55,402 nt of DNA from Candidatus Fervidifonticultor quintus (GTDB lineage Bacteria; Sysuimicrobiota; Sysuimicrobiia; Sysuimicrobiales; Humicultoraceae). Positions within the stretch are counted from its first letter, which is position 1; every line of letters starts with the position of its first letter. Where the stretch lies: the NCBI GenBank assembly GCA_031459535.1, contig JAVKIJ010000009.1:1-55402 (forward strand), written 5' to 3'. The translations under genes and the position numbers were made by a program. The notes beneath the pieces were generated by a model. The model was not told where the DNA came from. It saw nothing but the letters and a program-made list of their open reading frames with translations, and ran no database searches. Shown in pieces: positions 1 through 55,402 of the stretch.

Positions 1-357
1 GAGGCCAACGTGACGGCCCTCACAGGCCGTGAGATCGAGGCCTTCATCACGCCAGACAAGACCAAGCACACACAGCCGACGCCGCCCGCGCCGCGCGGGC
101 GCATTCCTACGCAGCTGTCGCTCCAGGAGCGGATGCGCCGGAAGCTGCGGACCAAGGCGGGCCGGGCTATCTACAACCTGCGCAAGGCCATCGTCGAGCC
201 GGTGATTGGGCAGATCAAGAGCGCGCGCGGCTTCCGGCGCTTCTTGCTGCGGGGCCGAGCCAAGGTCAAGGGTGAATGGCTGTTGGTCACGACGGCGCAC
301 AACCTGTGCAAGTTGTTCGGGGCCCGACCGCGAGTCTACGCGGCACTGAGATGGTGA
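1..357 (+). mobile_element. IS1182-family-like transposase, C-terminal part (runs off the window start)
   Basis: Frame is open from base 1. MRRKLRTKAGRAIYNLRKAIVEPVIGQIKSARGFRRFLLRGRAKVKGEWLLVTTAHNL matches the YxxRxxxVEPV..IK..RGFRRF.LRG..KV..EW.....HNL C-terminus of IS1182-type DDE transposases. Confidence 0.85.
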
Positions 358-453
358 GGGTGAGCACGGGATGATCCCGGCCCAAGAGCTTTCCTGGCCT
401 GGTACTCGCTTCACAAGCAGGTCAGGTCTCATAGCATCTCATCTCGACGCCAT

Positions 454-472
454 TTCCGGGACGGGCTCCTAG
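454..472 (+). repeat. Probable right terminal inverted repeat of the IS plus CTAG target site
   Basis: TTCCGGGACGGGCTC-CTAG about 100 bp after the transposase stop resembles IS1182-type ends. The partner IR is outside the window. Confidence 0.5.
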
Positions 473-1326
473 CCGGTCGGGCGCCTGTATCCATCGCCGT
501 CCTCAATGTGGACATCTGGCCCGAGCACGACGACCCGCGGGTGCTGGTCATCTACCGCGGCCAACTCAGCGCTGGCGCGCCTCTGCCCTACACGCTGGCG
601 TTCGCCATCCCGGCGTCGGGTCAGGTCAACGCCGCCGCCTATCGGTCGGGCGACGGCCAGCTGTTCTCCGTGGATTATCAGTACCGGCAGGACGGCGACC
701 GCCTCCAGGTCGTGATGACGACTCCCGACCCGGGGTTCCAGTTCGAGTACTACGCCGATCTCATCCAGGGGCGACCGCAGAGGACGTTTGTGGTAGATCT
801 GACATTTCCGCTGGCCGTGGACGTGCTCAACGTGGCGGTGGAACAGCCGCTGCGAGCCTCGGGGTTCGCGCTGGAGCCTCCAGCGGCCAGCAGCAGCATG
901 ACCGCAGCAGGCCTCACGCACCACGTCTACACAGTGGGGCCATGGCCGGCCGGGCGGGCCTGGCGCCTCCGGGCCCGTTACCAGAAGGCCGACGAGACCC
1001 CGTCCCTGCCGCGCGTGGTCCGCACGCCCGCCGCCCCTTTGGGAGGACCGCAATCGCGTCGGGGCCTGCCACTGTGGGCCTGGGCTGCAGTCGTTGCCGC
1101 CACCCTGGGCACGGCGGGTCTCGTCGGCTTCGTTGCCCGCCGACGTGGTGGGCGCCTGCGTACACCCGGCAAGGATGCGGGCAGGCCGCGTGATTTGCAG
1201 CCCGTCTACTGTGTTGGCTGTGGGCATCGCGCCCGCCCCAGCGATCGGTATTGCAGCCGGTGCGGGCGCCGCATCGAGGGAAGCGGCAAGGGGAAATCAA
1301 GGAAGCGGCGCGTCGAGGACAAATAG
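472..1326 (+). CDS. Membrane-anchored protein with C-terminal zinc ribbon, 5' end apparently cut by the IS
   Basis: ORF 508-1326 extends upstream to the CTAG (AGRAPVSIAVLNVDIWPEHDDP). One TM helix (LWAWAAVVAATLGTAGLVGFVA) followed by CVGC..CSRC. No signal peptide remains. Confidence 0.7.
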   Translation, partial: AGRAPVSIAVLNVDIWPEHDDPRVLVIYRGQLSAGAPLPYTLAFAIPASGQVNAAAYRSGDGQLFSVDYQYRQDGDRLQVVMTTPDPGFQFEYYADLIQGRPQRTFVVDLTFPLAVDVLNVAVEQPLRASGFALEPPAASSSMTAAGLTHHVYTVGPWPAGRAWRLRARYQKADETPSLPRVVRTPAAPLGGPQSRRGLPLWAWAAVVAATLGTAGLVGFVARRRGGRLRTPGKDAGRPRDLQPVYCVGCGHRARPSDRYCSRCGRRIEGSGKGKSRKRRVEDK

Positions 1327-1356
1327 CTTCCGTCAGTCTCGCCGCTGGGGGTGCGG

Positions 1357-2226
1357 ATGAGGACGCGGCCGACGGGATCGGTTAGCCGTCTGGCGCTCGT
1401 GGGTGTGCTGCCCGGGGACAGCGCGGACGTGCGCCTGCAGCAGGCAGTGCTCACGCTAACGGCCGTACTCATTTCCCTCCCGATACTTCGCGCGGGAGCG
1501 GCAGCAGGCGCTGGGTGCCCTCCACCGGGAGCACCGGCTGCTGCAGGACGAGCAGGCGCGGTCTGAAAGTCTGCTGCTCAATGTGCTGCCTAAACCCATC
1601 GCTGAACGGCTCAAGCGCAACCCAAGCGCGATCGCAGACGGGTTCCCCGAGGTCACCATGCTCTTTGCCGATGTGGTGGACTTCACACGTATGTCGGCAT
1701 CTATGCCACCGGAGCGGCTCGTGGCGTGGCTGAACGACGTGTTCTCGCAATTGGACACGGTGGCCGACCGATTCGGCCTGGAGAAGATCAAGACCGTCGG
1801 CGACTCGTTCATGGCGGCGTCCGGCCTGCCGACACCTCGTCCCGACCGTGCCGAGGCCGCCGCGGAGATGGCGTTGAGGTCCGGCGGCTGCTGGCCGGCC
1901 GCACGACGCCCGAAGGCGGGCCGCTCGCCGTGCGCATCGGAATTCACACCGACCCGGTGGTGGCCGGGGTGATCGGCGCGCGGGAGTTCATCTACGACCT
2001 GTGGGGCGACACGGTCAACACGGCCAGCCGCATGGAGTCCCACGGCGTGGCCGGCGAGATCCAGGTGACCCAGGCGGCCTTCCAGCGTCTGCGCGACAAG
2101 TATGACTTCGAAGATCGCGGGAACGTTGCCGTCAAGGGCGAGGGAGAGATGCACACGTACCTACTGAAGGGGCGCCGCAGAGGCCAGGGAACTGCGTCCG
2201 TGGCACAGAATCCAGTCGAGGCGTAG
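1357..2226 (+). pseudogene. Class III adenylate cyclase, frameshifted and internally deleted
   Basis: Three frames: N-terminus 1357 to about 1480; then RYFARERQQ..SESLLLNVLP..FADVVDFT..KIKTVGDSFM; then RIGIHT..YDLWGDTVNTASRMES after a missing base at about 1876 (ttgaggtc). Confidence 0.85.
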
Positions 2227-2249
2227 ACAACAAGGTGTGGAGGACTGTC

Positions 2250-3059
2250 TTGGCAACGCACCCGAACGCGGGCGCCCCCGAGATCGCCCGGAAGATCAAA
2301 GAAGCCGGTGACAACGCCGAGCGGCTGCGCCAGCAGGGCTTTCACTGCTCCGAGGCCGTGCTGCGCGGCGCGGCCGCGGCGGTAGGGGTCAGGCTGGACG
2401 AGTCGATGCTGAAGGCGTCCACCGGCCTGCGAGGCGGCGGGGGAGGCCGGGGCGACCGCTGCGGCGCCCTGGAGGCGGGGGCCCTGCTGGCCGGTCTCGT
2501 CTACGGTCGCGTGGAGCCCGAGGAGGACAACTCGTGCGCCAGCCGGCTCGTCCGATGGCTGCACGAGCGCTTTGTGCAGGAGTTCGGCAACACAGCCTGT
2601 CAGGTCCTGCGGCCGCTGTCGTACACCCAGTGGAGCGACGACTTCTCCTGCGGTCCCGTCTACCGGCGCGGCGCCGAACTGGCCGCTGAGGCCATCCTCA
2701 CCGCGTCGTCGTTGTGCCTGACCTGCCCACCCTACGACCCGGAGCGCGGCCGGGTCGAGCGGCCGCCCGTTGACGCGGCGGCGCTGCGGGAGGTCGGTGA
2801 CCGCATCCGCTTGCTGGCCGCCGACGGCCACGTGAGGGTGAGCGACCGTGCTCGCCGGGATGCCGAGGCACTCGGTATCCCGGTTGCCGATGTGGTCTTC
2901 AGCGTGGCCAATGTCAGGCGCGTCCATCCGGCCTGGGGCGGCAACTACACCGTCGAAGGGCGGAAGCCGGATCGCTACGGGCTGATCACGGTCGTGCGGT
3001 TGGGGACGGATGGCGGCAATGGTGAGCGAGAGACGGTCGAGGTCCTGGCGGTCATCTAG
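2250..3059 (+). CDS. C_GCAxxG_C_C-family putative redox protein with an extra C-terminal domain
   Basis: GFHCSEAVL, GGGGGRGDRCGALEAG, FGNTAC and SCGPVY cysteine pattern. GGAGG at 2239-2243 precedes TTG 2250. Confidence 0.75.
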   Translation: MATHPNAGAPEIARKIKEAGDNAERLRQQGFHCSEAVLRGAAAAVGVRLDESMLKASTGLRGGGGGRGDRCGALEAGALLAGLVYGRVEPEEDNSCASRLVRWLHERFVQEFGNTACQVLRPLSYTQWSDDFSCGPVYRRGAELAAEAILTASSLCLTCPPYDPERGRVERPPVDAAALREVGDRIRLLAADGHVRVSDRARRDAEALGIPVADVVFSVANVRRVHPAWGGNYTVEGRKPDRYGLITVVRLGTDGGNGERETVEVLAVI

Positions 3060-3080
3060 CAGGGCTCCCCGTGGGGACCG

Positions 3081-3089
3081 TGGTATAAT
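3081..3089 (+). promoter_or_regulatory. Extended -10 promoter (TGnTATAAT) for the tRNA
   Basis: TGGTATAAT, perfect consensus, ending 12 bp before the tRNA. Confidence 0.75.
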
Positions 3090-3101
3090 TCTCGGTAGCG
3101 A

Positions 3102-3176
3102 GCGGGTGTAGCTCAGCGGTAGAGCATCGGCTTCCCAAGCCGAGGGTCGCGGGTTCAAATCCCGTCGCCCGCTCCA
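3102..3176 (+). tRNA. tRNA-Gly (anticodon CCC)
   Basis: GCGGGTG/CGCCCGC acceptor stem, D arm GCTCAGCGGTAGAGC, anticodon arm TCGGC-TTCCCAA-GCCGA, T loop GGTTCAAATCC, encoded CCA. Confidence 0.97.
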
Positions 3177-3247
3177 ATCCAGTCAGGACGCGGGTTTCAG
3201 ACGTTTCCCCATCGCAAGAACCGGGCGAAAAAGCCAACGTTCACCCC

Positions 3248-3390
3248 CTGCGCGAGGTTGTCGAAGCGTTCCTCCTGACCAAGCGGATGGTCGGGTGCAC
3301 TCAGGCGACGATCCGCGCCTATCGTTGGTGGCTGGACCGGTTCGCCGCATCCGTTCCTGCGGCCACGGCCTTGACCGTGCGGACCTTGCG
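3248..3390 (+). pseudogene. Tyrosine recombinase/integrase N-terminal (SAM-like) remnant
   Basis: LREVVEAFLLTKRMVGCTQATIRAYRWWLDRF resembles the FL....G.S..T...Y...L..F integrase N-domain. It lies just after the tRNA and has no catalytic domain. Confidence 0.6.
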
Positions 3391-4152
3391 CCAGGGCCGC
3401 TCTCTGGCGAGCGGCTGGCCATGCTTTACCTGGCGTGGCAGCGCCAGGACCATGTGGAACGACGCGACGTCGTGCCCTTCGATCTCCTGCACCTGGCGGA
3501 CGCCATGACGCGCCCCCAGCTCGGTGAGATCGCCGGTCAGCCGAAGGGATTCCGGCTCTACCATGCTCGCCCGCTGCTCCTGGGACACCGCGCGTACTTT
3601 CGGAAGAACCCGCAGGGGCAACTGGCCCTGGTGAAGTCTGTTGATCTGTTGTACAACCGGTCCGAGGTTCTCTCAGGTGACCCTCTGGTCGCCGTCAGGC
3701 AGGGCGTGTTGGACGCGCACCTGGAACGGTTGCTCTTCGAGGGGCTCGAGGTCGCCAACACCACGGTGGTGTTCGAACGGACGCGCGCGGCGGTTGCGGT
3801 CCTGTCGCCGGGCGACACCGCCGGTCTGGAGCGCCTCGGGCTGCGCTCCGAGGTGAAGGCGCAGATCGGAGAAGACCTCGCAGCCGGATATGCGGTCGTC
3901 ATTCCCACCGAAGCCGTCCGCATCGCGGGGACGTCGCATCGGGGGCCGTGCAACGCGTGCTTCATCATGCTGATGGGGGGCCTTGGGGTAGTACTCGGCT
4001 TTGCAGGTATCGTGTGCGTACTGGCGGGTAGAGCGAACTTGAGCCTCTGGATCCTGCTGCGATTCGCGGGCGGATACGGTGCCGGTGTGAAGCTCAGTGA
4101 CTGCCTCAGGTGGTGGCTGCGCGACTACATGGGGGAGTACACGCCACGATGA
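3295..4152 (+). CDS. Hypothetical protein, probably a fragment of a larger gene
   Basis: Protein-like central part (RQGVLDAHLERLL..EDLAAGYAVVIP) with a hydrophobic tail. The start overlaps the integrase remnant and has no clear RBS. Confidence 0.35.
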   Translation: MHSGDDPRLSLVAGPVRRIRSCGHGLDRADLAPGPLSGERLAMLYLAWQRQDHVERRDVVPFDLLHLADAMTRPQLGEIAGQPKGFRLYHARPLLLGHRAYFRKNPQGQLALVKSVDLLYNRSEVLSGDPLVAVRQGVLDAHLERLLFEGLEVANTTVVFERTRAAVAVLSPGDTAGLERLGLRSEVKAQIGEDLAAGYAVVIPTEAVRIAGTSHRGPCNACFIMLMGGLGVVLGFAGIVCVLAGRANLSLWILLRFAGGYGAGVKLSDCLRWWLRDYMGEYTPR

Positions 4153-4205
4153 CATTCCCCGCATCCGGGGGCTCTGGACCGAGGCCTGATATCCGCTCGG
4201 CGCCG

Positions 4206-5939
4206 TCAGGCACACCGTTCAGACAAAGGCCGGATTTCGTCCTCCCCCAGCAGGCCGTACTTTTCCGCTTCGCACGCGAGGACGAGCTGCGCCCAGAACT
4301 TGGGGTCCCGCAGAGAGACCTTGCAATTCTGACGGATGCGCTCCAGTCTCTGTCGTACCGTATTCCGGTGCAGATTTAGCATTCGCGCCGTCGCCCCGAT
4401 GTTGAACTCGTTGCTCAACAGCGCCAGCAGCGTGGCTTTCAACGCCGTTCTGTTATTGTGGTTGCCGAGCTTGTCGAGCGCGTCACGGTACAACTTCTTG
4501 AGGACAGCACCGTCCACATGGTGCAGCAACCGGGCCAGGACATGATCATCGTAGAAGTAGATGCCGTCCGTAGGGTACACCACGTCCACCAGCACGTCCG
4601 CCTCCTGGTAACTCTGCGCAACGCCTTCTGCGCCCTTCCAGATGCCGCCGACGGTGAGGACAAGGTGGATGCCAGGATCCTGGGCTCGCAGGGAGTCCCA
4701 CAGCCGATCTATGTATGACCTGATTCGGGTCAAGCCGTCGGAAGCTGGTACCAGAAAGACGATCTGGTTCAACAGGAAGGTGACGAACTGAGGGAGGTGG
4801 AGGGCTTCCAGCGAAGCCCGGAGGGCTCGTCCATAGACTTCCCGCAGTTCAAACTCCTGGCGGCCTGACAGGGCCCAGCGGGGCCCTCGCTGGGCGCTGG
4901 GAGCGATGGTCAGCACCGCCACGGCGTAGGCGCCTTCGTGATCAAACCCGAGCAACTGCGCCCGTTCGCGGAGCCCTGGCGACCGGTTGAACTCCCCGCG
5001 GATCAGGGCGTCCACGAACGTGTGACGGACCCGGTTCTCCACCAGTGCCACCGCCTGCTGGCGGAGGATGTGGAGGGCGGCCACGGTGGCGATCTCCTCG
5101 GCCGCTTGCATGTCGAGCTCCGAGATCGGCTGGGCGCCTTCCAAAATCCACACGTAGCCCAGCGTCTCGCGCGCCGTGCGGATGGGGCAGACGACGCGGC
5201 CTTCCATGCCTGCCTCGGGTATGGGCGGGAGGCGCAGTGGGCCGTTTGTCTCCTGCATCCTGGTGAGGATGCCCATGCTCTCGAGGGTACGCAGAACACG
5301 CTCGGGCGTGCGTGTCTGGCGGATGGTCTCGGTCCGCACGCTGTCTTTCATCCCACCGATGTCGGTATATGCGAGAAGCCGGAACTCGGCGTCTTCGATG
5401 GTGACGGGCTTCCCGATGAGTTCGGTGAGGGCATTGGCGATCTCTTGAAGGTTCTCGGCCTCCACTGCTGCGCGGGTGAGCGTTCGGTGGATCTGGTCCA
5501 GCTGCGTCAGTCGGGCGTGCTGCCGGTTCAAGATCTCCCGGTGGACCGCCTCCGTGATGTCGACGAACTTTACCTCGTAGGGTGCCTCCAGGACGGGGAT
5601 TCCGAGCCGGTCCGCCTCTCGCCTGACGGCGGGCGGCACCCTGTTGATGAACTTCCCCGTCTCGAAGAGGATGCCAGCGAGCGAGAGCCTGTTGAGGGCC
5701 CGGATGGTGCGGCGCTGGACCGCCGGGTCCTTGGGCCAGCCGTATCCCGTGGTCAGGAGCAGCTCGCCCCCGTGCAACCAGGGCGTGATCTCCGGGATAT
5801 CAACGATGTGCACCCATCGAATCGTGCGGTGGAGGCCGCGTCGCCCCGCGACCACCCTGGCCCGGCTGAGGGCGTCCAGCTTGAGGGCCTCGCGGACGCT
5901 CAGCCCCGTGGCATGCCCACGTGGGAGTGCACTGTGCAT
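4206..5939 (-). CDS. PucR/CdaR-family transcriptional regulator
   Basis: N-terminal LSVREAL..VVAGRRGL.RTIRWVHIVD..WLHGGELLLTTG, GAF-like middle, C-terminal HTH TARMLNLHRNTVRQRLERI. ATG 5939 chosen within ORF 4206-6074. Confidence 0.92.
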   Translation of the reverse strand: MHSALPRGHATGLSVREALKLDALSRARVVAGRRGLHRTIRWVHIVDIPEITPWLHGGELLLTTGYGWPKDPAVQRRTIRALNRLSLAGILFETGKFINRVPPAVRREADRLGIPVLEAPYEVKFVDITEAVHREILNRQHARLTQLDQIHRTLTRAAVEAENLQEIANALTELIGKPVTIEDAEFRLLAYTDIGGMKDSVRTETIRQTRTPERVLRTLESMGILTRMQETNGPLRLPPIPEAGMEGRVVCPIRTARETLGYVWILEGAQPISELDMQAAEEIATVAALHILRQQAVALVENRVRHTFVDALIRGEFNRSPGLRERAQLLGFDHEGAYAVAVLTIAPSAQRGPRWALSGRQEFELREVYGRALRASLEALHLPQFVTFLLNQIVFLVPASDGLTRIRSYIDRLWDSLRAQDPGIHLVLTVGGIWKGAEGVAQSYQEADVLVDVVYPTDGIYFYDDHVLARLLHHVDGAVLKKLYRDALDKLGNHNNRTALKATLLALLSNEFNIGATARMLNLHRNTVRQRLERIRQNCKVSLRDPKFWAQLVLACEAEKYGLLGEDEIRPLSERCA

Positions 5940-6157
5940 AGTAGACGTCCGAACTATTGTACTAATTGGCCATTGTCGGGGTGATTCCTGCTGCCATACT
6001 GGTGCGTGGGGCCAATCTGGGTGGTACGCCGAGGCGTCAACCTGTGCAGTCCGGCTTACCGCGAACGATGTCAACGGGTCGGGCAGTCGTGAAGCCCGAC
6101 CTTGCTCGTGTCTGGCGGCTGGTGAGATTGTAGCGATCCTCTGGGGAGGTGATCGAG

Positions 6158-7414
6158 TTGACCCGCCGGATGCTGAGGTTCCTTGTCATCGGCCTGTTGA
6201 TCGTGGGGATGACGGGCCCCGTGCGGTCGTCAGGGCCCGCTACCCACGACGTCGCCGCCGATGCGGCGACCGCACCCTGTCGGGCGCCCGTCCTTTCCGT
6301 GGCGCCTTCCGGCACCACAAGCCTGCCTGTCGTGTCCCGGGCGCTGGCAGCCGCCCCTGCCACCGTGAAGGTCGGATATTCGGCTCCCTTCACCGGGGCG
6401 GCCGCCGAGTTCGGGACGAACGGATGGCGAGGCATCCAGTTGGCTCTCGAAGAGATCAACGCCAAGGGCCTGACGGTTGGCGGCAAGACCTACCGAATTA
6501 CCATCGTCAGGTATGACGATCGGTGCGAACCGACCGAAGGGGCCGCCAATGTCCGGAAGCTGGTCTTGACGGACAGAGTGGTGGCTGTCCTCGGCTCCCA
6601 CTGCAGTTCGGTCTGCGTCGCCATGGCGGACCTCCTGGACGGGTACAAGGTACCGGGGCTGACCATCGAGTGTGCAGCAGACAAGGTCACCAGCCCCGGC
6701 CACCCATTCTACTTCAGGGCCCGACCCAGCGTGGGGTTGATGGCGCCGCTGGCCACCCCACGGCTGATGAAGATCTTCAAGCCTAAGACGGCAGGTTTCC
6801 TGGCCATTAACGACGACTATGGCCGGGGCTTTGCCCAGGCGTTCGAGGACGAGCTCAAGAAGCAGGGGGTGTCGACCACCGTCAAGGCGTTCTTCGAGCG
6901 CGGAACGACGGACTTCACGGTTCACCTGACACAGGTGAAGACGGCGGCGCCCGACATCGTCTTCTACGTCGGCGTCACCCCTGAAGGTGCCATGATCCTC
7001 AAACAGGCCAAGGAGTTGGGCCTCACGCCGAAGATCAAGTTCGTCGGTTCTGAGGAAATGAGCGAGATGGAGCTCCTCAAGCTGGCCGGAGCCGAGGTCC
7101 TCGAGGGCACCTACTCCATTGCGCTGTGGGGCAAGGTGCCACCCCAGTTTGCCGAGCGGGTCCAGAAGAAGTTCGGAGCGCCCCTGCACTACGCCATCAT
7201 CTACGGATATGACGCGCTGTGGGTAGTGGCCAGGGCCATCCAGTTGGCCCAGTCCCTCGATCCCGTCAAGATCAGGGACGCGATGAAGCGCGTGGAGTTC
7301 GACGGCCTGCAGGGGCGCATCAAGTTCGAGGACTTCGGAGCGTTCAAGAACCAGGGGCGGTATGCCCCATGGCTGATCCAGTGGGTCGGGGGCGCGCGCC
7401 GGGTGGCTGAGTAG
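6158..7414 (+). CDS. Branched-chain amino acid-type ABC transporter substrate-binding protein
   Basis: VKVGYSAPFTGAAAEFG..GIQLALEEINAKG..YDDRCEP, NDDYGRG. Signal peptide present. GGAGGTGA precedes TTG 6158. Confidence 0.92.
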   Translation: MTRRMLRFLVIGLLIVGMTGPVRSSGPATHDVAADAATAPCRAPVLSVAPSGTTSLPVVSRALAAAPATVKVGYSAPFTGAAAEFGTNGWRGIQLALEEINAKGLTVGGKTYRITIVRYDDRCEPTEGAANVRKLVLTDRVVAVLGSHCSSVCVAMADLLDGYKVPGLTIECAADKVTSPGHPFYFRARPSVGLMAPLATPRLMKIFKPKTAGFLAINDDYGRGFAQAFEDELKKQGVSTTVKAFFERGTTDFTVHLTQVKTAAPDIVFYVGVTPEGAMILKQAKELGLTPKIKFVGSEEMSEMELLKLAGAEVLEGTYSIALWGKVPPQFAERVQKKFGAPLHYAIIYGYDALWVVARAIQLAQSLDPVKIRDAMKRVEFDGLQGRIKFEDFGAFKNQGRYAPWLIQWVGGARRVAE

Positions 7415-7454
7415 GCCCCGTCGCTCGAGGGCTGCAGACCGGGCGAGGCGATCG

Positions 7455-8312
7455 ATGCTGGAGACCGTCCTCTTCCAGACCATCAACGGCGTGATCATGG
7501 GCTCCATCTACGCCCTGATGGCCCTGGGTCTCAACCTCATCTGGAGCATCACCGACGTCCCGGAATTCAGCCAGGGCGGCATTTACGTCATCGCCGCGTA
7601 CGCCGGGTACTTTGCGGTCACTGGAACGAACCTCCCGTTCGTCTGTGCCTTGATTGCCGCCATGGGTGCCGGTGCCATCCTCGCCTTTGCGTTCGAAAGA
7701 TCGATCTATCGGCGGATGCGGGGGATGACGCTGAACTTGCTCCTCTGCGCCATCGCGCTGTTCTTCCTGCTGGCCAACGTGGCGGTCTGGCTGTGGACGC
7801 CCAAGGCCAAGATCCTGCCGCCCTACGTGGAGGGCGAGGTCTTGGTGCTGGGGTTGCAGATCGGGCGGCAGCGCGTCCTGGTCCTGTTGATCTCGGCCCT
7901 GCTGTTCCTGCTGGTGAACCTCTTTGTCAACCGCACCCGGCTCGGCAAGGCCATCCGGGCGGCGTCGCAAGACCGGGAGACTGCGCAACTGATGGGCATC
8001 AATATCGATACGGTGAACTCGGTGGTGTTCAGCCTCGGGGGGGCTCTGTCAGGGACGGCGGCGGCCCTGATATCCCCGCTGTTCGCCGTCTATCCTGCGA
8101 TGGGCGACCTTCCGCTGCTGAAAGCCCTGGTGGTGGTCATCTTGGGCGGGCTCGGCAGCGTGGCCGGCGTACTGGTGGCCGGGGGCATCCTGGGTGTGGT
8201 GGAGAGCCTGGGTGCGACCTTCATTTCGTCCGCGTACCAGCACGGGTTTTCGTTTTTCATCCTCATCCTCGTGCTGCTGCTCAAGCCCAGGGGCCTGTTC
8301 GGGAGGATGTAG
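7455..8312 (+). CDS. livH: LIV-type ABC permease (LivH-like)
   Basis: NGVIMGSIYALMALGLNLIW, RTRLGKAIRAASQDRETAQLMGIN, VILGGLGS. Confidence 0.9.
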   Translation: MLETVLFQTINGVIMGSIYALMALGLNLIWSITDVPEFSQGGIYVIAAYAGYFAVTGTNLPFVCALIAAMGAGAILAFAFERSIYRRMRGMTLNLLLCAIALFFLLANVAVWLWTPKAKILPPYVEGEVLVLGLQIGRQRVLVLLISALLFLLVNLFVNRTRLGKAIRAASQDRETAQLMGINIDTVNSVVFSLGGALSGTAAALISPLFAVYPAMGDLPLLKALVVVILGGLGSVAGVLVAGGILGVVESLGATFISSAYQHGFSFFILILVLLLKPRGLFGRM

Positions 8313-8318
8313 ACCGCC

Positions 8319-9314
8319 GTGGCGACGACCGTCCCTCCGCTGTCGGCCCGCAGGGTCCCTCAGAGGCCGGTTTGGGCGATCGCGCTGGCCGCTGGGGCTG
8401 GCTTGCTGGCCGTCCCGGCGGTGGCGTCGGAATACGTCGTCTACGTCATGGTGCTGGCGTTCCTGTTCGCCACGCTGACCGCCAGCTACGACCTCCTCCT
8501 GGGCTACACGGGCCAGCTCTCGTTTGCCCAGGGCGCGTTCTACGGCATCGGCGCGTACACCTCGGCCCTGCTAACGCTGCGGACCGGGATCCCGTTCTGG
8601 CTGGCGCTTCCTCTCAGCGGCGCCTTCGTCTTCTGCCTCGCCGCAGCGGTGGGTTATCCCGCCCTGAAGCTCCGGGGCGCCTATTTCGCAGTCACCACGT
8701 TCTTCTTCGCACACTTTGTCTACCTGGTCTTCCTCAACTCGGTGGACCTGACCGGAGGGCCACTGGGACTCGGTGGCATCCAGCCGCCGGAGAGCATTCC
8801 CGTTCCCTTTCTCGGCGTGATCGACTTCAGCCGGCTCGGTACCTACTACTACCTGGTGGCGGTGTTCTTCGCGCTAACGACGGCCTTCCTCTATTTCTTG
8901 ACGCGATCGGGTCCGGGCCGCATCTTCGTCGCCATCCGAGAGGACGAGACCCTGGCCGAGTCCATCGGTATCAACACGGCGGCCTACAAGGTACTCTCGT
9001 TCAGCATCAGCGCCGGGCTGGCCGGGCTAGCGGGAAGCCTCTTTGCCCACTTCTTCCGACTCCTACACCCCACCACGTTTGCCTGGATGACCTCCGAGAT
9101 GGTGGTCATCATGACCCTCGTGGGTGGCACCGGAACGCTCTTCGGCCCCATCCTCGGAGCCGGCGTCGTGACCTTCGTCCTGGAGTTGATGCGGTTCGCC
9201 CCGGAGATGCGCTTCATCGTCTGGGCGCTGGCCCTCATCGCTGTCCTGCTCTTTGAGCCTCGGGGCCTGGCGGGCATTGCGGTGCGGATCTACCGCAGGC
9301 GCGGGACGCCATGA
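8319..9314 (+). CDS. livM: LIV-type ABC permease (LivM-like)
   Basis: LLLGYTGQLSFAQGAFYGIGAY, LRGAYFAVTT, AIREDETLAESIGIN. Confidence 0.9.
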   Translation: MATTVPPLSARRVPQRPVWAIALAAGAGLLAVPAVASEYVVYVMVLAFLFATLTASYDLLLGYTGQLSFAQGAFYGIGAYTSALLTLRTGIPFWLALPLSGAFVFCLAAAVGYPALKLRGAYFAVTTFFFAHFVYLVFLNSVDLTGGPLGLGGIQPPESIPVPFLGVIDFSRLGTYYYLVAVFFALTTAFLYFLTRSGPGRIFVAIREDETLAESIGINTAAYKVLSFSISAGLAGLAGSLFAHFFRLLHPTTFAWMTSEMVVIMTLVGGTGTLFGPILGAGVVTFVLELMRFAPEMRFIVWALALIAVLLFEPRGLAGIAVRIYRRRGTP

Positions 9315-10042
9315 TCCTCCAGGTGAGCAACCTGACCAAGGCCTTCGGCGGCGTTGTCGCCGTCAAGAATCTGAGCTTTGAGGTTTCGGCTGGCGAGCGC
9401 CTGGGCATCATCGGGCCCAACGGAGCGGGCAAGACCACCACCTTCAACGTGATCGGCGGGGAGTACCGACCCACGGCGGGTTCCGTGCACCTCGATGGGG
9501 AACGGATCGACGGGCTCAAACCCCACGATGTGAACCAGCGGGGGATTGCCCGCACGTTCCAGATCGTCAGGGTGTTCGGGCAGCTCACGGTCCACGACCA
9601 CGTGCTCACCGGCCTCGTGGCCCGGCGGCCCGGCTTCAAAGTCGCTCCCGGGCAGGAGGAGGAAGTCGACGGCCTGTTGGCGCTGACCGGCCTGCAACGG
9701 CTCAGAGACGTGGAGGCTAGGAACCTCACCACGGCGTACAAGAAGCGCCTGGAGCTGGCCACGGCTCTGGCCACCAAGCCGAAGCTGCTCCTGCTGGATG
9801 AGCTCATGGCAGGCCTCAACCTCGTGGAGATCGACGAGTCCATGCAGTTGTTGCGCCGGATCAACGAGGAAATGAGGATCACCCTGCTGATCGTGGAGCA
9901 CGTGATGCGAGCCATCATGGGGCTGTGCCACCGCATCATCGTGCTCCACTACGGCGAAAAGATCGCCGAGGGCACTCCGCAGGAGGTCGCCGGCAACAGG
10001 AAGGTCATCGACGCCTACCTCGGCGAGGAAGCCTATGCTTGA
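9311..10042 (+). CDS. livG: LIV-type ABC ATPase (LivG-like)
   Basis: Walker A GPNGAGKTT, GIARTFQ, LLLLDE, VEHVM, VIDAYLG. Confidence 0.9.
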   Translation: MILQVSNLTKAFGGVVAVKNLSFEVSAGERLGIIGPNGAGKTTTFNVIGGEYRPTAGSVHLDGERIDGLKPHDVNQRGIARTFQIVRVFGQLTVHDHVLTGLVARRPGFKVAPGQEEEVDGLLALTGLQRLRDVEARNLTTAYKKRLELATALATKPKLLLLDELMAGLNLVEIDESMQLLRRINEEMRITLLIVEHVMRAIMGLCHRIIVLHYGEKIAEGTPQEVAGNRKVIDAYLGEEAYA

Positions 10043-10739
10043 GGTCCACGGCATCAGCGCCGGCTACGGTGGCATTCAGATCGTTTGGGACGTATCCCTG
10101 ACGGTTGGCCGCGGCGAGACCGTGGCGCTGGTCGGGGCAAACGGGGTCGGCAAGACTACCGTGCTCAAGACCATCGCGGGACTGCTGCGGCCGATGGGGG
10201 GTAGCGTGACCCTGGAAGGCGCCCGCATTGACGGCATGCCCCCACACGCCATCGTGGCCCGAGGCCTGGCGCTGGTGCCAGAGGGGCGTCGGGTGTTTCC
10301 CTTCATGACGGTGCTGGAGAACCTGGAACTCGGCGCGTATCTGGAGGCGCGGCGGGATCGCGTCGAGGAGACCCTCCGGCGGGTCTACGATCTGTTCCCG
10401 ATTCTGCGGGAGCGCAGACAGCAGCTGGCCGGTACGTTGAGCGGCGGCGAGCAGCAGATGCTCGTGATCGGTAGGGCCCTGATGTCGAGGCCGAGACTCT
10501 TGATGATGGACGAGCCGTCGCTGGGGCTGGCGCCCTCCGTGGTTGCCACTGTGTTCGGGTCCATCCGGCGGCTGGTGGCCGAAGGCATGACCATCCTGCT
10601 GGTGGAACAGAACGTGCGCAAGAGCCTGGAACTGGCCCATCGCGCGTACGTGCTGGAGAACGGCAGGATCGTGCTTAGCGGCGACAGCGCCACCCTGTTG
10701 GCGGATCCCACGGTTAAGAAGGCTTACCTCGGCGTCTAG
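10035..10739 (+). CDS. livF: LIV-type ABC ATPase (LivF-like)
   Basis: GANGVGKTT, VPEGRRVF, LSGGEQQML, DEPSLGLAP, VEQN. Confidence 0.92.
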   Translation: MLEVHGISAGYGGIQIVWDVSLTVGRGETVALVGANGVGKTTVLKTIAGLLRPMGGSVTLEGARIDGMPPHAIVARGLALVPEGRRVFPFMTVLENLELGAYLEARRDRVEETLRRVYDLFPILRERRQQLAGTLSGGEQQMLVIGRALMSRPRLLMMDEPSLGLAPSVVATVFGSIRRLVAEGMTILLVEQNVRKSLELAHRAYVLENGRIVLSGDSATLLADPTVKKAYLGV

Positions 10740-10777
10740 ACATTGAGCCCGATGAGGGTACAAGGCGGTGAGTTGGC

Positions 10778-12115
10778 ATGGTCCAGCCCGTTGCTGACTA
10801 TCAAACAAAGCACGCCCGATACGTCCTGACCCCCTGGTCGGCCCAGGCAGGGCTGAGACCACCGGTCATCGTCCGGGGCGAGGGGCGGTTCCTGTACGAC
10901 GCGGAGGGTAAGCGATACCTGGACTTCTCGGCGGGGCTGGTGGCGGTCAACCTGGGGCATGCCCACCCCAAGGTGGTGCGGGCTATGCAGGCACAGGTCG
11001 AGCGGTTGTGCTACGCGCCGCCGTCGTTCTTCCACGACGCCCGGGCCGAGCTCGCCGAGACCCTGATCCGGCTGGCTCCCTGGCCGGAGGAAGGGAGGGT
11101 GTTCTTCACCACGGGCGGGGCCGAAGCCAACGAAGACGCGGTGAAGATGGCCCGGTTGATCACCGGACGCTTCAAGGTCCTCGCGGCCTACAAGTCCTTC
11201 CACGGCTCGAGCTTCGGGGCCGCCACGCTCACAGGCGATGACCGTCGCTTCGCGGCCGAGCCCGGAATCCCCGGGGTGATCCATTTCTTCACCCCCTACC
11301 CGTACCGCAGTCCGTTCTTCACCACGGATCCTCGAGAGGAGACGCACCGGGCGCTGGAGCACCTCGAGCGGGTCCTGCACTATGAGGATCCCCGGCGGGT
11401 CGCCGCGGTCATCCTGGAACCCGTGGTGGGCACCAACGGGGTGATCGTGTATCCGGACGGATACCTAGACGGTGTCCGCAAGATCACCGAGGGGCACGGT
11501 ATCCTCCTGGTGTTCGACGAGGTGATGACCGGGTTCGGACGGACCGGGGCGCCCTTTGCCGCCCGCCGCTTCGGCGTGACCCCGGACATGATCACCTTTG
11601 CGAAGGCGGTGACCTCGGCCTATGTGCCCCTGGGCGGGGTCCTGGTTCGCGAGTCGCTGGCCCGTCACTTCGACGGCAACGTGCTGTGGTGCGGACACAC
11701 GTTCTCGGGACACCCTCTGGCCATGGCCACCGCGCTCGCGGTGCAGGAGGTCTACCGCGAAGAGGGCCTGCTCACCCGTGCCCTGGACGTGGAAGGCTGG
11801 CTGCGACCGGCCCTGGAGGGACTCCGCCAGCGCCATCCCGTGGTGGGCGACGTGCGTGGGCTGGGAGCCTTCTTCGCGCTCGAACTGGTCAGAGACCGCG
11901 AGAGCCGGGAGCCCCTGGCGACCCCCTACGGCGGCGACCTGGCACTGGTCCGAGAGTTCCAGGCCGCGCTGCGGAATCGCGGTGTGTACGTCTTCGGCCG
12001 GTTCAACATCTTCCTGGTCGCGCCGCCGCTGACGATCACCAGGGAAGAGGTCGAGATCGGCATCGAGGGGCTGGACGGTGCCCTGGCGGAGCTCGCCGCC
12101 AGGGTGGCGGCCTGA
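10778..12115 (+). CDS. Class III PLP aminotransferase (omega-amino acid type, e.g. beta-alanine/taurine:pyruvate)
   Basis: GKRYLDFSAG..NLGH, FTTGGAEANE, SFHG, FDEVMTGFGRTG, PDMITFAKAVTS (PLP Lys), GHTFSGHP. Confidence 0.9.
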   Translation: MVQPVADYQTKHARYVLTPWSAQAGLRPPVIVRGEGRFLYDAEGKRYLDFSAGLVAVNLGHAHPKVVRAMQAQVERLCYAPPSFFHDARAELAETLIRLAPWPEEGRVFFTTGGAEANEDAVKMARLITGRFKVLAAYKSFHGSSFGAATLTGDDRRFAAEPGIPGVIHFFTPYPYRSPFFTTDPREETHRALEHLERVLHYEDPRRVAAVILEPVVGTNGVIVYPDGYLDGVRKITEGHGILLVFDEVMTGFGRTGAPFAARRFGVTPDMITFAKAVTSAYVPLGGVLVRESLARHFDGNVLWCGHTFSGHPLAMATALAVQEVYREEGLLTRALDVEGWLRPALEGLRQRHPVVGDVRGLGAFFALELVRDRESREPLATPYGGDLALVREFQAALRNRGVYVFGRFNIFLVAPPLTITREEVEIGIEGLDGALAELAARVAA

Positions 12116-12158
12116 TCCGGGGCGGTGGGGGGCTCCACGACGACGGGAGGTACGCAGG

Positions 12159-13649
12159 ATGGCGCTCTTGGACGAACCGATCAAGGAAGTCAGGACGCTG
12201 CGCAACTTCATCGGCGGGGAATGGGTGGAATCCCAGGGCGAGGTCGTCGACGTGGTGAACCCGGCCACGTGCAAGACGATCGCGCGAGTGCCCATCTCCA
12301 CCAAGGAGGAGTTCGACGGCGCGGTGGCAGCGGCCAAAGAGGCGTTCCCCGAATGGCGGGCCACCCCGCCGCTGGCCCGGGCACGCTGTCTCTTCAGGCT
12401 GAAGGAGCTGCTGGAGGAGCACTTTGAGGAACTCAGTCGCATTCAGACACAAGAGCACGGGAAGACGATCGACGAGTCGAGGGGCGAGACGCGCCGCGGC
12501 ATCGAGAACGTGGAGGTGGCCTGTGGGATCGCCACCTTGATGCAGGGCCTCTACTCAGAGGACATCGCGGTGGGGATAGACGAGTACCTCATCCGGCAAC
12601 CCCTGGGGGTCTTCGGCGTCATCGCGCCCTTCAACTTCCCCTTCATGATCCCCCTCTGGTCGGCGCCCTATGCGGTGGCCACAGGGAATTGCGTGGTCAT
12701 CAAGCCGTCCAGCGAGGTACCCATCAGCCAGACCCGGCTCGCCGAGCTGGTCGAAGAAGCCGGCATTCCGCCGGGGGTGTGGAACGTGGTCCACGGCGGC
12801 AGGACCGTGGTGAATGCCATGCTGGACCACCCTGATATCGTGGGCGTCACCTTCGTGGGCTCCACGCCCACGGCGAAGCTGGTGTACCGGCGGTGCGGTG
12901 AAACCGGCAAGCGGGTCATCGCGCAGGGCGGCGCCAAGAATTTCATGGTCATCATGCCGGACTGCAACGTGGACAGGACGATCCCGGCCCTGATGACCTC
13001 GTTCTTCGGCAACACCGGGCAGCGGTGCCTGTCCGGCGCCAATCTCGTGATCGTCGGTGAGGACGACGGGTTCTATGGCGAGTTCGTGGACCGTGTCGTC
13101 GACGCCGCCTCCCGAATCACAATCGGCTATGGGCTCGACGATTCGGTGCAAATGGGGCCAGTGCGCGACAGGGAGAAGAAAGAGCGGATCCTGAGCTACA
13201 TCGAGAGCGGCCTGGCAGCGGGGGCGACCCTGAAACTCGACGGCAGGAAGCCTGTCAACCTGGTGGGCGGGTACCCCGACACCTGCTTCCTGGGCGCGAC
13301 GATCTTCGAAGACGTCCGTCCAGAGATGCGGATCGGCAGCGAGGAGATCTTCGGGCCGGTGATGAGCATCATGCGGGCCAGGACCCTGGATGAGGCCATC
13401 GCGATGGCCAATGCCAGTCCGTTCGGCAACGGGCACGCGATCTTCACCTCGCGGGGCGACCACGCCAGAGAGTTCCGCTACCGGGTGACCAGCGGGAACG
13501 TGGGCATCAACGTAGGGATCGTGGCACCCATGGCCTTCTTCCCGTTTAGCGGGATGAAGGAGTCGTTCTTCGGCATTCTCCACACCCAGGGACAGGAGGC
13601 CATCCGCTTCTTCACCGAGAGCAAGGTCGTCATCGAAAGGTGGCTCTGA
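12159..13649 (+). CDS. mmsA: CoA-acylating (methyl)malonate-semialdehyde dehydrogenase
   Basis: RGIENVEVACG, PFNFPFMIP, FVGSTP, AQGGAKN, FGNTGQRCL, NVGINVGIVAPMAFFPFSGMKESFFG. GGAGG precedes ATG 12159. Confidence 0.9.
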   Translation: MALLDEPIKEVRTLRNFIGGEWVESQGEVVDVVNPATCKTIARVPISTKEEFDGAVAAAKEAFPEWRATPPLARARCLFRLKELLEEHFEELSRIQTQEHGKTIDESRGETRRGIENVEVACGIATLMQGLYSEDIAVGIDEYLIRQPLGVFGVIAPFNFPFMIPLWSAPYAVATGNCVVIKPSSEVPISQTRLAELVEEAGIPPGVWNVVHGGRTVVNAMLDHPDIVGVTFVGSTPTAKLVYRRCGETGKRVIAQGGAKNFMVIMPDCNVDRTIPALMTSFFGNTGQRCLSGANLVIVGEDDGFYGEFVDRVVDAASRITIGYGLDDSVQMGPVRDREKKERILSYIESGLAAGATLKLDGRKPVNLVGGYPDTCFLGATIFEDVRPEMRIGSEEIFGPVMSIMRARTLDEAIAMANASPFGNGHAIFTSRGDHAREFRYRVTSGNVGINVGIVAPMAFFPFSGMKESFFGILHTQGQEAIRFFTESKVVIERWL

Positions 13650-14098
13650 TGAGACTGCAAACGGCTTCAGGGGTCATCAACTTCGTGCGGAAGCTCGAGA
13701 CCGAGTCTGCGGCGTTCTACGAAGCCCTGGCGCGGGCGTTCCCGAAGGACGGCGACGTCTTTCTCTCGTTTGCCCGGGAGAACCGAAAGAACGTGGTACA
13801 GATCGAACGGGCGTACTACAGCGTCATTACCGATGCGATTGAGGGCTGCTTCGCGTTCGACGTCGAGACGGACCGCTACGCCTTCGACGCAGTCCTGCCC
13901 GAGGGGGCAGCGTACGCGGAGGCGCTGCAGCGGGCTGCCGACATCGAAGCCAAGATTCTCAGGTTCTACACTGAGGCCGCCGCGCAGTCGGGCGTGCTGA
14001 TGGCGGACGTCCCGCGGGCGTTTGCATCGGTGGCGAAGAAACGCGAGGGGCGCCGCGCGAAACTGGAGGCGCTCTTGGGAGCCCCCGGGACCACCTAG
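13649..14098 (+). CDS. Ferritin/rubrerythrin-like four-helix protein
   Basis: Two repeats of E.....FY..LA (LETESAAFYEALA; IEAKILRFYTEAA). ATG overlaps the mmsA stop (TGATG). Confidence 0.6.
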   Translation: MRLQTASGVINFVRKLETESAAFYEALARAFPKDGDVFLSFARENRKNVVQIERAYYSVITDAIEGCFAFDVETDRYAFDAVLPEGAAYAEALQRAADIEAKILRFYTEAAAQSGVLMADVPRAFASVAKKREGRRAKLEALLGAPGTT

Positions 14099-14272
14099 CA
14101 CCTCGCACCACCGCACTTTCGGGCCGCCGGCCGGGCGCGTGGCCTGCGGCGGGCCTGCACTTTCGGGCCCATCAGGTCGAGACCCGATTGACGGTCTAGG
14201 GTCGCTGGCGACGATATCTTAGATTGTTAGACATTTTTGCGCCGATATTCGTTGTGACAAGGCAGCTTTCCA

Positions 14273-14866
14273 ATGATTTTCGACGATCTGAATAGGCAGA
14301 TCGTGCTCATGCTCCAGAAGGACGGCCGCCTCAGCAATAGCGAGATTGCCAGGCGGCTGGGCGTGACCGAGACGACCGTTCGCCGACGGATCGACCGGAT
14401 GGTGGAGGACGGGATCATCCGCGTGGCGGCCGTGGCCAACCCGTTCAAGATCGGCCTACAGACCGTGGCGCTCATCAGCATCGACGTGGACCTTCCCAAA
14501 CTCGAGGACGTGGCCCGGGCGCTGGTGGCGATGAAGGAAGTGCGATATGTCGGATACGCGACCGGCGCCCACGACATCGTCATCGAGGCGATCTTTCCCG
14601 ACAACGCCGCACTGCTCAAGTTCGTCTCGGAACGGCTCGGGCGAATTCCGGGCATCCGGCGCACCGAGACATCCATCCAGCTCGACGTCCTCAAGCGCAG
14701 TTACGAGTGGGAAATCCCCGCCCTGCGCGCGGAGGCGACCGATCGCCGGCAGGTGCCCCGGCGGCGGATTGCCCCGACCCGCCGCCGCGCTCAAGACCGC
14801 GCAGGTGCAGACACCGGACGGCCCGAACCGGAGCTGCCGATCCGGGCCCACCAGGAGGAGGTGTGA
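14273..14866 (+). CDS. Lrp/AsnC-family transcriptional regulator
   Basis: DDLNRQIVLMLQKDGRLSNSEIARRLGVTETTVRRRIDRM HTH, then ATGAHDIVIE..IPGIRRTETSI. Confidence 0.95.
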   Translation: MIFDDLNRQIVLMLQKDGRLSNSEIARRLGVTETTVRRRIDRMVEDGIIRVAAVANPFKIGLQTVALISIDVDLPKLEDVARALVAMKEVRYVGYATGAHDIVIEAIFPDNAALLKFVSERLGRIPGIRRTETSIQLDVLKRSYEWEIPALRAEATDRRQVPRRRIAPTRRRAQDRAGADTGRPEPELPIRAHQEEV

Positions 14867-14868
14867 AG

Positions 14869-16437
14869 ATGAGGAACCGTGCTCGCAGCGGATCGCTGGG
14901 CGTGCTCGTCGTGCTCCTGGCGGCGTTGATCCTGCCCTCAGGGACCTCGGGCGCACCGAGCGCGCCGAAACGAGGGGGCACGCTGGTCATCTCGCTGGGC
15001 ACCGACGTGCCAATCTTCGACTGCAATCTCGCCACCGGCATCCCCAACCTGGGCATCATTCTCATGGCAACCGAGACGCTGACCCGAATCGATCCCAACG
15101 GGGGGCGGGTGCTCCCGCACCTGGCGGAGTCGTGGTCCCTGAGCCCAGACGGCAAGACCTGGACGTTCAAATTGCGCAGGGGCGTCCGGTTCCACGATGG
15201 GACGCCCTTCAACGCCGAGGCGGTGAAATTCAGCATCGAGCGTCTCCTCGACCCGGGGCTGCGCGGGCCCGCCCGGCCGGCATTCACCATGATCGAGCGG
15301 GTCTCCCCGGTTGATGATCTCACGGTCAATCTGGTGACCGAGGGTCGGTTTTCGGCGCTGCCGGCGCAGCTCGCGTATGCGCCCATCTGCATGAATAGCC
15401 CAACCCAGGTCAGGAAGCTGGGCGAACGGTACTACACGGCCCCCATGGGCACCGGTCCCTTCAGGTTCGTCCACCATATCCGCGGCCGCGAGGTGCGGCT
15501 GGAGGCCAATCGGGAGTACTGGGGCGGAGCGCCGCATCTGGACGCGGTCCTCATGCGGCCGATTCCTGAGACCGCCGCGCGCATCATGGCGCTCGAGGCC
15601 GGTGAGGTGGACGTCGCCTACCACGTGCCGCCCCGCGACGCCGACCGGCTACGCAAGAACCCTCGATTCGAGGTGTTGGCTCCGCCGCCGCAGCGGAAGA
15701 TCTTCATCGGCATGAACGTGCTGTGGGGGCCCTTTCGGGACAAGAGGGTGCGCCAGGCTCTCAACTACGCCGTCGACAAGCAGGCGATCGTAGACCGGAT
15801 CTTCCTCGGGCTGGCCAGGGTGACGGACTCGCCGGTGCCGCATACGGGCTACGGCTACTTTCCCACCAGGACGTACGAGTACGACCCGGCCAAGGCCAGG
15901 CGGCTGCTGGCCGAAGCGGGATATCCCAGGGGGTTTGAGGCCACCCTGCACTTTGCGCCGGGACGCTACCTGATGGACACCGAAGTCGTTGAAGCCGTCC
16001 AGGCCTACCTGGCGGCCGTCGGCGTCCAGATGAAGATCATCAGGATGGAGTGGGGTGCCTACCAGGCCGCCCAGCGGAAGGGTCCCGAGGAGAGTACCCT
16101 GCAGATGTTCTTCATCGGCTGGGGACTGCCCACCCTCGACGCCGACCTGGCAGTGAAGGACTACATGCAGGAATCGTGGGCACCCGGCGGCCTGAACAAC
16201 ATGTTCTACGCGCGCCGGGACCTGACCGACCTGATTCTCGCCCAGCGCTACTTTGCCGAGCCCGAACGGCGTCTCTACGCCCTCAAGAAGATTCAGGAGA
16301 TCATCATGGAGGATGCGCCGCAGATCTTCCTGTACACCGAACCGCAGATTCACGCCAAGCGGGCGGACGTCCGGGACTTCACCATTTCCGTGACCGAGAT
16401 GGTGGACCTCATGCACAGGACCTGGCTCGACCGCTAG
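14869..16437 (+). CDS. Peptide/nickel ABC transporter substrate-binding protein (family 5)
   Basis: Signal peptide, PHLAESWSLSPDGKTWTFKLRRGVRFHDGTPFNAEAVKFS, GTGPF, DKRVRQALNYAVD. AGGAGG upstream. Confidence 0.93.
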   Translation: MRNRARSGSLGVLVVLLAALILPSGTSGAPSAPKRGGTLVISLGTDVPIFDCNLATGIPNLGIILMATETLTRIDPNGGRVLPHLAESWSLSPDGKTWTFKLRRGVRFHDGTPFNAEAVKFSIERLLDPGLRGPARPAFTMIERVSPVDDLTVNLVTEGRFSALPAQLAYAPICMNSPTQVRKLGERYYTAPMGTGPFRFVHHIRGREVRLEANREYWGGAPHLDAVLMRPIPETAARIMALEAGEVDVAYHVPPRDADRLRKNPRFEVLAPPPQRKIFIGMNVLWGPFRDKRVRQALNYAVDKQAIVDRIFLGLARVTDSPVPHTGYGYFPTRTYEYDPAKARRLLAEAGYPRGFEATLHFAPGRYLMDTEVVEAVQAYLAAVGVQMKIIRMEWGAYQAAQRKGPEESTLQMFFIGWGLPTLDADLAVKDYMQESWAPGGLNNMFYARRDLTDLILAQRYFAEPERRLYALKKIQEIIMEDAPQIFLYTEPQIHAKRADVRDFTISVTEMVDLMHRTWLDR

Positions 16438-16516
16438 CCGGATTCCGGGAAGACGGCGTCAAGCCGGCGAGGGGGTGGCCGGCGCGGGCGCGCGTCGCGG
16501 ATCGCGCATCACGGCC

Positions 16517-17437
16517 GTGAAGCAGTACATTGCCCGCCGCCTGGGCCTGATGGTCCCGCTGCTATTCGGGATCTCGGTGATTGTGTTCGTGTTCATCAGG
16601 CTGATCCCGGGCGACCCCGCCGAATTGATGGCCAGCCAGTGGGCCACAAAGAAGGACATCGAACTGATCCGGCACGCCTGGGGGCTGGACCGCCCGCTGC
16701 ACGTCCAGTACCTGGTGTTTCTGTGGAACCTGGCGCGCGGCGACCTGGGCCGCTCGGTGGTGTCCAACACGCCCGTCACCAGGGAGATTCGCGAGCGCTA
16801 CCCCTACACGATCCAGCTGGCCGTGGCCAGCATGGCGGTGGCCATCGCGGTTGGGACGGCGGCCGGGGTCATCTCCGCCGTCCGCCCGTACGCCCTCACC
16901 GACAATCTCTCCATGGTGCTGGCCCTGCTCGGCGTGTCCACGCCCGGGTTCTGGATGGGCCTGATGATGATGTTGCTCTTCGCCGTGATCCTGGGATGGC
17001 TGCCCGCGACCGGGGCCGGGACCATCGGGCATCTGGTCATGCCTGCGGCCACGCTGGGTTTCGCGGCCGCTGGCATCCTGGCGCGCCAGACGCGTTCGAG
17101 CATGCTGGACGTGCTCCGCCAGGAGTACATCTTCACCGCGCGCGCCAAGGGGCTTCGCGAAGCCGCGGTGATCGGACGACACGGGCTGAAGAATGCCCTG
17201 ATTCCCGTCGTGACCGTTGTCGGGCTGCAGTTTGGCACCCTGCTGGGCGGCTCGGTGGTCATCGAGAGTGTCTTTGCCTGGCCTGGCATGGGCCGTCTCC
17301 TTGTGGATGCCATCATGACCCGCGACTATCCCGTGATCCAGGCGGCTGTGCTGCTGTTTGCGACGACCTTCGCCGTCATCAATCTGGCCGTGGACCTGCT
17401 CTACGGATACCTGGATCCCCGCATTCGCTATGGCTGA
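16517..17437 (+). CDS. Peptide ABC permease (DppB/OppB-like)
   Basis: LIPGDPA, GLDRPLHVQY, EYIFTARAKGL, GSVVIESVFAWPGMG, RDYPVIQ. Start is uncertain (16475 or 16517). Confidence 0.92.
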   Translation: MKQYIARRLGLMVPLLFGISVIVFVFIRLIPGDPAELMASQWATKKDIELIRHAWGLDRPLHVQYLVFLWNLARGDLGRSVVSNTPVTREIRERYPYTIQLAVASMAVAIAVGTAAGVISAVRPYALTDNLSMVLALLGVSTPGFWMGLMMMLLFAVILGWLPATGAGTIGHLVMPAATLGFAAAGILARQTRSSMLDVLRQEYIFTARAKGLREAAVIGRHGLKNALIPVVTVVGLQFGTLLGGSVVIESVFAWPGMGRLLVDAIMTRDYPVIQAAVLLFATTFAVINLAVDLLYGYLDPRIRYG

Positions 17438-18344
17438 GGTCGTCGCAGGCGACCGGCGAGGTGATCGAGCGGGTATCGGAGGGCTCGGGGCAAGGCGGCA
17501 CCCTGCCAGCCGGCCGGTGCGCGTGTTCCTGCGCAATCGCGCCGCGCTGGCAGGGCTGCTGATCCTGGGCCTCCTGATCCTCGCGGCGATCCTGGCACCG
17601 TGGATTGCCCGCGACCCCTTGGAAGCCGATCTCTCCCGAATGCTGGCTGCGCCGTCGGTCGGCCACCCGCTTGGTACCGACGAGTTGGGCCGGGACCTCT
17701 TCAGCCGCACCCTTTACGGGGCCCGGATCTCGCTCACGCTGGGCTTGGTGGCTGTGGGGATCGCCCTGTCCGTGGGGGTACCGCTGGGCGCGGTCGGCGC
17801 CTATCGAGGTGGGTGGGCGGACCTGGCGGTCATGCGCTTCGTAGACATCCTGCTCTCTTTCCCGCCAATTCTCCTGGCCATCAGTGTGGTCGTCGTCCTG
17901 GGTCCGAGCCTCTACAACGCCATGATTGCCATCGGCATTGCGCAGATGCCGGTCTACGCCCGGCTGGTTCGGGGGGTGGTCCTCTCGCTCAAGGAACGGG
18001 ACTTCGTGGAAGCCGCCCGGGCGCTGGGGGTTGGCGAGGCGCGCGTGGTGTTCAGGCATATCCTCCCCAACTGCCTGTCCCCGCTGATCGTGCAATCGAC
18101 GCTCCAGGTGGCGTCGGCGATCCTGTCGGCCGCTGCGCTGGGATTTCTGGGGTTGGGCGCGCAGCCGCCGACCCCTGAATGGGGTGCCATGTTGAGCAAG
18201 GCCAGGCTCTACCTCCGGGTCGCCCCGCACCTGTCGATCTTCCCTGGGCTGGCGATCCTCACGACCACGCTGGCCTGCAACTTGTTCGGTGATGGTGTGC
18301 GGGATGCGCTTGATCCACGTATGGCCATGCGTCTTGGCCTGTAA
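17430..18344 (+). CDS. Peptide ABC permease (DppC/OppC-like)
   Basis: HPLGTDELGRDLFSRTLYGARISL, DFVEAARALG, RHILPN, LGLGAQPPTPEWG, GDGVRDALDP. Confidence 0.93.
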   Translation: MAEVVAGDRRGDRAGIGGLGARRHPASRPVRVFLRNRAALAGLLILGLLILAAILAPWIARDPLEADLSRMLAAPSVGHPLGTDELGRDLFSRTLYGARISLTLGLVAVGIALSVGVPLGAVGAYRGGWADLAVMRFVDILLSFPPILLAISVVVVLGPSLYNAMIAIGIAQMPVYARLVRGVVLSLKERDFVEAARALGVGEARVVFRHILPNCLSPLIVQSTLQVASAILSAAALGFLGLGAQPPTPEWGAMLSKARLYLRVAPHLSIFPGLAILTTTLACNLFGDGVRDALDPRMAMRLGL

Positions 18345-18359
18345 GGAGGCAAACGAGCG

Positions 18360-19571
18360 ATGACACAGGCAGTGCACCGGGTACTCGAACACGTGGACGG
18401 TGAGTATGTCCTGGAATTGACGCGGCGCCTGATCCGCGTTCCCAGCACGGCGCCGCCGCTCCACCTGCGGGAGATCGCGGACGTCGTCGCCGGAGAACTG
18501 CGGTCCTACGGCGCGGACGTCACGGTCGTCGGCGACTCCGGGGAAGGGTGGGAACGGCCCAACGTGCTGGGAGTTGTCCGGGGTCAGGCACCCGGGCCCA
18601 CCCTGATGCTGGCTGCCCATACGGACGTGGTCCCCGCCTATGACCTCTCGCTCTGGCGCCACCCGCCGTTCGAGGCCCGGGTCGAGGATGGGGTGCTCCA
18701 CGGCCGCGGCTCCGCCGATACGAAGAGCAGCCTTGGCGCCATGATGGCGGCGCTGCGCGCCTTCCTCCAGTCGGGGGTGCCTCTCGCCGGCAGCGTGGTG
18801 CTGGCAGCGTGGGCTGGCGACGAGTGGCAGCCGCCCGGCGCCCGCTGGTTCAATGGGCTGTCCTACCTGGCGCTGGAGCACGGTTTGAAGGCTGACGCCG
18901 GGATCTTCGGCGAGCCCTACGATCTGCGCATCTGCCCGGCGAGCCGCGGCCGGGTGTGGTTCCGGATCGAGGTCGGCGGCGAGGCCACCCACTCGGCCAC
19001 AGGCATGGGGATCAATGCCATCCTCGGCGCCATGAAGGTCATCGATGCCGTCTACGGCATCAAAGTCGGGACGCATCCGCTGCTGGGCCACGACACCATC
19101 AACGTGGGGACCATCGACGGCGGCGTACAGCCGAACATCGTGCCGGATCACTGCACGATGACGTTTGATATCCGCTTCGCGATGCCGCTGACGACGGCGG
19201 CCATCGAACAGATGGTGCGGGAAGCCGTGGACCGGTTGCGGCCAGACCCGAAGTTCATCTTGAAGGATCTCGTGGTCACCGAGCGGCGCGAGCCGATCGA
19301 GTTCCCCAGCGACGGCACGCTGGTGCGCGCCCTTCGGCGGGCAGGTGACGCAGCCGGGACGCCGTTGCAAGTCGGCGGCGCCGTTTCCTTTGGCGATATC
19401 GCCGACTGGAAGGATCGCATGGGGCTGACCCAGGCCTGCCTGTTCGGCCCGGGCAAGACCGCCCAGGCCCACGCCATCAACGAGCACATCGCGGTCAGCG
19501 ACCTGCTGGCCGCCGCGCGGATCTACGCCGCGGCGATCGTGGCCTTCTCGGAGCTGGAGACGGGGCCGTGA
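18360..19571 (+). CDS. M20 metallopeptidase/deacylase (ArgE/DapE-like), paralogue 1
   Basis: [47 protein letters not shown]. Confidence 0.9.
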
Positions 19572-20785
19572 TGGTCCCCCGGGAGGCGGCCAGAGCCGTC
19601 CTGGCCCACCTGGACATGGAATACCTCACGTGGGTGCTCAGCCGTCTGGTGAGGTATCCCAGCGTCGCCCCTCCCTGTCGGCTGGGCGGGATTGCGGCGT
19701 TCGTCGCCAGAGAGCTGCGGTGCCAGGGCCTTTGTACCACGATCACCGGGGACCTCGGGGACGGGTGGGAGCGGCCCAACGTGCTCGCTGTGCTGCCCGG
19801 GGCGTCGGATGCGTGGGCGCTCATCCTATCCGCGCACACGGACGTGGTCCCCCCATACGATGAGACCGCGTGGCGGCGCCCGCCGTTTGAAGCGTGGATC
19901 GAGGACGGGATCCTGCACGGGCGCGGATCGGCCGACTGCAAGGGCAGCCTGGCGGCCATGATGGCCGCGACCCGCGCGCTTGCCCGGGCCCGGATCCCGC
20001 TGGCCCGCGCAGTGGCGCTCCTGGCGTGGGCTGGCGATGAGTGGCATCCGCCCGGCGCCCGCTGGTTCAACGGTGAGACCTTCATGGCCGCCAACGGGTA
20101 TCTACGCCCAGCAGCCTACCTGGGAGGCGAACCCTACGACCTGAAGATCTGCTGCGCCAGCCGCGGGAGGCTGTGGATAGGAGCCCGCGTGGCGGGCACC
20201 GCCTCGCACGCGGCGTCAGGCACCGGCGTCAACGCCATCCTCGGCGCCCGGCGGGTGATCGAAGCCATCTACGGGCTGCCCCGATACAGGCACGCCGTGC
20301 TGGGCGAGGACACCATCAACGTCGGGACGATCCGCGGAGGCCGGCAGACCAACACGGTTCCCGACGAGTGCTCCCTCACCTTTGACATTCGGTTCGCGCC
20401 GCCGAGGTCGGCCGCCGAAGTCCGCGCGTGGGTGGAGGCGGCGACGGCCAACGTGCAGCGGGCAGGAGATGGGTGGACCTGCGAGCTGGCCTTTCCAGAA
20501 CGGCGGGAGCCCATCGTCTTCCCCAGCGACGGACTCCTGGTCCCGGCGATGCAGGAAGCGGCCCGCACGGCCCTGGGACGGGAGCTGCCCCTCGGCGGAG
20601 CGGTTTCCTTTGGGGACATCGCCGACTGGAAGGACCTGGTCGGCATCCGGGAAGCGTGCTTGTTCGGTCCGGGCGAGACTCGGCAGGCTCACGCGATCAA
20701 CGAGCGCGTCCGGCTGGACGACGTCATGGCTGCTGCCAGGGTCTACGCGCTCACGGCGCTGCTGTGCGCGGGCATGGTGTCATGA
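19568..20785 (+). CDS. M20 metallopeptidase/deacylase, paralogue 2
   Basis: [33 protein letters not shown]. Confidence 0.9.
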
Positions 20786-21741
20786 CGCTGCGGGAGGTGT
20801 GCGACAGCATCGTCGAGGAGTGCCTGGCCCTCCGGCCGACCGAGAGCCTCCTGATCGTCGGTGCGTGCCGGGAGCGCCCGCGCCATCATGCCCTGCTCTG
20901 GGAGGCATCCGAGCGACGGGGGGCGCACGCCCTCCGCCTGGCCGTGCCACCCCTGACTGCGACCTGCGGGGTGCCGGCCGCTGTGGTTGGGGCCGCCATG
21001 AGCGCGGCCGCCGCCGTGGTGCTGGGGACGCCCTGGATCTTTCCGCACGACCTCCGTCGGCAGGCGCTGGCCGCGGGGGCCCGGGTGCTCTCGCTGTGCA
21101 CGGTCACCGATGAGATGCTGCTCCGGGCCGCGGCAGGGCCGCACGCGCGCCTCGCACAGTACACGCGGCGTCTGGCGGACCGTATCAGGGCCGCGTCGGA
21201 GTGGGCGGTGCGTACCCCTGCCGGCACCCATCTGCAAGCGCGGATCTCGGGGCGCCCCGTCATCGTCCTCGACGGGCTCGCCCGCACCCCAGGGGCCTCG
21301 TCGGGGCTGCCGGCCGGGGTGATCGCCGTGACGCCTATCCCGGGGACGGCCGATGGCCGGTTGGTGCTCGACGGCAGCATCGACGGCTACGGACTGGTCC
21401 GGGAGCCGCCCAGCGTGGTCATCGCGCACGGCCAAGTCGTGGACATCACAGGCGGCGAGGCGGCGGAGTTCCTGCGCAGGCGGTTCGCTTCGACCGATGT
21501 GGCGGCTCAACGATTGTGCGAGGTCGGCACCGGCACCAACCCCCACGCGGCTTACACCGGGAACCTCGTCGAGGATGAGCGGGTGCGAGGTTCCTCGCAT
21601 GTGGGATTTGGCGGCAACACCCACCTGGGAGGCGAGAATGCCAGTCCGCTCCATTTCGACGCCACGATGCGGCGCCCCACGATTCTCCTGGATGGCGAGC
21701 CCCTCGTCGTGGACGGTACGCCGGTCTTCGAAGGTCCATAG
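20782..21741 (+). CDS. M29/aminopeptidase T-like (leucyl aminopeptidase-like) metalloprotein
   Basis: [51 protein letters not shown] 20782 overlaps the upstream stop. Confidence 0.8.
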
Positions 21742-21801
21742 AAGAGCCGAGGTGACTCCGCCCGCGCGGATGCGCCGGAACCACAAAGGACGTGAGGTGA
21801 C

Positions 21802-23034
21802 ATGAACACCGAGCAGCGGATCCTGTCTGCAGTTGACGATGCTTACGTGGTGAACCTCCTGCAACGGTTGGTGCGGTTTCCGAGCATCAACCGGCACCTC
21901 GACCCCGAGGGCTCATGCGTGGAGATCGCCAGGGCCGTAGAGGATGAACTGAGGTCCTACGGACTCCCGGTCACCCGGGATGACCGTGGCGTGGACCAGG
22001 GGTGGGGGCCCAACGTCGTCGCGACCCTCGGTTCGGGGAACCCACCCGTGCTGATCCTGACCACCCACATGGACGTGGTGCCGCCCTACGATCTCTCTCG
22101 CTGGCACCACCCGCCGTTCTCAGGGGACATCACCGACGGCGTCATGCACGGTCGGGGCACCGTGGACGCCAAGGGGAGCCTGGCAGCCATGATGGCTGGC
22201 GTCCGCGCGATCGCCAGAGCGGGGATCGAGCTCGAGGGTACGGTCAAGCTGGTGGCCTGGACTGGCGACGAGGCCCATCCCGCCACGATGGCATACTTCA
22301 GCGGGATCACCTACCTGGTGCGGACCGATCAATTGAAAGGTGACGCGCTCATCTGGGGCGAGCCCTATGACCTGCGTGTGGTTCGAGGCTCCCGCGGGCG
22401 GGTGTGGCTGCGCTACGTCGTCGGCGGCGAGGCGTCCCATTCCGCGTCGGGCGCAGGCGTCAACGCCATCCTGTCCGCCGCCAGACTCATCGACGCCATC
22501 TACACCATTCCGCGTCTGACCCACCCCCTGTTGGGGACCGACACGATCAACGTCGGCACCATCAAGGGCGGGGTGCAGACGAACATGGTTCCCGATAGCT
22601 GCACGGTGACATTCGACATCCGGTTCGGCCCCCCGCGCAGCGTGGCCGACGTGCTGGCCCAGGCGCAGGAGCGGGTGGACCGCCTCTCGCGCGCAGTGCC
22701 GGGTTTCCGGCTCCTGTCGGCCGATGTGCCAGAGCGCAAGGAGCCCGTGGAGTACCCCGAGGGCCTGTCGCTGTACGAGGCCACCATCGAGGCAGGCGTC
22801 CACGCCATCGGTCGCCGCCTGGAGTATGGTGGCGCGCTTTCGTTCGGTGATACCTCTGAGTGGCGCGAGCAGGCGGGCTTGCGGCAGATCTGCTTCTTCG
22901 GACCTGGCAAGACGGCCATGGCGCATGCCATCAATGAAGAAATCGCGATCGCCGATCTCGTGGCTGCCGCGAAGATCTACGCCCTGACCGCGGCAGCGTA
23001 CTGTGGGGCCGCCGATTCGAGGGTCATGATATGA
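21802..23034 (+). CDS. M20 metallopeptidase/deacylase, paralogue 3
   Basis: HMDVVP, GRGTVDAK, WTGDEA, GEP, FGPG..AHAINE. Confidence 0.9.
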   Translation: MNTEQRILSAVDDAYVVNLLQRLVRFPSINRHLDPEGSCVEIARAVEDELRSYGLPVTRDDRGVDQGWGPNVVATLGSGNPPVLILTTHMDVVPPYDLSRWHHPPFSGDITDGVMHGRGTVDAKGSLAAMMAGVRAIARAGIELEGTVKLVAWTGDEAHPATMAYFSGITYLVRTDQLKGDALIWGEPYDLRVVRGSRGRVWLRYVVGGEASHSASGAGVNAILSAARLIDAIYTIPRLTHPLLGTDTINVGTIKGGVQTNMVPDSCTVTFDIRFGPPRSVADVLAQAQERVDRLSRAVPGFRLLSADVPERKEPVEYPEGLSLYEATIEAGVHAIGRRLEYGGALSFGDTSEWREQAGLRQICFFGPGKTAMAHAINEEIAIADLVAAAKIYALTAAAYCGAADSRVMI

Positions 23035-24353
23035 GCGCCGTAACCCACCCTCAGGCGGGAGGCACGGAGCTGACCGCAGTCGAGGAACGGATTCTCAGGT
23101 CGCTGGACGAACGGTACGCCATTGACCTCCTCAAGCGCCTGGTGGCTTTCCCCAGCTACTTCCCGCACTACGAGGAAATCGCGGCATTCGTCGAGGGTGA
23201 GATGCGCAGCTACGGTCTCGATGTGTTCGTGAAAGGCGACAGCGGGACCGGGCAGGTCGAGAGCACGGCGCTGGCAGAGCGTGCGCTTGTCTATGCCGAG
23301 GAATTCGGCGAGGCCATGACCAGGCCGTGGACGAGACCCAACGTGGTAGGCAGCATGAAGGGCACAGCGGGCGGACCGACGCTCATCATGAGGGCCCATA
23401 CGGATGTGGTCCCGCCCTACAACCTGTCGCTCTGGAAGACCGATCCCTTTGTCCCCACCGAGGCAGACGGGGCCATCTACGGGCGGGGGACGGCGGACGC
23501 CAAAGGAAGCCTGGCCGCCATGATGGCTGCTACCCGGGCGGTGGCGGCGTCGGGCGTCCGACTGCGGGGGAACCTGGTGCTCGTTGCCTGGGTCGGCGAC
23601 GAGTTCAAACCCCCCGACTCCCGATACTTCGACGGCATCAGCTACCTGGCCATGAACGATCTGATCAAGGGCGAGATGTTTATCGCGGGCGAGCCCTACG
23701 ATCTGCACATCTGTCCCGTTACCCGCGGGCGCATCTGGTTCAGCATCCACGTGGGCGGCGAGTCCACCCATGGAGCCAACTATCCGGTGAAGGGGATCAA
23801 CGCCATCCTGCAGGCGTACAAGCTGATTCAGGAGATCTTCCAGCTACCGCTCGGCGAGCATCCCTTGACTGGAAGAGATTCCATCAATCTGGGCACCATC
23901 CATGGTGGGAAGCAGCCGAACATCGTGCCGGAGGACTGCCACTTCACGTTCGACATCAGGTTTGCTCCGCCGTTGACATCCGCGCAGATTGAGCAGATGG
24001 TCCACGAGCGGATTCAGAGGCTGGAGGCGACAGATCCGAAGTTCACCGTGAAATCCATCCAGGTGACGGAGCGTCGAGAACCTCTGGAGTTCCCTCGGGA
24101 CTGCCAGTTGACACGGGCGATGCTCCGGGCCGGCAGAGCGGTTGGCCGGGAACTGCAGTTTGGTGGTGCTGTCTCTTTTGGCGCCCTGGCCTCGTACAAA
24201 GACCGTGTCGGCGTCAAGGAGTGCGTCTACTTCGGGCCGGGCGAGACCGAACAGGCTCACGCCACCAACGAGCGCGTGCTGGTCGCCGACGTGCTGGTGG
24301 CCGCGGAGGTGTATGCCCTGACGATCGCACAGGTCTGCGGCGCTCACCAGTGA
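23031..24353 (+). CDS. M20 metallopeptidase/deacylase, paralogue 4
   Basis: HTDVVP, GRGTADAK, WVGDEF, GEP, FGPG..AHATNE. Carries an N-terminal insertion of about 25 aa relative to the others. Confidence 0.9.
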   Translation: MSAVTHPQAGGTELTAVEERILRSLDERYAIDLLKRLVAFPSYFPHYEEIAAFVEGEMRSYGLDVFVKGDSGTGQVESTALAERALVYAEEFGEAMTRPWTRPNVVGSMKGTAGGPTLIMRAHTDVVPPYNLSLWKTDPFVPTEADGAIYGRGTADAKGSLAAMMAATRAVAASGVRLRGNLVLVAWVGDEFKPPDSRYFDGISYLAMNDLIKGEMFIAGEPYDLHICPVTRGRIWFSIHVGGESTHGANYPVKGINAILQAYKLIQEIFQLPLGEHPLTGRDSINLGTIHGGKQPNIVPEDCHFTFDIRFAPPLTSAQIEQMVHERIQRLEATDPKFTVKSIQVTERREPLEFPRDCQLTRAMLRAGRAVGRELQFGGAVSFGALASYKDRVGVKECVYFGPGETEQAHATNERVLVADVLVAAEVYALTIAQVCGAHQ

Positions 24354-24449
24354 CCGGGGGACCGCCAGGAGCCCGTCCCGGGACGCCCGCGCTCTCTTTG
24401 AGAACAAGAGACCCGACCACCGCGTTTGGATAGGGGAGGGGGTGTTCAC

Positions 24450-25136
24450 ATGCGGCGCGCGGGCGGGTCAGCACTCCTGGCCCTGCTGTGCGTGGTCGCC
24501 TCGGCCGGGCAGGTCGGCGGCATCGGTCTGGCGGCCCAGCCCGGCCCTGTTCTGGCGCTCACCGGCGTCTCCCACTCCCTTGACGGTCAGGTACTGGTCG
24601 TCAGCGGGTCGGTAGAGAACCGGGGGCAGGCTCCTGTGGCCCAACTGGTCATTGACGCCACCGGGTACACCTCCGCTGGCGAGGCGGCGTTCTTTGGCAG
24701 CGACGGCGTGCCCTGGAGCATTCCGCCGGGGGGTGTTGAGCCGTTCTCCATCAACCTCCCCCTGCGCAGGCAACTCATCCGCGACTATCAGGTGCGGGTC
24801 GCCCTTGCAAGCGCTCCCGGTCGGCCGCTGGCCAGCGTACGACGGGGCGTCGACGTGTCGCTCTACCACCCGCTGCTCATCTCGGTCGTGCGGCTCCGGG
24901 GTACGGTCCTGGGGGGCACGCTGATCGTGCGCAGCGATGTCGGGGGATGGCCGGTGGCCGAAGTCACGGCAGAGGCCCTCCTGGTGGTACCCGGTCGCCG
25001 GACGAACCGCCTGCAGACCCTCGTCATCGACGTTCCCGCCGACCGCGAGCGCAGGATTGATATCGGCATCGCCGGAGCCGAGCTGGTCAGCCTGCGCGCT
25101 GTAGACGTCCGGCTCACGACGACCTGGGCGCCTTAG
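24450..25136 (+). CDS. Secreted protein with FxLYD-like Ig-fold domain
   Basis: Signal peptide MRRAGGSALLALLCVVASAG, then VSGSVENRG..VIDATGYTSAGE..IPPGGVEPF. Confidence 0.6.
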   Translation: MRRAGGSALLALLCVVASAGQVGGIGLAAQPGPVLALTGVSHSLDGQVLVVSGSVENRGQAPVAQLVIDATGYTSAGEAAFFGSDGVPWSIPPGGVEPFSINLPLRRQLIRDYQVRVALASAPGRPLASVRRGVDVSLYHPLLISVVRLRGTVLGGTLIVRSDVGGWPVAEVTAEALLVVPGRRTNRLQTLVIDVPADRERRIDIGIAGAELVSLRAVDVRLTTTWAP

Positions 25137-25216
25137 GGAATGGATGTGCTTGAAGTCGGCGTACGCCTGAGTTGTCACGGGTACGCGCCAGTGCCGCAAG
25201 CGGCGACGGCACCGAT

Positions 25217-27604
25217 CTAACGAGGCGGCTCAAAGCCTCTGGCCAGGAGCAGCATCGTCTCCTGCCTCAGGACCTCGGCCGCCGCTTTGGTCGCCAAGCG
25301 TGGCGCAGCCCCTTGGACCTCACTGACAAACGCCCGCAGCTCGCCTTTGGCCGCCGCCCGCAGGCCGGCCGCGGCATACGCCCGTGCCCGTATCAGGCGG
25401 CCGTTGAGGGCTGCTGCGGCACGGGATTCGCGGATCGCGCCTGCGGCCCGCAGGTGCTCCAGGACGTTCATGAGCCCGCCGATGGTGAGCGCGTTGAAGC
25501 GCGCGCCCAGCGGATCGTGATCGGCCACGCCGCGCGGGCCGTCGGCATCGTGGGCGTCGGGCCAGTCGCTGTTGACGTGCGACGCCCAGACGTCGATGAG
25601 GTCCGCCAGCAGGGCCGGTGTGACGAACAGGTGATCCAGGGTCTGCGCCTGTCCCTGGAAGATGTAGCTGTAGGCGCCAAGCGGCGCCGTTTCCTTCAGC
25701 CTGTCCCACAGGTTGGCGAGACCCAGCGCGTACAGCGGCGCCAGCTGGTCGCTGGGATAGAGGGGCTGCCCGGGTGCAAACGGATCATCCGGCCTCGGGA
25801 AGACGTTGAGATCCCCGCCGGCGATAACCCGCACGTCGGGGCCGATCCGCCGCAGCGCCGCAATAATGGCCGCGGCGTAGGCGGCCTGTTCCCTGCGCTG
25901 GCCGACCCGGGCGGCAGGCATGCTGCTGAAGTGATTGTTGACCGCATAGACGGTCGCAAAGGCACTGGCGCCGATCCGGGAACGCCAGACGCGGAAGCGC
26001 GCCACCTGCGGCGCGCGGGTATAGACATTCCTGCCGTCCACGCCGGTGCTGCGATCCACGTCGGGGGGCAGGACGGCATTCAGCGCCTTGGGGTTCTGGG
26101 CCTGGGCGTTGTAGGCCAGGCCCGCACCCCGGTACTGAACCCGGGGACGCACGCCGAGCACTGGATCGGCGGGATCGGGCGGGACCAGTTCCACGCGATC
26201 GGTCCGGTAGAGATATGCCGAGGTGATACCCCGGTCGTCGGCGCCATCACGGTCAACCGCCGCTGCGTAGCGCGGGCCGCCCATGCGCTCGATGGTCAGC
26301 GCCAGCTCCTGGAGCACGTCTGGTTTCCCGTCTGCGTTGTCTGTGGTGCCGCACGAGAGCGTGCCCCCCGCCACCGCGCAGATGTCCTGATCCTCGGCCT
26401 CCTGCACCATAATGATGTCCGGGCCGCGCAGGTCGTTGACGATCTGGGATGCGAGCTCCCCGAGTCTTCGTTGATAGGCGGTAGTACTGGCCGGCAGGTA
26501 GTCAAAGGGCGGGGACACCCCCGGACACCCTGGATTGCCCGAGAAGTCACATCTATCGAAGGGATCATCTCTGAAATCATAGAGGCTCCGCACGTTGAAG
26601 GTGACCACGCTGTACTCGAAGGCCCGATCGAACGGCCGGAGCGGCCCGTTGGCGGATGGGTCGGGACCGCCTGCAAGCCTGACCTGGCGCTCGGGCTGGA
26701 CCGAATACTTGCCGAAGGAGAAGTGAACGCCGCCAATGGCTACCTCGGTGACGATGTCAAAAGTGCGCGCCGGAGCGATCAGCACCCGGTTGGCGCCCGC
26801 GGCCGCCTTGATCCCCAGGCTGCCCATGAGGATCCGGTAGCCGTTGCCATCGTCGAAGAGCTGCGAAGTCACGTTGTCGTAGGGGTGGGGGTCGCGAAAG
26901 ACGCGACGTGCGTAGGGATTCCCGCGCAGCGCGACCGGATGGTCTCCGCGAATCACCCAGACCTCGGCGTCGAGGTTGCTGGCGAAGACCGATCGGCGGC
27001 TGGTGACGATGCTGCCGGCGGGCACCCCGGCCCGCATGCCCTCCCGGCGCTCCCAGTAGCAGTCGGCCTCCTGCAGGCTGTCCGGGGGTGCCGCCTCGAA
27101 GGCTGGCACCTCGGCGTCGAGGTTGACTTCCCGGCGCACGACCCCGACGAGCCGGGGGCTGGTGATCTCGGTGAGGAAGTTGAACTCGGCCACGCGACCC
27201 CGGAGCACGACCTCGTCGCCGACCGCGGGGACATATGTGCCGGGCGTGTCGTCACGCGGCAGCGCCGGCAGTCTGCCCGTGAATACGAAGATTCCGTCGG
27301 ATGTGGAAGCATCCGCATCTCTGGTCATGCCGGTGTTCTGCAGGAAGAACCCGTATACAGACCCGCCGCCCGGCGTCCGGGCCAGCGTCCGCTGGTAGAT
27401 GACGCCTCGCACCCGCACCTCCATGGGGCCGGGTGCGTTCCCCGATCGGGGCGCAAACGGCGAACGGTGCAGGCGGCACTGTGCGCGTTCCGGCACGGCT
27501 CCCTGGATGACCCCGATGGGCACCGGCTCCACGTGGGCAGGGACCGATACCGTGCCCCCAAACAGCAGGAGCCCGACGCCGACGGCAACGACGACCCGGC
27601 TTAC
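25217..27604 (-). CDS. Extracellular endonuclease/exonuclease/phosphatase (ExeM/YhcR-like) with OB-fold and C-terminal FIMAH-like helical domain
   Basis: IGVIQG..SPF..VRGVI..GFFLQ..DADASTSDGIFVF (OB-fold), TFNV, PDIIMVQE, NNHFSS, GDLN, YSYIFQGQAQTLDH, DHDP. The first canonical start is GTG 27532, but a signal peptide continues in frame to 27604. Confidence 0.88.
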   Translation of the reverse strand, partial: VSRVVVAVGVGLLLFGGTVSVPAHVEPVPIGVIQGAVPERAQCRLHRSPFAPRSGNAPGPMEVRVRGVIYQRTLARTPGGGSVYGFFLQNTGMTRDADASTSDGIFVFTGRLPALPRDDTPGTYVPAVGDEVVLRGRVAEFNFLTEITSPRLVGVVRREVNLDAEVPAFEAAPPDSLQEADCYWERREGMRAGVPAGSIVTSRRSVFASNLDAEVWVIRGDHPVALRGNPYARRVFRDPHPYDNVTSQLFDDGNGYRILMGSLGIKAAAGANRVLIAPARTFDIVTEVAIGGVHFSFGKYSVQPERQVRLAGGPDPSANGPLRPFDRAFEYSVVTFNVRSLYDFRDDPFDRCDFSGNPGCPGVSPPFDYLPASTTAYQRRLGELASQIVNDLRGPDIIMVQEAEDQDICAVAGGTLSCGTTDNADGKPDVLQELALTIERMGGPRYAAAVDRDGADDRGITSAYLYRTDRVELVPPDPADPVLGVRPRVQYRGAGLAYNAQAQNPKALNAVLPPDVDRSTGVDGRNVYTRAPQVARFRVWRSRIGASAFATVYAVNNHFSSMPAARVGQRREQAAYAAAIIAALRRIGPDVRVIAGGDLNVFPRPDDPFAPGQPLYPSDQLAPLYALGLANLWDRLKETAPLGAYSYIFQGQAQTLDHLFVTPALLADLIDVWASHVNSDWPDAHDADGPRGVADHDPLGARFNALTIGGLMNVLEHLRAAGAIRESRAAAALNGRLIRARAYAAAGLRAAAKGELRAFVSEVQGAAPRLATKAAAEVLRQETMLLLARGFEPPR

Positions 27605-27744
27605 TGCACAATCACCCGCCGGTGCGTCACGAGCAGCCAGATCAGGAACGCGAGAAGCAGGACGACAACCAGTTCGGCCTGGCCTGACACGCCCAGGTAA
27701 CGTCGCACCAGGGACCGCAGTCGCGCCTCCAACACTGTCAACAT
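27601..27744 (-). CDS. 47-aa single-pass membrane peptide (not in the ORF track), Flp/pilin-like leader
   Basis: MLTVLEARLRSLVRRYLGVSGQAELVVVLLLAFLIWLLVTHRRVIVQ*. AGGAGGT RBS at 27757-27751, 6 nt before the ATG. Confidence 0.75.
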   Translation of the reverse strand: MLTVLEARLRSLVRRYLGVSGQAELVVVLLLAFLIWLLVTHRRVIVQ

Positions 27745-27834
27745 CGGCTCACCTCCTGTGTTGCGTCGTCCAACGTGCGGCGCCGGCGTCTGTCCGCCTG
27801 GCTCCGAGCCCTACAACAGTGTGTTGGCGAGGGG

Positions 27835-27874
27835 GGTTCCAAAACCATTCCTGCAGGGTTCCAGATAGGTTCCA
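27835..27874. promoter_or_regulatory. Four direct repeats at 11-bp period (GGTTCCA/CATTCCT/GGTTCCA/GGTTCCA)
   Basis: Units start at 27835, 27846, 27857 and 27868, in the divergent intergenic region. Confidence 0.6.
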
Positions 27875-27908
27875 GGACTTGGCCGGCTGGTCGCGAAAGC
27901 AGGTCATA

Positions 27909-28811
27909 GTGGCGACCTGGACCACGTTCCCCGCCAAGGAACTCCCGCGCCCAGTCCGCGCGTTGGCTGACCAGGTGCATAGCGACGGCGGCCAGGTGCT
28001 GACCGTCTATCAGGATCCAGTCGGCGATCGCTGGCAGCTCTTCTGCCTGCTGCCCACAGACCGCGTGGACCCTACGCCCTACCAGCGCGATCTCTCCAAA
28101 CCCCACGCGCAGCGCCTCCAGGAGGTGATCCGGAAACTCGACCGTTTCATCGACCCCATCGTTGCTGTCTCGCCGCACCCCGGTCTCTACTGGACGCCGA
28201 ACGGGCACCACCGGCTCGCCGCCCTCAAGAAGCTGAAGGCCGGGTTCGTCCCGGCCATTCTGATTCCCGAGGTCGAGGTGGCGTATCAGATCCTGGCTCT
28301 GAACACGGAGAAGGCCCACAACCTGAAGGAGAAGTCGCTCGAGGTCATCCGGATGTACCGGGCACTGGCCCGGGAGGCCCCGCGGACGGCCGAAGACGAC
28401 TACGCCTTTCAGTTCGAGGCAGCCCACTTCATCACCCTGGGGCTGCTCTACGAGACCAATCCCCGGTTTGCGGGCGGCGCATTCGTGCCCATCCTGCGGC
28501 GCGTGGACAGGTTCTTGAAGGCACCGCTGGCGAGGTCGCTGCAGGAGCGGGAGGAGCGGGCCGAACTGGTGCGCCGGGTTGACGAGACGCTCTCCGACGT
28601 GGTGGCGCGGCTGCGGCGTCGCGGGATCCGGCACCCCTACGTCAAGCCCTTCGTTCTGGCCCGGGTCAGTCCGCTCACACGCGCCCGGAAGACGCTGCCA
28701 TCGTTCGAGGTGACCTTCAGGAAACTGCAGGAGAATCTCCAGGAGTTCGACGTGGCGGCAGTCCGCTACGAAGACGTGGCTCAATCGGCCTTGATGGCAC
28801 CCCCGGGATAG
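27909..28811 (+). CDS. ParB/Srx N-terminal domain protein
   Basis: VDPTPYQRDLS..FIDPIVAV..YWTPNGHHRLAALKKL..ILALNTEK. GTG 27909 chosen; the ORF track extension to 27399 overlaps minus-strand genes. Confidence 0.75.
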   Translation: MATWTTFPAKELPRPVRALADQVHSDGGQVLTVYQDPVGDRWQLFCLLPTDRVDPTPYQRDLSKPHAQRLQEVIRKLDRFIDPIVAVSPHPGLYWTPNGHHRLAALKKLKAGFVPAILIPEVEVAYQILALNTEKAHNLKEKSLEVIRMYRALAREAPRTAEDDYAFQFEAAHFITLGLLYETNPRFAGGAFVPILRRVDRFLKAPLARSLQEREERAELVRRVDETLSDVVARLRRRGIRHPYVKPFVLARVSPLTRARKTLPSFEVTFRKLQENLQEFDVAAVRYEDVAQSALMAPPG

Positions 28812-28828
28812 GCAGGCCGAAGCCGTCC

Positions 28829-30490
28829 ATGCTGCCGCACCGTCACGCGTACCGTCCGGTCGTGTTGGGTCGCCGGGGTGTCGTCACCTCCGCTCACCCG
28901 CTGGCGTCCGCGGCCGGCGCGCAGATCTTGCTGGAAGGCGGCAACGCCGTGGACGCCGCTGTAGCCACCGCCGCCGCGCTCACCGTGGTGGAGCCCTACA
29001 TGTCGGGTGCGGGCGGCGTCGGCGTCATGGTTGTCTCGTCGGCGCGCACAGGCCAACGTCATGTCCTCAACTTCGTGGGCAGGGTGCCGCAGGCCGCGGA
29101 CCCCGACCGGGCGACGCCCGACGACCTGGCCGGCGGGCCGCGTGCATGCCTCGTCCCGGGGAATCTGGGCGGGTGGCTGGCGGCCCACGAGCGCTTTGGC
29201 CGCGCTGGGCGCGAGACGGTCTTCGAACCGGCCATCCGGCTCGCCGAAGACGGGTTCCCCCTCACGCGAAAGAACTGCGAATTCATCGAGAGAGCCCGCG
29301 CGACGCTTGGGCGCTCGACGGAGGCGCAGCGGCTCTACGTGCCCGTCGGCCTGCCCAAGCTTGGGCAGGTCCTGGTCCAGAAAGATCTCGCTGCCAGTTA
29401 CCGACAGGTGGCCGAAGGCGGCGCCGACGTGTTCTATCGGGGGCCGATAGGCCGCGCGGTCTGCCGAGCCGTCCAAGAGGCGGGGGGCTGGCTGTGCGAA
29501 GACGACCTGGCCGCGTTCACACCGGAGTGGATGGCACCGCTGGCCACCCCGTTTAGGGGTGCGGAAGTGATCACGGTGCCGCCGCCCTTCGTCGCGTTCC
29601 AGGCGCTTCAGACCCTCAACATCCTCGAAGAGATGGACCTGGCGGGTTGGGGGCACAACTCGGCCGAGTACCTGCATCACGTCGTTGAAGCGGTGAAGCT
29701 GGCGAACGCCGACCGGCTGGCCTATGCGTGGGTCTCGGAGGTGCCGATCGCGGGGTTGCTCTCGAAAGCCTATGCCCGCGCGCAGCGGGCCCGGATCGAT
29801 CCGGCCCGGGCCGGCGTCAGTGAGGGCGAACGGTTCGATCCGCAGCGGCTGCCCGGCCAGATCGAGCCCGGTCGGCCGACGGAGTTTGCGCGCGAGGCGC
29901 CCGAGACGGCACATCCTCCGGACTTCACCAGGGAGCACACAACGCACTTCGCCGTGGCCGATGCCGAGGGCACGGTGGTCACCGTGACCCAGACCCTGGG
30001 CGCGCCTTTCGGGTCTGGCTTCGCCGTCCCGGGCACGGGCATCGTGCTCAACAATCTGCTGCAGTGGCAGGACCTGGATCCAGCCAGCCCCAACCGGATG
30101 CGTCCCGGCCGCCGGGTCGGCACCAACATGGCGCCGATGCAGGTGTTCCGCGACGGGGAGTGTGTGATGTCCATGGGGACGCCGGGCTCATACGGCATCT
30201 TGCAGACCACGCCGCAGATGCTGCTCGCGGCCTTGGTCTTCGGCATGGACGTGCAGGAAGCCATCGAAGCCCCCCGCGTGCGCGTCTACCGCGACCGGCT
30301 GGTCGACGTCGAAGGCCGGATCGCTTCTGCGATCTGCGACGACCTGAGCCGGCGCGGCCACCAGGTCAACGTGATCGAGGACTGGTCGTGGGTCGTGGGG
30401 GGCGGGCAGGGGATCGTGCGCGACCCCGATTCGGGCGTGCTCCAGGGCGGTGCCGATCCCCGCCGTGATGGGTATGCCATCGCGTTGTAG
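28829..30490 (+). CDS. ggt: Gamma-glutamyltransferase family (Ntn hydrolase), cytoplasmic
   Basis: HPLASAAG..GGNAVDAAVA..VVEPYMSGAGG, nucleophile in EHTTHFAVAD, GTGIVLNN, GGADPRRDG. Confidence 0.9.
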   Translation: MLPHRHAYRPVVLGRRGVVTSAHPLASAAGAQILLEGGNAVDAAVATAAALTVVEPYMSGAGGVGVMVVSSARTGQRHVLNFVGRVPQAADPDRATPDDLAGGPRACLVPGNLGGWLAAHERFGRAGRETVFEPAIRLAEDGFPLTRKNCEFIERARATLGRSTEAQRLYVPVGLPKLGQVLVQKDLAASYRQVAEGGADVFYRGPIGRAVCRAVQEAGGWLCEDDLAAFTPEWMAPLATPFRGAEVITVPPPFVAFQALQTLNILEEMDLAGWGHNSAEYLHHVVEAVKLANADRLAYAWVSEVPIAGLLSKAYARAQRARIDPARAGVSEGERFDPQRLPGQIEPGRPTEFAREAPETAHPPDFTREHTTHFAVADAEGTVVTVTQTLGAPFGSGFAVPGTGIVLNNLLQWQDLDPASPNRMRPGRRVGTNMAPMQVFRDGECVMSMGTPGSYGILQTTPQMLLAALVFGMDVQEAIEAPRVRVYRDRLVDVEGRIASAICDDLSRRGHQVNVIEDWSWVVGGGQGIVRDPDSGVLQGGADPRRDGYAIAL

Positions 30491-30579
30491 ATGCCTCGCG
30501 CAGCGTTCGACGGCCTGCCGCCAGGTCGTCCACCCCAGGACTAGACGGAAGCCGCTTCGGGCATCCATCCCATAGGACA

Positions 30580-30661
30580 CCTCCGATAAAGGCAAACCCG
30601 CCGCGAGGCGGGGGCGCAAAGCCACAGGACCCCCAAGGGGTCGGCTGGGTTGCCGAAGAGG
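30580..30661 (+). ncRNA. Cyclic di-GMP-I (GEMM) riboswitch aptamer
   Basis: GGCAAA-CCCGCC-GCGA-GGCGGG-GGCGCAAAGCCACAGG..GGCTGGGTTGCCGAA shows the P2 GNRA tetraloop, the GCAAAGC junction and the GTTGCCG 3' motif. Confidence 0.9.
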
Positions 30662-30696
30662 GTTTCGCGGACCGTCGCGAGATCCTCTTACTTGTT
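30656..30696 (+). terminator. Terminator-like hairpin forming the riboswitch expression platform
   Basis: 14-bp stem AAGAGGGTTTCGCG/CGCGAGATCCTCTT (two G-U pairs), 6-nt loop, imperfect U-rich tail ACTTGTT. Confidence 0.65.
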
Positions 30697-30780
30697 GCGA
30701 TGGGGAAGCGAGGCCCTCGTTGGGCCCGCTTCTTGTGTTTGGGCGCGGTCCTGCCCAGGTGGCGAGAACGGGGGAGGCGC

Positions 30781-31755
30781 ATGAGCGAGCCGACAGCAGG
30801 CACGATCCTCGTGGTTGACGACGAGCCCGGCATCCGGCACTACCTGCAGCGCCTGCTGGCCAGCGAGGGATACGAGGTCGCAACCGCTGCGGACGGCGCC
30901 GAGGCGGTCGCCCGGGTCGCGCAGCGACCGCCGGACCTGATCCTGCTCGACGTCATGCTGCCAGACATCGAGGGCGGCACGCTGTGCCGGCGTCTCAAAG
31001 AAGACCCGGTCACCGAGGCCCTCCCCGTCATGCTGATGACGGCCCTGGAGATCGACGGGCTCCGCCAGCGGTCGAAAGCCGATGTGGTGCTGCGCAAACC
31101 ATTCCGGCGCGATGAGGTGACCGCATGGACGCGCAGCCTGGTCGCGGCGTACAGGGCCCGGGGCGATCTCCAGGCGGTCGAGGAGATGCTGATCGCCGTG
31201 GCCGCGATGGTCGAGACCCGCAGCCTGCACGTCGAAGAGCATCCCCGCCGGGTCTGCAGCCTCGGTGGCCAGCTGGCCACGGCTGCGGGCCTCGGGCGGC
31301 GCGACGTCGAGATCATTCGCAAAGCTGCTCTGCTCCACGACGTGGGGCTGATCGGTGTGCCCGAAGCGATCCTCCAGAAACCGGGCCCGCTCTCCCCAGA
31401 TGAGCTGGAGCAGGTCAAGCGACACAGCGTGCTCGGCGCGCGACTCTGCCGCCCCCTGCGGCATGGGGACGAGATCAGCGCCATCGTCCGCGCCCACCAC
31501 GAGCGGTGGGACGGGGCAGGCTATCCCGACCGTCGGGCCGGCGAGCAGATCCCCATCGGCGCCAGGATTCTGGCCCTGGCCGACGCCTTCGACAGTTGCA
31601 CGTCGGCGCGGGCCTACCGGGCCGCGTTCACCGCGGCCGACGCGCTGGAGATCCTCTGGTTCGGTGCCGGGTCGCAATGGGATCCGGGCCTGGTGGAGCT
31701 CTTCGACAGCGTGCTCTGGTCCGGCCTCGACCGGCAGAGGTCTGGCGCTCGATAG
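30781..31755 (+). CDS. Response regulator with HD-GYP cyclic-dinucleotide phosphodiesterase domain (RpfG-like)
   Basis: REC: ILVVDDE, LLDVMLP, LMTA, RKPF. HD-GYP: LHDVG, HHERWDGAGYP, LADAFD. GGAGG precedes ATG 30781. Confidence 0.92.
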   Translation: MSEPTAGTILVVDDEPGIRHYLQRLLASEGYEVATAADGAEAVARVAQRPPDLILLDVMLPDIEGGTLCRRLKEDPVTEALPVMLMTALEIDGLRQRSKADVVLRKPFRRDEVTAWTRSLVAAYRARGDLQAVEEMLIAVAAMVETRSLHVEEHPRRVCSLGGQLATAAGLGRRDVEIIRKAALLHDVGLIGVPEAILQKPGPLSPDELEQVKRHSVLGARLCRPLRHGDEISAIVRAHHERWDGAGYPDRRAGEQIPIGARILALADAFDSCTSARAYRAAFTAADALEILWFGAGSQWDPGLVELFDSVLWSGLDRQRSGAR

Positions 31756-31807
31756 CGGCCAGGGATCCCGCAGGGCCGGCCGAATACACCTCGGGGAGCG
31801 GCCGGTC

Positions 31808-32233
31808 ATGGATGTTCTTCGCACCTCTTTCTGTGGGCGCGTCGGCCAGCGCGGCCTGTCTGTCCTGGAGATCATCATCAGCACCTTGCTCCTGGGCGTG
31901 GTCGCGGCCGTGGTCTTCACGGCCTTTGGCGTCGGCCTCCGAGCGGCGTCCCTAGCCTCGTCGATGAACACGGCCACGAGCCTGGCCGAAGAGATCCTTG
32001 TGAAGATGACCGCCTCGCCCTGCGGCGCGTCCTTGAGACAGACCATCCCTCCAGAGCCGGAGGACCCGCGGCTCGCACGCTTCCGGCGGGAAGTATCGGT
32101 CCGTTCCGTCCCCGGCACGCGCCTGTGGGAGATCAGTGCTACGGTGTCCTGGACTCAGGAGCGGCGGGAGCGCAGCGTGACGTTGACGACGTTGCGCCAC
32201 ATCTCCACCGCCTGCGATCTCGTCGGGCAGTGA
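31808..32233 (+). CDS. Prepilin-type N-terminal cleavage/methylation domain protein (minor pilin-like)
   Basis: QRG|LSVLEIIISTLLLGVVAAVVF, a class III signal with Glu at +5; C-terminal EISATVSW. Confidence 0.8.
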   Translation: MDVLRTSFCGRVGQRGLSVLEIIISTLLLGVVAAVVFTAFGVGLRAASLASSMNTATSLAEEILVKMTASPCGASLRQTIPPEPEDPRLARFRREVSVRSVPGTRLWEISATVSWTQERRERSVTLTTLRHISTACDLVGQ

Positions 32234-32754
32234 CCGTTCGGCACTCGCGCGGCTTCAGCCTCATGGAGATCGCCATCGCCCTGGCGCTGGCGGGGATGGT
32301 CGTGTTAGTGATCGGCGCCCTGTTCATAGGCAGCCTCAACGCGTGGCGCCGCGGGCAGGACCTCCGCGAGGCCCAGGCTATGGCGGGTACCCTCGTGGAC
32401 ACTGTCGCCCGGGACATCCGCGGCGCGAGCCAGGCACCGAACGTGGTGATTCGACCTCAGATTCCTCTTGTGGAAGGCGAGGCGCTACTGGCGGTAGCCG
32501 CGTCGCCGGCCGTGGGCAAGGGGGGGTCCGGTTGGGTCGTGTTCTCGCACGTCCCACAGCGCCGGCAGGTGGTCCGGCACATCATTGAGACGGTGGACGG
32601 GCGGCTGGTACCTACGCAGTCCCGCTTGGTCGCTTCCGGGGTCACCAGGGTCACGGTCGAACCGGCCTCGGGGGGCGTGATGATCGAAGCCGAGGTGCGG
32701 TGGGGCCGGGCCATCGGCACAGCCCGTGTTACGGCCGCGCCCAGGAATCCTTAG
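32230..32754 (+). CDS. Prepilin-type N-terminal cleavage/methylation domain protein (PilW/GspJ-like)
   Basis: SRG|FSLMEIAIALALAGMVVLVIGALF, then ARDIRGA. GTG overlaps the upstream TGA. Confidence 0.82.
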   Translation: MTVRHSRGFSLMEIAIALALAGMVVLVIGALFIGSLNAWRRGQDLREAQAMAGTLVDTVARDIRGASQAPNVVIRPQIPLVEGEALLAVAASPAVGKGGSGWVVFSHVPQRRQVVRHIIETVDGRLVPTQSRLVASGVTRVTVEPASGGVMIEAEVRWGRAIGTARVTAAPRNP

Positions 32755-32827
32755 GGGCCATCGGGCCGCGAACTGATTGCTCACTTCGGCCCCCGCCCAG
32801 CATGCTTGACGTGCAGGAGGTTCCTCT

Positions 32828-33925
32828 ATGGATTTCGGCGTCCCTGCGGAAGTGCGGCAGAAGGAGTATCGCGTCAGCCTCATCCCCGCCGGTGTGAACA
32901 CCCTGGTGCAGGCCGGGCACGCGGTCTACGTGGAGACCGCTGCCGGGGCCGGCGCGGGGTTCTCCGACGATGAGTACCGAGACGCCGGCGCGCGGATCGT
33001 ATACTCGCCGGAGGAGGTGTGGCGTCGAGCCCAGGTGGTCGTCAAGGTGTCCAGACCGACCGCTGAGGAACACGGCTATTTCCAGGGACAGGCGCTGCTC
33101 TCATTCCTGCATCTGGCGGTCGCGTCGCCCGACCTGCTGGTGGCCCTGCGCCAGCAGCGGATGACCGCCATTTCCTATGAGCTGATTCAGACCGACGACG
33201 GGACGCTCCCGGTCCTGCTGCCGACCAGCGAAGTCGCCGGACGACTGGCGCCCATCATTGCCGGCTCGCTGCTGGAGACGATGGCCTGTTGGGCGATGGA
33301 CGAGACTCTCGAAGGACGGGGGATGCTGCTCAGCGGCATTCCTGGCGTTCCGCCGGCCAATGTGGTCATCCTGGGGGCCGGCGTGCTGGGCAGCAACGCG
33401 GCGCGGGCCTTTCTGGGTCTGGGCGCCCAGGTCACGGTCCTCGACGCAGACGTCCGGCGTCTCCAGCGACTGGACGACCTGATGGCAGGCAGGGCGGTGA
33501 CCCTGCTGTCCACCACGTACAATATCGAGCGGGCCGTGGCGTCTGCCGATGTGCTGATCGGAGCGGTATACGTGGCCGGACAGCGCGCGCCGGTGCTGGT
33601 CACGCGGGCCATGGTGAGGTCCATGCGACCGCGGGCCGTGATCATTGATTTCTCCATCGACCAGGGTGGCTGTGTCGAGACCAGCCGGCCCACGACCCAC
33701 CGCGACCCCACGTATCTCGAGGAGGGCGTGATCCACTACTGCGTCCCCAACGTCCCGGCGCGTGTGGCCAGGACGGGGAGCCACGCCCTGACCAATGCCC
33801 TCCTTCCGTATCTGCTGGACATCGGGCGTCTCGGCCTGGACGAAGCCATCCGCACCAACCGCGCCCTGCGTAGAGGGGTCAGCGTGTACCGGGGAGGCGT
33901 CCCCGACATCGAGCCCGCCCCCTAG
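32828..33925 (+). CDS. ald: Alanine dehydrogenase family protein (variant active site)
   Basis: EYRVSLIPAG, VETAAGAGAGFSDDEY, FLHLA, SEVAGRLA, ILGAGVLG, SIDQGGCVETSRPTTH, HYCVPN. Confidence 0.85.
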   Translation: MDFGVPAEVRQKEYRVSLIPAGVNTLVQAGHAVYVETAAGAGAGFSDDEYRDAGARIVYSPEEVWRRAQVVVKVSRPTAEEHGYFQGQALLSFLHLAVASPDLLVALRQQRMTAISYELIQTDDGTLPVLLPTSEVAGRLAPIIAGSLLETMACWAMDETLEGRGMLLSGIPGVPPANVVILGAGVLGSNAARAFLGLGAQVTVLDADVRRLQRLDDLMAGRAVTLLSTTYNIERAVASADVLIGAVYVAGQRAPVLVTRAMVRSMRPRAVIIDFSIDQGGCVETSRPTTHRDPTYLEEGVIHYCVPNVPARVARTGSHALTNALLPYLLDIGRLGLDEAIRTNRALRRGVSVYRGGVPDIEPAP

Positions 33926-33931
33926 ACGACC

Positions 33932-35221
33932 ATGCAGGAGCTATTCAGACACCGGATCACCACACCCGAAGCCGCGGTCGAAGCGATTCAACCCGGCATG
34001 CGCGTGTTCCTGACCGGCAACTGCTCCGTTCCCCAGCGGCTCCTGCGGGCCCTGGTGGCCGCCGCGCCGTCGCTGCACGATGTGGAGATCGCCCAGGTGC
34101 TCACCATCGGACCGGCGGACTACGTCGAGCCGGGCATGGAACGGCACCTCCGGGTGAACACCCTGTTCATCAGCGACAACGTGCGCAAGGCGGTCAACGA
34201 GGGACGGGCCGACTTCACGCCGTGTTTCCTCTCGGAGATCCCGGGGCTGTTCACGCGAGGCCTACTGCCCGTGGATGTGGCGCTCATCCACGTGTCGCCG
34301 CCCGACGAGCACGGGTTCTGTTCGTTCGGCATCGAGGTAGGCATCACCAAACCGGCCGCGCAGAGCGCGAAGGTGATCATCGCCGAGGTCAACGAGCAGA
34401 TGCCCCGGACGCTGGGAGACAGTTTCATTCACCTCTCCAAGATCGACTACATCGTGCCCGTCAACTACCGCCTGCCCGAGGTGCAAATGGCTGCGTCGGA
34501 TGAGACCGCCCAGCGGATCGCCCAACACATCGCCGGCATGATTCCCGACGGAGCCACCCTGCAGACGGGTATCGGCGCCATCCCCGATGCGGTGTTGCGC
34601 CAGCTGGTCAACCACCGGCACCTGGGGGTCCACACCGAGCTGTTCTCTGACGGCGTCGTGGATCTCATTGAACGAGGCGTGCTGACCGGCGAACGCAAGA
34701 CCCTCCATCCGGGCAAGGTGATCGCCGGCTTCATGCTGGGGACGCAGCGGCTCTACAGTTTCGTCCACGACAACCCCATCATCGAGCTGCATCCCACCGA
34801 TTACACCAACGACCCGTTCATCATCGCCCAGAACGCCCGCATGGTGGCTATCAACTCCGCCATCGAGGTGGATCTGACGGGCCAGGTCTGCGCCGACAGC
34901 ATCGGCCCGCGGCTCTACAGCGGCGTGGGGGGCCAGCTCGACTTCATCTATGGGGCCTCGCGCTCTAGGGGTGGCCTGCCGATCATCGCGCTGCCGGCCA
35001 CGGCGCTGGGCGGCAAGGCATCCCGCATCGTTCCGCTCCTCAAGACCGGTGCCGGAGTGACGACCACGCGCAATCACGTGCGCTTCATCGTAACCGAGTA
35101 CGGCGTCGCCGACCTCTATGGCAAGACGATCCGGCAGCGGGCGCAGGCGCTCATCAACGTGGCGGCGCCGGAGTTTCGCGAGGAACTCAGCCGGGCCGCC
35201 CGCGAGCTGAAGTTCCTGTAG
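33932..35221 (+). CDS. Acetyl-CoA hydrolase / 4-hydroxybutyrate CoA-transferase family
   Basis: VSPPDEHGFCSFG, LQTGIGAIP, HTELFSDG, INSAIEVDLTGQV, SGVGGQLDF, VTEYGVADL. Confidence 0.92.
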   Translation: MQELFRHRITTPEAAVEAIQPGMRVFLTGNCSVPQRLLRALVAAAPSLHDVEIAQVLTIGPADYVEPGMERHLRVNTLFISDNVRKAVNEGRADFTPCFLSEIPGLFTRGLLPVDVALIHVSPPDEHGFCSFGIEVGITKPAAQSAKVIIAEVNEQMPRTLGDSFIHLSKIDYIVPVNYRLPEVQMAASDETAQRIAQHIAGMIPDGATLQTGIGAIPDAVLRQLVNHRHLGVHTELFSDGVVDLIERGVLTGERKTLHPGKVIAGFMLGTQRLYSFVHDNPIIELHPTDYTNDPFIIAQNARMVAINSAIEVDLTGQVCADSIGPRLYSGVGGQLDFIYGASRSRGGLPIIALPATALGGKASRIVPLLKTGAGVTTTRNHVRFIVTEYGVADLYGKTIRQRAQALINVAAPEFREELSRAARELKFL

Positions 35222-35244
35222 GGATCTGGTCAGGGCCTGAGGCC

Positions 35245-36753
35245 ATGATGACCGACTACCTTGCGGCCGTTGACCAGGGCACCACCGGTACCCGCTGTAT
35301 CCTCTTCGACACCGGGGGCGCGCAGGTTGCCTCGGCCTACCGGGAGCACCGGCAAATCTACCCTCATCCGGGATGGGTCGAGCATGACCCGCTGGAGATC
35401 TGGCAACGCACCCAGGAGGTCATCGCCGAGACCATGCGGGCTGCGCCGGCGGGGCGTCTCGTGGGCGTCGGCATCACCAATCAGCGCGAGACGGTCGTGG
35501 CGTGGGATGCGCGGACCGGGCGGCCGGCACACAACGCCATCGTCTGGCAGGATACCCGCACCGAGCCCGACTGCCGGGCGCTCATCGAGGCCGGCTGGCA
35601 AGACGATGTGCGCGCGCGGACCGGACTGCCGATCAGCACGTACTTCTCCGCCACGAAGATCCGGTGGCTGCTGGCGAATGTGCCCGAGGTGCGCCATCTG
35701 GCCGCAGCGGGCCGCCTGCGCCTGGGCACCATTGACACCTGGGTGATCTGGAATCTGACCGGCGGGCCGTCGGGCGGTGCGCACGTCACCGATGTGACCA
35801 ACGCCTCGCGGACGCTGCTGTGCAACCTGGCTGAGATGGCCTGGGACCCAGTGCTGCTGGACCGCTTCGGGGTGCCGGCCGAGGCGCTCCCGGTCATTCT
35901 TCCGTCGGCGCCCAGGGAGCCCTATGGGACAACGCGGCCTGACGGACCATTTGCCGCGGCCGTGCCCGTGTGCGGCGATCTCGGGGACCAGCAGGCAGCG
36001 CTGGTGGGGCAGGCCTGCTTCGCCGCAGGTGAAGCCAAGAACACCTACGGGACCGGGTCGTTCTTGCTGCAGCATGTGGGGAGTGCCCCTGCGCACAGCA
36101 CCCGAGGGCTCCTGGGAACCGCGGCGTACGCGTTCAGCGGCGGCGGCCGGGCCTATGCCCTCGAGGGCTCGGTGGCTGTCACCGGCGCGGCGGTGCAGTG
36201 GCTGCGGGACAATCTGGGGCTGATCCAGAACGCGGCCGAAACCGAGGCGCTGGCGCGGCAGGTGCCAGACGCGGGCGGCATCTACTTCGTGCCCGCGTTC
36301 TCGGGCCTGTTCGCGCCCCACTGGGACATGCGGGCCCGCGGCGTCATCGTGGGGCTGACGCGGTATGTCACCAAGGCCCACCTGGTCCGGGCCACCCTGG
36401 AGGCCATCTGCTTCCAGAGCCGCGAGGTGCTGGATGCCATGGTGGCCGATTCCGGCCGGGCGGTCAGCGTGCTGAAAGTGGATGGCGGCGCCACGGCCAA
36501 CGATTTCCTGATGCAGCTCCAGGCCGACATCCTCGGCGTGCCTGTCGTGCGCCCAGCCGTGCGCGAGACCACCGCGCTGGGCGCCGCGTATGCCGCGGGT
36601 CTCGCTGCCGGCGCCTATGGGTCAACGGACGAACTGCGGCGGCTGTGGCGCGCGGAGCGGACGTTCGAGCCGGCGTGGGATGCGGACCGGCGCGAGCAGG
36701 CCCTGCGTGGGTGGGCGAAGGCAGTACAGCGGACGAGAGACTGGCTGGAGTAG
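35245..36753 (+). CDS. glpK: Glycerol kinase
   Basis: DQGTTGTR, GITNQRET, AIVWQDTRT, YFSATK, TDVTNASRT, GDQQAAL, AKNTYGTG, VPAFSGLFAPHW. Confidence 0.96.
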   Translation: MMTDYLAAVDQGTTGTRCILFDTGGAQVASAYREHRQIYPHPGWVEHDPLEIWQRTQEVIAETMRAAPAGRLVGVGITNQRETVVAWDARTGRPAHNAIVWQDTRTEPDCRALIEAGWQDDVRARTGLPISTYFSATKIRWLLANVPEVRHLAAAGRLRLGTIDTWVIWNLTGGPSGGAHVTDVTNASRTLLCNLAEMAWDPVLLDRFGVPAEALPVILPSAPREPYGTTRPDGPFAAAVPVCGDLGDQQAALVGQACFAAGEAKNTYGTGSFLLQHVGSAPAHSTRGLLGTAAYAFSGGGRAYALEGSVAVTGAAVQWLRDNLGLIQNAAETEALARQVPDAGGIYFVPAFSGLFAPHWDMRARGVIVGLTRYVTKAHLVRATLEAICFQSREVLDAMVADSGRAVSVLKVDGGATANDFLMQLQADILGVPVVRPAVRETTALGAAYAAGLAAGAYGSTDELRRLWRAERTFEPAWDADRREQALRGWAKAVQRTRDWLE

Positions 36754-36771
36754 GGGTCTGCCCGGGGAGCG

Positions 36772-37179
36772 CTACGTGAGCACGCCGACCTCGAGGTGTC
36801 GGCTCCGCGGTCCATCCAGTTCCGCGAACAGGATCCGCTGCCAGGTGCCCAGTGCGGGCCGGCCGGCGCGCACCGGCACCACCACGCCGGCGCCGGCGAT
36901 CGCCGCGCGCAGATGGCTGGCGGCGTTGTCGTCGACCCGGTCGTGGTGGTAGCCCTCCTGCTGGGGCACCGCCCGGGCGAGCCACGCCTCCAGGTCGTGC
37001 AGCAGGCCCCGCTCGGCCTCCTGGATGATCACGCCGGCTGTGGTGTGCGGGCAGTAGACGAAGAGCAGTCCGTCCTTGCCGGGCGCGTCCTGGCAGACCC
37101 GCGAGACCTCCTCGGTGACATCCAGCATCTGCGTCTGCCGGGTCGACGTGACGTACACGGTGTGCCAGCGCACTGCCAT
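36772..37179 (-). CDS. yjbQ: YjbQ/UPF0047 family protein
   Basis: HTTAGVIIQE, YHHDRVDDNAASHLRA, LGTWQRILFAELDGPRSR. ATG 37179. Confidence 0.92.
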   Translation of the reverse strand: MAVRWHTVYVTSTRQTQMLDVTEEVSRVCQDAPGKDGLLFVYCPHTTAGVIIQEAERGLLHDLEAWLARAVPQQEGYHHDRVDDNAASHLRAAIAGAGVVVPVRAGRPALGTWQRILFAELDGPRSRHLEVGVLT

Positions 37180-37344
37180 GAGTTCTTCCACCCCCGTCCC
37201 TGGCCGCGGGTGCGATCTGTGAGATGTCCTCCGGCTTCCTGGCCGGACGCCCTTTCCTTTCGCGCCGGACCGGCTCTGGCCTGCGCCAGATGGGACCCCG
37301 CCGCCGGCTGCCGCCTGGCGCCGTGTGCTATTCTGGGTCGTGCG

Positions 37345-37722
37345 ATGATCCGGCTCAGCCGCAAGCGGTTCGAGGCCCTGGTGGCAGACGCGCTCCGAGG
37401 CATCCCGCCCGACCTGGCCAGGGCCCTGGAGAACATCGAGGTGATCGTGAGCGACTGGCCGACACCCGGGCAGCTGGCGGAGGTGAATCTCGGCCCTCAA
37501 GACGTCCTCTTCGGCCTCTATCAGGGGACGCCGCTGCCCGAGCGCAGTCCCATGCTGCCGTATGCACTGCCGGATGTCATCACCATCTTCCAGGGCCCAC
37601 TGCAAGAGGAGTGGGAGACTGAAGAGGAGATCCGGGAGCAAGTCCGCCGCACGGTCATCCACGAGATCGCCCACTACTTCGGGATCGACGAAGAGCGCCT
37701 GGCTGAGTTGGGATACGCCTGA
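37345..37722 (+). CDS. Zincin-like metallopeptidase family protein
   Basis: FEALVADAL..LFGLYQGTPL.ER..PDVITIFQGP..VIHEIAHYFGID (HExxH). TGCTATTCT extended -10 at 37326-37334. Confidence 0.9.
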   Translation: MIRLSRKRFEALVADALRGIPPDLARALENIEVIVSDWPTPGQLAEVNLGPQDVLFGLYQGTPLPERSPMLPYALPDVITIFQGPLQEEWETEEEIREQVRRTVIHEIAHYFGIDEERLAELGYA

Positions 37723-37896
37723 TCCGCCGGGAAGTCCCGCCGGTGGACTTCCGGTACGGAGGGAGTTGCGTTGTTTCACGGGGAGTGCTACGAGGCCGTG
37801 GTCCCCAATCTGGTGCCAGGAGGGCTGCTCGTGCCCGACACCGAACCCTGGTGTGAGGTGCCACCGTTCGTGTCCTCACCGCTCGGGCAACTCGTC

Positions 37897-38697
37897 GTGC
37901 GCGTGCGTGTCCTTCGCAGTGGCAGTGCCGGCAACGCCATCCTCGTCGAAGCCGGTGACATCCGGTGTCTGATCGACGCCGGGTTACCCGCTGAGACGAT
38001 CCTTCGGGAGTTGGACGGAGCAGGGGATGGACCTTCTCTGGCGGCGATCCTGCAGACCCACGAGCACGACGACCACCTCCGGGGCACGGCGGCCGTGGCG
38101 CGGGCGACCGGCGCCGTGGTGCTGGCCACCGAGGGTACGCTGCGTGCTGCCGGCCCACAACTGGCTGGGGCGCCGGTGGAGATATTCCGGGCATTGCGGC
38201 CCTTTCGGGTGGGGCCGGTGGAGGTGCTGGCGGTCCCCCTGCCCCACGACGCCGCGGAGCCGGTGGGATTCGTCCTGCAGGCAGGCGGCGTGCGCGTGGC
38301 GGTGGCGTGCGACCTCGGCGAGGTGACCGACGATCTGCTCTCGCACGTCCGCGGCGCCGACCTGTTCATCGTCGAGGCCAACTACGACCTCAGGCTGATG
38401 GCGGTCTCCACCTACCCGTGGTTCCTGAAGAACCGCATCGTGGGTGTGCGGGGTCACCTGTCCAATGACGGCGCGGCGCGGGCCGCGGTCGGGGCTGCCA
38501 CGGGTGCCTCTCAGACCGTGCACCTGGTGCATCTCAGCGAAGTCAACAACCTGGCGCCGCTGGCCCGTGATACGGTGCGGACCGCGCTGGACGCCGCGGG
38601 CCTGGACCGTGTGTCCGTCGAGGCCGTCAGGCCCAATGCCGGCGGTCCGTGGTGGGAGGCACGGCGTCCGACGACGTCCACCGCCGCCACGCGATGA
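37897..38697 (+). CDS. MBL-fold metallo-hydrolase (YycJ/WalJ-like)
   Basis: LRSGSAGNA, LIDAG, THEHDDH, PHDAAEPVGF, EANYD, YPWFLKNRI..GHLSN, HLSEVNN. Start is GTG 37897 or TTG 37771. Confidence 0.9.
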   Translation: MRVRVLRSGSAGNAILVEAGDIRCLIDAGLPAETILRELDGAGDGPSLAAILQTHEHDDHLRGTAAVARATGAVVLATEGTLRAAGPQLAGAPVEIFRALRPFRVGPVEVLAVPLPHDAAEPVGFVLQAGGVRVAVACDLGEVTDDLLSHVRGADLFIVEANYDLRLMAVSTYPWFLKNRIVGVRGHLSNDGAARAAVGAATGASQTVHLVHLSEVNNLAPLARDTVRTALDAAGLDRVSVEAVRPNAGGPWWEARRPTTSTAATR

Positions 38698-40085
38698 AGG
38701 TCGACGAGCGCCTCTTTCACGGCGAGACCGCCGGGTTGCGGCGGGATGCCGTGCAGATCCTCGACGCCGCTGTGGCCGCCGCCGATCCGGGGGCCGCAGT
38801 TCGTCGCGCCCTGCACTGGGATGGGGGCCGTCTGCGCTTCGGAGACCGCACACTGGCACTGGCGCCCACGGCGCGCATCCTGGTCGTGGGCGCGGGCAAG
38901 GCCGCCTCACCCATGGCCGCCGCCGTCGAGCAGATCCTGGGCGAGCGGATTGCCGCCGGTGTGGTCACCACCAAGTACGGCTACGTGGAGCCATTGCGCA
39001 GGATCCAGCTGGTCGAGGCCGGGCATCCCTTGCCAGACGCCGCCGGTCTTGCCGGTGCCCGCAGGATGCTCGCGCTGGTCGCGACTGCCGGCCGCGACGA
39101 CCTGGTCGTGGTGCTCATCTCGGGTGGCGGCTCGGCGCTGCTCCCTCTGCCCGCCGAGGGGATCACGCTCGAGGAGAAGATTGCCACCACCGACCTGCTG
39201 TTGCGCTCGGGTGCGACCATCAACGAGATGAACACGGTGCGCAAGCATCTCTCACAGATCAAGGGCGGCTGGCTCGCCCGGCGCGCGGCACCCGCCACCG
39301 TGCTGACGCTGGTGCTGTCCGATGTGCTGGGCAACCCGCTGGATGTCATCGCCTCGGGTCCCACGGTGCCGGACCCGAGCACCTTCCGGGCTGCCGTCGA
39401 GGTCGTGCGGCGGTTCGGACTGTGGGATCGCCTGCCCGCCTCGGTGCGGCGGCACCTGGAGCGCGGCGCCGCCGGTGCTGTGCCCGAGACACCCAAGCCC
39501 AAAGATCCGGCCTTCCGGCGGGCCCATGCGCGCATTGTTGGCGACATCACTTCGGCCGCGGCAGCCGCGGCCGCACGCGCACAGGCCCTCGGGTACGACA
39601 CGTATCTGGGGCCCACCGACGTCCAGGGCGAAGCCAGGGACGTCGGCGCCGAGTTCGCGCGGATGGTCCGCGAGACACGCCAGGGGCGCCCCGCGTGCCT
39701 CGTCATGGGCGGCGAGACCACCGTGACCGTTCGAGGTACCGGCCGCGGCGGCCGCAATCAGGAGCTGGCGCTGGGCGCCGCGGCGGGTATCGCCGGGCTG
39801 CCTCAGACGCTGATCGCCGCGTTCGGCACCGACGGCACCGACGGGCCGACCGACGCCGCAGGCGCTGTCGTCGACGGCAGCACGCTGGCCCGGGCACAGG
39901 CCGCAGGGCTGGACCTACACGCCGCGTTGGCCAACAACGATGCTTATACGTTCTTCCAGGCGCTGGGTGACCTCATCATCACCGGGCCGACGAATACCAA
40001 CGTCAATGACCTCTGGATTGGACTGTTGGGCACAATCCCTGCAGGGGCAGGAGAGCGAACATCATGCGGGTCCTGTTCTGTGTGA
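38694..40085 (+). CDS. Glycerate 2-kinase (MOFRL/TtuD family)
   Basis: VVGAGKAA, AGHPLPD, LISGGGSAL, VRKHLSQIKGG, IASGPT, GGETTV..GRGGRNQE, TDGTDGPT, TGPTNTNVND. Confidence 0.93.
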   Translation: MKVDERLFHGETAGLRRDAVQILDAAVAAADPGAAVRRALHWDGGRLRFGDRTLALAPTARILVVGAGKAASPMAAAVEQILGERIAAGVVTTKYGYVEPLRRIQLVEAGHPLPDAAGLAGARRMLALVATAGRDDLVVVLISGGGSALLPLPAEGITLEEKIATTDLLLRSGATINEMNTVRKHLSQIKGGWLARRAAPATVLTLVLSDVLGNPLDVIASGPTVPDPSTFRAAVEVVRRFGLWDRLPASVRRHLERGAAGAVPETPKPKDPAFRRAHARIVGDITSAAAAAAARAQALGYDTYLGPTDVQGEARDVGAEFARMVRETRQGRPACLVMGGETTVTVRGTGRGGRNQELALGAAAGIAGLPQTLIAAFGTDGTDGPTDAAGAVVDGSTLARAQAAGLDLHAALANNDAYTFFQALGDLIITGPTNTNVNDLWIGLLGTIPAGAGERTSCGSCSV

Positions 40086-41506
40086 GTGAGGCCACCCCGT
40101 TCGCCAAGACCGGCGGGCTGGGCGACGTGGCCGGTGCGCTGCCGGCGGCCCTACACCGGCAGGGGCTGGACGTCCGCGTGGTCATGCCGTTCTTCCGCGG
40201 CATCGCCCGCGAGGGATTGGCGTTCGTCCGGCGGTTCGAGGCGACGATCGGCGGCCAGGCCTTGGCGGGGGCGATCTGGCAGGGCGCGTTTCCCGGTGGG
40301 CCCCCGGTGTACTTCGTGGACTGCCCCACCCTCTTCGATCGTGCCGGCCTGTACGGCGAGGCTGGCAGGGACTACGACGACAACCTCCTGCGCTTTGCCT
40401 TCTTCGACCAGGCGGCCGTGGCGCTGCTAGAAGAGACGTGGCGGCCCGATCTCGTCCACTGTCACGACTGGCATGCGGCGCTCGTCCCCGCCTACCTGCG
40501 GTTCCGGCGCAATCCGGTGCCCACGCTCTTCACGATCCACAACCTGGCTCACCAGGGCCTGTTCCCCGCCGAGCAGTTCCCGCTGACGGGCCTGCCGGGC
40601 GAGGCCTTCGTCATGGATGGCGTCGAGTTCTACGGACGCGTGAACGTCATGAAGGCGGGCCTGGTCTGGGCCCACGTGCTGAGCACGGTCAGCGAGACCT
40701 ACGCGCGGGAGATCCAGACCGAGGAGTTCGGCATGGGATTGCAAGGCCTGATGCGGGTCCGCTCCGCCGATCTCTTCGGCATCCTCAACGGCGTGGACTA
40801 CAGCCAGTGGGATCCGGCGGTTGATCCCCACATTCCCGCGCGGTACACGCCGGCCGACCTGCGCGGTAAGGCCACGTGCAAGGCGGCGCTCCAGCGGGAG
40901 GTCGGTCTGCCGCCCGAGGCCAGTACGCCGCTGGTCGGCACGGTGGCGAGGCTGGTGGCGCAGAAAGGTTTCGATCTCCTCACGGCGACCCTGGAACGCA
41001 TGGTCGCCATGGGGGTCCAGCTCGTCGTCCTGGGTACGGGGGAGCCGGCCTTCGAGGAGGCTTTCCGCGCCGCCTCCGCTCGCTGGCCGCAGCAGGTGCG
41101 GGCGGTCATCGGGTTCGATGAAGGTCTGGCCCACCGCATCGAGGCCGGCGCCGACATGTTCCTCATGCCCTCCAGGTTCGAGCCGTCGGGGTTGAACCAG
41201 CTCTACAGCCTGCGCTACGGCACGGTGCCCATCGTGCGGCGCACGGGCGGGCTCGCCGACAGCATCGTGGACGTCTCGCCCGAGACGCTGCGGGAAGGCC
41301 AGGCCAACGGGTTCGTGTTCGACGCCTACACCCAGGAGGCGCTGGTGGCGGCCGTGAGCCGGGCCCTGGCCGCCTACCGCGACCCAGGGTTGTGGCGATC
41401 CATCCAGCAGATCGGGATGCGGGCGGACTTCTCGTGGGACCGGGCCGCCGCCCGCTACCGGGCCCTCTACGACCTCACCCGCGAACGGGCGTCGCGCTGG
41501 CGATAA
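40064..41506 (+). CDS. glgA: Glycogen synthase
   Basis: KTGGLGDV, HCHDWH, TIHNLAHQG, GILNGVD, QKGFDL, MPSRFEPSGLNQ, TGGLADS. Confidence 0.96.
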   Translation: MRVLFCVSEATPFAKTGGLGDVAGALPAALHRQGLDVRVVMPFFRGIAREGLAFVRRFEATIGGQALAGAIWQGAFPGGPPVYFVDCPTLFDRAGLYGEAGRDYDDNLLRFAFFDQAAVALLEETWRPDLVHCHDWHAALVPAYLRFRRNPVPTLFTIHNLAHQGLFPAEQFPLTGLPGEAFVMDGVEFYGRVNVMKAGLVWAHVLSTVSETYAREIQTEEFGMGLQGLMRVRSADLFGILNGVDYSQWDPAVDPHIPARYTPADLRGKATCKAALQREVGLPPEASTPLVGTVARLVAQKGFDLLTATLERMVAMGVQLVVLGTGEPAFEEAFRAASARWPQQVRAVIGFDEGLAHRIEAGADMFLMPSRFEPSGLNQLYSLRYGTVPIVRRTGGLADSIVDVSPETLREGQANGFVFDAYTQEALVAAVSRALAAYRDPGLWRSIQQIGMRADFSWDRAAARYRALYDLTRERASRWR

Positions 41507-41508
41507 TC

Positions 41509-41517
41509 TGGTATGAT
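41509..41517 (+). promoter_or_regulatory. Extended -10 promoter candidate upstream of galT
   Basis: TGGTATGAT (TGnTATGAT) in the glgA-galT gap. Confidence 0.5.
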
Positions 41518-41558
41518 GGCAGGGTGTGCGTGTAATTTCCGGGCAGGGGTGACGATCG

Positions 41559-42617
41559 TTGCCTGAACTCCGCACCGATCCCATCTCCGGGCGCTGGGTC
41601 ATCATCGCCACCGAGCGGGCGGCCCGGCCGACCGACTTCAAGACGGAACCGATCGAGATCAATGACGTCGAACGCTGCCCGTTCTGCGAGGGCCGCGAGC
41701 TCATGACGCCTCCGGAGATCTATGCGATCCGCGATCCCGGCACGCCCCGCGACGGGCCCGGCTGGCGCGTGCGGGTCGTGTCCAACAAGTTCCCCGCGCT
41801 GCGCATCGAGGGGGATACGGCCCAGACCCATGTGGGGATGTTCACCCGCATGGACGGCGTGGGCGCCCACGAGGTCATCATCGAGACCACCGATCACCAC
41901 ACGCACCTGGGCCTGTTGTCCGTCCCCCATGTGGCCGCCGTGGTGAGCGCTTACCTGGAGCGATACCGCGATCTGGACAACGATCCGCGGTTCGAGTACG
42001 CGCTGCTCTTTCGCAATCACGGCCGGACCGCCGGCGCGTCGCTGTCGCACCCGCACTCCCAGCTCATCGCGCTGCCCGTGGTGCCCAAGCGCGCGGCGGA
42101 GGAGGTCGAGGCCTGCGAGCGCTACTTCGGGAGGCGGGGCGGCTGCGTCTTCTGCCACATTCTGGAGCAGGAGCTCGCCTCGCGGGACCGGATCGTCTTC
42201 GAGAACGACCGGTTCGTCGCCCTACAGGCCTACGCGGCCCGGTTCCCGTTCGAGACCTGGGTGTTGCCCAAACAGCACGGGGCGTCGTTCGGAGAGCTGG
42301 GGACGGGCGACATCCTGCAACTCGCCGATGCCCTGCGCACCTCGCTGAACTGCCTCCACGTCTGCCTGGGCAATCCGCCCTACAACTTCATCGTGCACAC
42401 CGCGCCGTACCACTACCAGGCGAAGCACGCTTATCACTGGCACCTGGAGATCATGCCGCGCCTGACCCAGGTGGCGGGCTTCGAGTGGGGCTCGGGGTTC
42501 TTCATCAACCCGGTGGTACCCGAGGCCGCGGCCCGGTTCTTGCGTGAGGCCGCGACGGCCGTGGCCCACAGGGTGCTGGTGTCCAGCGGAGAGGAGGGGA
42601 GGGCACATGGTGGGTGA
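41559..42617 (+). CDS. galT: Galactose-1-phosphate uridylyltransferase family (GalT)
   Basis: ELRTDPISGRWVIIATERAARP, CPFC, NKFPAL, GAHEVIIE, AGASLSHPHSQ, HWHLEIMPR, AGFEWGSG. Confidence 0.9.
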   Translation: MPELRTDPISGRWVIIATERAARPTDFKTEPIEINDVERCPFCEGRELMTPPEIYAIRDPGTPRDGPGWRVRVVSNKFPALRIEGDTAQTHVGMFTRMDGVGAHEVIIETTDHHTHLGLLSVPHVAAVVSAYLERYRDLDNDPRFEYALLFRNHGRTAGASLSHPHSQLIALPVVPKRAAEEVEACERYFGRRGGCVFCHILEQELASRDRIVFENDRFVALQAYAARFPFETWVLPKQHGASFGELGTGDILQLADALRTSLNCLHVCLGNPPYNFIVHTAPYHYQAKHAYHWHLEIMPRLTQVAGFEWGSGFFINPVVPEAAARFLREAATAVAHRVLVSSGEEGRAHGG

Positions 42618-43749
42618 GCGCATCCTACTGGGACCGGGACCGAGCCTGCTGCCGCCCGAGGTGTCGGCCGCGCTGGCGCAGCCCATGGTCGGGCACATGG
42701 ACCCTGCCCTCTTTCCCATCCTGGAGGAGACGACGAGCCTGCTGCGCCAGGTCTTCCAGACCGCGAACGACGTAACGTTTCCCATATCCGGGGCGGGCAC
42801 CGCCGGCATGGAAGCCGTGTTGCGGCACATGGTTGCCCCCGGCGAGAAGCTGGTCGTCCCTACCGCCGGGTTCTTCGCCGATCGGATCGCCGAGATCGCT
42901 CGCTGCATCGGTGGAGAGGTGGTGAGGGTCGAAGCGCCCTGGGGCCGGCCGACCGATCCTGCGGACCTGGAGCGGGCGCTGGCGGCCGGGCCAGGAAAGG
43001 GCGCCGCGGTGGTGGCCGCCGTGCAGGTGGAGACCTCGACCGGCGTGCTCCATCCTGTCCGCGAGCTGGCCGAAGTGGCCCATGCCCACGGCGCGATGGT
43101 GTTGGTCGACGCGGTGGCGGGGCTCGGCGGCGCCGACCTGCCGGTGGACGCCTGGGGCCTCGACGCGTGCTACAGCGGGTCGCAGAAGTGCCTGTCGGCG
43201 CCGCCCGGCATGGCGCCTGTGACCGTGCACGACCGCACACGAGGCCGCGTGCGCCCGGCGACCTTCTACCTCGACCTGGAGTTGCTGTGGCAGTACTGGG
43301 GACCGGGGCACACCTACCACCACACGGTGCCGGTCCAGCTCGTCTACGCCATGCACGCGGCCCTGCGACTGGCCGTGGAGGAGGGCTTGACGGCGCGCTT
43401 CGAGCGCCACTGGCGCAACACGCGGGCCCTGTGGGCCGGCCTGCAGGCCATGGGTCTGGAGTTGCTGGTGGATGAACCCCATCGCTCGCCGACGATCACC
43501 ACGGTGCGGGTGCCCGAGGGGGTGAGCGATGGGCGCGTGCGCGCGCGGCTGCGGGACGAGTACGGTATCGAGATCGCAGGCGGGCTCGGTCCGCTGGCGG
43601 GCCGGATCTGGCGGATTGGCCTGATGGGCCACTCCAGCCAGATCCGCCTGGTGCTGACCCTGCTGGCGGCGCTGGAGGCCGTCCTGGCTGCCGAGGGCCT
43701 CCGGGTTCCCAGGGGTGTGGCTGCCGCGCAGGCCGCCGCCGCGCGGTAA
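42607..43749 (+). CDS. Class V aminotransferase (alanine-glyoxylate/serine-pyruvate)
   Basis: LLGPGPS, GAGTAGME, VETSTGV, VDAV, SGSQKCLSAPPG, YHHTVP, WRIGLMG. Confidence 0.92.
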   Translation: MVGERILLGPGPSLLPPEVSAALAQPMVGHMDPALFPILEETTSLLRQVFQTANDVTFPISGAGTAGMEAVLRHMVAPGEKLVVPTAGFFADRIAEIARCIGGEVVRVEAPWGRPTDPADLERALAAGPGKGAAVVAAVQVETSTGVLHPVRELAEVAHAHGAMVLVDAVAGLGGADLPVDAWGLDACYSGSQKCLSAPPGMAPVTVHDRTRGRVRPATFYLDLELLWQYWGPGHTYHHTVPVQLVYAMHAALRLAVEEGLTARFERHWRNTRALWAGLQAMGLELLVDEPHRSPTITTVRVPEGVSDGRVRARLRDEYGIEIAGGLGPLAGRIWRIGLMGHSSQIRLVLTLLAALEAVLAAEGLRVPRGVAAAQAAAAR

Positions 43750-43766
43750 CGCCGCACCAGGCGGCG

Positions 43767-44483
43767 GTGCGACAGGTCGCGCTGTTCGTCACCTGCCTGG
43801 TTGACCAACTGTTCCCCGAGGTCGGGGACGCCACAGTCCGGGTGCTGGAGCGCGCGGGCTGTCGCGTGTCCTTCCCCGCGGCGCAGACGTGCTGCGGGCA
43901 GCCCCCCTTCAACGCCGGGTTTCACCATGAGGCGCGGCGCCTCGCCAGGGGGCTCCTGGCCGCCCTCGCGGACGCCGAGGCTGTGGTGACACCCTCCGGA
44001 TCGTGCGCTGCCATGGTCCGGGAGTGGTATCCGCGGCTCTTCCGCAACGCCCCGCTGGCCCAAGCGGCGCAGGATCTGGCCCGCCGGACGTTTGAGCTCA
44101 GCGAGTTCCTGGTGGGCCGCTGCGGTGTCACCGACGTGGGTGCGCGCTTCGCGGCCAGGGTGGCCTATCATGCCTCGTGCCACGGGTTGCGCGGGCTGGG
44201 GCTGCGCGAAGAGCCGCTGCGCCTGCTGGCCGCGGTGCGCGATCTCCAGCTGGTGCGGCTGCCGGGCGCCGAAGAGTGCTGTGGGTTCGGCGGCTTCTTC
44301 GCCGTGAAATTTCCGGCGCTGTCCGGGGCGATGCTGGCCAGCAAGCTGGATGCCATCGAGGCCAGCGGTGCCGATGTGGTGACCGCCACCGACGTCAGCT
44401 GCCTGATGCATATTGCTGGCGGGCTCGCCCGTCGGGGCAGCCGCGTGCGGCCGATGCACCTGGCCGAGATCCTGGGGGCGTAG
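43767..44483 (+). CDS. lutA: Lactate utilization protein A (CCG Fe-S domain)
   Basis: LFVTCLVD, QTCCGQP, PSGSC, YHASCH, ECCGFGGFF, DVSCLMHI. Confidence 0.9.
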   Translation: MRQVALFVTCLVDQLFPEVGDATVRVLERAGCRVSFPAAQTCCGQPPFNAGFHHEARRLARGLLAALADAEAVVTPSGSCAAMVREWYPRLFRNAPLAQAAQDLARRTFELSEFLVGRCGVTDVGARFAARVAYHASCHGLRGLGLREEPLRLLAAVRDLQLVRLPGAEECCGFGGFFAVKFPALSGAMLASKLDAIEASGADVVTATDVSCLMHIAGGLARRGSRVRPMHLAEILGA

Positions 44484-44488
44484 GCGAC

Positions 44489-45934
44489 GTGCTCGGCTCG
44501 CGCGCGCATCGCCGCATCGACATGATCGGCAACAGCGAGGCGGCCCTGCGGGACGCCGCCCTCCAGCGGGCCCTGCGAGTGGCCCTGCCCTCGTTCAGGC
44601 AACAGCGCGATGCGGCCGCGGCCGAGGTCCCCGAGTGGGAGGCCCTGCGGGCCGCGGCGGCGGCGATCAAGGAAGAGGCGCTCCGGCATCTTGCAGTTTA
44701 TCTGACCCAGTTCGAAGCCCAAGTCGCCGCGTGCGGCGGGGTCGTGCACTGGGCCGAAGACGCCGCGGATGCGCGGCGCATCATCGTGGAAGTGGCGCGC
44801 CGCAGGGGCGTCCGCCTGGCGGTGAAGAGCAAGTCCATGACCAGCGAGGAGATCGACCTCAACCCGGCGCTTGAGGCCGCCGGCATCAGGGTGGTCGAGA
44901 CCGACCTGGGCGAGTTCATCGTGCAGCTCGCCGGCGAGCGGCCGAGCCACATCGTCGTCCCGGCCCTCCACAAGGATCCGGACGCCGTCGCCGGCCTGTT
45001 TGCCAGGCGGCTGGGCGTCCGCAGCACCGGCCAGCCCCAGGATCTTGCGCGCGTGGCGCGGGAGGCGTTGCGTGCAGAGTTCCTGGCCGCCGGGATGGGC
45101 ATCTCGGGTGCGAACTTCGCCGTGGCCGAGACCGGGACGCTGGTCGTCATCGAGAACGAGGGCAACGCACGGCTGGCCACCACGCAGCCTCCCCTTCACG
45201 TGGCCGTGATGGGTCTGGAGAAGATCGTGCCCCGGCTCGCGGACCTTGGGGTGATGCTACGCCTCCTGGCGCGCAGCGCCACCGGGCAGCGGGCCAGCGT
45301 CTACGTCTCGTTGCTCACCGGCCCCCGCCGCGCCGGGGAGGCCGACGGGCCGCAGGAACTCCACGTGATCCTCCTCGACAACGGCCGGACCCGGTTGCTC
45401 GCCGATCCCGACCTGCGCGAGGCGCTTCGGTGCATCCGCTGCGGTGCGTGCTCCAACGTCTGCCCGGTGTTCGAGCGGACCGGGGGGCACGCCTACGGGA
45501 CGGTCTACTCCGGACCCATCGGTGCGGTCATCAGCCCTGCCTACCTAGGCTTGGAGCGGGCCGGCGAGTTGCCGTTTGCCTCGACGCTGTGCGGAGCCTG
45601 CGCCGAGGTCTGCCCGGTGAAGATCGCGCTGCCGCGCCTGCTGCTCGAACTGCGCTGCCGGGTGGTGGAGGCCGGTCAGGTCGGGCGGCTGGACCGCCTC
45701 TTGGCCCGGACGTGGACGGCGACGATGGCCACTCCGGGTCGCGTACGTGTCCTGGGCCGGGTCGGCCGGCTGCTGCAGCGCCTGGTCGCGCGCCGCGGCC
45801 GCATCGAGCGTTTGCCCTACCCGCTGCAAGGATGGACGGCGCACCGGGTGGCGCCGCCCCTGGCGCCTCAGGCGTTTCGCGATCGCTGGCCGGCCCGCGC
45901 TCCTGGCCGGGGTAACGGCGGAGGCTGCGGGTGA
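44489..45934 (+). CDS. lutB: Lactate utilization protein B (4Fe-4S)
   Basis: KSKSMTSEEI, ETDLGEFIVQL..PSHIVVPALH, ENEGN, CIRCGACSNVCP, STLCGACAEVCP. Start is 44489 or 44522. Confidence 0.92.
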   Translation: MLGSRAHRRIDMIGNSEAALRDAALQRALRVALPSFRQQRDAAAAEVPEWEALRAAAAAIKEEALRHLAVYLTQFEAQVAACGGVVHWAEDAADARRIIVEVARRRGVRLAVKSKSMTSEEIDLNPALEAAGIRVVETDLGEFIVQLAGERPSHIVVPALHKDPDAVAGLFARRLGVRSTGQPQDLARVAREALRAEFLAAGMGISGANFAVAETGTLVVIENEGNARLATTQPPLHVAVMGLEKIVPRLADLGVMLRLLARSATGQRASVYVSLLTGPRRAGEADGPQELHVILLDNGRTRLLADPDLREALRCIRCGACSNVCPVFERTGGHAYGTVYSGPIGAVISPAYLGLERAGELPFASTLCGACAEVCPVKIALPRLLLELRCRVVEAGQVGRLDRLLARTWTATMATPGRVRVLGRVGRLLQRLVARRGRIERLPYPLQGWTAHRVAPPLAPQAFRDRWPARAPGRGNGGGCG

Positions 45935-46566
45935 GTCGCGAGCGCATCATCGCCCGGGTCGTCGCGGCCGGGCTCTCGGCAGGGGACGTAACCCCGGCAG
46001 GGGAGGCACCTTCGGACCGCGGCGTGGCGCGGATCGCGCGGGCTGCCGACGTGGTGGATCTGTTCGTCAGCCGCGCCCGGGACCTCGGTGTTGAGGTGGC
46101 CATTGCCGGCTCGCTCGAAGACGCCGCGGGGCTCGCCGAATCGTGGTGCGCCGCCCGGCGGGTACAACGAGCGGCGGTGTGGGATGTCCCCGACCTGGCG
46201 CCGGCGCTCGCGCGGCTGCGCGCGGCGGGCGTGAGCATCGTCGGGCCGGGCGCGACCGCCCGGGACGTGGCTGGGGCCGATGCCGGCATCACCGGTGCGC
46301 AGTGGGGCGTCGCCGAGACCGGCACCGTGGTGCTGGCCTCTTCACCCCGGCAGCCGCGCCTGGCCTCGCTGTTGCCGCCTGCGCACCTGGTGGTGCTACG
46401 GGCGGACCGCATCCTGCCCGATCTGGCCGCCCTCTTCGCCGCCTGTGGCCCGCTCCCGTCGGCGCTCACCTTCATCAGTGGGCCCAGCCGCAGCGCAGAC
46501 ATCGCGCTCGTGCCGGTTCTGGGCGCGCACGGGCCGATGGAGGTCTCGGTCGTGCTCGTCTCCTGA
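45931..46566 (+). CDS. lutC: Lactate utilization protein C (LUD domain)
   Basis: GVAETGTVVL..SLLPPAH, FISGPSRSADI..GAHGP. Confidence 0.9.
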   Translation: MSRERIIARVVAAGLSAGDVTPAGEAPSDRGVARIARAADVVDLFVSRARDLGVEVAIAGSLEDAAGLAESWCAARRVQRAAVWDVPDLAPALARLRAAGVSIVGPGATARDVAGADAGITGAQWGVAETGTVVLASSPRQPRLASLLPPAHLVVLRADRILPDLAALFAACGPLPSALTFISGPSRSADIALVPVLGAHGPMEVSVVLVS

Positions 46567-46641
46567 GGGAGCCTGCCCCTGCAAGGAAGATCCGCGGAAG
46601 ACCGAGAACCCGTCGTCCATCACTCCGCCGGGGGGACAGCC

Positions 46642-48078
46642 GTGGCTGTGCTGACGGAAGGCAAGTTGTTCATCGGAGGCCGCTGGGTGGAGGCCGGCGC
46701 GCCGCTGGAGGTTCGCAACAAGTACACAGGTCAGATCATCGGGACGTTGCCCAGCGCCCGCGACGTGGATGTGGACGCGGCGATCGCGGCCGCCGCGCGG
46801 GCGGCTCCGGTGATGGCCGCGATGCCGGCCCACCGGCGTGCCGAGATCCTCTCAGGTGTGGCCGCGCGCCTGCTGGCGCGACGAGAGGAGTTCGCGCGCA
46901 CCATCGCCGCCGAGGCAGGTAAGGCGCTGAAGTACGCGCGCATCGAGGTCGATCGGGCGGTGAGCACCTTCACCTTCGCGGCGGAGGAAGCACGGCGCAT
47001 CCACGGCGAGACCATACCGCTCGACGCGGTGGCGGCGGGCGAGGGCTACTTCGGCTTCTACCACCGCCGGCCGGTGGGCGTTGTCGCGGCCATCACCCCG
47101 TTCAATTTTCCACTCAACCTGGTCGCGCATAAGGTAGCGCCGGCGCTCGCCGCGGGCAACGCCATCGTCCTCAAGCCCGCCAGCCTGACGCCCATGACGT
47201 CCTGGTTGTTGTGCAACGTCCTGCAGGAGTGCGGCGTGCCCGACGGCGGCATCAATCTGGTCGTGGGGCCGGGCTCCACCGTGGGCGAGTGGCTGGTGCG
47301 CGACGATCGGGTGGCGAAGGTGACCTTTACGGGCAGCCTGGACGTCGGCCGCAAGATCGCCGCCGCCGCGGGCGTGAAGAAGGTGACGCTGGAACTGGGG
47401 AACACCTCGCCGGTCATCGTGGCGCCCGATGCCGACCTGGATCTGGCGGCGCGACGGTGCGCATTGGGTGCGTACTATAACTCAGGGCAGGTCTGTATCT
47501 CGGTGCAGCGCATCTTTGCCAGCCGGCGCGTCTTCGATCCCTTCACCGAACGCTTCGTCCGCAGCGCCGAGTCCCTGGTGGTCGGCGATCCGCTCGATGA
47601 GCGGGTCGATGTGGGGCCGATGATCGACGAGCGCGAAGCCATCAGGATCGAAGGGTGGGTGGACGAGGCCCGCGCCGCTGGCGCCACGGTCGCAACGGGC
47701 GGCCGACGGGTCGGCCCGGTGTACTGGCCGACCGTGCTCACCGATGTCAAGCCGGACATGCGCGTCGTCTCCCACGAGGCGTTCGCGCCGGTGGCCTCGG
47801 TGATGCCGTATGCGGACTTCGAAGAAGCCCTACGGGCAGCCGACGCCACGCCGTACGGCCTGCAGGCCGCCGTGTTCACCAAGGATCTCGACCGGCTGTT
47901 CCAGGCACTGCGGTGGCTGAACTTCGGGGGCATCATCATCAACGACGCGCCCACCTTCCGCGTGGACCACATGCCCTACGGCGGCACCAGACAGAGCGGC
48001 CTGCGGCGTGAAGGCGTCCGGTTCGCCATCGAGGAGATGACCAACATCCAGATGGTCGTGATCCGCACGCAGACCTAA
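46642..48078 (+). CDS. Aldehyde dehydrogenase (lactaldehyde dehydrogenase/GapN-like subgroup)
   Basis: ITPFNFPLNLVAHKVAPA, FTGS, LELG, SGQVCISVQR, EAFAP, FRVDHMPYGG. Confidence 0.9.
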   Translation: MAVLTEGKLFIGGRWVEAGAPLEVRNKYTGQIIGTLPSARDVDVDAAIAAAARAAPVMAAMPAHRRAEILSGVAARLLARREEFARTIAAEAGKALKYARIEVDRAVSTFTFAAEEARRIHGETIPLDAVAAGEGYFGFYHRRPVGVVAAITPFNFPLNLVAHKVAPALAAGNAIVLKPASLTPMTSWLLCNVLQECGVPDGGINLVVGPGSTVGEWLVRDDRVAKVTFTGSLDVGRKIAAAAGVKKVTLELGNTSPVIVAPDADLDLAARRCALGAYYNSGQVCISVQRIFASRRVFDPFTERFVRSAESLVVGDPLDERVDVGPMIDEREAIRIEGWVDEARAAGATVATGGRRVGPVYWPTVLTDVKPDMRVVSHEAFAPVASVMPYADFEEALRAADATPYGLQAAVFTKDLDRLFQALRWLNFGGIIINDAPTFRVDHMPYGGTRQSGLRREGVRFAIEEMTNIQMVVIRTQT

Positions 48079-48170
48079 AGAGGAGCCGCCGACCTCCACA
48101 AGAGGCCCCACCCTACCCCACAGGCAGGAGACCGCTCATCGTGCGTCCAAATAGTGCTCGGTCGGCAGAT

Positions 48171-48187
48171 TGTCAGACAGTCTGACA
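48171..48187. promoter_or_regulatory. Palindromic GntR/FadR-type operator
   Basis: TGTCAGAC-A-GTCTGACA, a perfect 8-bp inverted repeat at the 5' end of the GntR gene. Confidence 0.75.
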
Positions 48188-48204
48188 GAGTGGAGTGGCA
48201 TGAA

Positions 48205-48939
48205 GTGGGGGCGGCCAGGCAGCCGATCGAGCGCCGGAGGATCTACGAGCTGATTGCCGAGCGCATCCTGCGGCAGGTCAGCGAGCGCAGGATCAAGCCC
48301 GGCGATCCCCTGCCGACCGAGCGGGAACTCATGCAGGCCTACCGCGTGGGTCGCTCGTCGGTCCGTGAGGCGCTGAGAATTCTCGAGTCACGAGGAGTCA
48401 TCCGGTCGACCGGCAAAGGGCACTTCCAGGTCGCCGACTACGGGAACCCGCTGAGTTCCTCGCTGAACTTTCTGCTACGGGTTGAAGAGGGCGGCCTGCG
48501 GGATCTCTTCGAGGTGCGCAAGACGCTCGAAGTTGAAGCCGCCGGGCTCGCGGCCACCCGGCGATCGGACGAGGATCTGGCGGTGATGGCTGCGGCCATC
48601 GAGGAGATGACGGCCGGGCTGGCGTCGCAGGAGCGCTACATCGAAGCCGACCTGCGGTTCCACCTGGCCGTGGCCACCGCCACGCGCAACCGGATCATCC
48701 TGGTCATGATGCACGCGATCCGAGATCAACTGCAGCGGGCCCTGGCCTCGATCTACTACATTCCCGGCAGCCCGCAGCGTTCCATCGCGCAGCACCGGGA
48801 GATCCTCGAGGCCATCGCCTCGGGATCCGGGGAGGCGGCGCGGGAGCGCATGCGCGAGCACCTGGCGAGGGTAGAAGCTGACATCCGCGACATACTGGAG
48901 GGCGCGCAGCGGCCAGGGCGGGCGGATCGAGCAGACTAA
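48205..48939 (+). CDS. GntR/FadR-family regulator (HTH plus FCD)
   Basis: PGDPLPTERELMQAYRVGRSSVREALRILE, EVRKTLE, DLRFHLAVA..N, HREILEAI..MREHL. GTG 48205 (after GGAG) preferred to 48154. Confidence 0.93.
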   Translation: MGAARQPIERRRIYELIAERILRQVSERRIKPGDPLPTERELMQAYRVGRSSVREALRILESRGVIRSTGKGHFQVADYGNPLSSSLNFLLRVEEGGLRDLFEVRKTLEVEAAGLAATRRSDEDLAVMAAAIEEMTAGLASQERYIEADLRFHLAVATATRNRIILVMMHAIRDQLQRALASIYYIPGSPQRSIAQHREILEAIASGSGEAARERMREHLARVEADIRDILEGAQRPGRADRAD

Positions 48940-48952
48940 CGGGGAGGCGGAC

Positions 48953-49828
48953 GTGGCACACGTGGGGTTTGTCGGATTGGGGGTGATGGGCGGCCGCATG
49001 GCCAAGCGGCTGCTGGATGCGGGCCACCTCGTCACGGGCTACAACCGCACGAAGGCCAAGGCCCAGTGGTTGATCGATCTCGGCATGCGGTGGGCGGAGG
49101 GCCCCCGCGCCGTGGCGGAGGCCACCGAGGTGATTTTCACCATGGTTCGGGACACCTCGGCGCTGCACGAGGTCACCGAAGGACCCGAGGGGATTCTGGC
49201 CGGGCTGGGGCCGGGCAAGATCTACGTGGACATGAGCACGGTCAGCCCTGCCGCGAGTCGGGCGCTGGCCGCCAGGGTGGCCGAGCGCGGCGCGCGCATG
49301 CTGGATGCACCCGTCTCGGGCAGCGTGCACACCCTCGAACAGGGTAGACTCTCGATCATGGTCGGCGGCGACGGGGATGCCTTTGCCCGGATCAGGCCCA
49401 TCCTGCAGGATATTGGGCCGAAGGTCACCCATGTGGGGCCCAACGGGCAGGCGGTCCTGATGAAGATCGCCACCAACCTGTGCCTGGGTGTCCAGATGCT
49501 GGCCTTCAGCGAGGGCATCCTGCTGGCCGAGAAGGGGGGCATTCCCCGCAGCACCGCCGTAGAAGTGATGCTCAACAGCGTCGCGGCCTCGCCCATGCTG
49601 CACTACCGCGGCCCCTTCATCCTCCAGATGCCCGATGAGGCGTGGTTCGACGTGAACATGATGCAGAAGGACTTGCTGCTGGCGCTGGAAGCGGGCCGCA
49701 GCCTCAACGTGCCCCTGCCGACCACCGCGGTCACCAATGAGATGCTGACCGCCGCCAGAGCCATGGGGCTGGCGGACCGCGACTTCGCCATCGTGTTCGA
49801 GGCCCTGGCGAGGCTCGCGGGGAGCTGA
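48953..49828 (+). CDS. Beta-hydroxyacid dehydrogenase (3-hydroxyisobutyrate/tartronate-semialdehyde reductase family)
   Basis: GFVGLGVMG, YNRT, DMSTVSP, LDAPVSGS, MKIATN, MQKDL. Confidence 0.9.
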   Translation: MAHVGFVGLGVMGGRMAKRLLDAGHLVTGYNRTKAKAQWLIDLGMRWAEGPRAVAEATEVIFTMVRDTSALHEVTEGPEGILAGLGPGKIYVDMSTVSPAASRALAARVAERGARMLDAPVSGSVHTLEQGRLSIMVGGDGDAFARIRPILQDIGPKVTHVGPNGQAVLMKIATNLCLGVQMLAFSEGILLAEKGGIPRSTAVEVMLNSVAASPMLHYRGPFILQMPDEAWFDVNMMQKDLLLALEAGRSLNVPLPTTAVTNEMLTAARAMGLADRDFAIVFEALARLAGS

Positions 49829-49862
49829 GCGATCGGCAGCAGCTGGTTGGCCGCAGCAGGGG

Positions 49863-50870
49863 GTGGGAGTGGTGGCGCGATCCCGATCGGCGCGGACAGC
49901 GGATCAGGCGGAGAGCCGCGATCGGTGGCTGCGCATGTACGAGCAGATGCTGAAGATCCGCGTCTTCGAGGAGCAGGTGAACGATCTCTATACCAGCGGC
50001 AAGATGCCCGGCCTGGCCCATCTCTACATCGGGGAGGAGGCCGTGGCCGTCGGTGTGTGCGAGGCCTTGCGCCGGGATGACTATATCACCAGCACCCACC
50101 GTGGGCACGGACACTGCTTGGCCAAGGGAGCCTCTCCCGATCGCATGTTCGCCGAGCTGCTCGGCAAAGAGGCTGGGTACTGCCGCGGCAAGGGCGGCTC
50201 GATGCACATTGCCGATCCCGACACCGGCAATCTGGGCGCCAATGCCATCGTCGCCGGTAGCGTCGGCATCGCCACCGGCGCGGCGCTGTCGGCGAAGATG
50301 CGCGGAACCGATCAGGTTGCCGTCTGCTTCTTCGGGGAGGGGGCCCTGGGTCAGGGCGTGCTGTACGAGGTCATGAACATGGCCTCGCTGTGGAAGTTGC
50401 CGGTCATCTATGTGTGCGAGGACAACCTGTACAACGAGTACACGGCGCGCGCAGAGACCACGGCTGGTGAGATGGCCGCGCGCCCCGAGGCGTTCGGGAT
50501 TCCGGCGACGGAAGTTGACGGGCAGGACGCCGAGGCGGTCTACCAGGCCGCGCTCCAGGCGGTGGAGGGGGCCCGCCGTGGCGAGGGCCCGTCCTTCCTG
50601 ATCTGCCACACCTACCGGTTTCGCGGCCACCACGTGGGCGACATCAACAGGGCCTACTACCGTTCCAGGGACGAAGAACGCCGCTGGGAGACCGAGCGAG
50701 ACCCGATCCGCCTGTGCGCCCGGCGCCTGCGGGAGCACGCCATGGTTGACAATCGGGTGCTGGAGCGGATCGAACAGGAGGTCCGAGCCGAGGTGGCGGC
50801 GGGCCTGGCGTTTGCGCTGGCGGCCCCCTACCCCGATCCGCGCGAGGTGGACCGGCATGTCTATGCCTAG
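49863..50870 (+). CDS. TPP-dependent 2-oxoacid/acetoin dehydrogenase E1 alpha
   Basis: HLYIGEEA, STHRGHGH, GKGGSMH, FFGEGA..EDN, TYRFRGHH. Start may be a few codons later. Confidence 0.92.
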   Translation: MGVVARSRSARTADQAESRDRWLRMYEQMLKIRVFEEQVNDLYTSGKMPGLAHLYIGEEAVAVGVCEALRRDDYITSTHRGHGHCLAKGASPDRMFAELLGKEAGYCRGKGGSMHIADPDTGNLGANAIVAGSVGIATGAALSAKMRGTDQVAVCFFGEGALGQGVLYEVMNMASLWKLPVIYVCEDNLYNEYTARAETTAGEMAARPEAFGIPATEVDGQDAEAVYQAALQAVEGARRGEGPSFLICHTYRFRGHHVGDINRAYYRSRDEERRWETERDPIRLCARRLREHAMVDNRVLERIEQEVRAEVAAGLAFALAAPYPDPREVDRHVYA

Positions 50871-51882
50871 CGCGGCGCCGGGCGTCGCCCTGGGCCCTGC
50901 TACGCGAGAGATCACGTTCGCGCAGGCGGTCCGGGAGGCGCTGGCAGAGGAAATGCGGCGGGACCCCCGCGTCTTCATCATCGGCGAGGACGTGGCCGAG
51001 GCCGGGACGCCGTTCAAGGTGCTCTCCGGTCTCGTCGAGGAGTTCGGGCGCGAGCGGGTCATTGATACGCCCATCTCGGAGGCCGGCTTCACCGGCATCG
51101 CCGTGGGCGCGGCCATGACCGGGATGCGGCCGGTCGTGGACATCATGTTCGGGGACTTCATCACGCTGGCGATGGATCAGATCGCCAACCAGGCCGCCAA
51201 GGTGCACTACATGTCGGGCGGCAAGTTGAGGGTGCCCATGGTGGTGCGGACCACGCTGGGGGCCACCCGCCGGTCGGCGGCACAGCACAGTCAGAGTCTG
51301 CACGCGTGGGTGAGCCACGTGCCGGGGTTGAAGGTCGCCCTGCCGTCTACGCCCTACGACGCCAAGGGCCTGCTCAAGACCGCCATCCGCGACGAGAACC
51401 CGGTGGTCTTCTTCGAGGACAAGATGACCTACCAGCTCAAGGGCCCGGTGCCCGAGGAAGAGTACACGATCCCCTTTGGGGTCGCCGACGTCAAGCGCGC
51501 CGGCGACCACCTCACTATCGTGGCGACCAGCAGCATGGTGCACGTGGCGCTGGCGGCGGCCGAGATCCTCCAGGATGACGGGATTAGCGCCGAGGTGATC
51601 GATCCGCGCACGACCTACCCGCTCGATGCGCGCACGCTGGTCGAGTCCGCCAAGAGGACCGGGCGGGCCCTGGTGGTGGACGAGGGCTACACACGCTACG
51701 GGGTGGCCGGCGAGATCGCCGCGGTCATCGCCGAGGGCGCCTTCTACCACCTGGAGGCGCCGGTCAGGCGCCTGGGCGCCATGGACGTCCCCATCCCGTT
51801 TTCGCCGGTCCTCGAGGACCTGACGGTGCCCACCGCGGCGACGGTGGCCGCTGCGGCCAGGATGCTATGCAAGCAGGGATGA
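50863..51882 (+). CDS. TPP-dependent dehydrogenase E1 beta
   Basis: IGEDVA, DTPISEAGF, DQIANQAAK, AAQHSQS, PSTPYDAKGLL, EVIDPRT. Confidence 0.93.
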   Translation: MPSAAPGVALGPATREITFAQAVREALAEEMRRDPRVFIIGEDVAEAGTPFKVLSGLVEEFGRERVIDTPISEAGFTGIAVGAAMTGMRPVVDIMFGDFITLAMDQIANQAAKVHYMSGGKLRVPMVVRTTLGATRRSAAQHSQSLHAWVSHVPGLKVALPSTPYDAKGLLKTAIRDENPVVFFEDKMTYQLKGPVPEEEYTIPFGVADVKRAGDHLTIVATSSMVHVALAAAEILQDDGISAEVIDPRTTYPLDARTLVESAKRTGRALVVDEGYTRYGVAGEIAAVIAEGAFYHLEAPVRRLGAMDVPIPFSPVLEDLTVPTAATVAAAARMLCKQG

Positions 51883-51897
51883 GGAGGGGAGCGCGAG

Positions 51898-53256
51898 ATG
51901 GCACTGCGCACGTACGGGCTGATGGCGGTCGATTGGGAAGAGCGCATCGACATGGAGCGGCTGCGCACGGAGCGCCTGGCCCGGGTCAAGCAGTTCTTGA
52001 AGCAGTCGGACCTGGGCGCGTTGCTGTGCTTCGACATGAACAACGTCCGCTACATCACCGCGACGCACATCGGCACCTGGGCCATGGACAAGCTGGTGCG
52101 GTTTACGCTGCTCCCGCAGGACGACGAGCCCATCCTCTGGGATTTCGGGTCGGCCGCGCGTCACCACCAGCTCTACTGCCCCTGGTTGGGCCAGCGGTCA
52201 CGCGCCGGCATCTCGACCCTGCGCGGCGCGTATCCCCAACAGGCCGAAGATGTGGCGCGCAAGATCCGCGTCGAGCTCGAGGAGCGGGGCCTGCTGGGGG
52301 AACCGGTTGGCGTCGACGTGGTGGAGCTCCCAGTCCTGTTTGCCCTGCAGCGACAGGGTGTGAAGGTCACAGACGGCCAGCGGCTCATGCAGGAGGTGCG
52401 CAAGATCAAGACCCGGGATGAGATCACCTGCCTGACCACCGCCTGCATGATGGTGGACGCCGCCTACGAGGCGCTCTACGAGGCCATGCGACCTGGGATG
52501 CGCGAGAACGAGGCCGTGGCCCTGGTCAACAAGGTGCTCTACGACCTGGGCTCGGAGCACGTGGAGGGCGTGAATGCCATCTCGGGTGAACGCTGCAGCC
52601 CGCACCCGCACGTCTACACCGACCGCGTCCTGCGGCCAGGGGATCCGGTCTACTACGACATCCTGCACAGCTACATGGGGTACCGCACGTGCTACTATCG
52701 CACCTTCGTGGTGGGCAGCGCCAGTCAGGCCCAGGTGGACGCATACAAGCGTTGCCGTGACTACCTCGACGAGGCCATCAGCCTCATCCGGCCCGGCGTG
52801 ACCACCGCCGATGTGGTGGCAGTCTGGCCCAAGGCCCAGGAGTTCGGCTTCGCCAATGAGGAGGCGGCCTTCGCTCTCCAGTACGGGCACGGTGTCGGCC
52901 TGTCGATCTGGGAGAAGCCCATCTTCAGCCGGCTGCTGTCCTTCGACCATCCCGAGGTCATTGAAGAGGGCATGGTGTTCGCGCTGGAGACCTTCTGGCC
53001 AGCGACGGACGGGTGGTCGGCGGCACGCATCGAAGAACAGCTGGTGGTCACCAAGGACGGCTGCGAGGTGATCACCCGGTTCCCGGCCGAGCAGTTGCTC
53101 GTGGCTGGCCAGCGGTACTTCACGGCCGCAGGGCCCCTGCCCGTGACGCGAGAGACCCAGTCCAATCTGAACCGGTTGCCATCGGCCAGCCCAGTGGCAG
53201 CGGTGGTCGCCAGTGCAGGCGTCGAGGGCCGCGCAGGAAGCGGGACGCTCCCCTGA
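51898..53256 (+). CDS. M24 (Xaa-Pro peptidase/creatinase-fold) hydrolase
   Basis: NNVRYIT, RKIKTRDEI, YYD..GYRTCYYRTF, YGHGVGL, GMVFALET, ARIEEQLVVTKDGCEVIT. Confidence 0.88.
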   Translation: MALRTYGLMAVDWEERIDMERLRTERLARVKQFLKQSDLGALLCFDMNNVRYITATHIGTWAMDKLVRFTLLPQDDEPILWDFGSAARHHQLYCPWLGQRSRAGISTLRGAYPQQAEDVARKIRVELEERGLLGEPVGVDVVELPVLFALQRQGVKVTDGQRLMQEVRKIKTRDEITCLTTACMMVDAAYEALYEAMRPGMRENEAVALVNKVLYDLGSEHVEGVNAISGERCSPHPHVYTDRVLRPGDPVYYDILHSYMGYRTCYYRTFVVGSASQAQVDAYKRCRDYLDEAISLIRPGVTTADVVAVWPKAQEFGFANEEAAFALQYGHGVGLSIWEKPIFSRLLSFDHPEVIEEGMVFALETFWPATDGWSAARIEEQLVVTKDGCEVITRFPAEQLLVAGQRYFTAAGPLPVTRETQSNLNRLPSASPVAAVVASAGVEGRAGSGTLP

Positions 53257-53295
53257 GGCCGCCGCGCAGCGCCCGGATCGTGGAGGCCGCAGGCG

Positions 53296-54264
53296 ATGGG
53301 TGATGAGTACGAACGGCTGCGAGTGGCGGTGGTGCAAGCCGCGCCGGTCTTCCTCGATCGGGAGGCCACGACCGCCAAAGCCTGCCGGCTGATCCGGGAG
53401 GCGGCAGGGACCGGGGCGCGAGTCATCGGTTTCCCCGAAGGGTTCATCCCCGGCCATCCGCTCTGGTACCACTTCCATCCGGCGACGGCGCCCACCAGCG
53501 GCGCCATGGCCGCCCGCCTGTTCGCCAACGCCGTGGAGATTCCCAGCCGCACCACCGAGGCGCTGTGTACGGCGGCGCGCGAGACGGGCACGTGGGTGGT
53601 CATGGGGCTCTGCGAGCGGCGGGCGCACACGTCGGGCACGCTGTTCAATGCCCAGCTCTTCATCGGCCCCGACGGCGAGATCCTGGGCAAGCATCAGAAG
53701 CTCACTCCCACGGTGGGCGAGCGGTTGGTGCACATGGGAGGCGATGCGAGCACGCTGCGGGCGTTCGCGACCGGCTTCGGAAGGATCGCGGGCCTGATCT
53801 GCGGCGAGAGCTTCAATCCCCTGGCGGTCTTCGCGCTGATCGCCGAGTATCCCCAGATCATTGTGGTCAGCTGGCCGAACCGGTTCCCCAGCCGAGGGAT
53901 GTCCTGCCCGGAGCGGTCGCTCCTGGCGGGGCGCGCGTTGGCGCTTGCGGCCAAGGCCTTCGTGCTCAACTGCTGTGGGGCCATGACCGACGAGATGCGG
54001 GAGCTGTTGGTCTACAGGGAGGAGGACAGAGAGACCCTCTGGGACCAACAGGCAAGTGGCGGCTCGAGCATCGCCGGACCGTCCGGGGCGGTCATCGCGG
54101 GTCCCATGGGCGCCGAGGAGGGAGTCCTCTGGGCCGACATCGATCTATCCCAGTGCGTTGCAGAGAAGATCCGCCACGACTATGCCGGCCACTACAACCG
54201 GCCGGACGTCTTCCACCTCACCATCCGGCGTACGGACGCCTCGATGGTGACCCGCGAGAGCTGA
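53296..54264 (+). CDS. Nitrilase (carbon-nitrogen hydrolase)
   Basis: VAVVQAAPVFLD, FPEGFIPG (Glu), HQKLTPT (Lys), LICGES (Cys), DYAGHYNRPDVF. Confidence 0.9.
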   Translation: MGDEYERLRVAVVQAAPVFLDREATTAKACRLIREAAGTGARVIGFPEGFIPGHPLWYHFHPATAPTSGAMAARLFANAVEIPSRTTEALCTAARETGTWVVMGLCERRAHTSGTLFNAQLFIGPDGEILGKHQKLTPTVGERLVHMGGDASTLRAFATGFGRIAGLICGESFNPLAVFALIAEYPQIIVVSWPNRFPSRGMSCPERSLLAGRALALAAKAFVLNCCGAMTDEMRELLVYREEDRETLWDQQASGGSSIAGPSGAVIAGPMGAEEGVLWADIDLSQCVAEKIRHDYAGHYNRPDVFHLTIRRTDASMVTRES

Positions 54265-54297
54265 CGCAACGCGCGACGGGCGCGGGGAGGACTGCCG

Positions 54298-55374
54298 ATG
54301 GCTACCGACGTCATCATGCCTGCGCTGGGCATGGCCCAGGAGACCGGCACGGTGCTACGCTGGTTGAAGCACGAGGGAGAGGCTGTCGTCCGGGGCGAGC
54401 TGCTACTGGAGATCGAGACCGACAAGGCCACGGCCGAGCTGGAGGCGCCGGCCACTGGCGTGCTGACCGCAGTGACGGCCGCAGAAGGCGATATCGTGCC
54501 GGTCGGGACGGTGATCGCGAAGATCCTGGAGCCTGGCGAGCTGCCGCGGCCAGAGCGTGCGGCTCCGCCCCGCGCTGGGGGCCGGGTGCCGGCATCCCCC
54601 AAGGCCAGGAAGCGTGCCGCCGAGCAAGGGATCGACCTGACGACGGTGGGCGGCTCGGGCCCGGGCGGCGCGGTGCTGGCCAGTGATCTTCCAGGTGCCC
54701 AGGCCGGCCTTGCGATGAGCACCGCCTGGCGCCTGATGGCCGAGCGGACCGCTCAGAGCTGGACCACAGCGCCCCATATCTTCCTGATGCGCGACGTGCG
54801 CGCCGACCGGCTCGCCGACTGGCGCGCCGCGTGCCAGAGGCGCTTCGAGGTGGAGATCACCTACACGGACCTGCTGGTCCGGCTCGTCGCGGCCGCCTTG
54901 CGGCGGCATCCGCGTCTGTGTGCCAGGTGGGAGGGGGGACGCCTCCTCCCCGGCGAGGGCGTCCACATCGGCATCGCGGTGGCGATCGACGACGGGCTGG
55001 TGGTCCCTGTCATCCGGGACGCGGACCGCCTGACGCTGGCTGAGATCACGCGACGGCGCAGCGACCTGGTGACGAGGGCCCGGGACCACCGGCTCCGGCC
55101 GGACGATCTCGCCGGCGGCACGTTCACCATCAGCAACCTGGGCATGTACGCCGTGGATGCGTTCTGCGCCATCATCAATCCGCCGCAGGCGGCGATCCTG
55201 GGAGTCGGCCGCATCGCCGAGCGCGTGGTCCCGGTGGGAGGCCGCCCCGAGATCAGGCTGACCATGACCCTGTGCCTGGCGTGCGACCATCGCGTGGTGG
55301 ACGGGGCGCGCGGCGCGCAGTTCCTGGACACCCTTGGCGACCTGATCGAGGAACCGGCAGGCCTGCTCGACTGA
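54298..55374 (+). CDS. Dihydrolipoamide acyltransferase (E2)
   Basis: Lipoyl site IETDKA, E3-binding ASPKARKRA..GSGPGGAV, GGTFTISNLG, DHRVVDG. Confidence 0.93.
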   Translation: MATDVIMPALGMAQETGTVLRWLKHEGEAVVRGELLLEIETDKATAELEAPATGVLTAVTAAEGDIVPVGTVIAKILEPGELPRPERAAPPRAGGRVPASPKARKRAAEQGIDLTTVGGSGPGGAVLASDLPGAQAGLAMSTAWRLMAERTAQSWTTAPHIFLMRDVRADRLADWRAACQRRFEVEITYTDLLVRLVAAALRRHPRLCARWEGGRLLPGEGVHIGIAVAIDDGLVVPVIRDADRLTLAEITRRRSDLVTRARDHRLRPDDLAGGTFTISNLGMYAVDAFCAIINPPQAAILGVGRIAERVVPVGGRPEIRLTMTLCLACDHRVVDGARGAQFLDTLGDLIEEPAGLLD

Positions 55375-55378
55375 GGCG

Positions 55379-55402
55379 ATGACCGTCGACGCCCACGCGC
55401 AC
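55379..55402 (+). CDS. Start of a probable amidohydrolase-family gene (runs off the window)
   Basis: ATG 55379 reads MTVDAHAH, the DxHxH metal motif. Only 8 codons are visible. Confidence 0.5.

Follow-up and report, generated by a model that had tools for sequence, protein, structure and literature searches.

Peptide-uptake operons can encode their own peptidases, as do iaaA-gsiABCD of E. coli and dpp, with DppA, of B. subtilis. The locus that we describe here lies in a window of 55,402 nucleotides (the whole stretch of DNA that was analysed) from Candidatus Fervidifonticultor quintus, and it resembles these operons in combining genes for an SBP5/DppBC-type importer with genes for intracellular hydrolases. 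However, the hydrolase families differ, and the related cassettes of other genomes add M19, MmgE/PrpD and SDR genes.

Four of the hydrolases, named here paralogues A to D, are M20 proteins, and their closest described enzymes are DapE and ArgE. With DapE (E. faecium 7uoi, H. influenzae 5vo3/3ic1), they share the two-domain fold (Foldseek E 9e-34, TM 0.79-0.83), the five metal-ligand positions, the His of the dimer domain and an Arg at the start of this domain. On the other hand, identity is 21-25%, an Asp aligns in place of the general-base Glu, the loop that follows D-E has about 8 more residues, and the genes sit in an importer operon, not in lysine synthesis. Similarly, ArgE (E. coli 7rsf/8uw6) has fold and ligand set in common with A-D but differs from them at the base position, where they carry Asp, and in gene context. 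The nearest aligned members of the 'ArgE/DapE family deacylase' model TIGR01910 read EE, unlike A-D. The M20 literature describes Glu as the general base (PMC11511702), dimers in which each active site borrows partner residues, and a dimer-domain His that reaches the partner active site and its oxyanion hole (PMC10699109).

Organization of the locus and family assignment

The genes considered are the following, all on the + strand.

14273..14866, +, Lrp/AsnC-family regulator (Pfam AsnC_trans_reg 1.8e-16, HTH_24/HTH_AsnC)
14707..16437, +, family-5 solute-binding protein (SBP5) of a peptide/opine-type ABC importer (Pfam SBP_bac_5 1e-95)
16475..17437, +, DppB-type permease (Pfam BPD_transp_1 5.5e-40, BPD_transp_1_N)
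17358..18344, +, DppC-type permease (Pfam BPD_transp_1 5.5e-34, OppC_N)
18360..19571, +, M20 paralogue A, 403 aa, WAGDEW (ORF; Pfam Peptidase_M20 and M20_dimer)
19568..20785, +, M20 paralogue B, 405 aa, WAGDEW, start overlapping the stop of A (ORF; Pfam)
20782..21741, +, X319, NicX/M29-like, 319 aa, overlapping the stop of B by ATGA (phmmer, AF2, Foldseek)
21802..23034, +, M20 paralogue C, 410 aa, WTGDEA (ORF; Pfam)
23031..24353, +, M20 paralogue D, 440 aa, WVGDEF, start overlapping the stop of C (ORF; Pfam)

The exact end of the Lrp/AsnC ORF is uncertain, its 3' end overlapping the longest reading of the SBP5 gene, whose true start is probably downstream of 14707. The start of the DppC gene is also uncertain, as its longest ORF overlaps DppB.

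The initial annotation had described four tandem M20 genes. Four M20 ORFs are present in the same orientation, but X319 separates B from C, and the interval 18360..24353 holds five genes, with this non-M20 gene between copies 2 and 3; neither X319 nor the linked importer appeared in that annotation. Four-base overlaps join A to B (GTGA), B to X319 (ATGA) and C to D (ATGA). The four copies are 53-56% identical (to A: B 55%, C 53%, D 56%), and D contains an insertion of some 30 residues around residue 80. Among the related loci compared, a four-copy M20 locus was seen only here. The other M20 genes of the same genome read EE in all five that cover the site.

All four proteins match PF01546 Peptidase_M20 (100-105 bits for a cut-off of 24.6, E 5e-30 to 2e-28) and PF07687 M20_dimer (60-72 bits for a cut-off of 21). 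The AF2 model of A (pLDDT 97.2, pTM 0.93) retrieves DapE 7uoi and ArgE 7rsf as best Foldseek matches, and DapE, ArgE and CPG2 are found at probability 1.00, across the catalytic and dimerisation domains. By family match and fold, A-D are members of M20A (ArgE/DapE/CPG2). They do not reach, however, the equivalog cut-offs of DapE (at best NF006365, 132-160 bits vs 289; TIGR01246, 83-110 vs 361.8) or of ArgE (TIGR01892, 134-162 vs 297.7). TIGR01910 is the top-scoring NCBIfam model for all four, with full-length coverage, and its subfamily cut-off of 217.6 is narrowly missed (202.1, 186.7, 195.0 and 207.6 bits for A to D).

Our literature search on this subfamily returned no paper. The proteins with a W-x-[G/D]-D-E motif (W-type, see below) form, together with a DDE sister group, a D-E branch, among whose members no solved structure was found and none reaches an NCBIfam cut-off; these members all come from MAGs or metagenomes and bear generic, automatic names only. 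These observations bear out the proposal that A-D belong to an uncharacterised subfamily. Judging from sequence, the D-E group would be an unstudied branch of M20 in which the usual catalytic Glu has become Asp.

The glutamate-to-aspartate exchange

In the numbering of A, used throughout, the motifs initially reported are kept in the four copies: HxD as AHTD/HMD (H87, D89), GRGxxD with D120, GEPYDL with E185, and the C-terminal AH as AHA with H371. VVP[A/P]Y, GEPYDL and GGA[V/L]SFG are likewise common to all four, and W-x-G-D-E occupies the canonical [D/G]EE site in each (WAGDEW, WAGDEW, WTGDEA, WVGDEF). The shared loop proposed after it stands only in part: A, B and D read xPPxxR[W/Y]FxG, while C reads HPATMAYFSG, without the PP and without the R. 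None of the four copies departs from H87, D120, E155, E185 and H371 at the predicted metal-ligand positions.

We aligned 267 sequences, including 91 W-x-[G/D]-D-E rows, 20 "DDE" rows and 150 EE relatives. The D-E pair is invariant in the W-type (91/91) and DDE (20/20) rows, and the 150 relatives read E-E; the usual pair, with the general-base Glu before the ligand Glu, is replaced by Asp-Glu in our four proteins and in all 111 D-E rows. The set H-D-D-D-E-E-H-H at positions 87/89/120/154/155/185/211/371 is complete in 88 of the 91 W-type rows, the remaining 3 being N-terminally truncated. H211, present in 91/91, corresponds in the alignment to the His within 'GHVA' of DapE 7lgp.

The initial annotation had also argued for an ungapped register, in which Asp occupies the base position and Glu that of the ligand. 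Three sequence alignments concur with it, i.e., phmmer against E. faecium DapE 7uoi, MAFFT on the 267 rows, and hhalign comparing 30 W-type with 36 EE sequences: in each, D154 of A aligns to the general-base position and E155 to the ligand position. Position 153 is G or D, and the -1 position of the EE proteins is D in 97/150 and G in 42/150. A single change is essentially what separates sister sequences from EE relatives, as in P0149, SVDDEIGGTLGSK, and P0144, TVDEEIGGFKGLK. In some canonical relatives, those of the 'VSDEES' type, the stretch from the bridging Asp to the EE pair is one residue longer.

In the trees, the W-type rows group in a single clade (96 rows, FastTree support 100), which is recovered with the motif columns removed (SH-aLRT 100, 27 rows). 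FastTree likewise unites all D-E rows (114 rows, support 96), and a tree with these rows in one group exceeds the result of the free quick search by 33.7 lnL (p-AU 0.85). The DDE sister group ([TS]-[VNC]-D-D-E-[TI]-x-G; metagenomic and unnamed), which clusters with the W-type clade, has Asp at the same position and keeps all ligands, but has neither W151 nor the PP...F-x-G loop, GEPYDL or SFG. As this group shows, the E-to-D change predates the WxGDE signature and extends beyond it, a point absent from the initial annotation. Among the columns that co-vary with the change are R198, D245, E308, E311, S343 and G345.

The four copies fall into four orthogroups: A with P0001-P0014, C with P0075-P0080, D with P0067, P0069 and P0070, and B with a group that includes the lone M20 copies of L012 and L013, two Anaerolineae loci. 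The C type is also present in loci L137 and L138. These orthogroups are old. The trait is clade-wide and all ligands are kept, which argues for retention by selection rather than decay, as had been suggested.

X319 and the conserved cassette

X319 itself had no match in the profile search of our local Pfam copy. It matches NicX 7cn3 by phmmer (E 1e-14), and its homologues are assigned to PF26233 (NicX), some of them also to PF02073 (M29). Its AF2 model (pLDDT 95) retrieves NicX 7cn3 (Foldseek E 3e-30, TM 0.86), then AmpT (2ayi, 1e-15), PepS and AmpS. X319 therefore belongs to the M29/NicX type by fold and family match. The iron site of NicX (His265, Ser302, His318 and Asp320) is not conserved: in the alignment to 7cn3, E247 falls on H265 and G275 on S302, and only H291 and D293 match. 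Across 40 sequences, E247, E264, D265, E266, H273, H291 and D293 never vary, and this pattern (E, E-D-E, H, H-x-D) corresponds to that of M29-type ligands. X319 genes of related loci adjoin a W-type M20 gene in 27 of 28 cases.

The nearest solved relative of the SBP5 protein is E. coli YliB/GsiB (1uqw, E 1e-71). We considered it as a GsiB equivalog and rejected this, the NCBIfam GsiB model giving 263 bits for a cut-off of 594; it also resembles the opine-binding AgaA (6hlx, E 1.4e-51) and NikA.

Elsewhere, the cassette comprises Lrp, SBP5, DppBC, M20 (1-3 copies), NicX-like, M19, MmgE/PrpD and SDR genes. Among 27 related loci of at least 8 kb, X319 is found in 23, SBP5 in 23, DppB and DppC in 24 each, M19 in 20, MmgE/PrpD in 17 and SDR in 12, and an Lrp homologue heads the cassette in 11. 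A single M20 copy is present in 19 of the 27; hence, one D-E enzyme is enough for the cassette. No M19, PrpD or SDR gene was found in cis within the window. The MmgE/PrpD proteins of related cassettes have IDS-epimerase as nearest solved relative (E 3.5e-26); together with the SDR, they are at odds with simple peptide breakdown. The M20 genes have a patchy distribution, with 2 of 40 relatives positive and none of 5 same-genus genomes.

Proposed function and alternatives

The reading that we favour, with a probability of about 0.6, is that A-D are active, dimeric, dinuclear amidohydrolases with an Asp base, which act inside the cell on an imported peptide-like compound together with the NicX/M29-like protein. 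The substrate, a peptide-like compound or its fragments, would be brought in by the co-transcribed SBP5/DppBC importer. In the mechanism that we propose, H87, D120, E155, E185 and H371 would hold two metal ions, and D154 would take a proton from the metal-bound water, directly or via one further water, and deliver it to the leaving amine. The tetrahedral intermediate would be stabilised by H211 from the other subunit, and R272 and other dimer-domain residues would bind a free carboxylate of the substrate. The four copies are old duplicates, probably differing in side-chain or linkage preference.

An Asp at this position calls for comment. The engineered E134D variant of DapE reportedly loses most activity, and the same is said of an engineered Glu-to-Asp variant of the related Aeromonas aminopeptidase; if so, a natural Asp would need compensation. 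A water relay at D154 is plausible, because a published ArgE model has a bridging water hydrogen-bonded to a second water, itself bonded to the base Glu (PMC4320195). Since a carboxylate is still at the base position, ordinary hydrolysis is the simplest reading for A-D.

The same carboxylate weighs against the view, central to the initial annotation, that the exchange alters the chemistry or bond class, a shorter base and a longer W/P-rich loop adapting the site to a non-peptide amide (ureido, carbamoyl) or an N-carboxyalkyl/aminopolycarboxylate-type compound. The E-to-D change is deep, strictly kept and co-varies with other positions, the cassette contains an SDR and an MmgE/PrpD whose nearest solved relative is iminodisuccinate epimerase, SBP5 is similar to AgaA (6hlx) and NikA, and M20 already holds unusual cases such as 5-nitroanthranilate aminohydrolase, among the fold matches. 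However, PrpD and SBP resemble the named proteins only remotely, and the partners (M29-like, M19, Dpp-type permeases) are peptidase-like, so that we consider this view unlikely. The initial annotation had further raised stepwise processing or a hetero-oligomer as possible roles of the four copies. We give similarly low odds to hetero-oligomers in which A pairs with B and C with D, one partner being weak or inactive and serving as dimer-domain donor, substrate-binding or regulatory subunit. The 4-base overlaps couple A/B and C/D translationally, the A-then-B order recurs in L090, L091, L092, L093, L095 and the relative genome G007, and M20 active sites are described as borrowing partner residues (PMC10699109). 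On the contrary, every ligand, the Asp and H211 are kept in all four and none looks disabled; for an obligate hetero-oligomer, the 19 single-copy loci of 27 imply that a homodimer must work.

It is quite improbable that E155 is the base and D154 the residue before it, with the ligand lost at 156 (W, A or F) and a mononuclear site. D-E-x does fit [D/G]-E-E shifted by one, and spacing is not decisive, as the 'VSDEES' relatives illustrate, but HMMER, MAFFT and hhalign all pick the ungapped register, in which alone residues 151-153 agree with what EE proteins prefer at -3 to -1, and the DDE sisters line up without gaps against EE relatives both before and after the pair. Finally, the automatic names in public sources and the nearest solved relatives, DapE and ArgE, would suggest ordinary biosynthetic copies for lysine or arginine synthesis. 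We regard this as extremely unlikely: all equivalog models score far under their cut-offs (as for TIGR01892 above), the four copies lie within an importer operon, their spread among relatives and same-genus genomes is patchy, and the genome has other, canonical M20 genes.

Significance of the cassette

Beyond the favoured reading of A-D as Asp-base amidohydrolases, we tentatively raise a broader hypothesis, which we consider doubtful but worth stating. The Lrp, SBP5, DppBC(DF), M20-DE, NicX-like, M19, MmgE/PrpD and SDR genes may constitute a catabolic cassette of about ten genes, with the Asp-base M20 and the NicX/M29-like protein as its core, for peptide-like or aminopolycarboxylate/opine-like natural compounds not yet recognised as a microbial nutrient. 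This cassette would have passed between bacteria (Anaerolineae and MAGs labelled Armatimonadota) and archaea (Bathyarchaeia, Desulfurococcaceae), and the Glu-to-Asp change would adapt M20 chemistry to that substrate; here, the M19, PrpD and SDR steps would have fallen to two additional Asp-base paralogues.

Organization of the M20 Gene Interval

Between positions 18360 and 24353, the initial annotation had placed a tandem of four M20 genes. We recovered all four M20 paralogues on the plus strand, but not as a plain tandem, the interval holding five genes with a NicX/M29-like one, here called X319, located inside it.

Genes of the interval
18360-19571, +, M20 paralogue A, 403 aa
19568-20785, +, M20 paralogue B, 405 aa
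20782-21741, +, X319, 319 aa
21802-23034, +, M20 paralogue C, 410 aa
23031-24353, +, M20 paralogue D, 440 aa

Four-base overlaps occur at the A/B, B/X319 and C/D junctions, and a gap of 60 bases separates X319 from C, with a purine-rich stretch 5' of the ATG of C. The four M20 proteins each match Pfam Peptidase_M20 and M20_dimer, with B, C and D sharing, respectively, 55%, 53% and 56% identity with A. Every motif listed in the initial annotation (HxD, GRGxxD, W-x-G-D-E, GEPYDL, GGA[V/L]SFG and AH) was found in the four proteins; the loop described as shared after the D-E pair is common to A, B and D, but C is only loosely alike. The top NCBIfam model for the four is TIGR01910, an unassigned subfamily, with scores (187-208 bits) slightly below its cut-off of 217.6, and no DapE or ArgE equivalog model of NCBIfam came near its cut-off, A-D staying far below all of them. 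Elsewhere in this genome, all five M20 genes that cover the site carry the usual Glu-Glu (EE) pair.

Register of the Asp-Glu Pair

In M20 enzymes, the first Glu of the pair serves as general base, whereas the second binds metal (PMC11511702, PMC10699109). With phmmer against the E. faecium DapE 7uoi (E 2e-29), a-w-a-G-D-E-w fell on a-t-v-G-E-E-v without gap and with top posterior marks. The same ungapped placement was obtained against 150 EE proteins in a MAFFT alignment of 267 rows (A-D and 263 proteins, each 300 aa or longer, from two homologue searches), and the same placement again with hhalign, comparing 30 sequences of the W-x-[G/D]-D-E type (W-type) with 36 EE sequences (probability 100). 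The AlphaFold2 model of A (pLDDT 97.2) has DapE and ArgE as top structural matches.

A shifted register of the pair is not absurd, since D-E-x is also compatible with [D/G]-E-E, and an additional upstream residue is present in some canonical relatives. However, residues 151-153 (numbering of A) fit the preferences of EE proteins at positions -3 to -1 in the ungapped register only, and sequences of the sister group, which has Asp at the same position (DDE), differ from EE sequences essentially by one change, e.g., SVDDEIGGTLGSK (P0149) versus TVDEEIGGFKGLK (P0144). The concordance of phmmer, MAFFT and hhalign thus argues, at the level of sequence, for the ungapped register already favored in the initial annotation, in which D154 would occupy the general-base position and E155 the metal-ligand position.

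Spread and Ancestry of the Swap

We compared the best 120 of 222 clusters (90% identity; E<=1e-20 to A). The first 86 carry W-x-[G/D]-D-E with 44-94% identity, the next few V-D-D-E-T and the remainder [D/G]-E-E. When 1.84 billion representatives were searched with a profile, 33,221 relatives were obtained at E<=1e-3, and W-type and further DDE proteins stand on top of the best 150. Of the 267 aligned rows, 91 are W-type with D-E, 20 have D-E without being W-type, 150 have EE and 6 fall in none of these classes. The H, D, D, E, E and H residues and the dimer-domain His are kept in 88 of the 91 W-type rows, the remaining three being truncated. R198, D245, E308, E311, S343 and G345 are among the columns that change along with the E-to-D swap.

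In a FastTree phylogeny of 270 rows, all W-type rows (96/96) form one clade with support 100, and all D-E rows (114/114) form one clade with support 96 that includes no EE row. A quick IQ-TREE analysis of 83 rows, from which the motif region (A residues 150-166) had been taken out, again gave the W-type as one clade (SH-aLRT 100). The free search of this analysis placed two D-E changes, but the tree constrained to a single D-E clade was better by 33.7 log-likelihood units (p-AU 0.85) and had merely been overlooked by the free search. A single origin is therefore the best-supported history of the swap. The swap is a clade trait and no accident. It was proposed from the start to be retained rather than decayed, and its clade-wide occurrence with ligands preserved agrees with this.

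The sister group is sizeable too: when a DDE protein was used as the query, about 80 of 118 clusters that had not been listed before belonged to it, all of them metagenomic. Loci L017-L089 contain 74 other M20 matches, none with D-E, and the DDE protein P0124 found no match at E<=1e-70 in 94 genomes of the window's phylum. We also observed that in P0131 and P0153, two other M20 relatives on one well-supported branch, the base/ligand pair reads S-E and G-E, the base carboxylate being absent.

Each of the four paralogues belongs to an orthogroup of its own that includes orthologues from other contigs, so the duplications are old. In the Anaerolineae loci, the single M20 copy is of the B-type. 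The columns fixed differently across the four orthogroups number only five (156, 165, 178, 179 and 361); position 156, which directly follows the D-E pair, is W in A and B, A in C and F in D. These columns are suggestive but too few to define specificities.

The Importer, X319 and the Related Loci

Located 5' of A are genes for an Lrp/AsnC regulator, a family-5 solute-binding protein (SBP5) and DppB/DppC-type permeases. Of the solved proteins, the binding protein is nearest to E. coli YliB/GsiB (E 1e-71), then to an unnamed solute-binding protein and to the opine-binding AgaA; its score is far under the GsiB equivalog cut-off. X319 had no match in the local Pfam copy and matches NicX 7cn3 (E 1e-14). 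Its homologues carry PF26233 (NicX) and often also PF02073 (M29), and its model (pLDDT 95) is closest to NicX (TM 0.86), then to the M29 aminopeptidases AmpT, PepS and AmpS. In the alignment to 7cn3, two of the four NicX iron ligands, at what we take to be their residue numbers, are absent. E, E-D-E, H and H-x-D are invariant in 40 sequences of the X319 family, presumably an M29-type pattern.

Close relatives of A (52-61% identity) are confined, among GTDB species representatives, to five: two Anaerolineae, one unclassified bacterium, one Bathyarchaeia and one Desulfurococcaceae MAG. Taking these five with 51 metagenome loci (L090-L140), a W-type M20 is present in 53 of 56 loci.

Genes in the 27 related loci of at least 8 kb (because of contig ends, all counts are lower bounds)
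X319: at least 23/27
SBP5: at least 23/27
DppB: at least 24/27
DppC: at least 24/27
M19 dipeptidase: at least 20/27
MmgE/PrpD-family protein: at least 17/27
SDR "epimerase": at least 12/27
Lrp: at least 11/27
Gamma-glutamyltransferase (GGT): 0/27

X319 adjoins a W-type M20 in 27 of 28 cases. Among the 27 loci, M20 copies, also counted as lower bounds, number one in 19, two in 7 and three in 1; the window alone has four among the loci compared. L012, L013, L091-L113 and others carry one to three M19 genes with an MmgE/PrpD gene and an SDR "epimerase/dehydratase" gene, a combination that does not resemble simple peptide degradation. Among solved proteins, iminodisuccinate epimerase is closest to the MmgE/PrpD-family protein (E 3.5e-26). 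M19, PrpD and SDR genes are absent in cis from the window, and genes of these kinds lie on other contigs of the genome.

At E<=1e-90, the M20 gene was recovered from just 2 of the 40 related genomes and from none of five same-genus genomes (84-98% complete); the cassette is hence accessory and patchy. This rarity among its own relatives, yet with close homologues in Anaerolineae and archaeal MAGs, suggests horizontal spread. The phylum counts only 94 species genomes, in one order. Searches of open-access full text, which cannot prove absence, gave no relevant paper on the cassette or on M20 enzymes with a naturally occurring Asp in the base position.

Neighboring Genes of the Window

At 28829-30490, 4.5 kb downstream of the M20 genes, lies a gamma-glutamyltransferase gene (TIGR00066, 369.5 bits, above cut-off). 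Its proximity to a GsiB-like binding protein looks suggestive, yet we rejected it as a part of the system because none of 53 related loci has it. The ORFs at 24426-25136 (+, 236 aa) and 27399-28811 (+, 470 aa) are coding-like (GC3 0.81 and 0.77) and had no match in Pfam or NCBIfam. A 771-aa ORF at 25217-27532 (-), with a high GC3 of 0.82, weakly matches the extracellular nuclease ExeM/NucH (74 bits, cut-off 300) and Exo_endo_phos, and a response regulator with Response_reg and HD-GYP-type HD_5 domains is encoded at 30700-31755. A separate block at 4206-13649 encodes a Liv-type branched-chain amino-acid ABC importer, made up of a binding protein, two permeases and two ATPases, together with a class-III aminotransferase, an aldehyde dehydrogenase and, on the minus strand, a PucR-family regulator; it resembles a unit for the catabolism of amines or omega-amino acids.

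Proposed Function and Significance

The simplest account of these sequences would be that A-D are working M20A amidohydrolases using Asp as proton shuttle. By analogy with the ArgE model published in PMC4320195, the Asp may act via one further water. The four enzymes, which may be specialized duplicates, would act with X319 on a peptide-like compound that the linked importer brings in.

The meaning of these observations lies in a deep natural lineage, spanning bacteria and archaea, that keeps Asp at the base position with all else conserved. To our knowledge, the Glu-Glu pair is regarded as a constant of co-catalytic M20/M28-type metallohydrolases. The lineage is thus a natural experiment on how the proton-shuttle position tunes the M20 active site, of relevance for DapE/ArgE inhibitor work and for the engineering of aminoacylases and CPG2. 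If the enzymes were ordinary dipeptidases, its value would be reduced to a footnote on active-site tolerance. The lineage is also tied to a well-conserved importer-plus-hydrolase cassette, and the ligand of the binding protein, once found, would probably bring a new nutrient route of uncultured heterotrophs to light.
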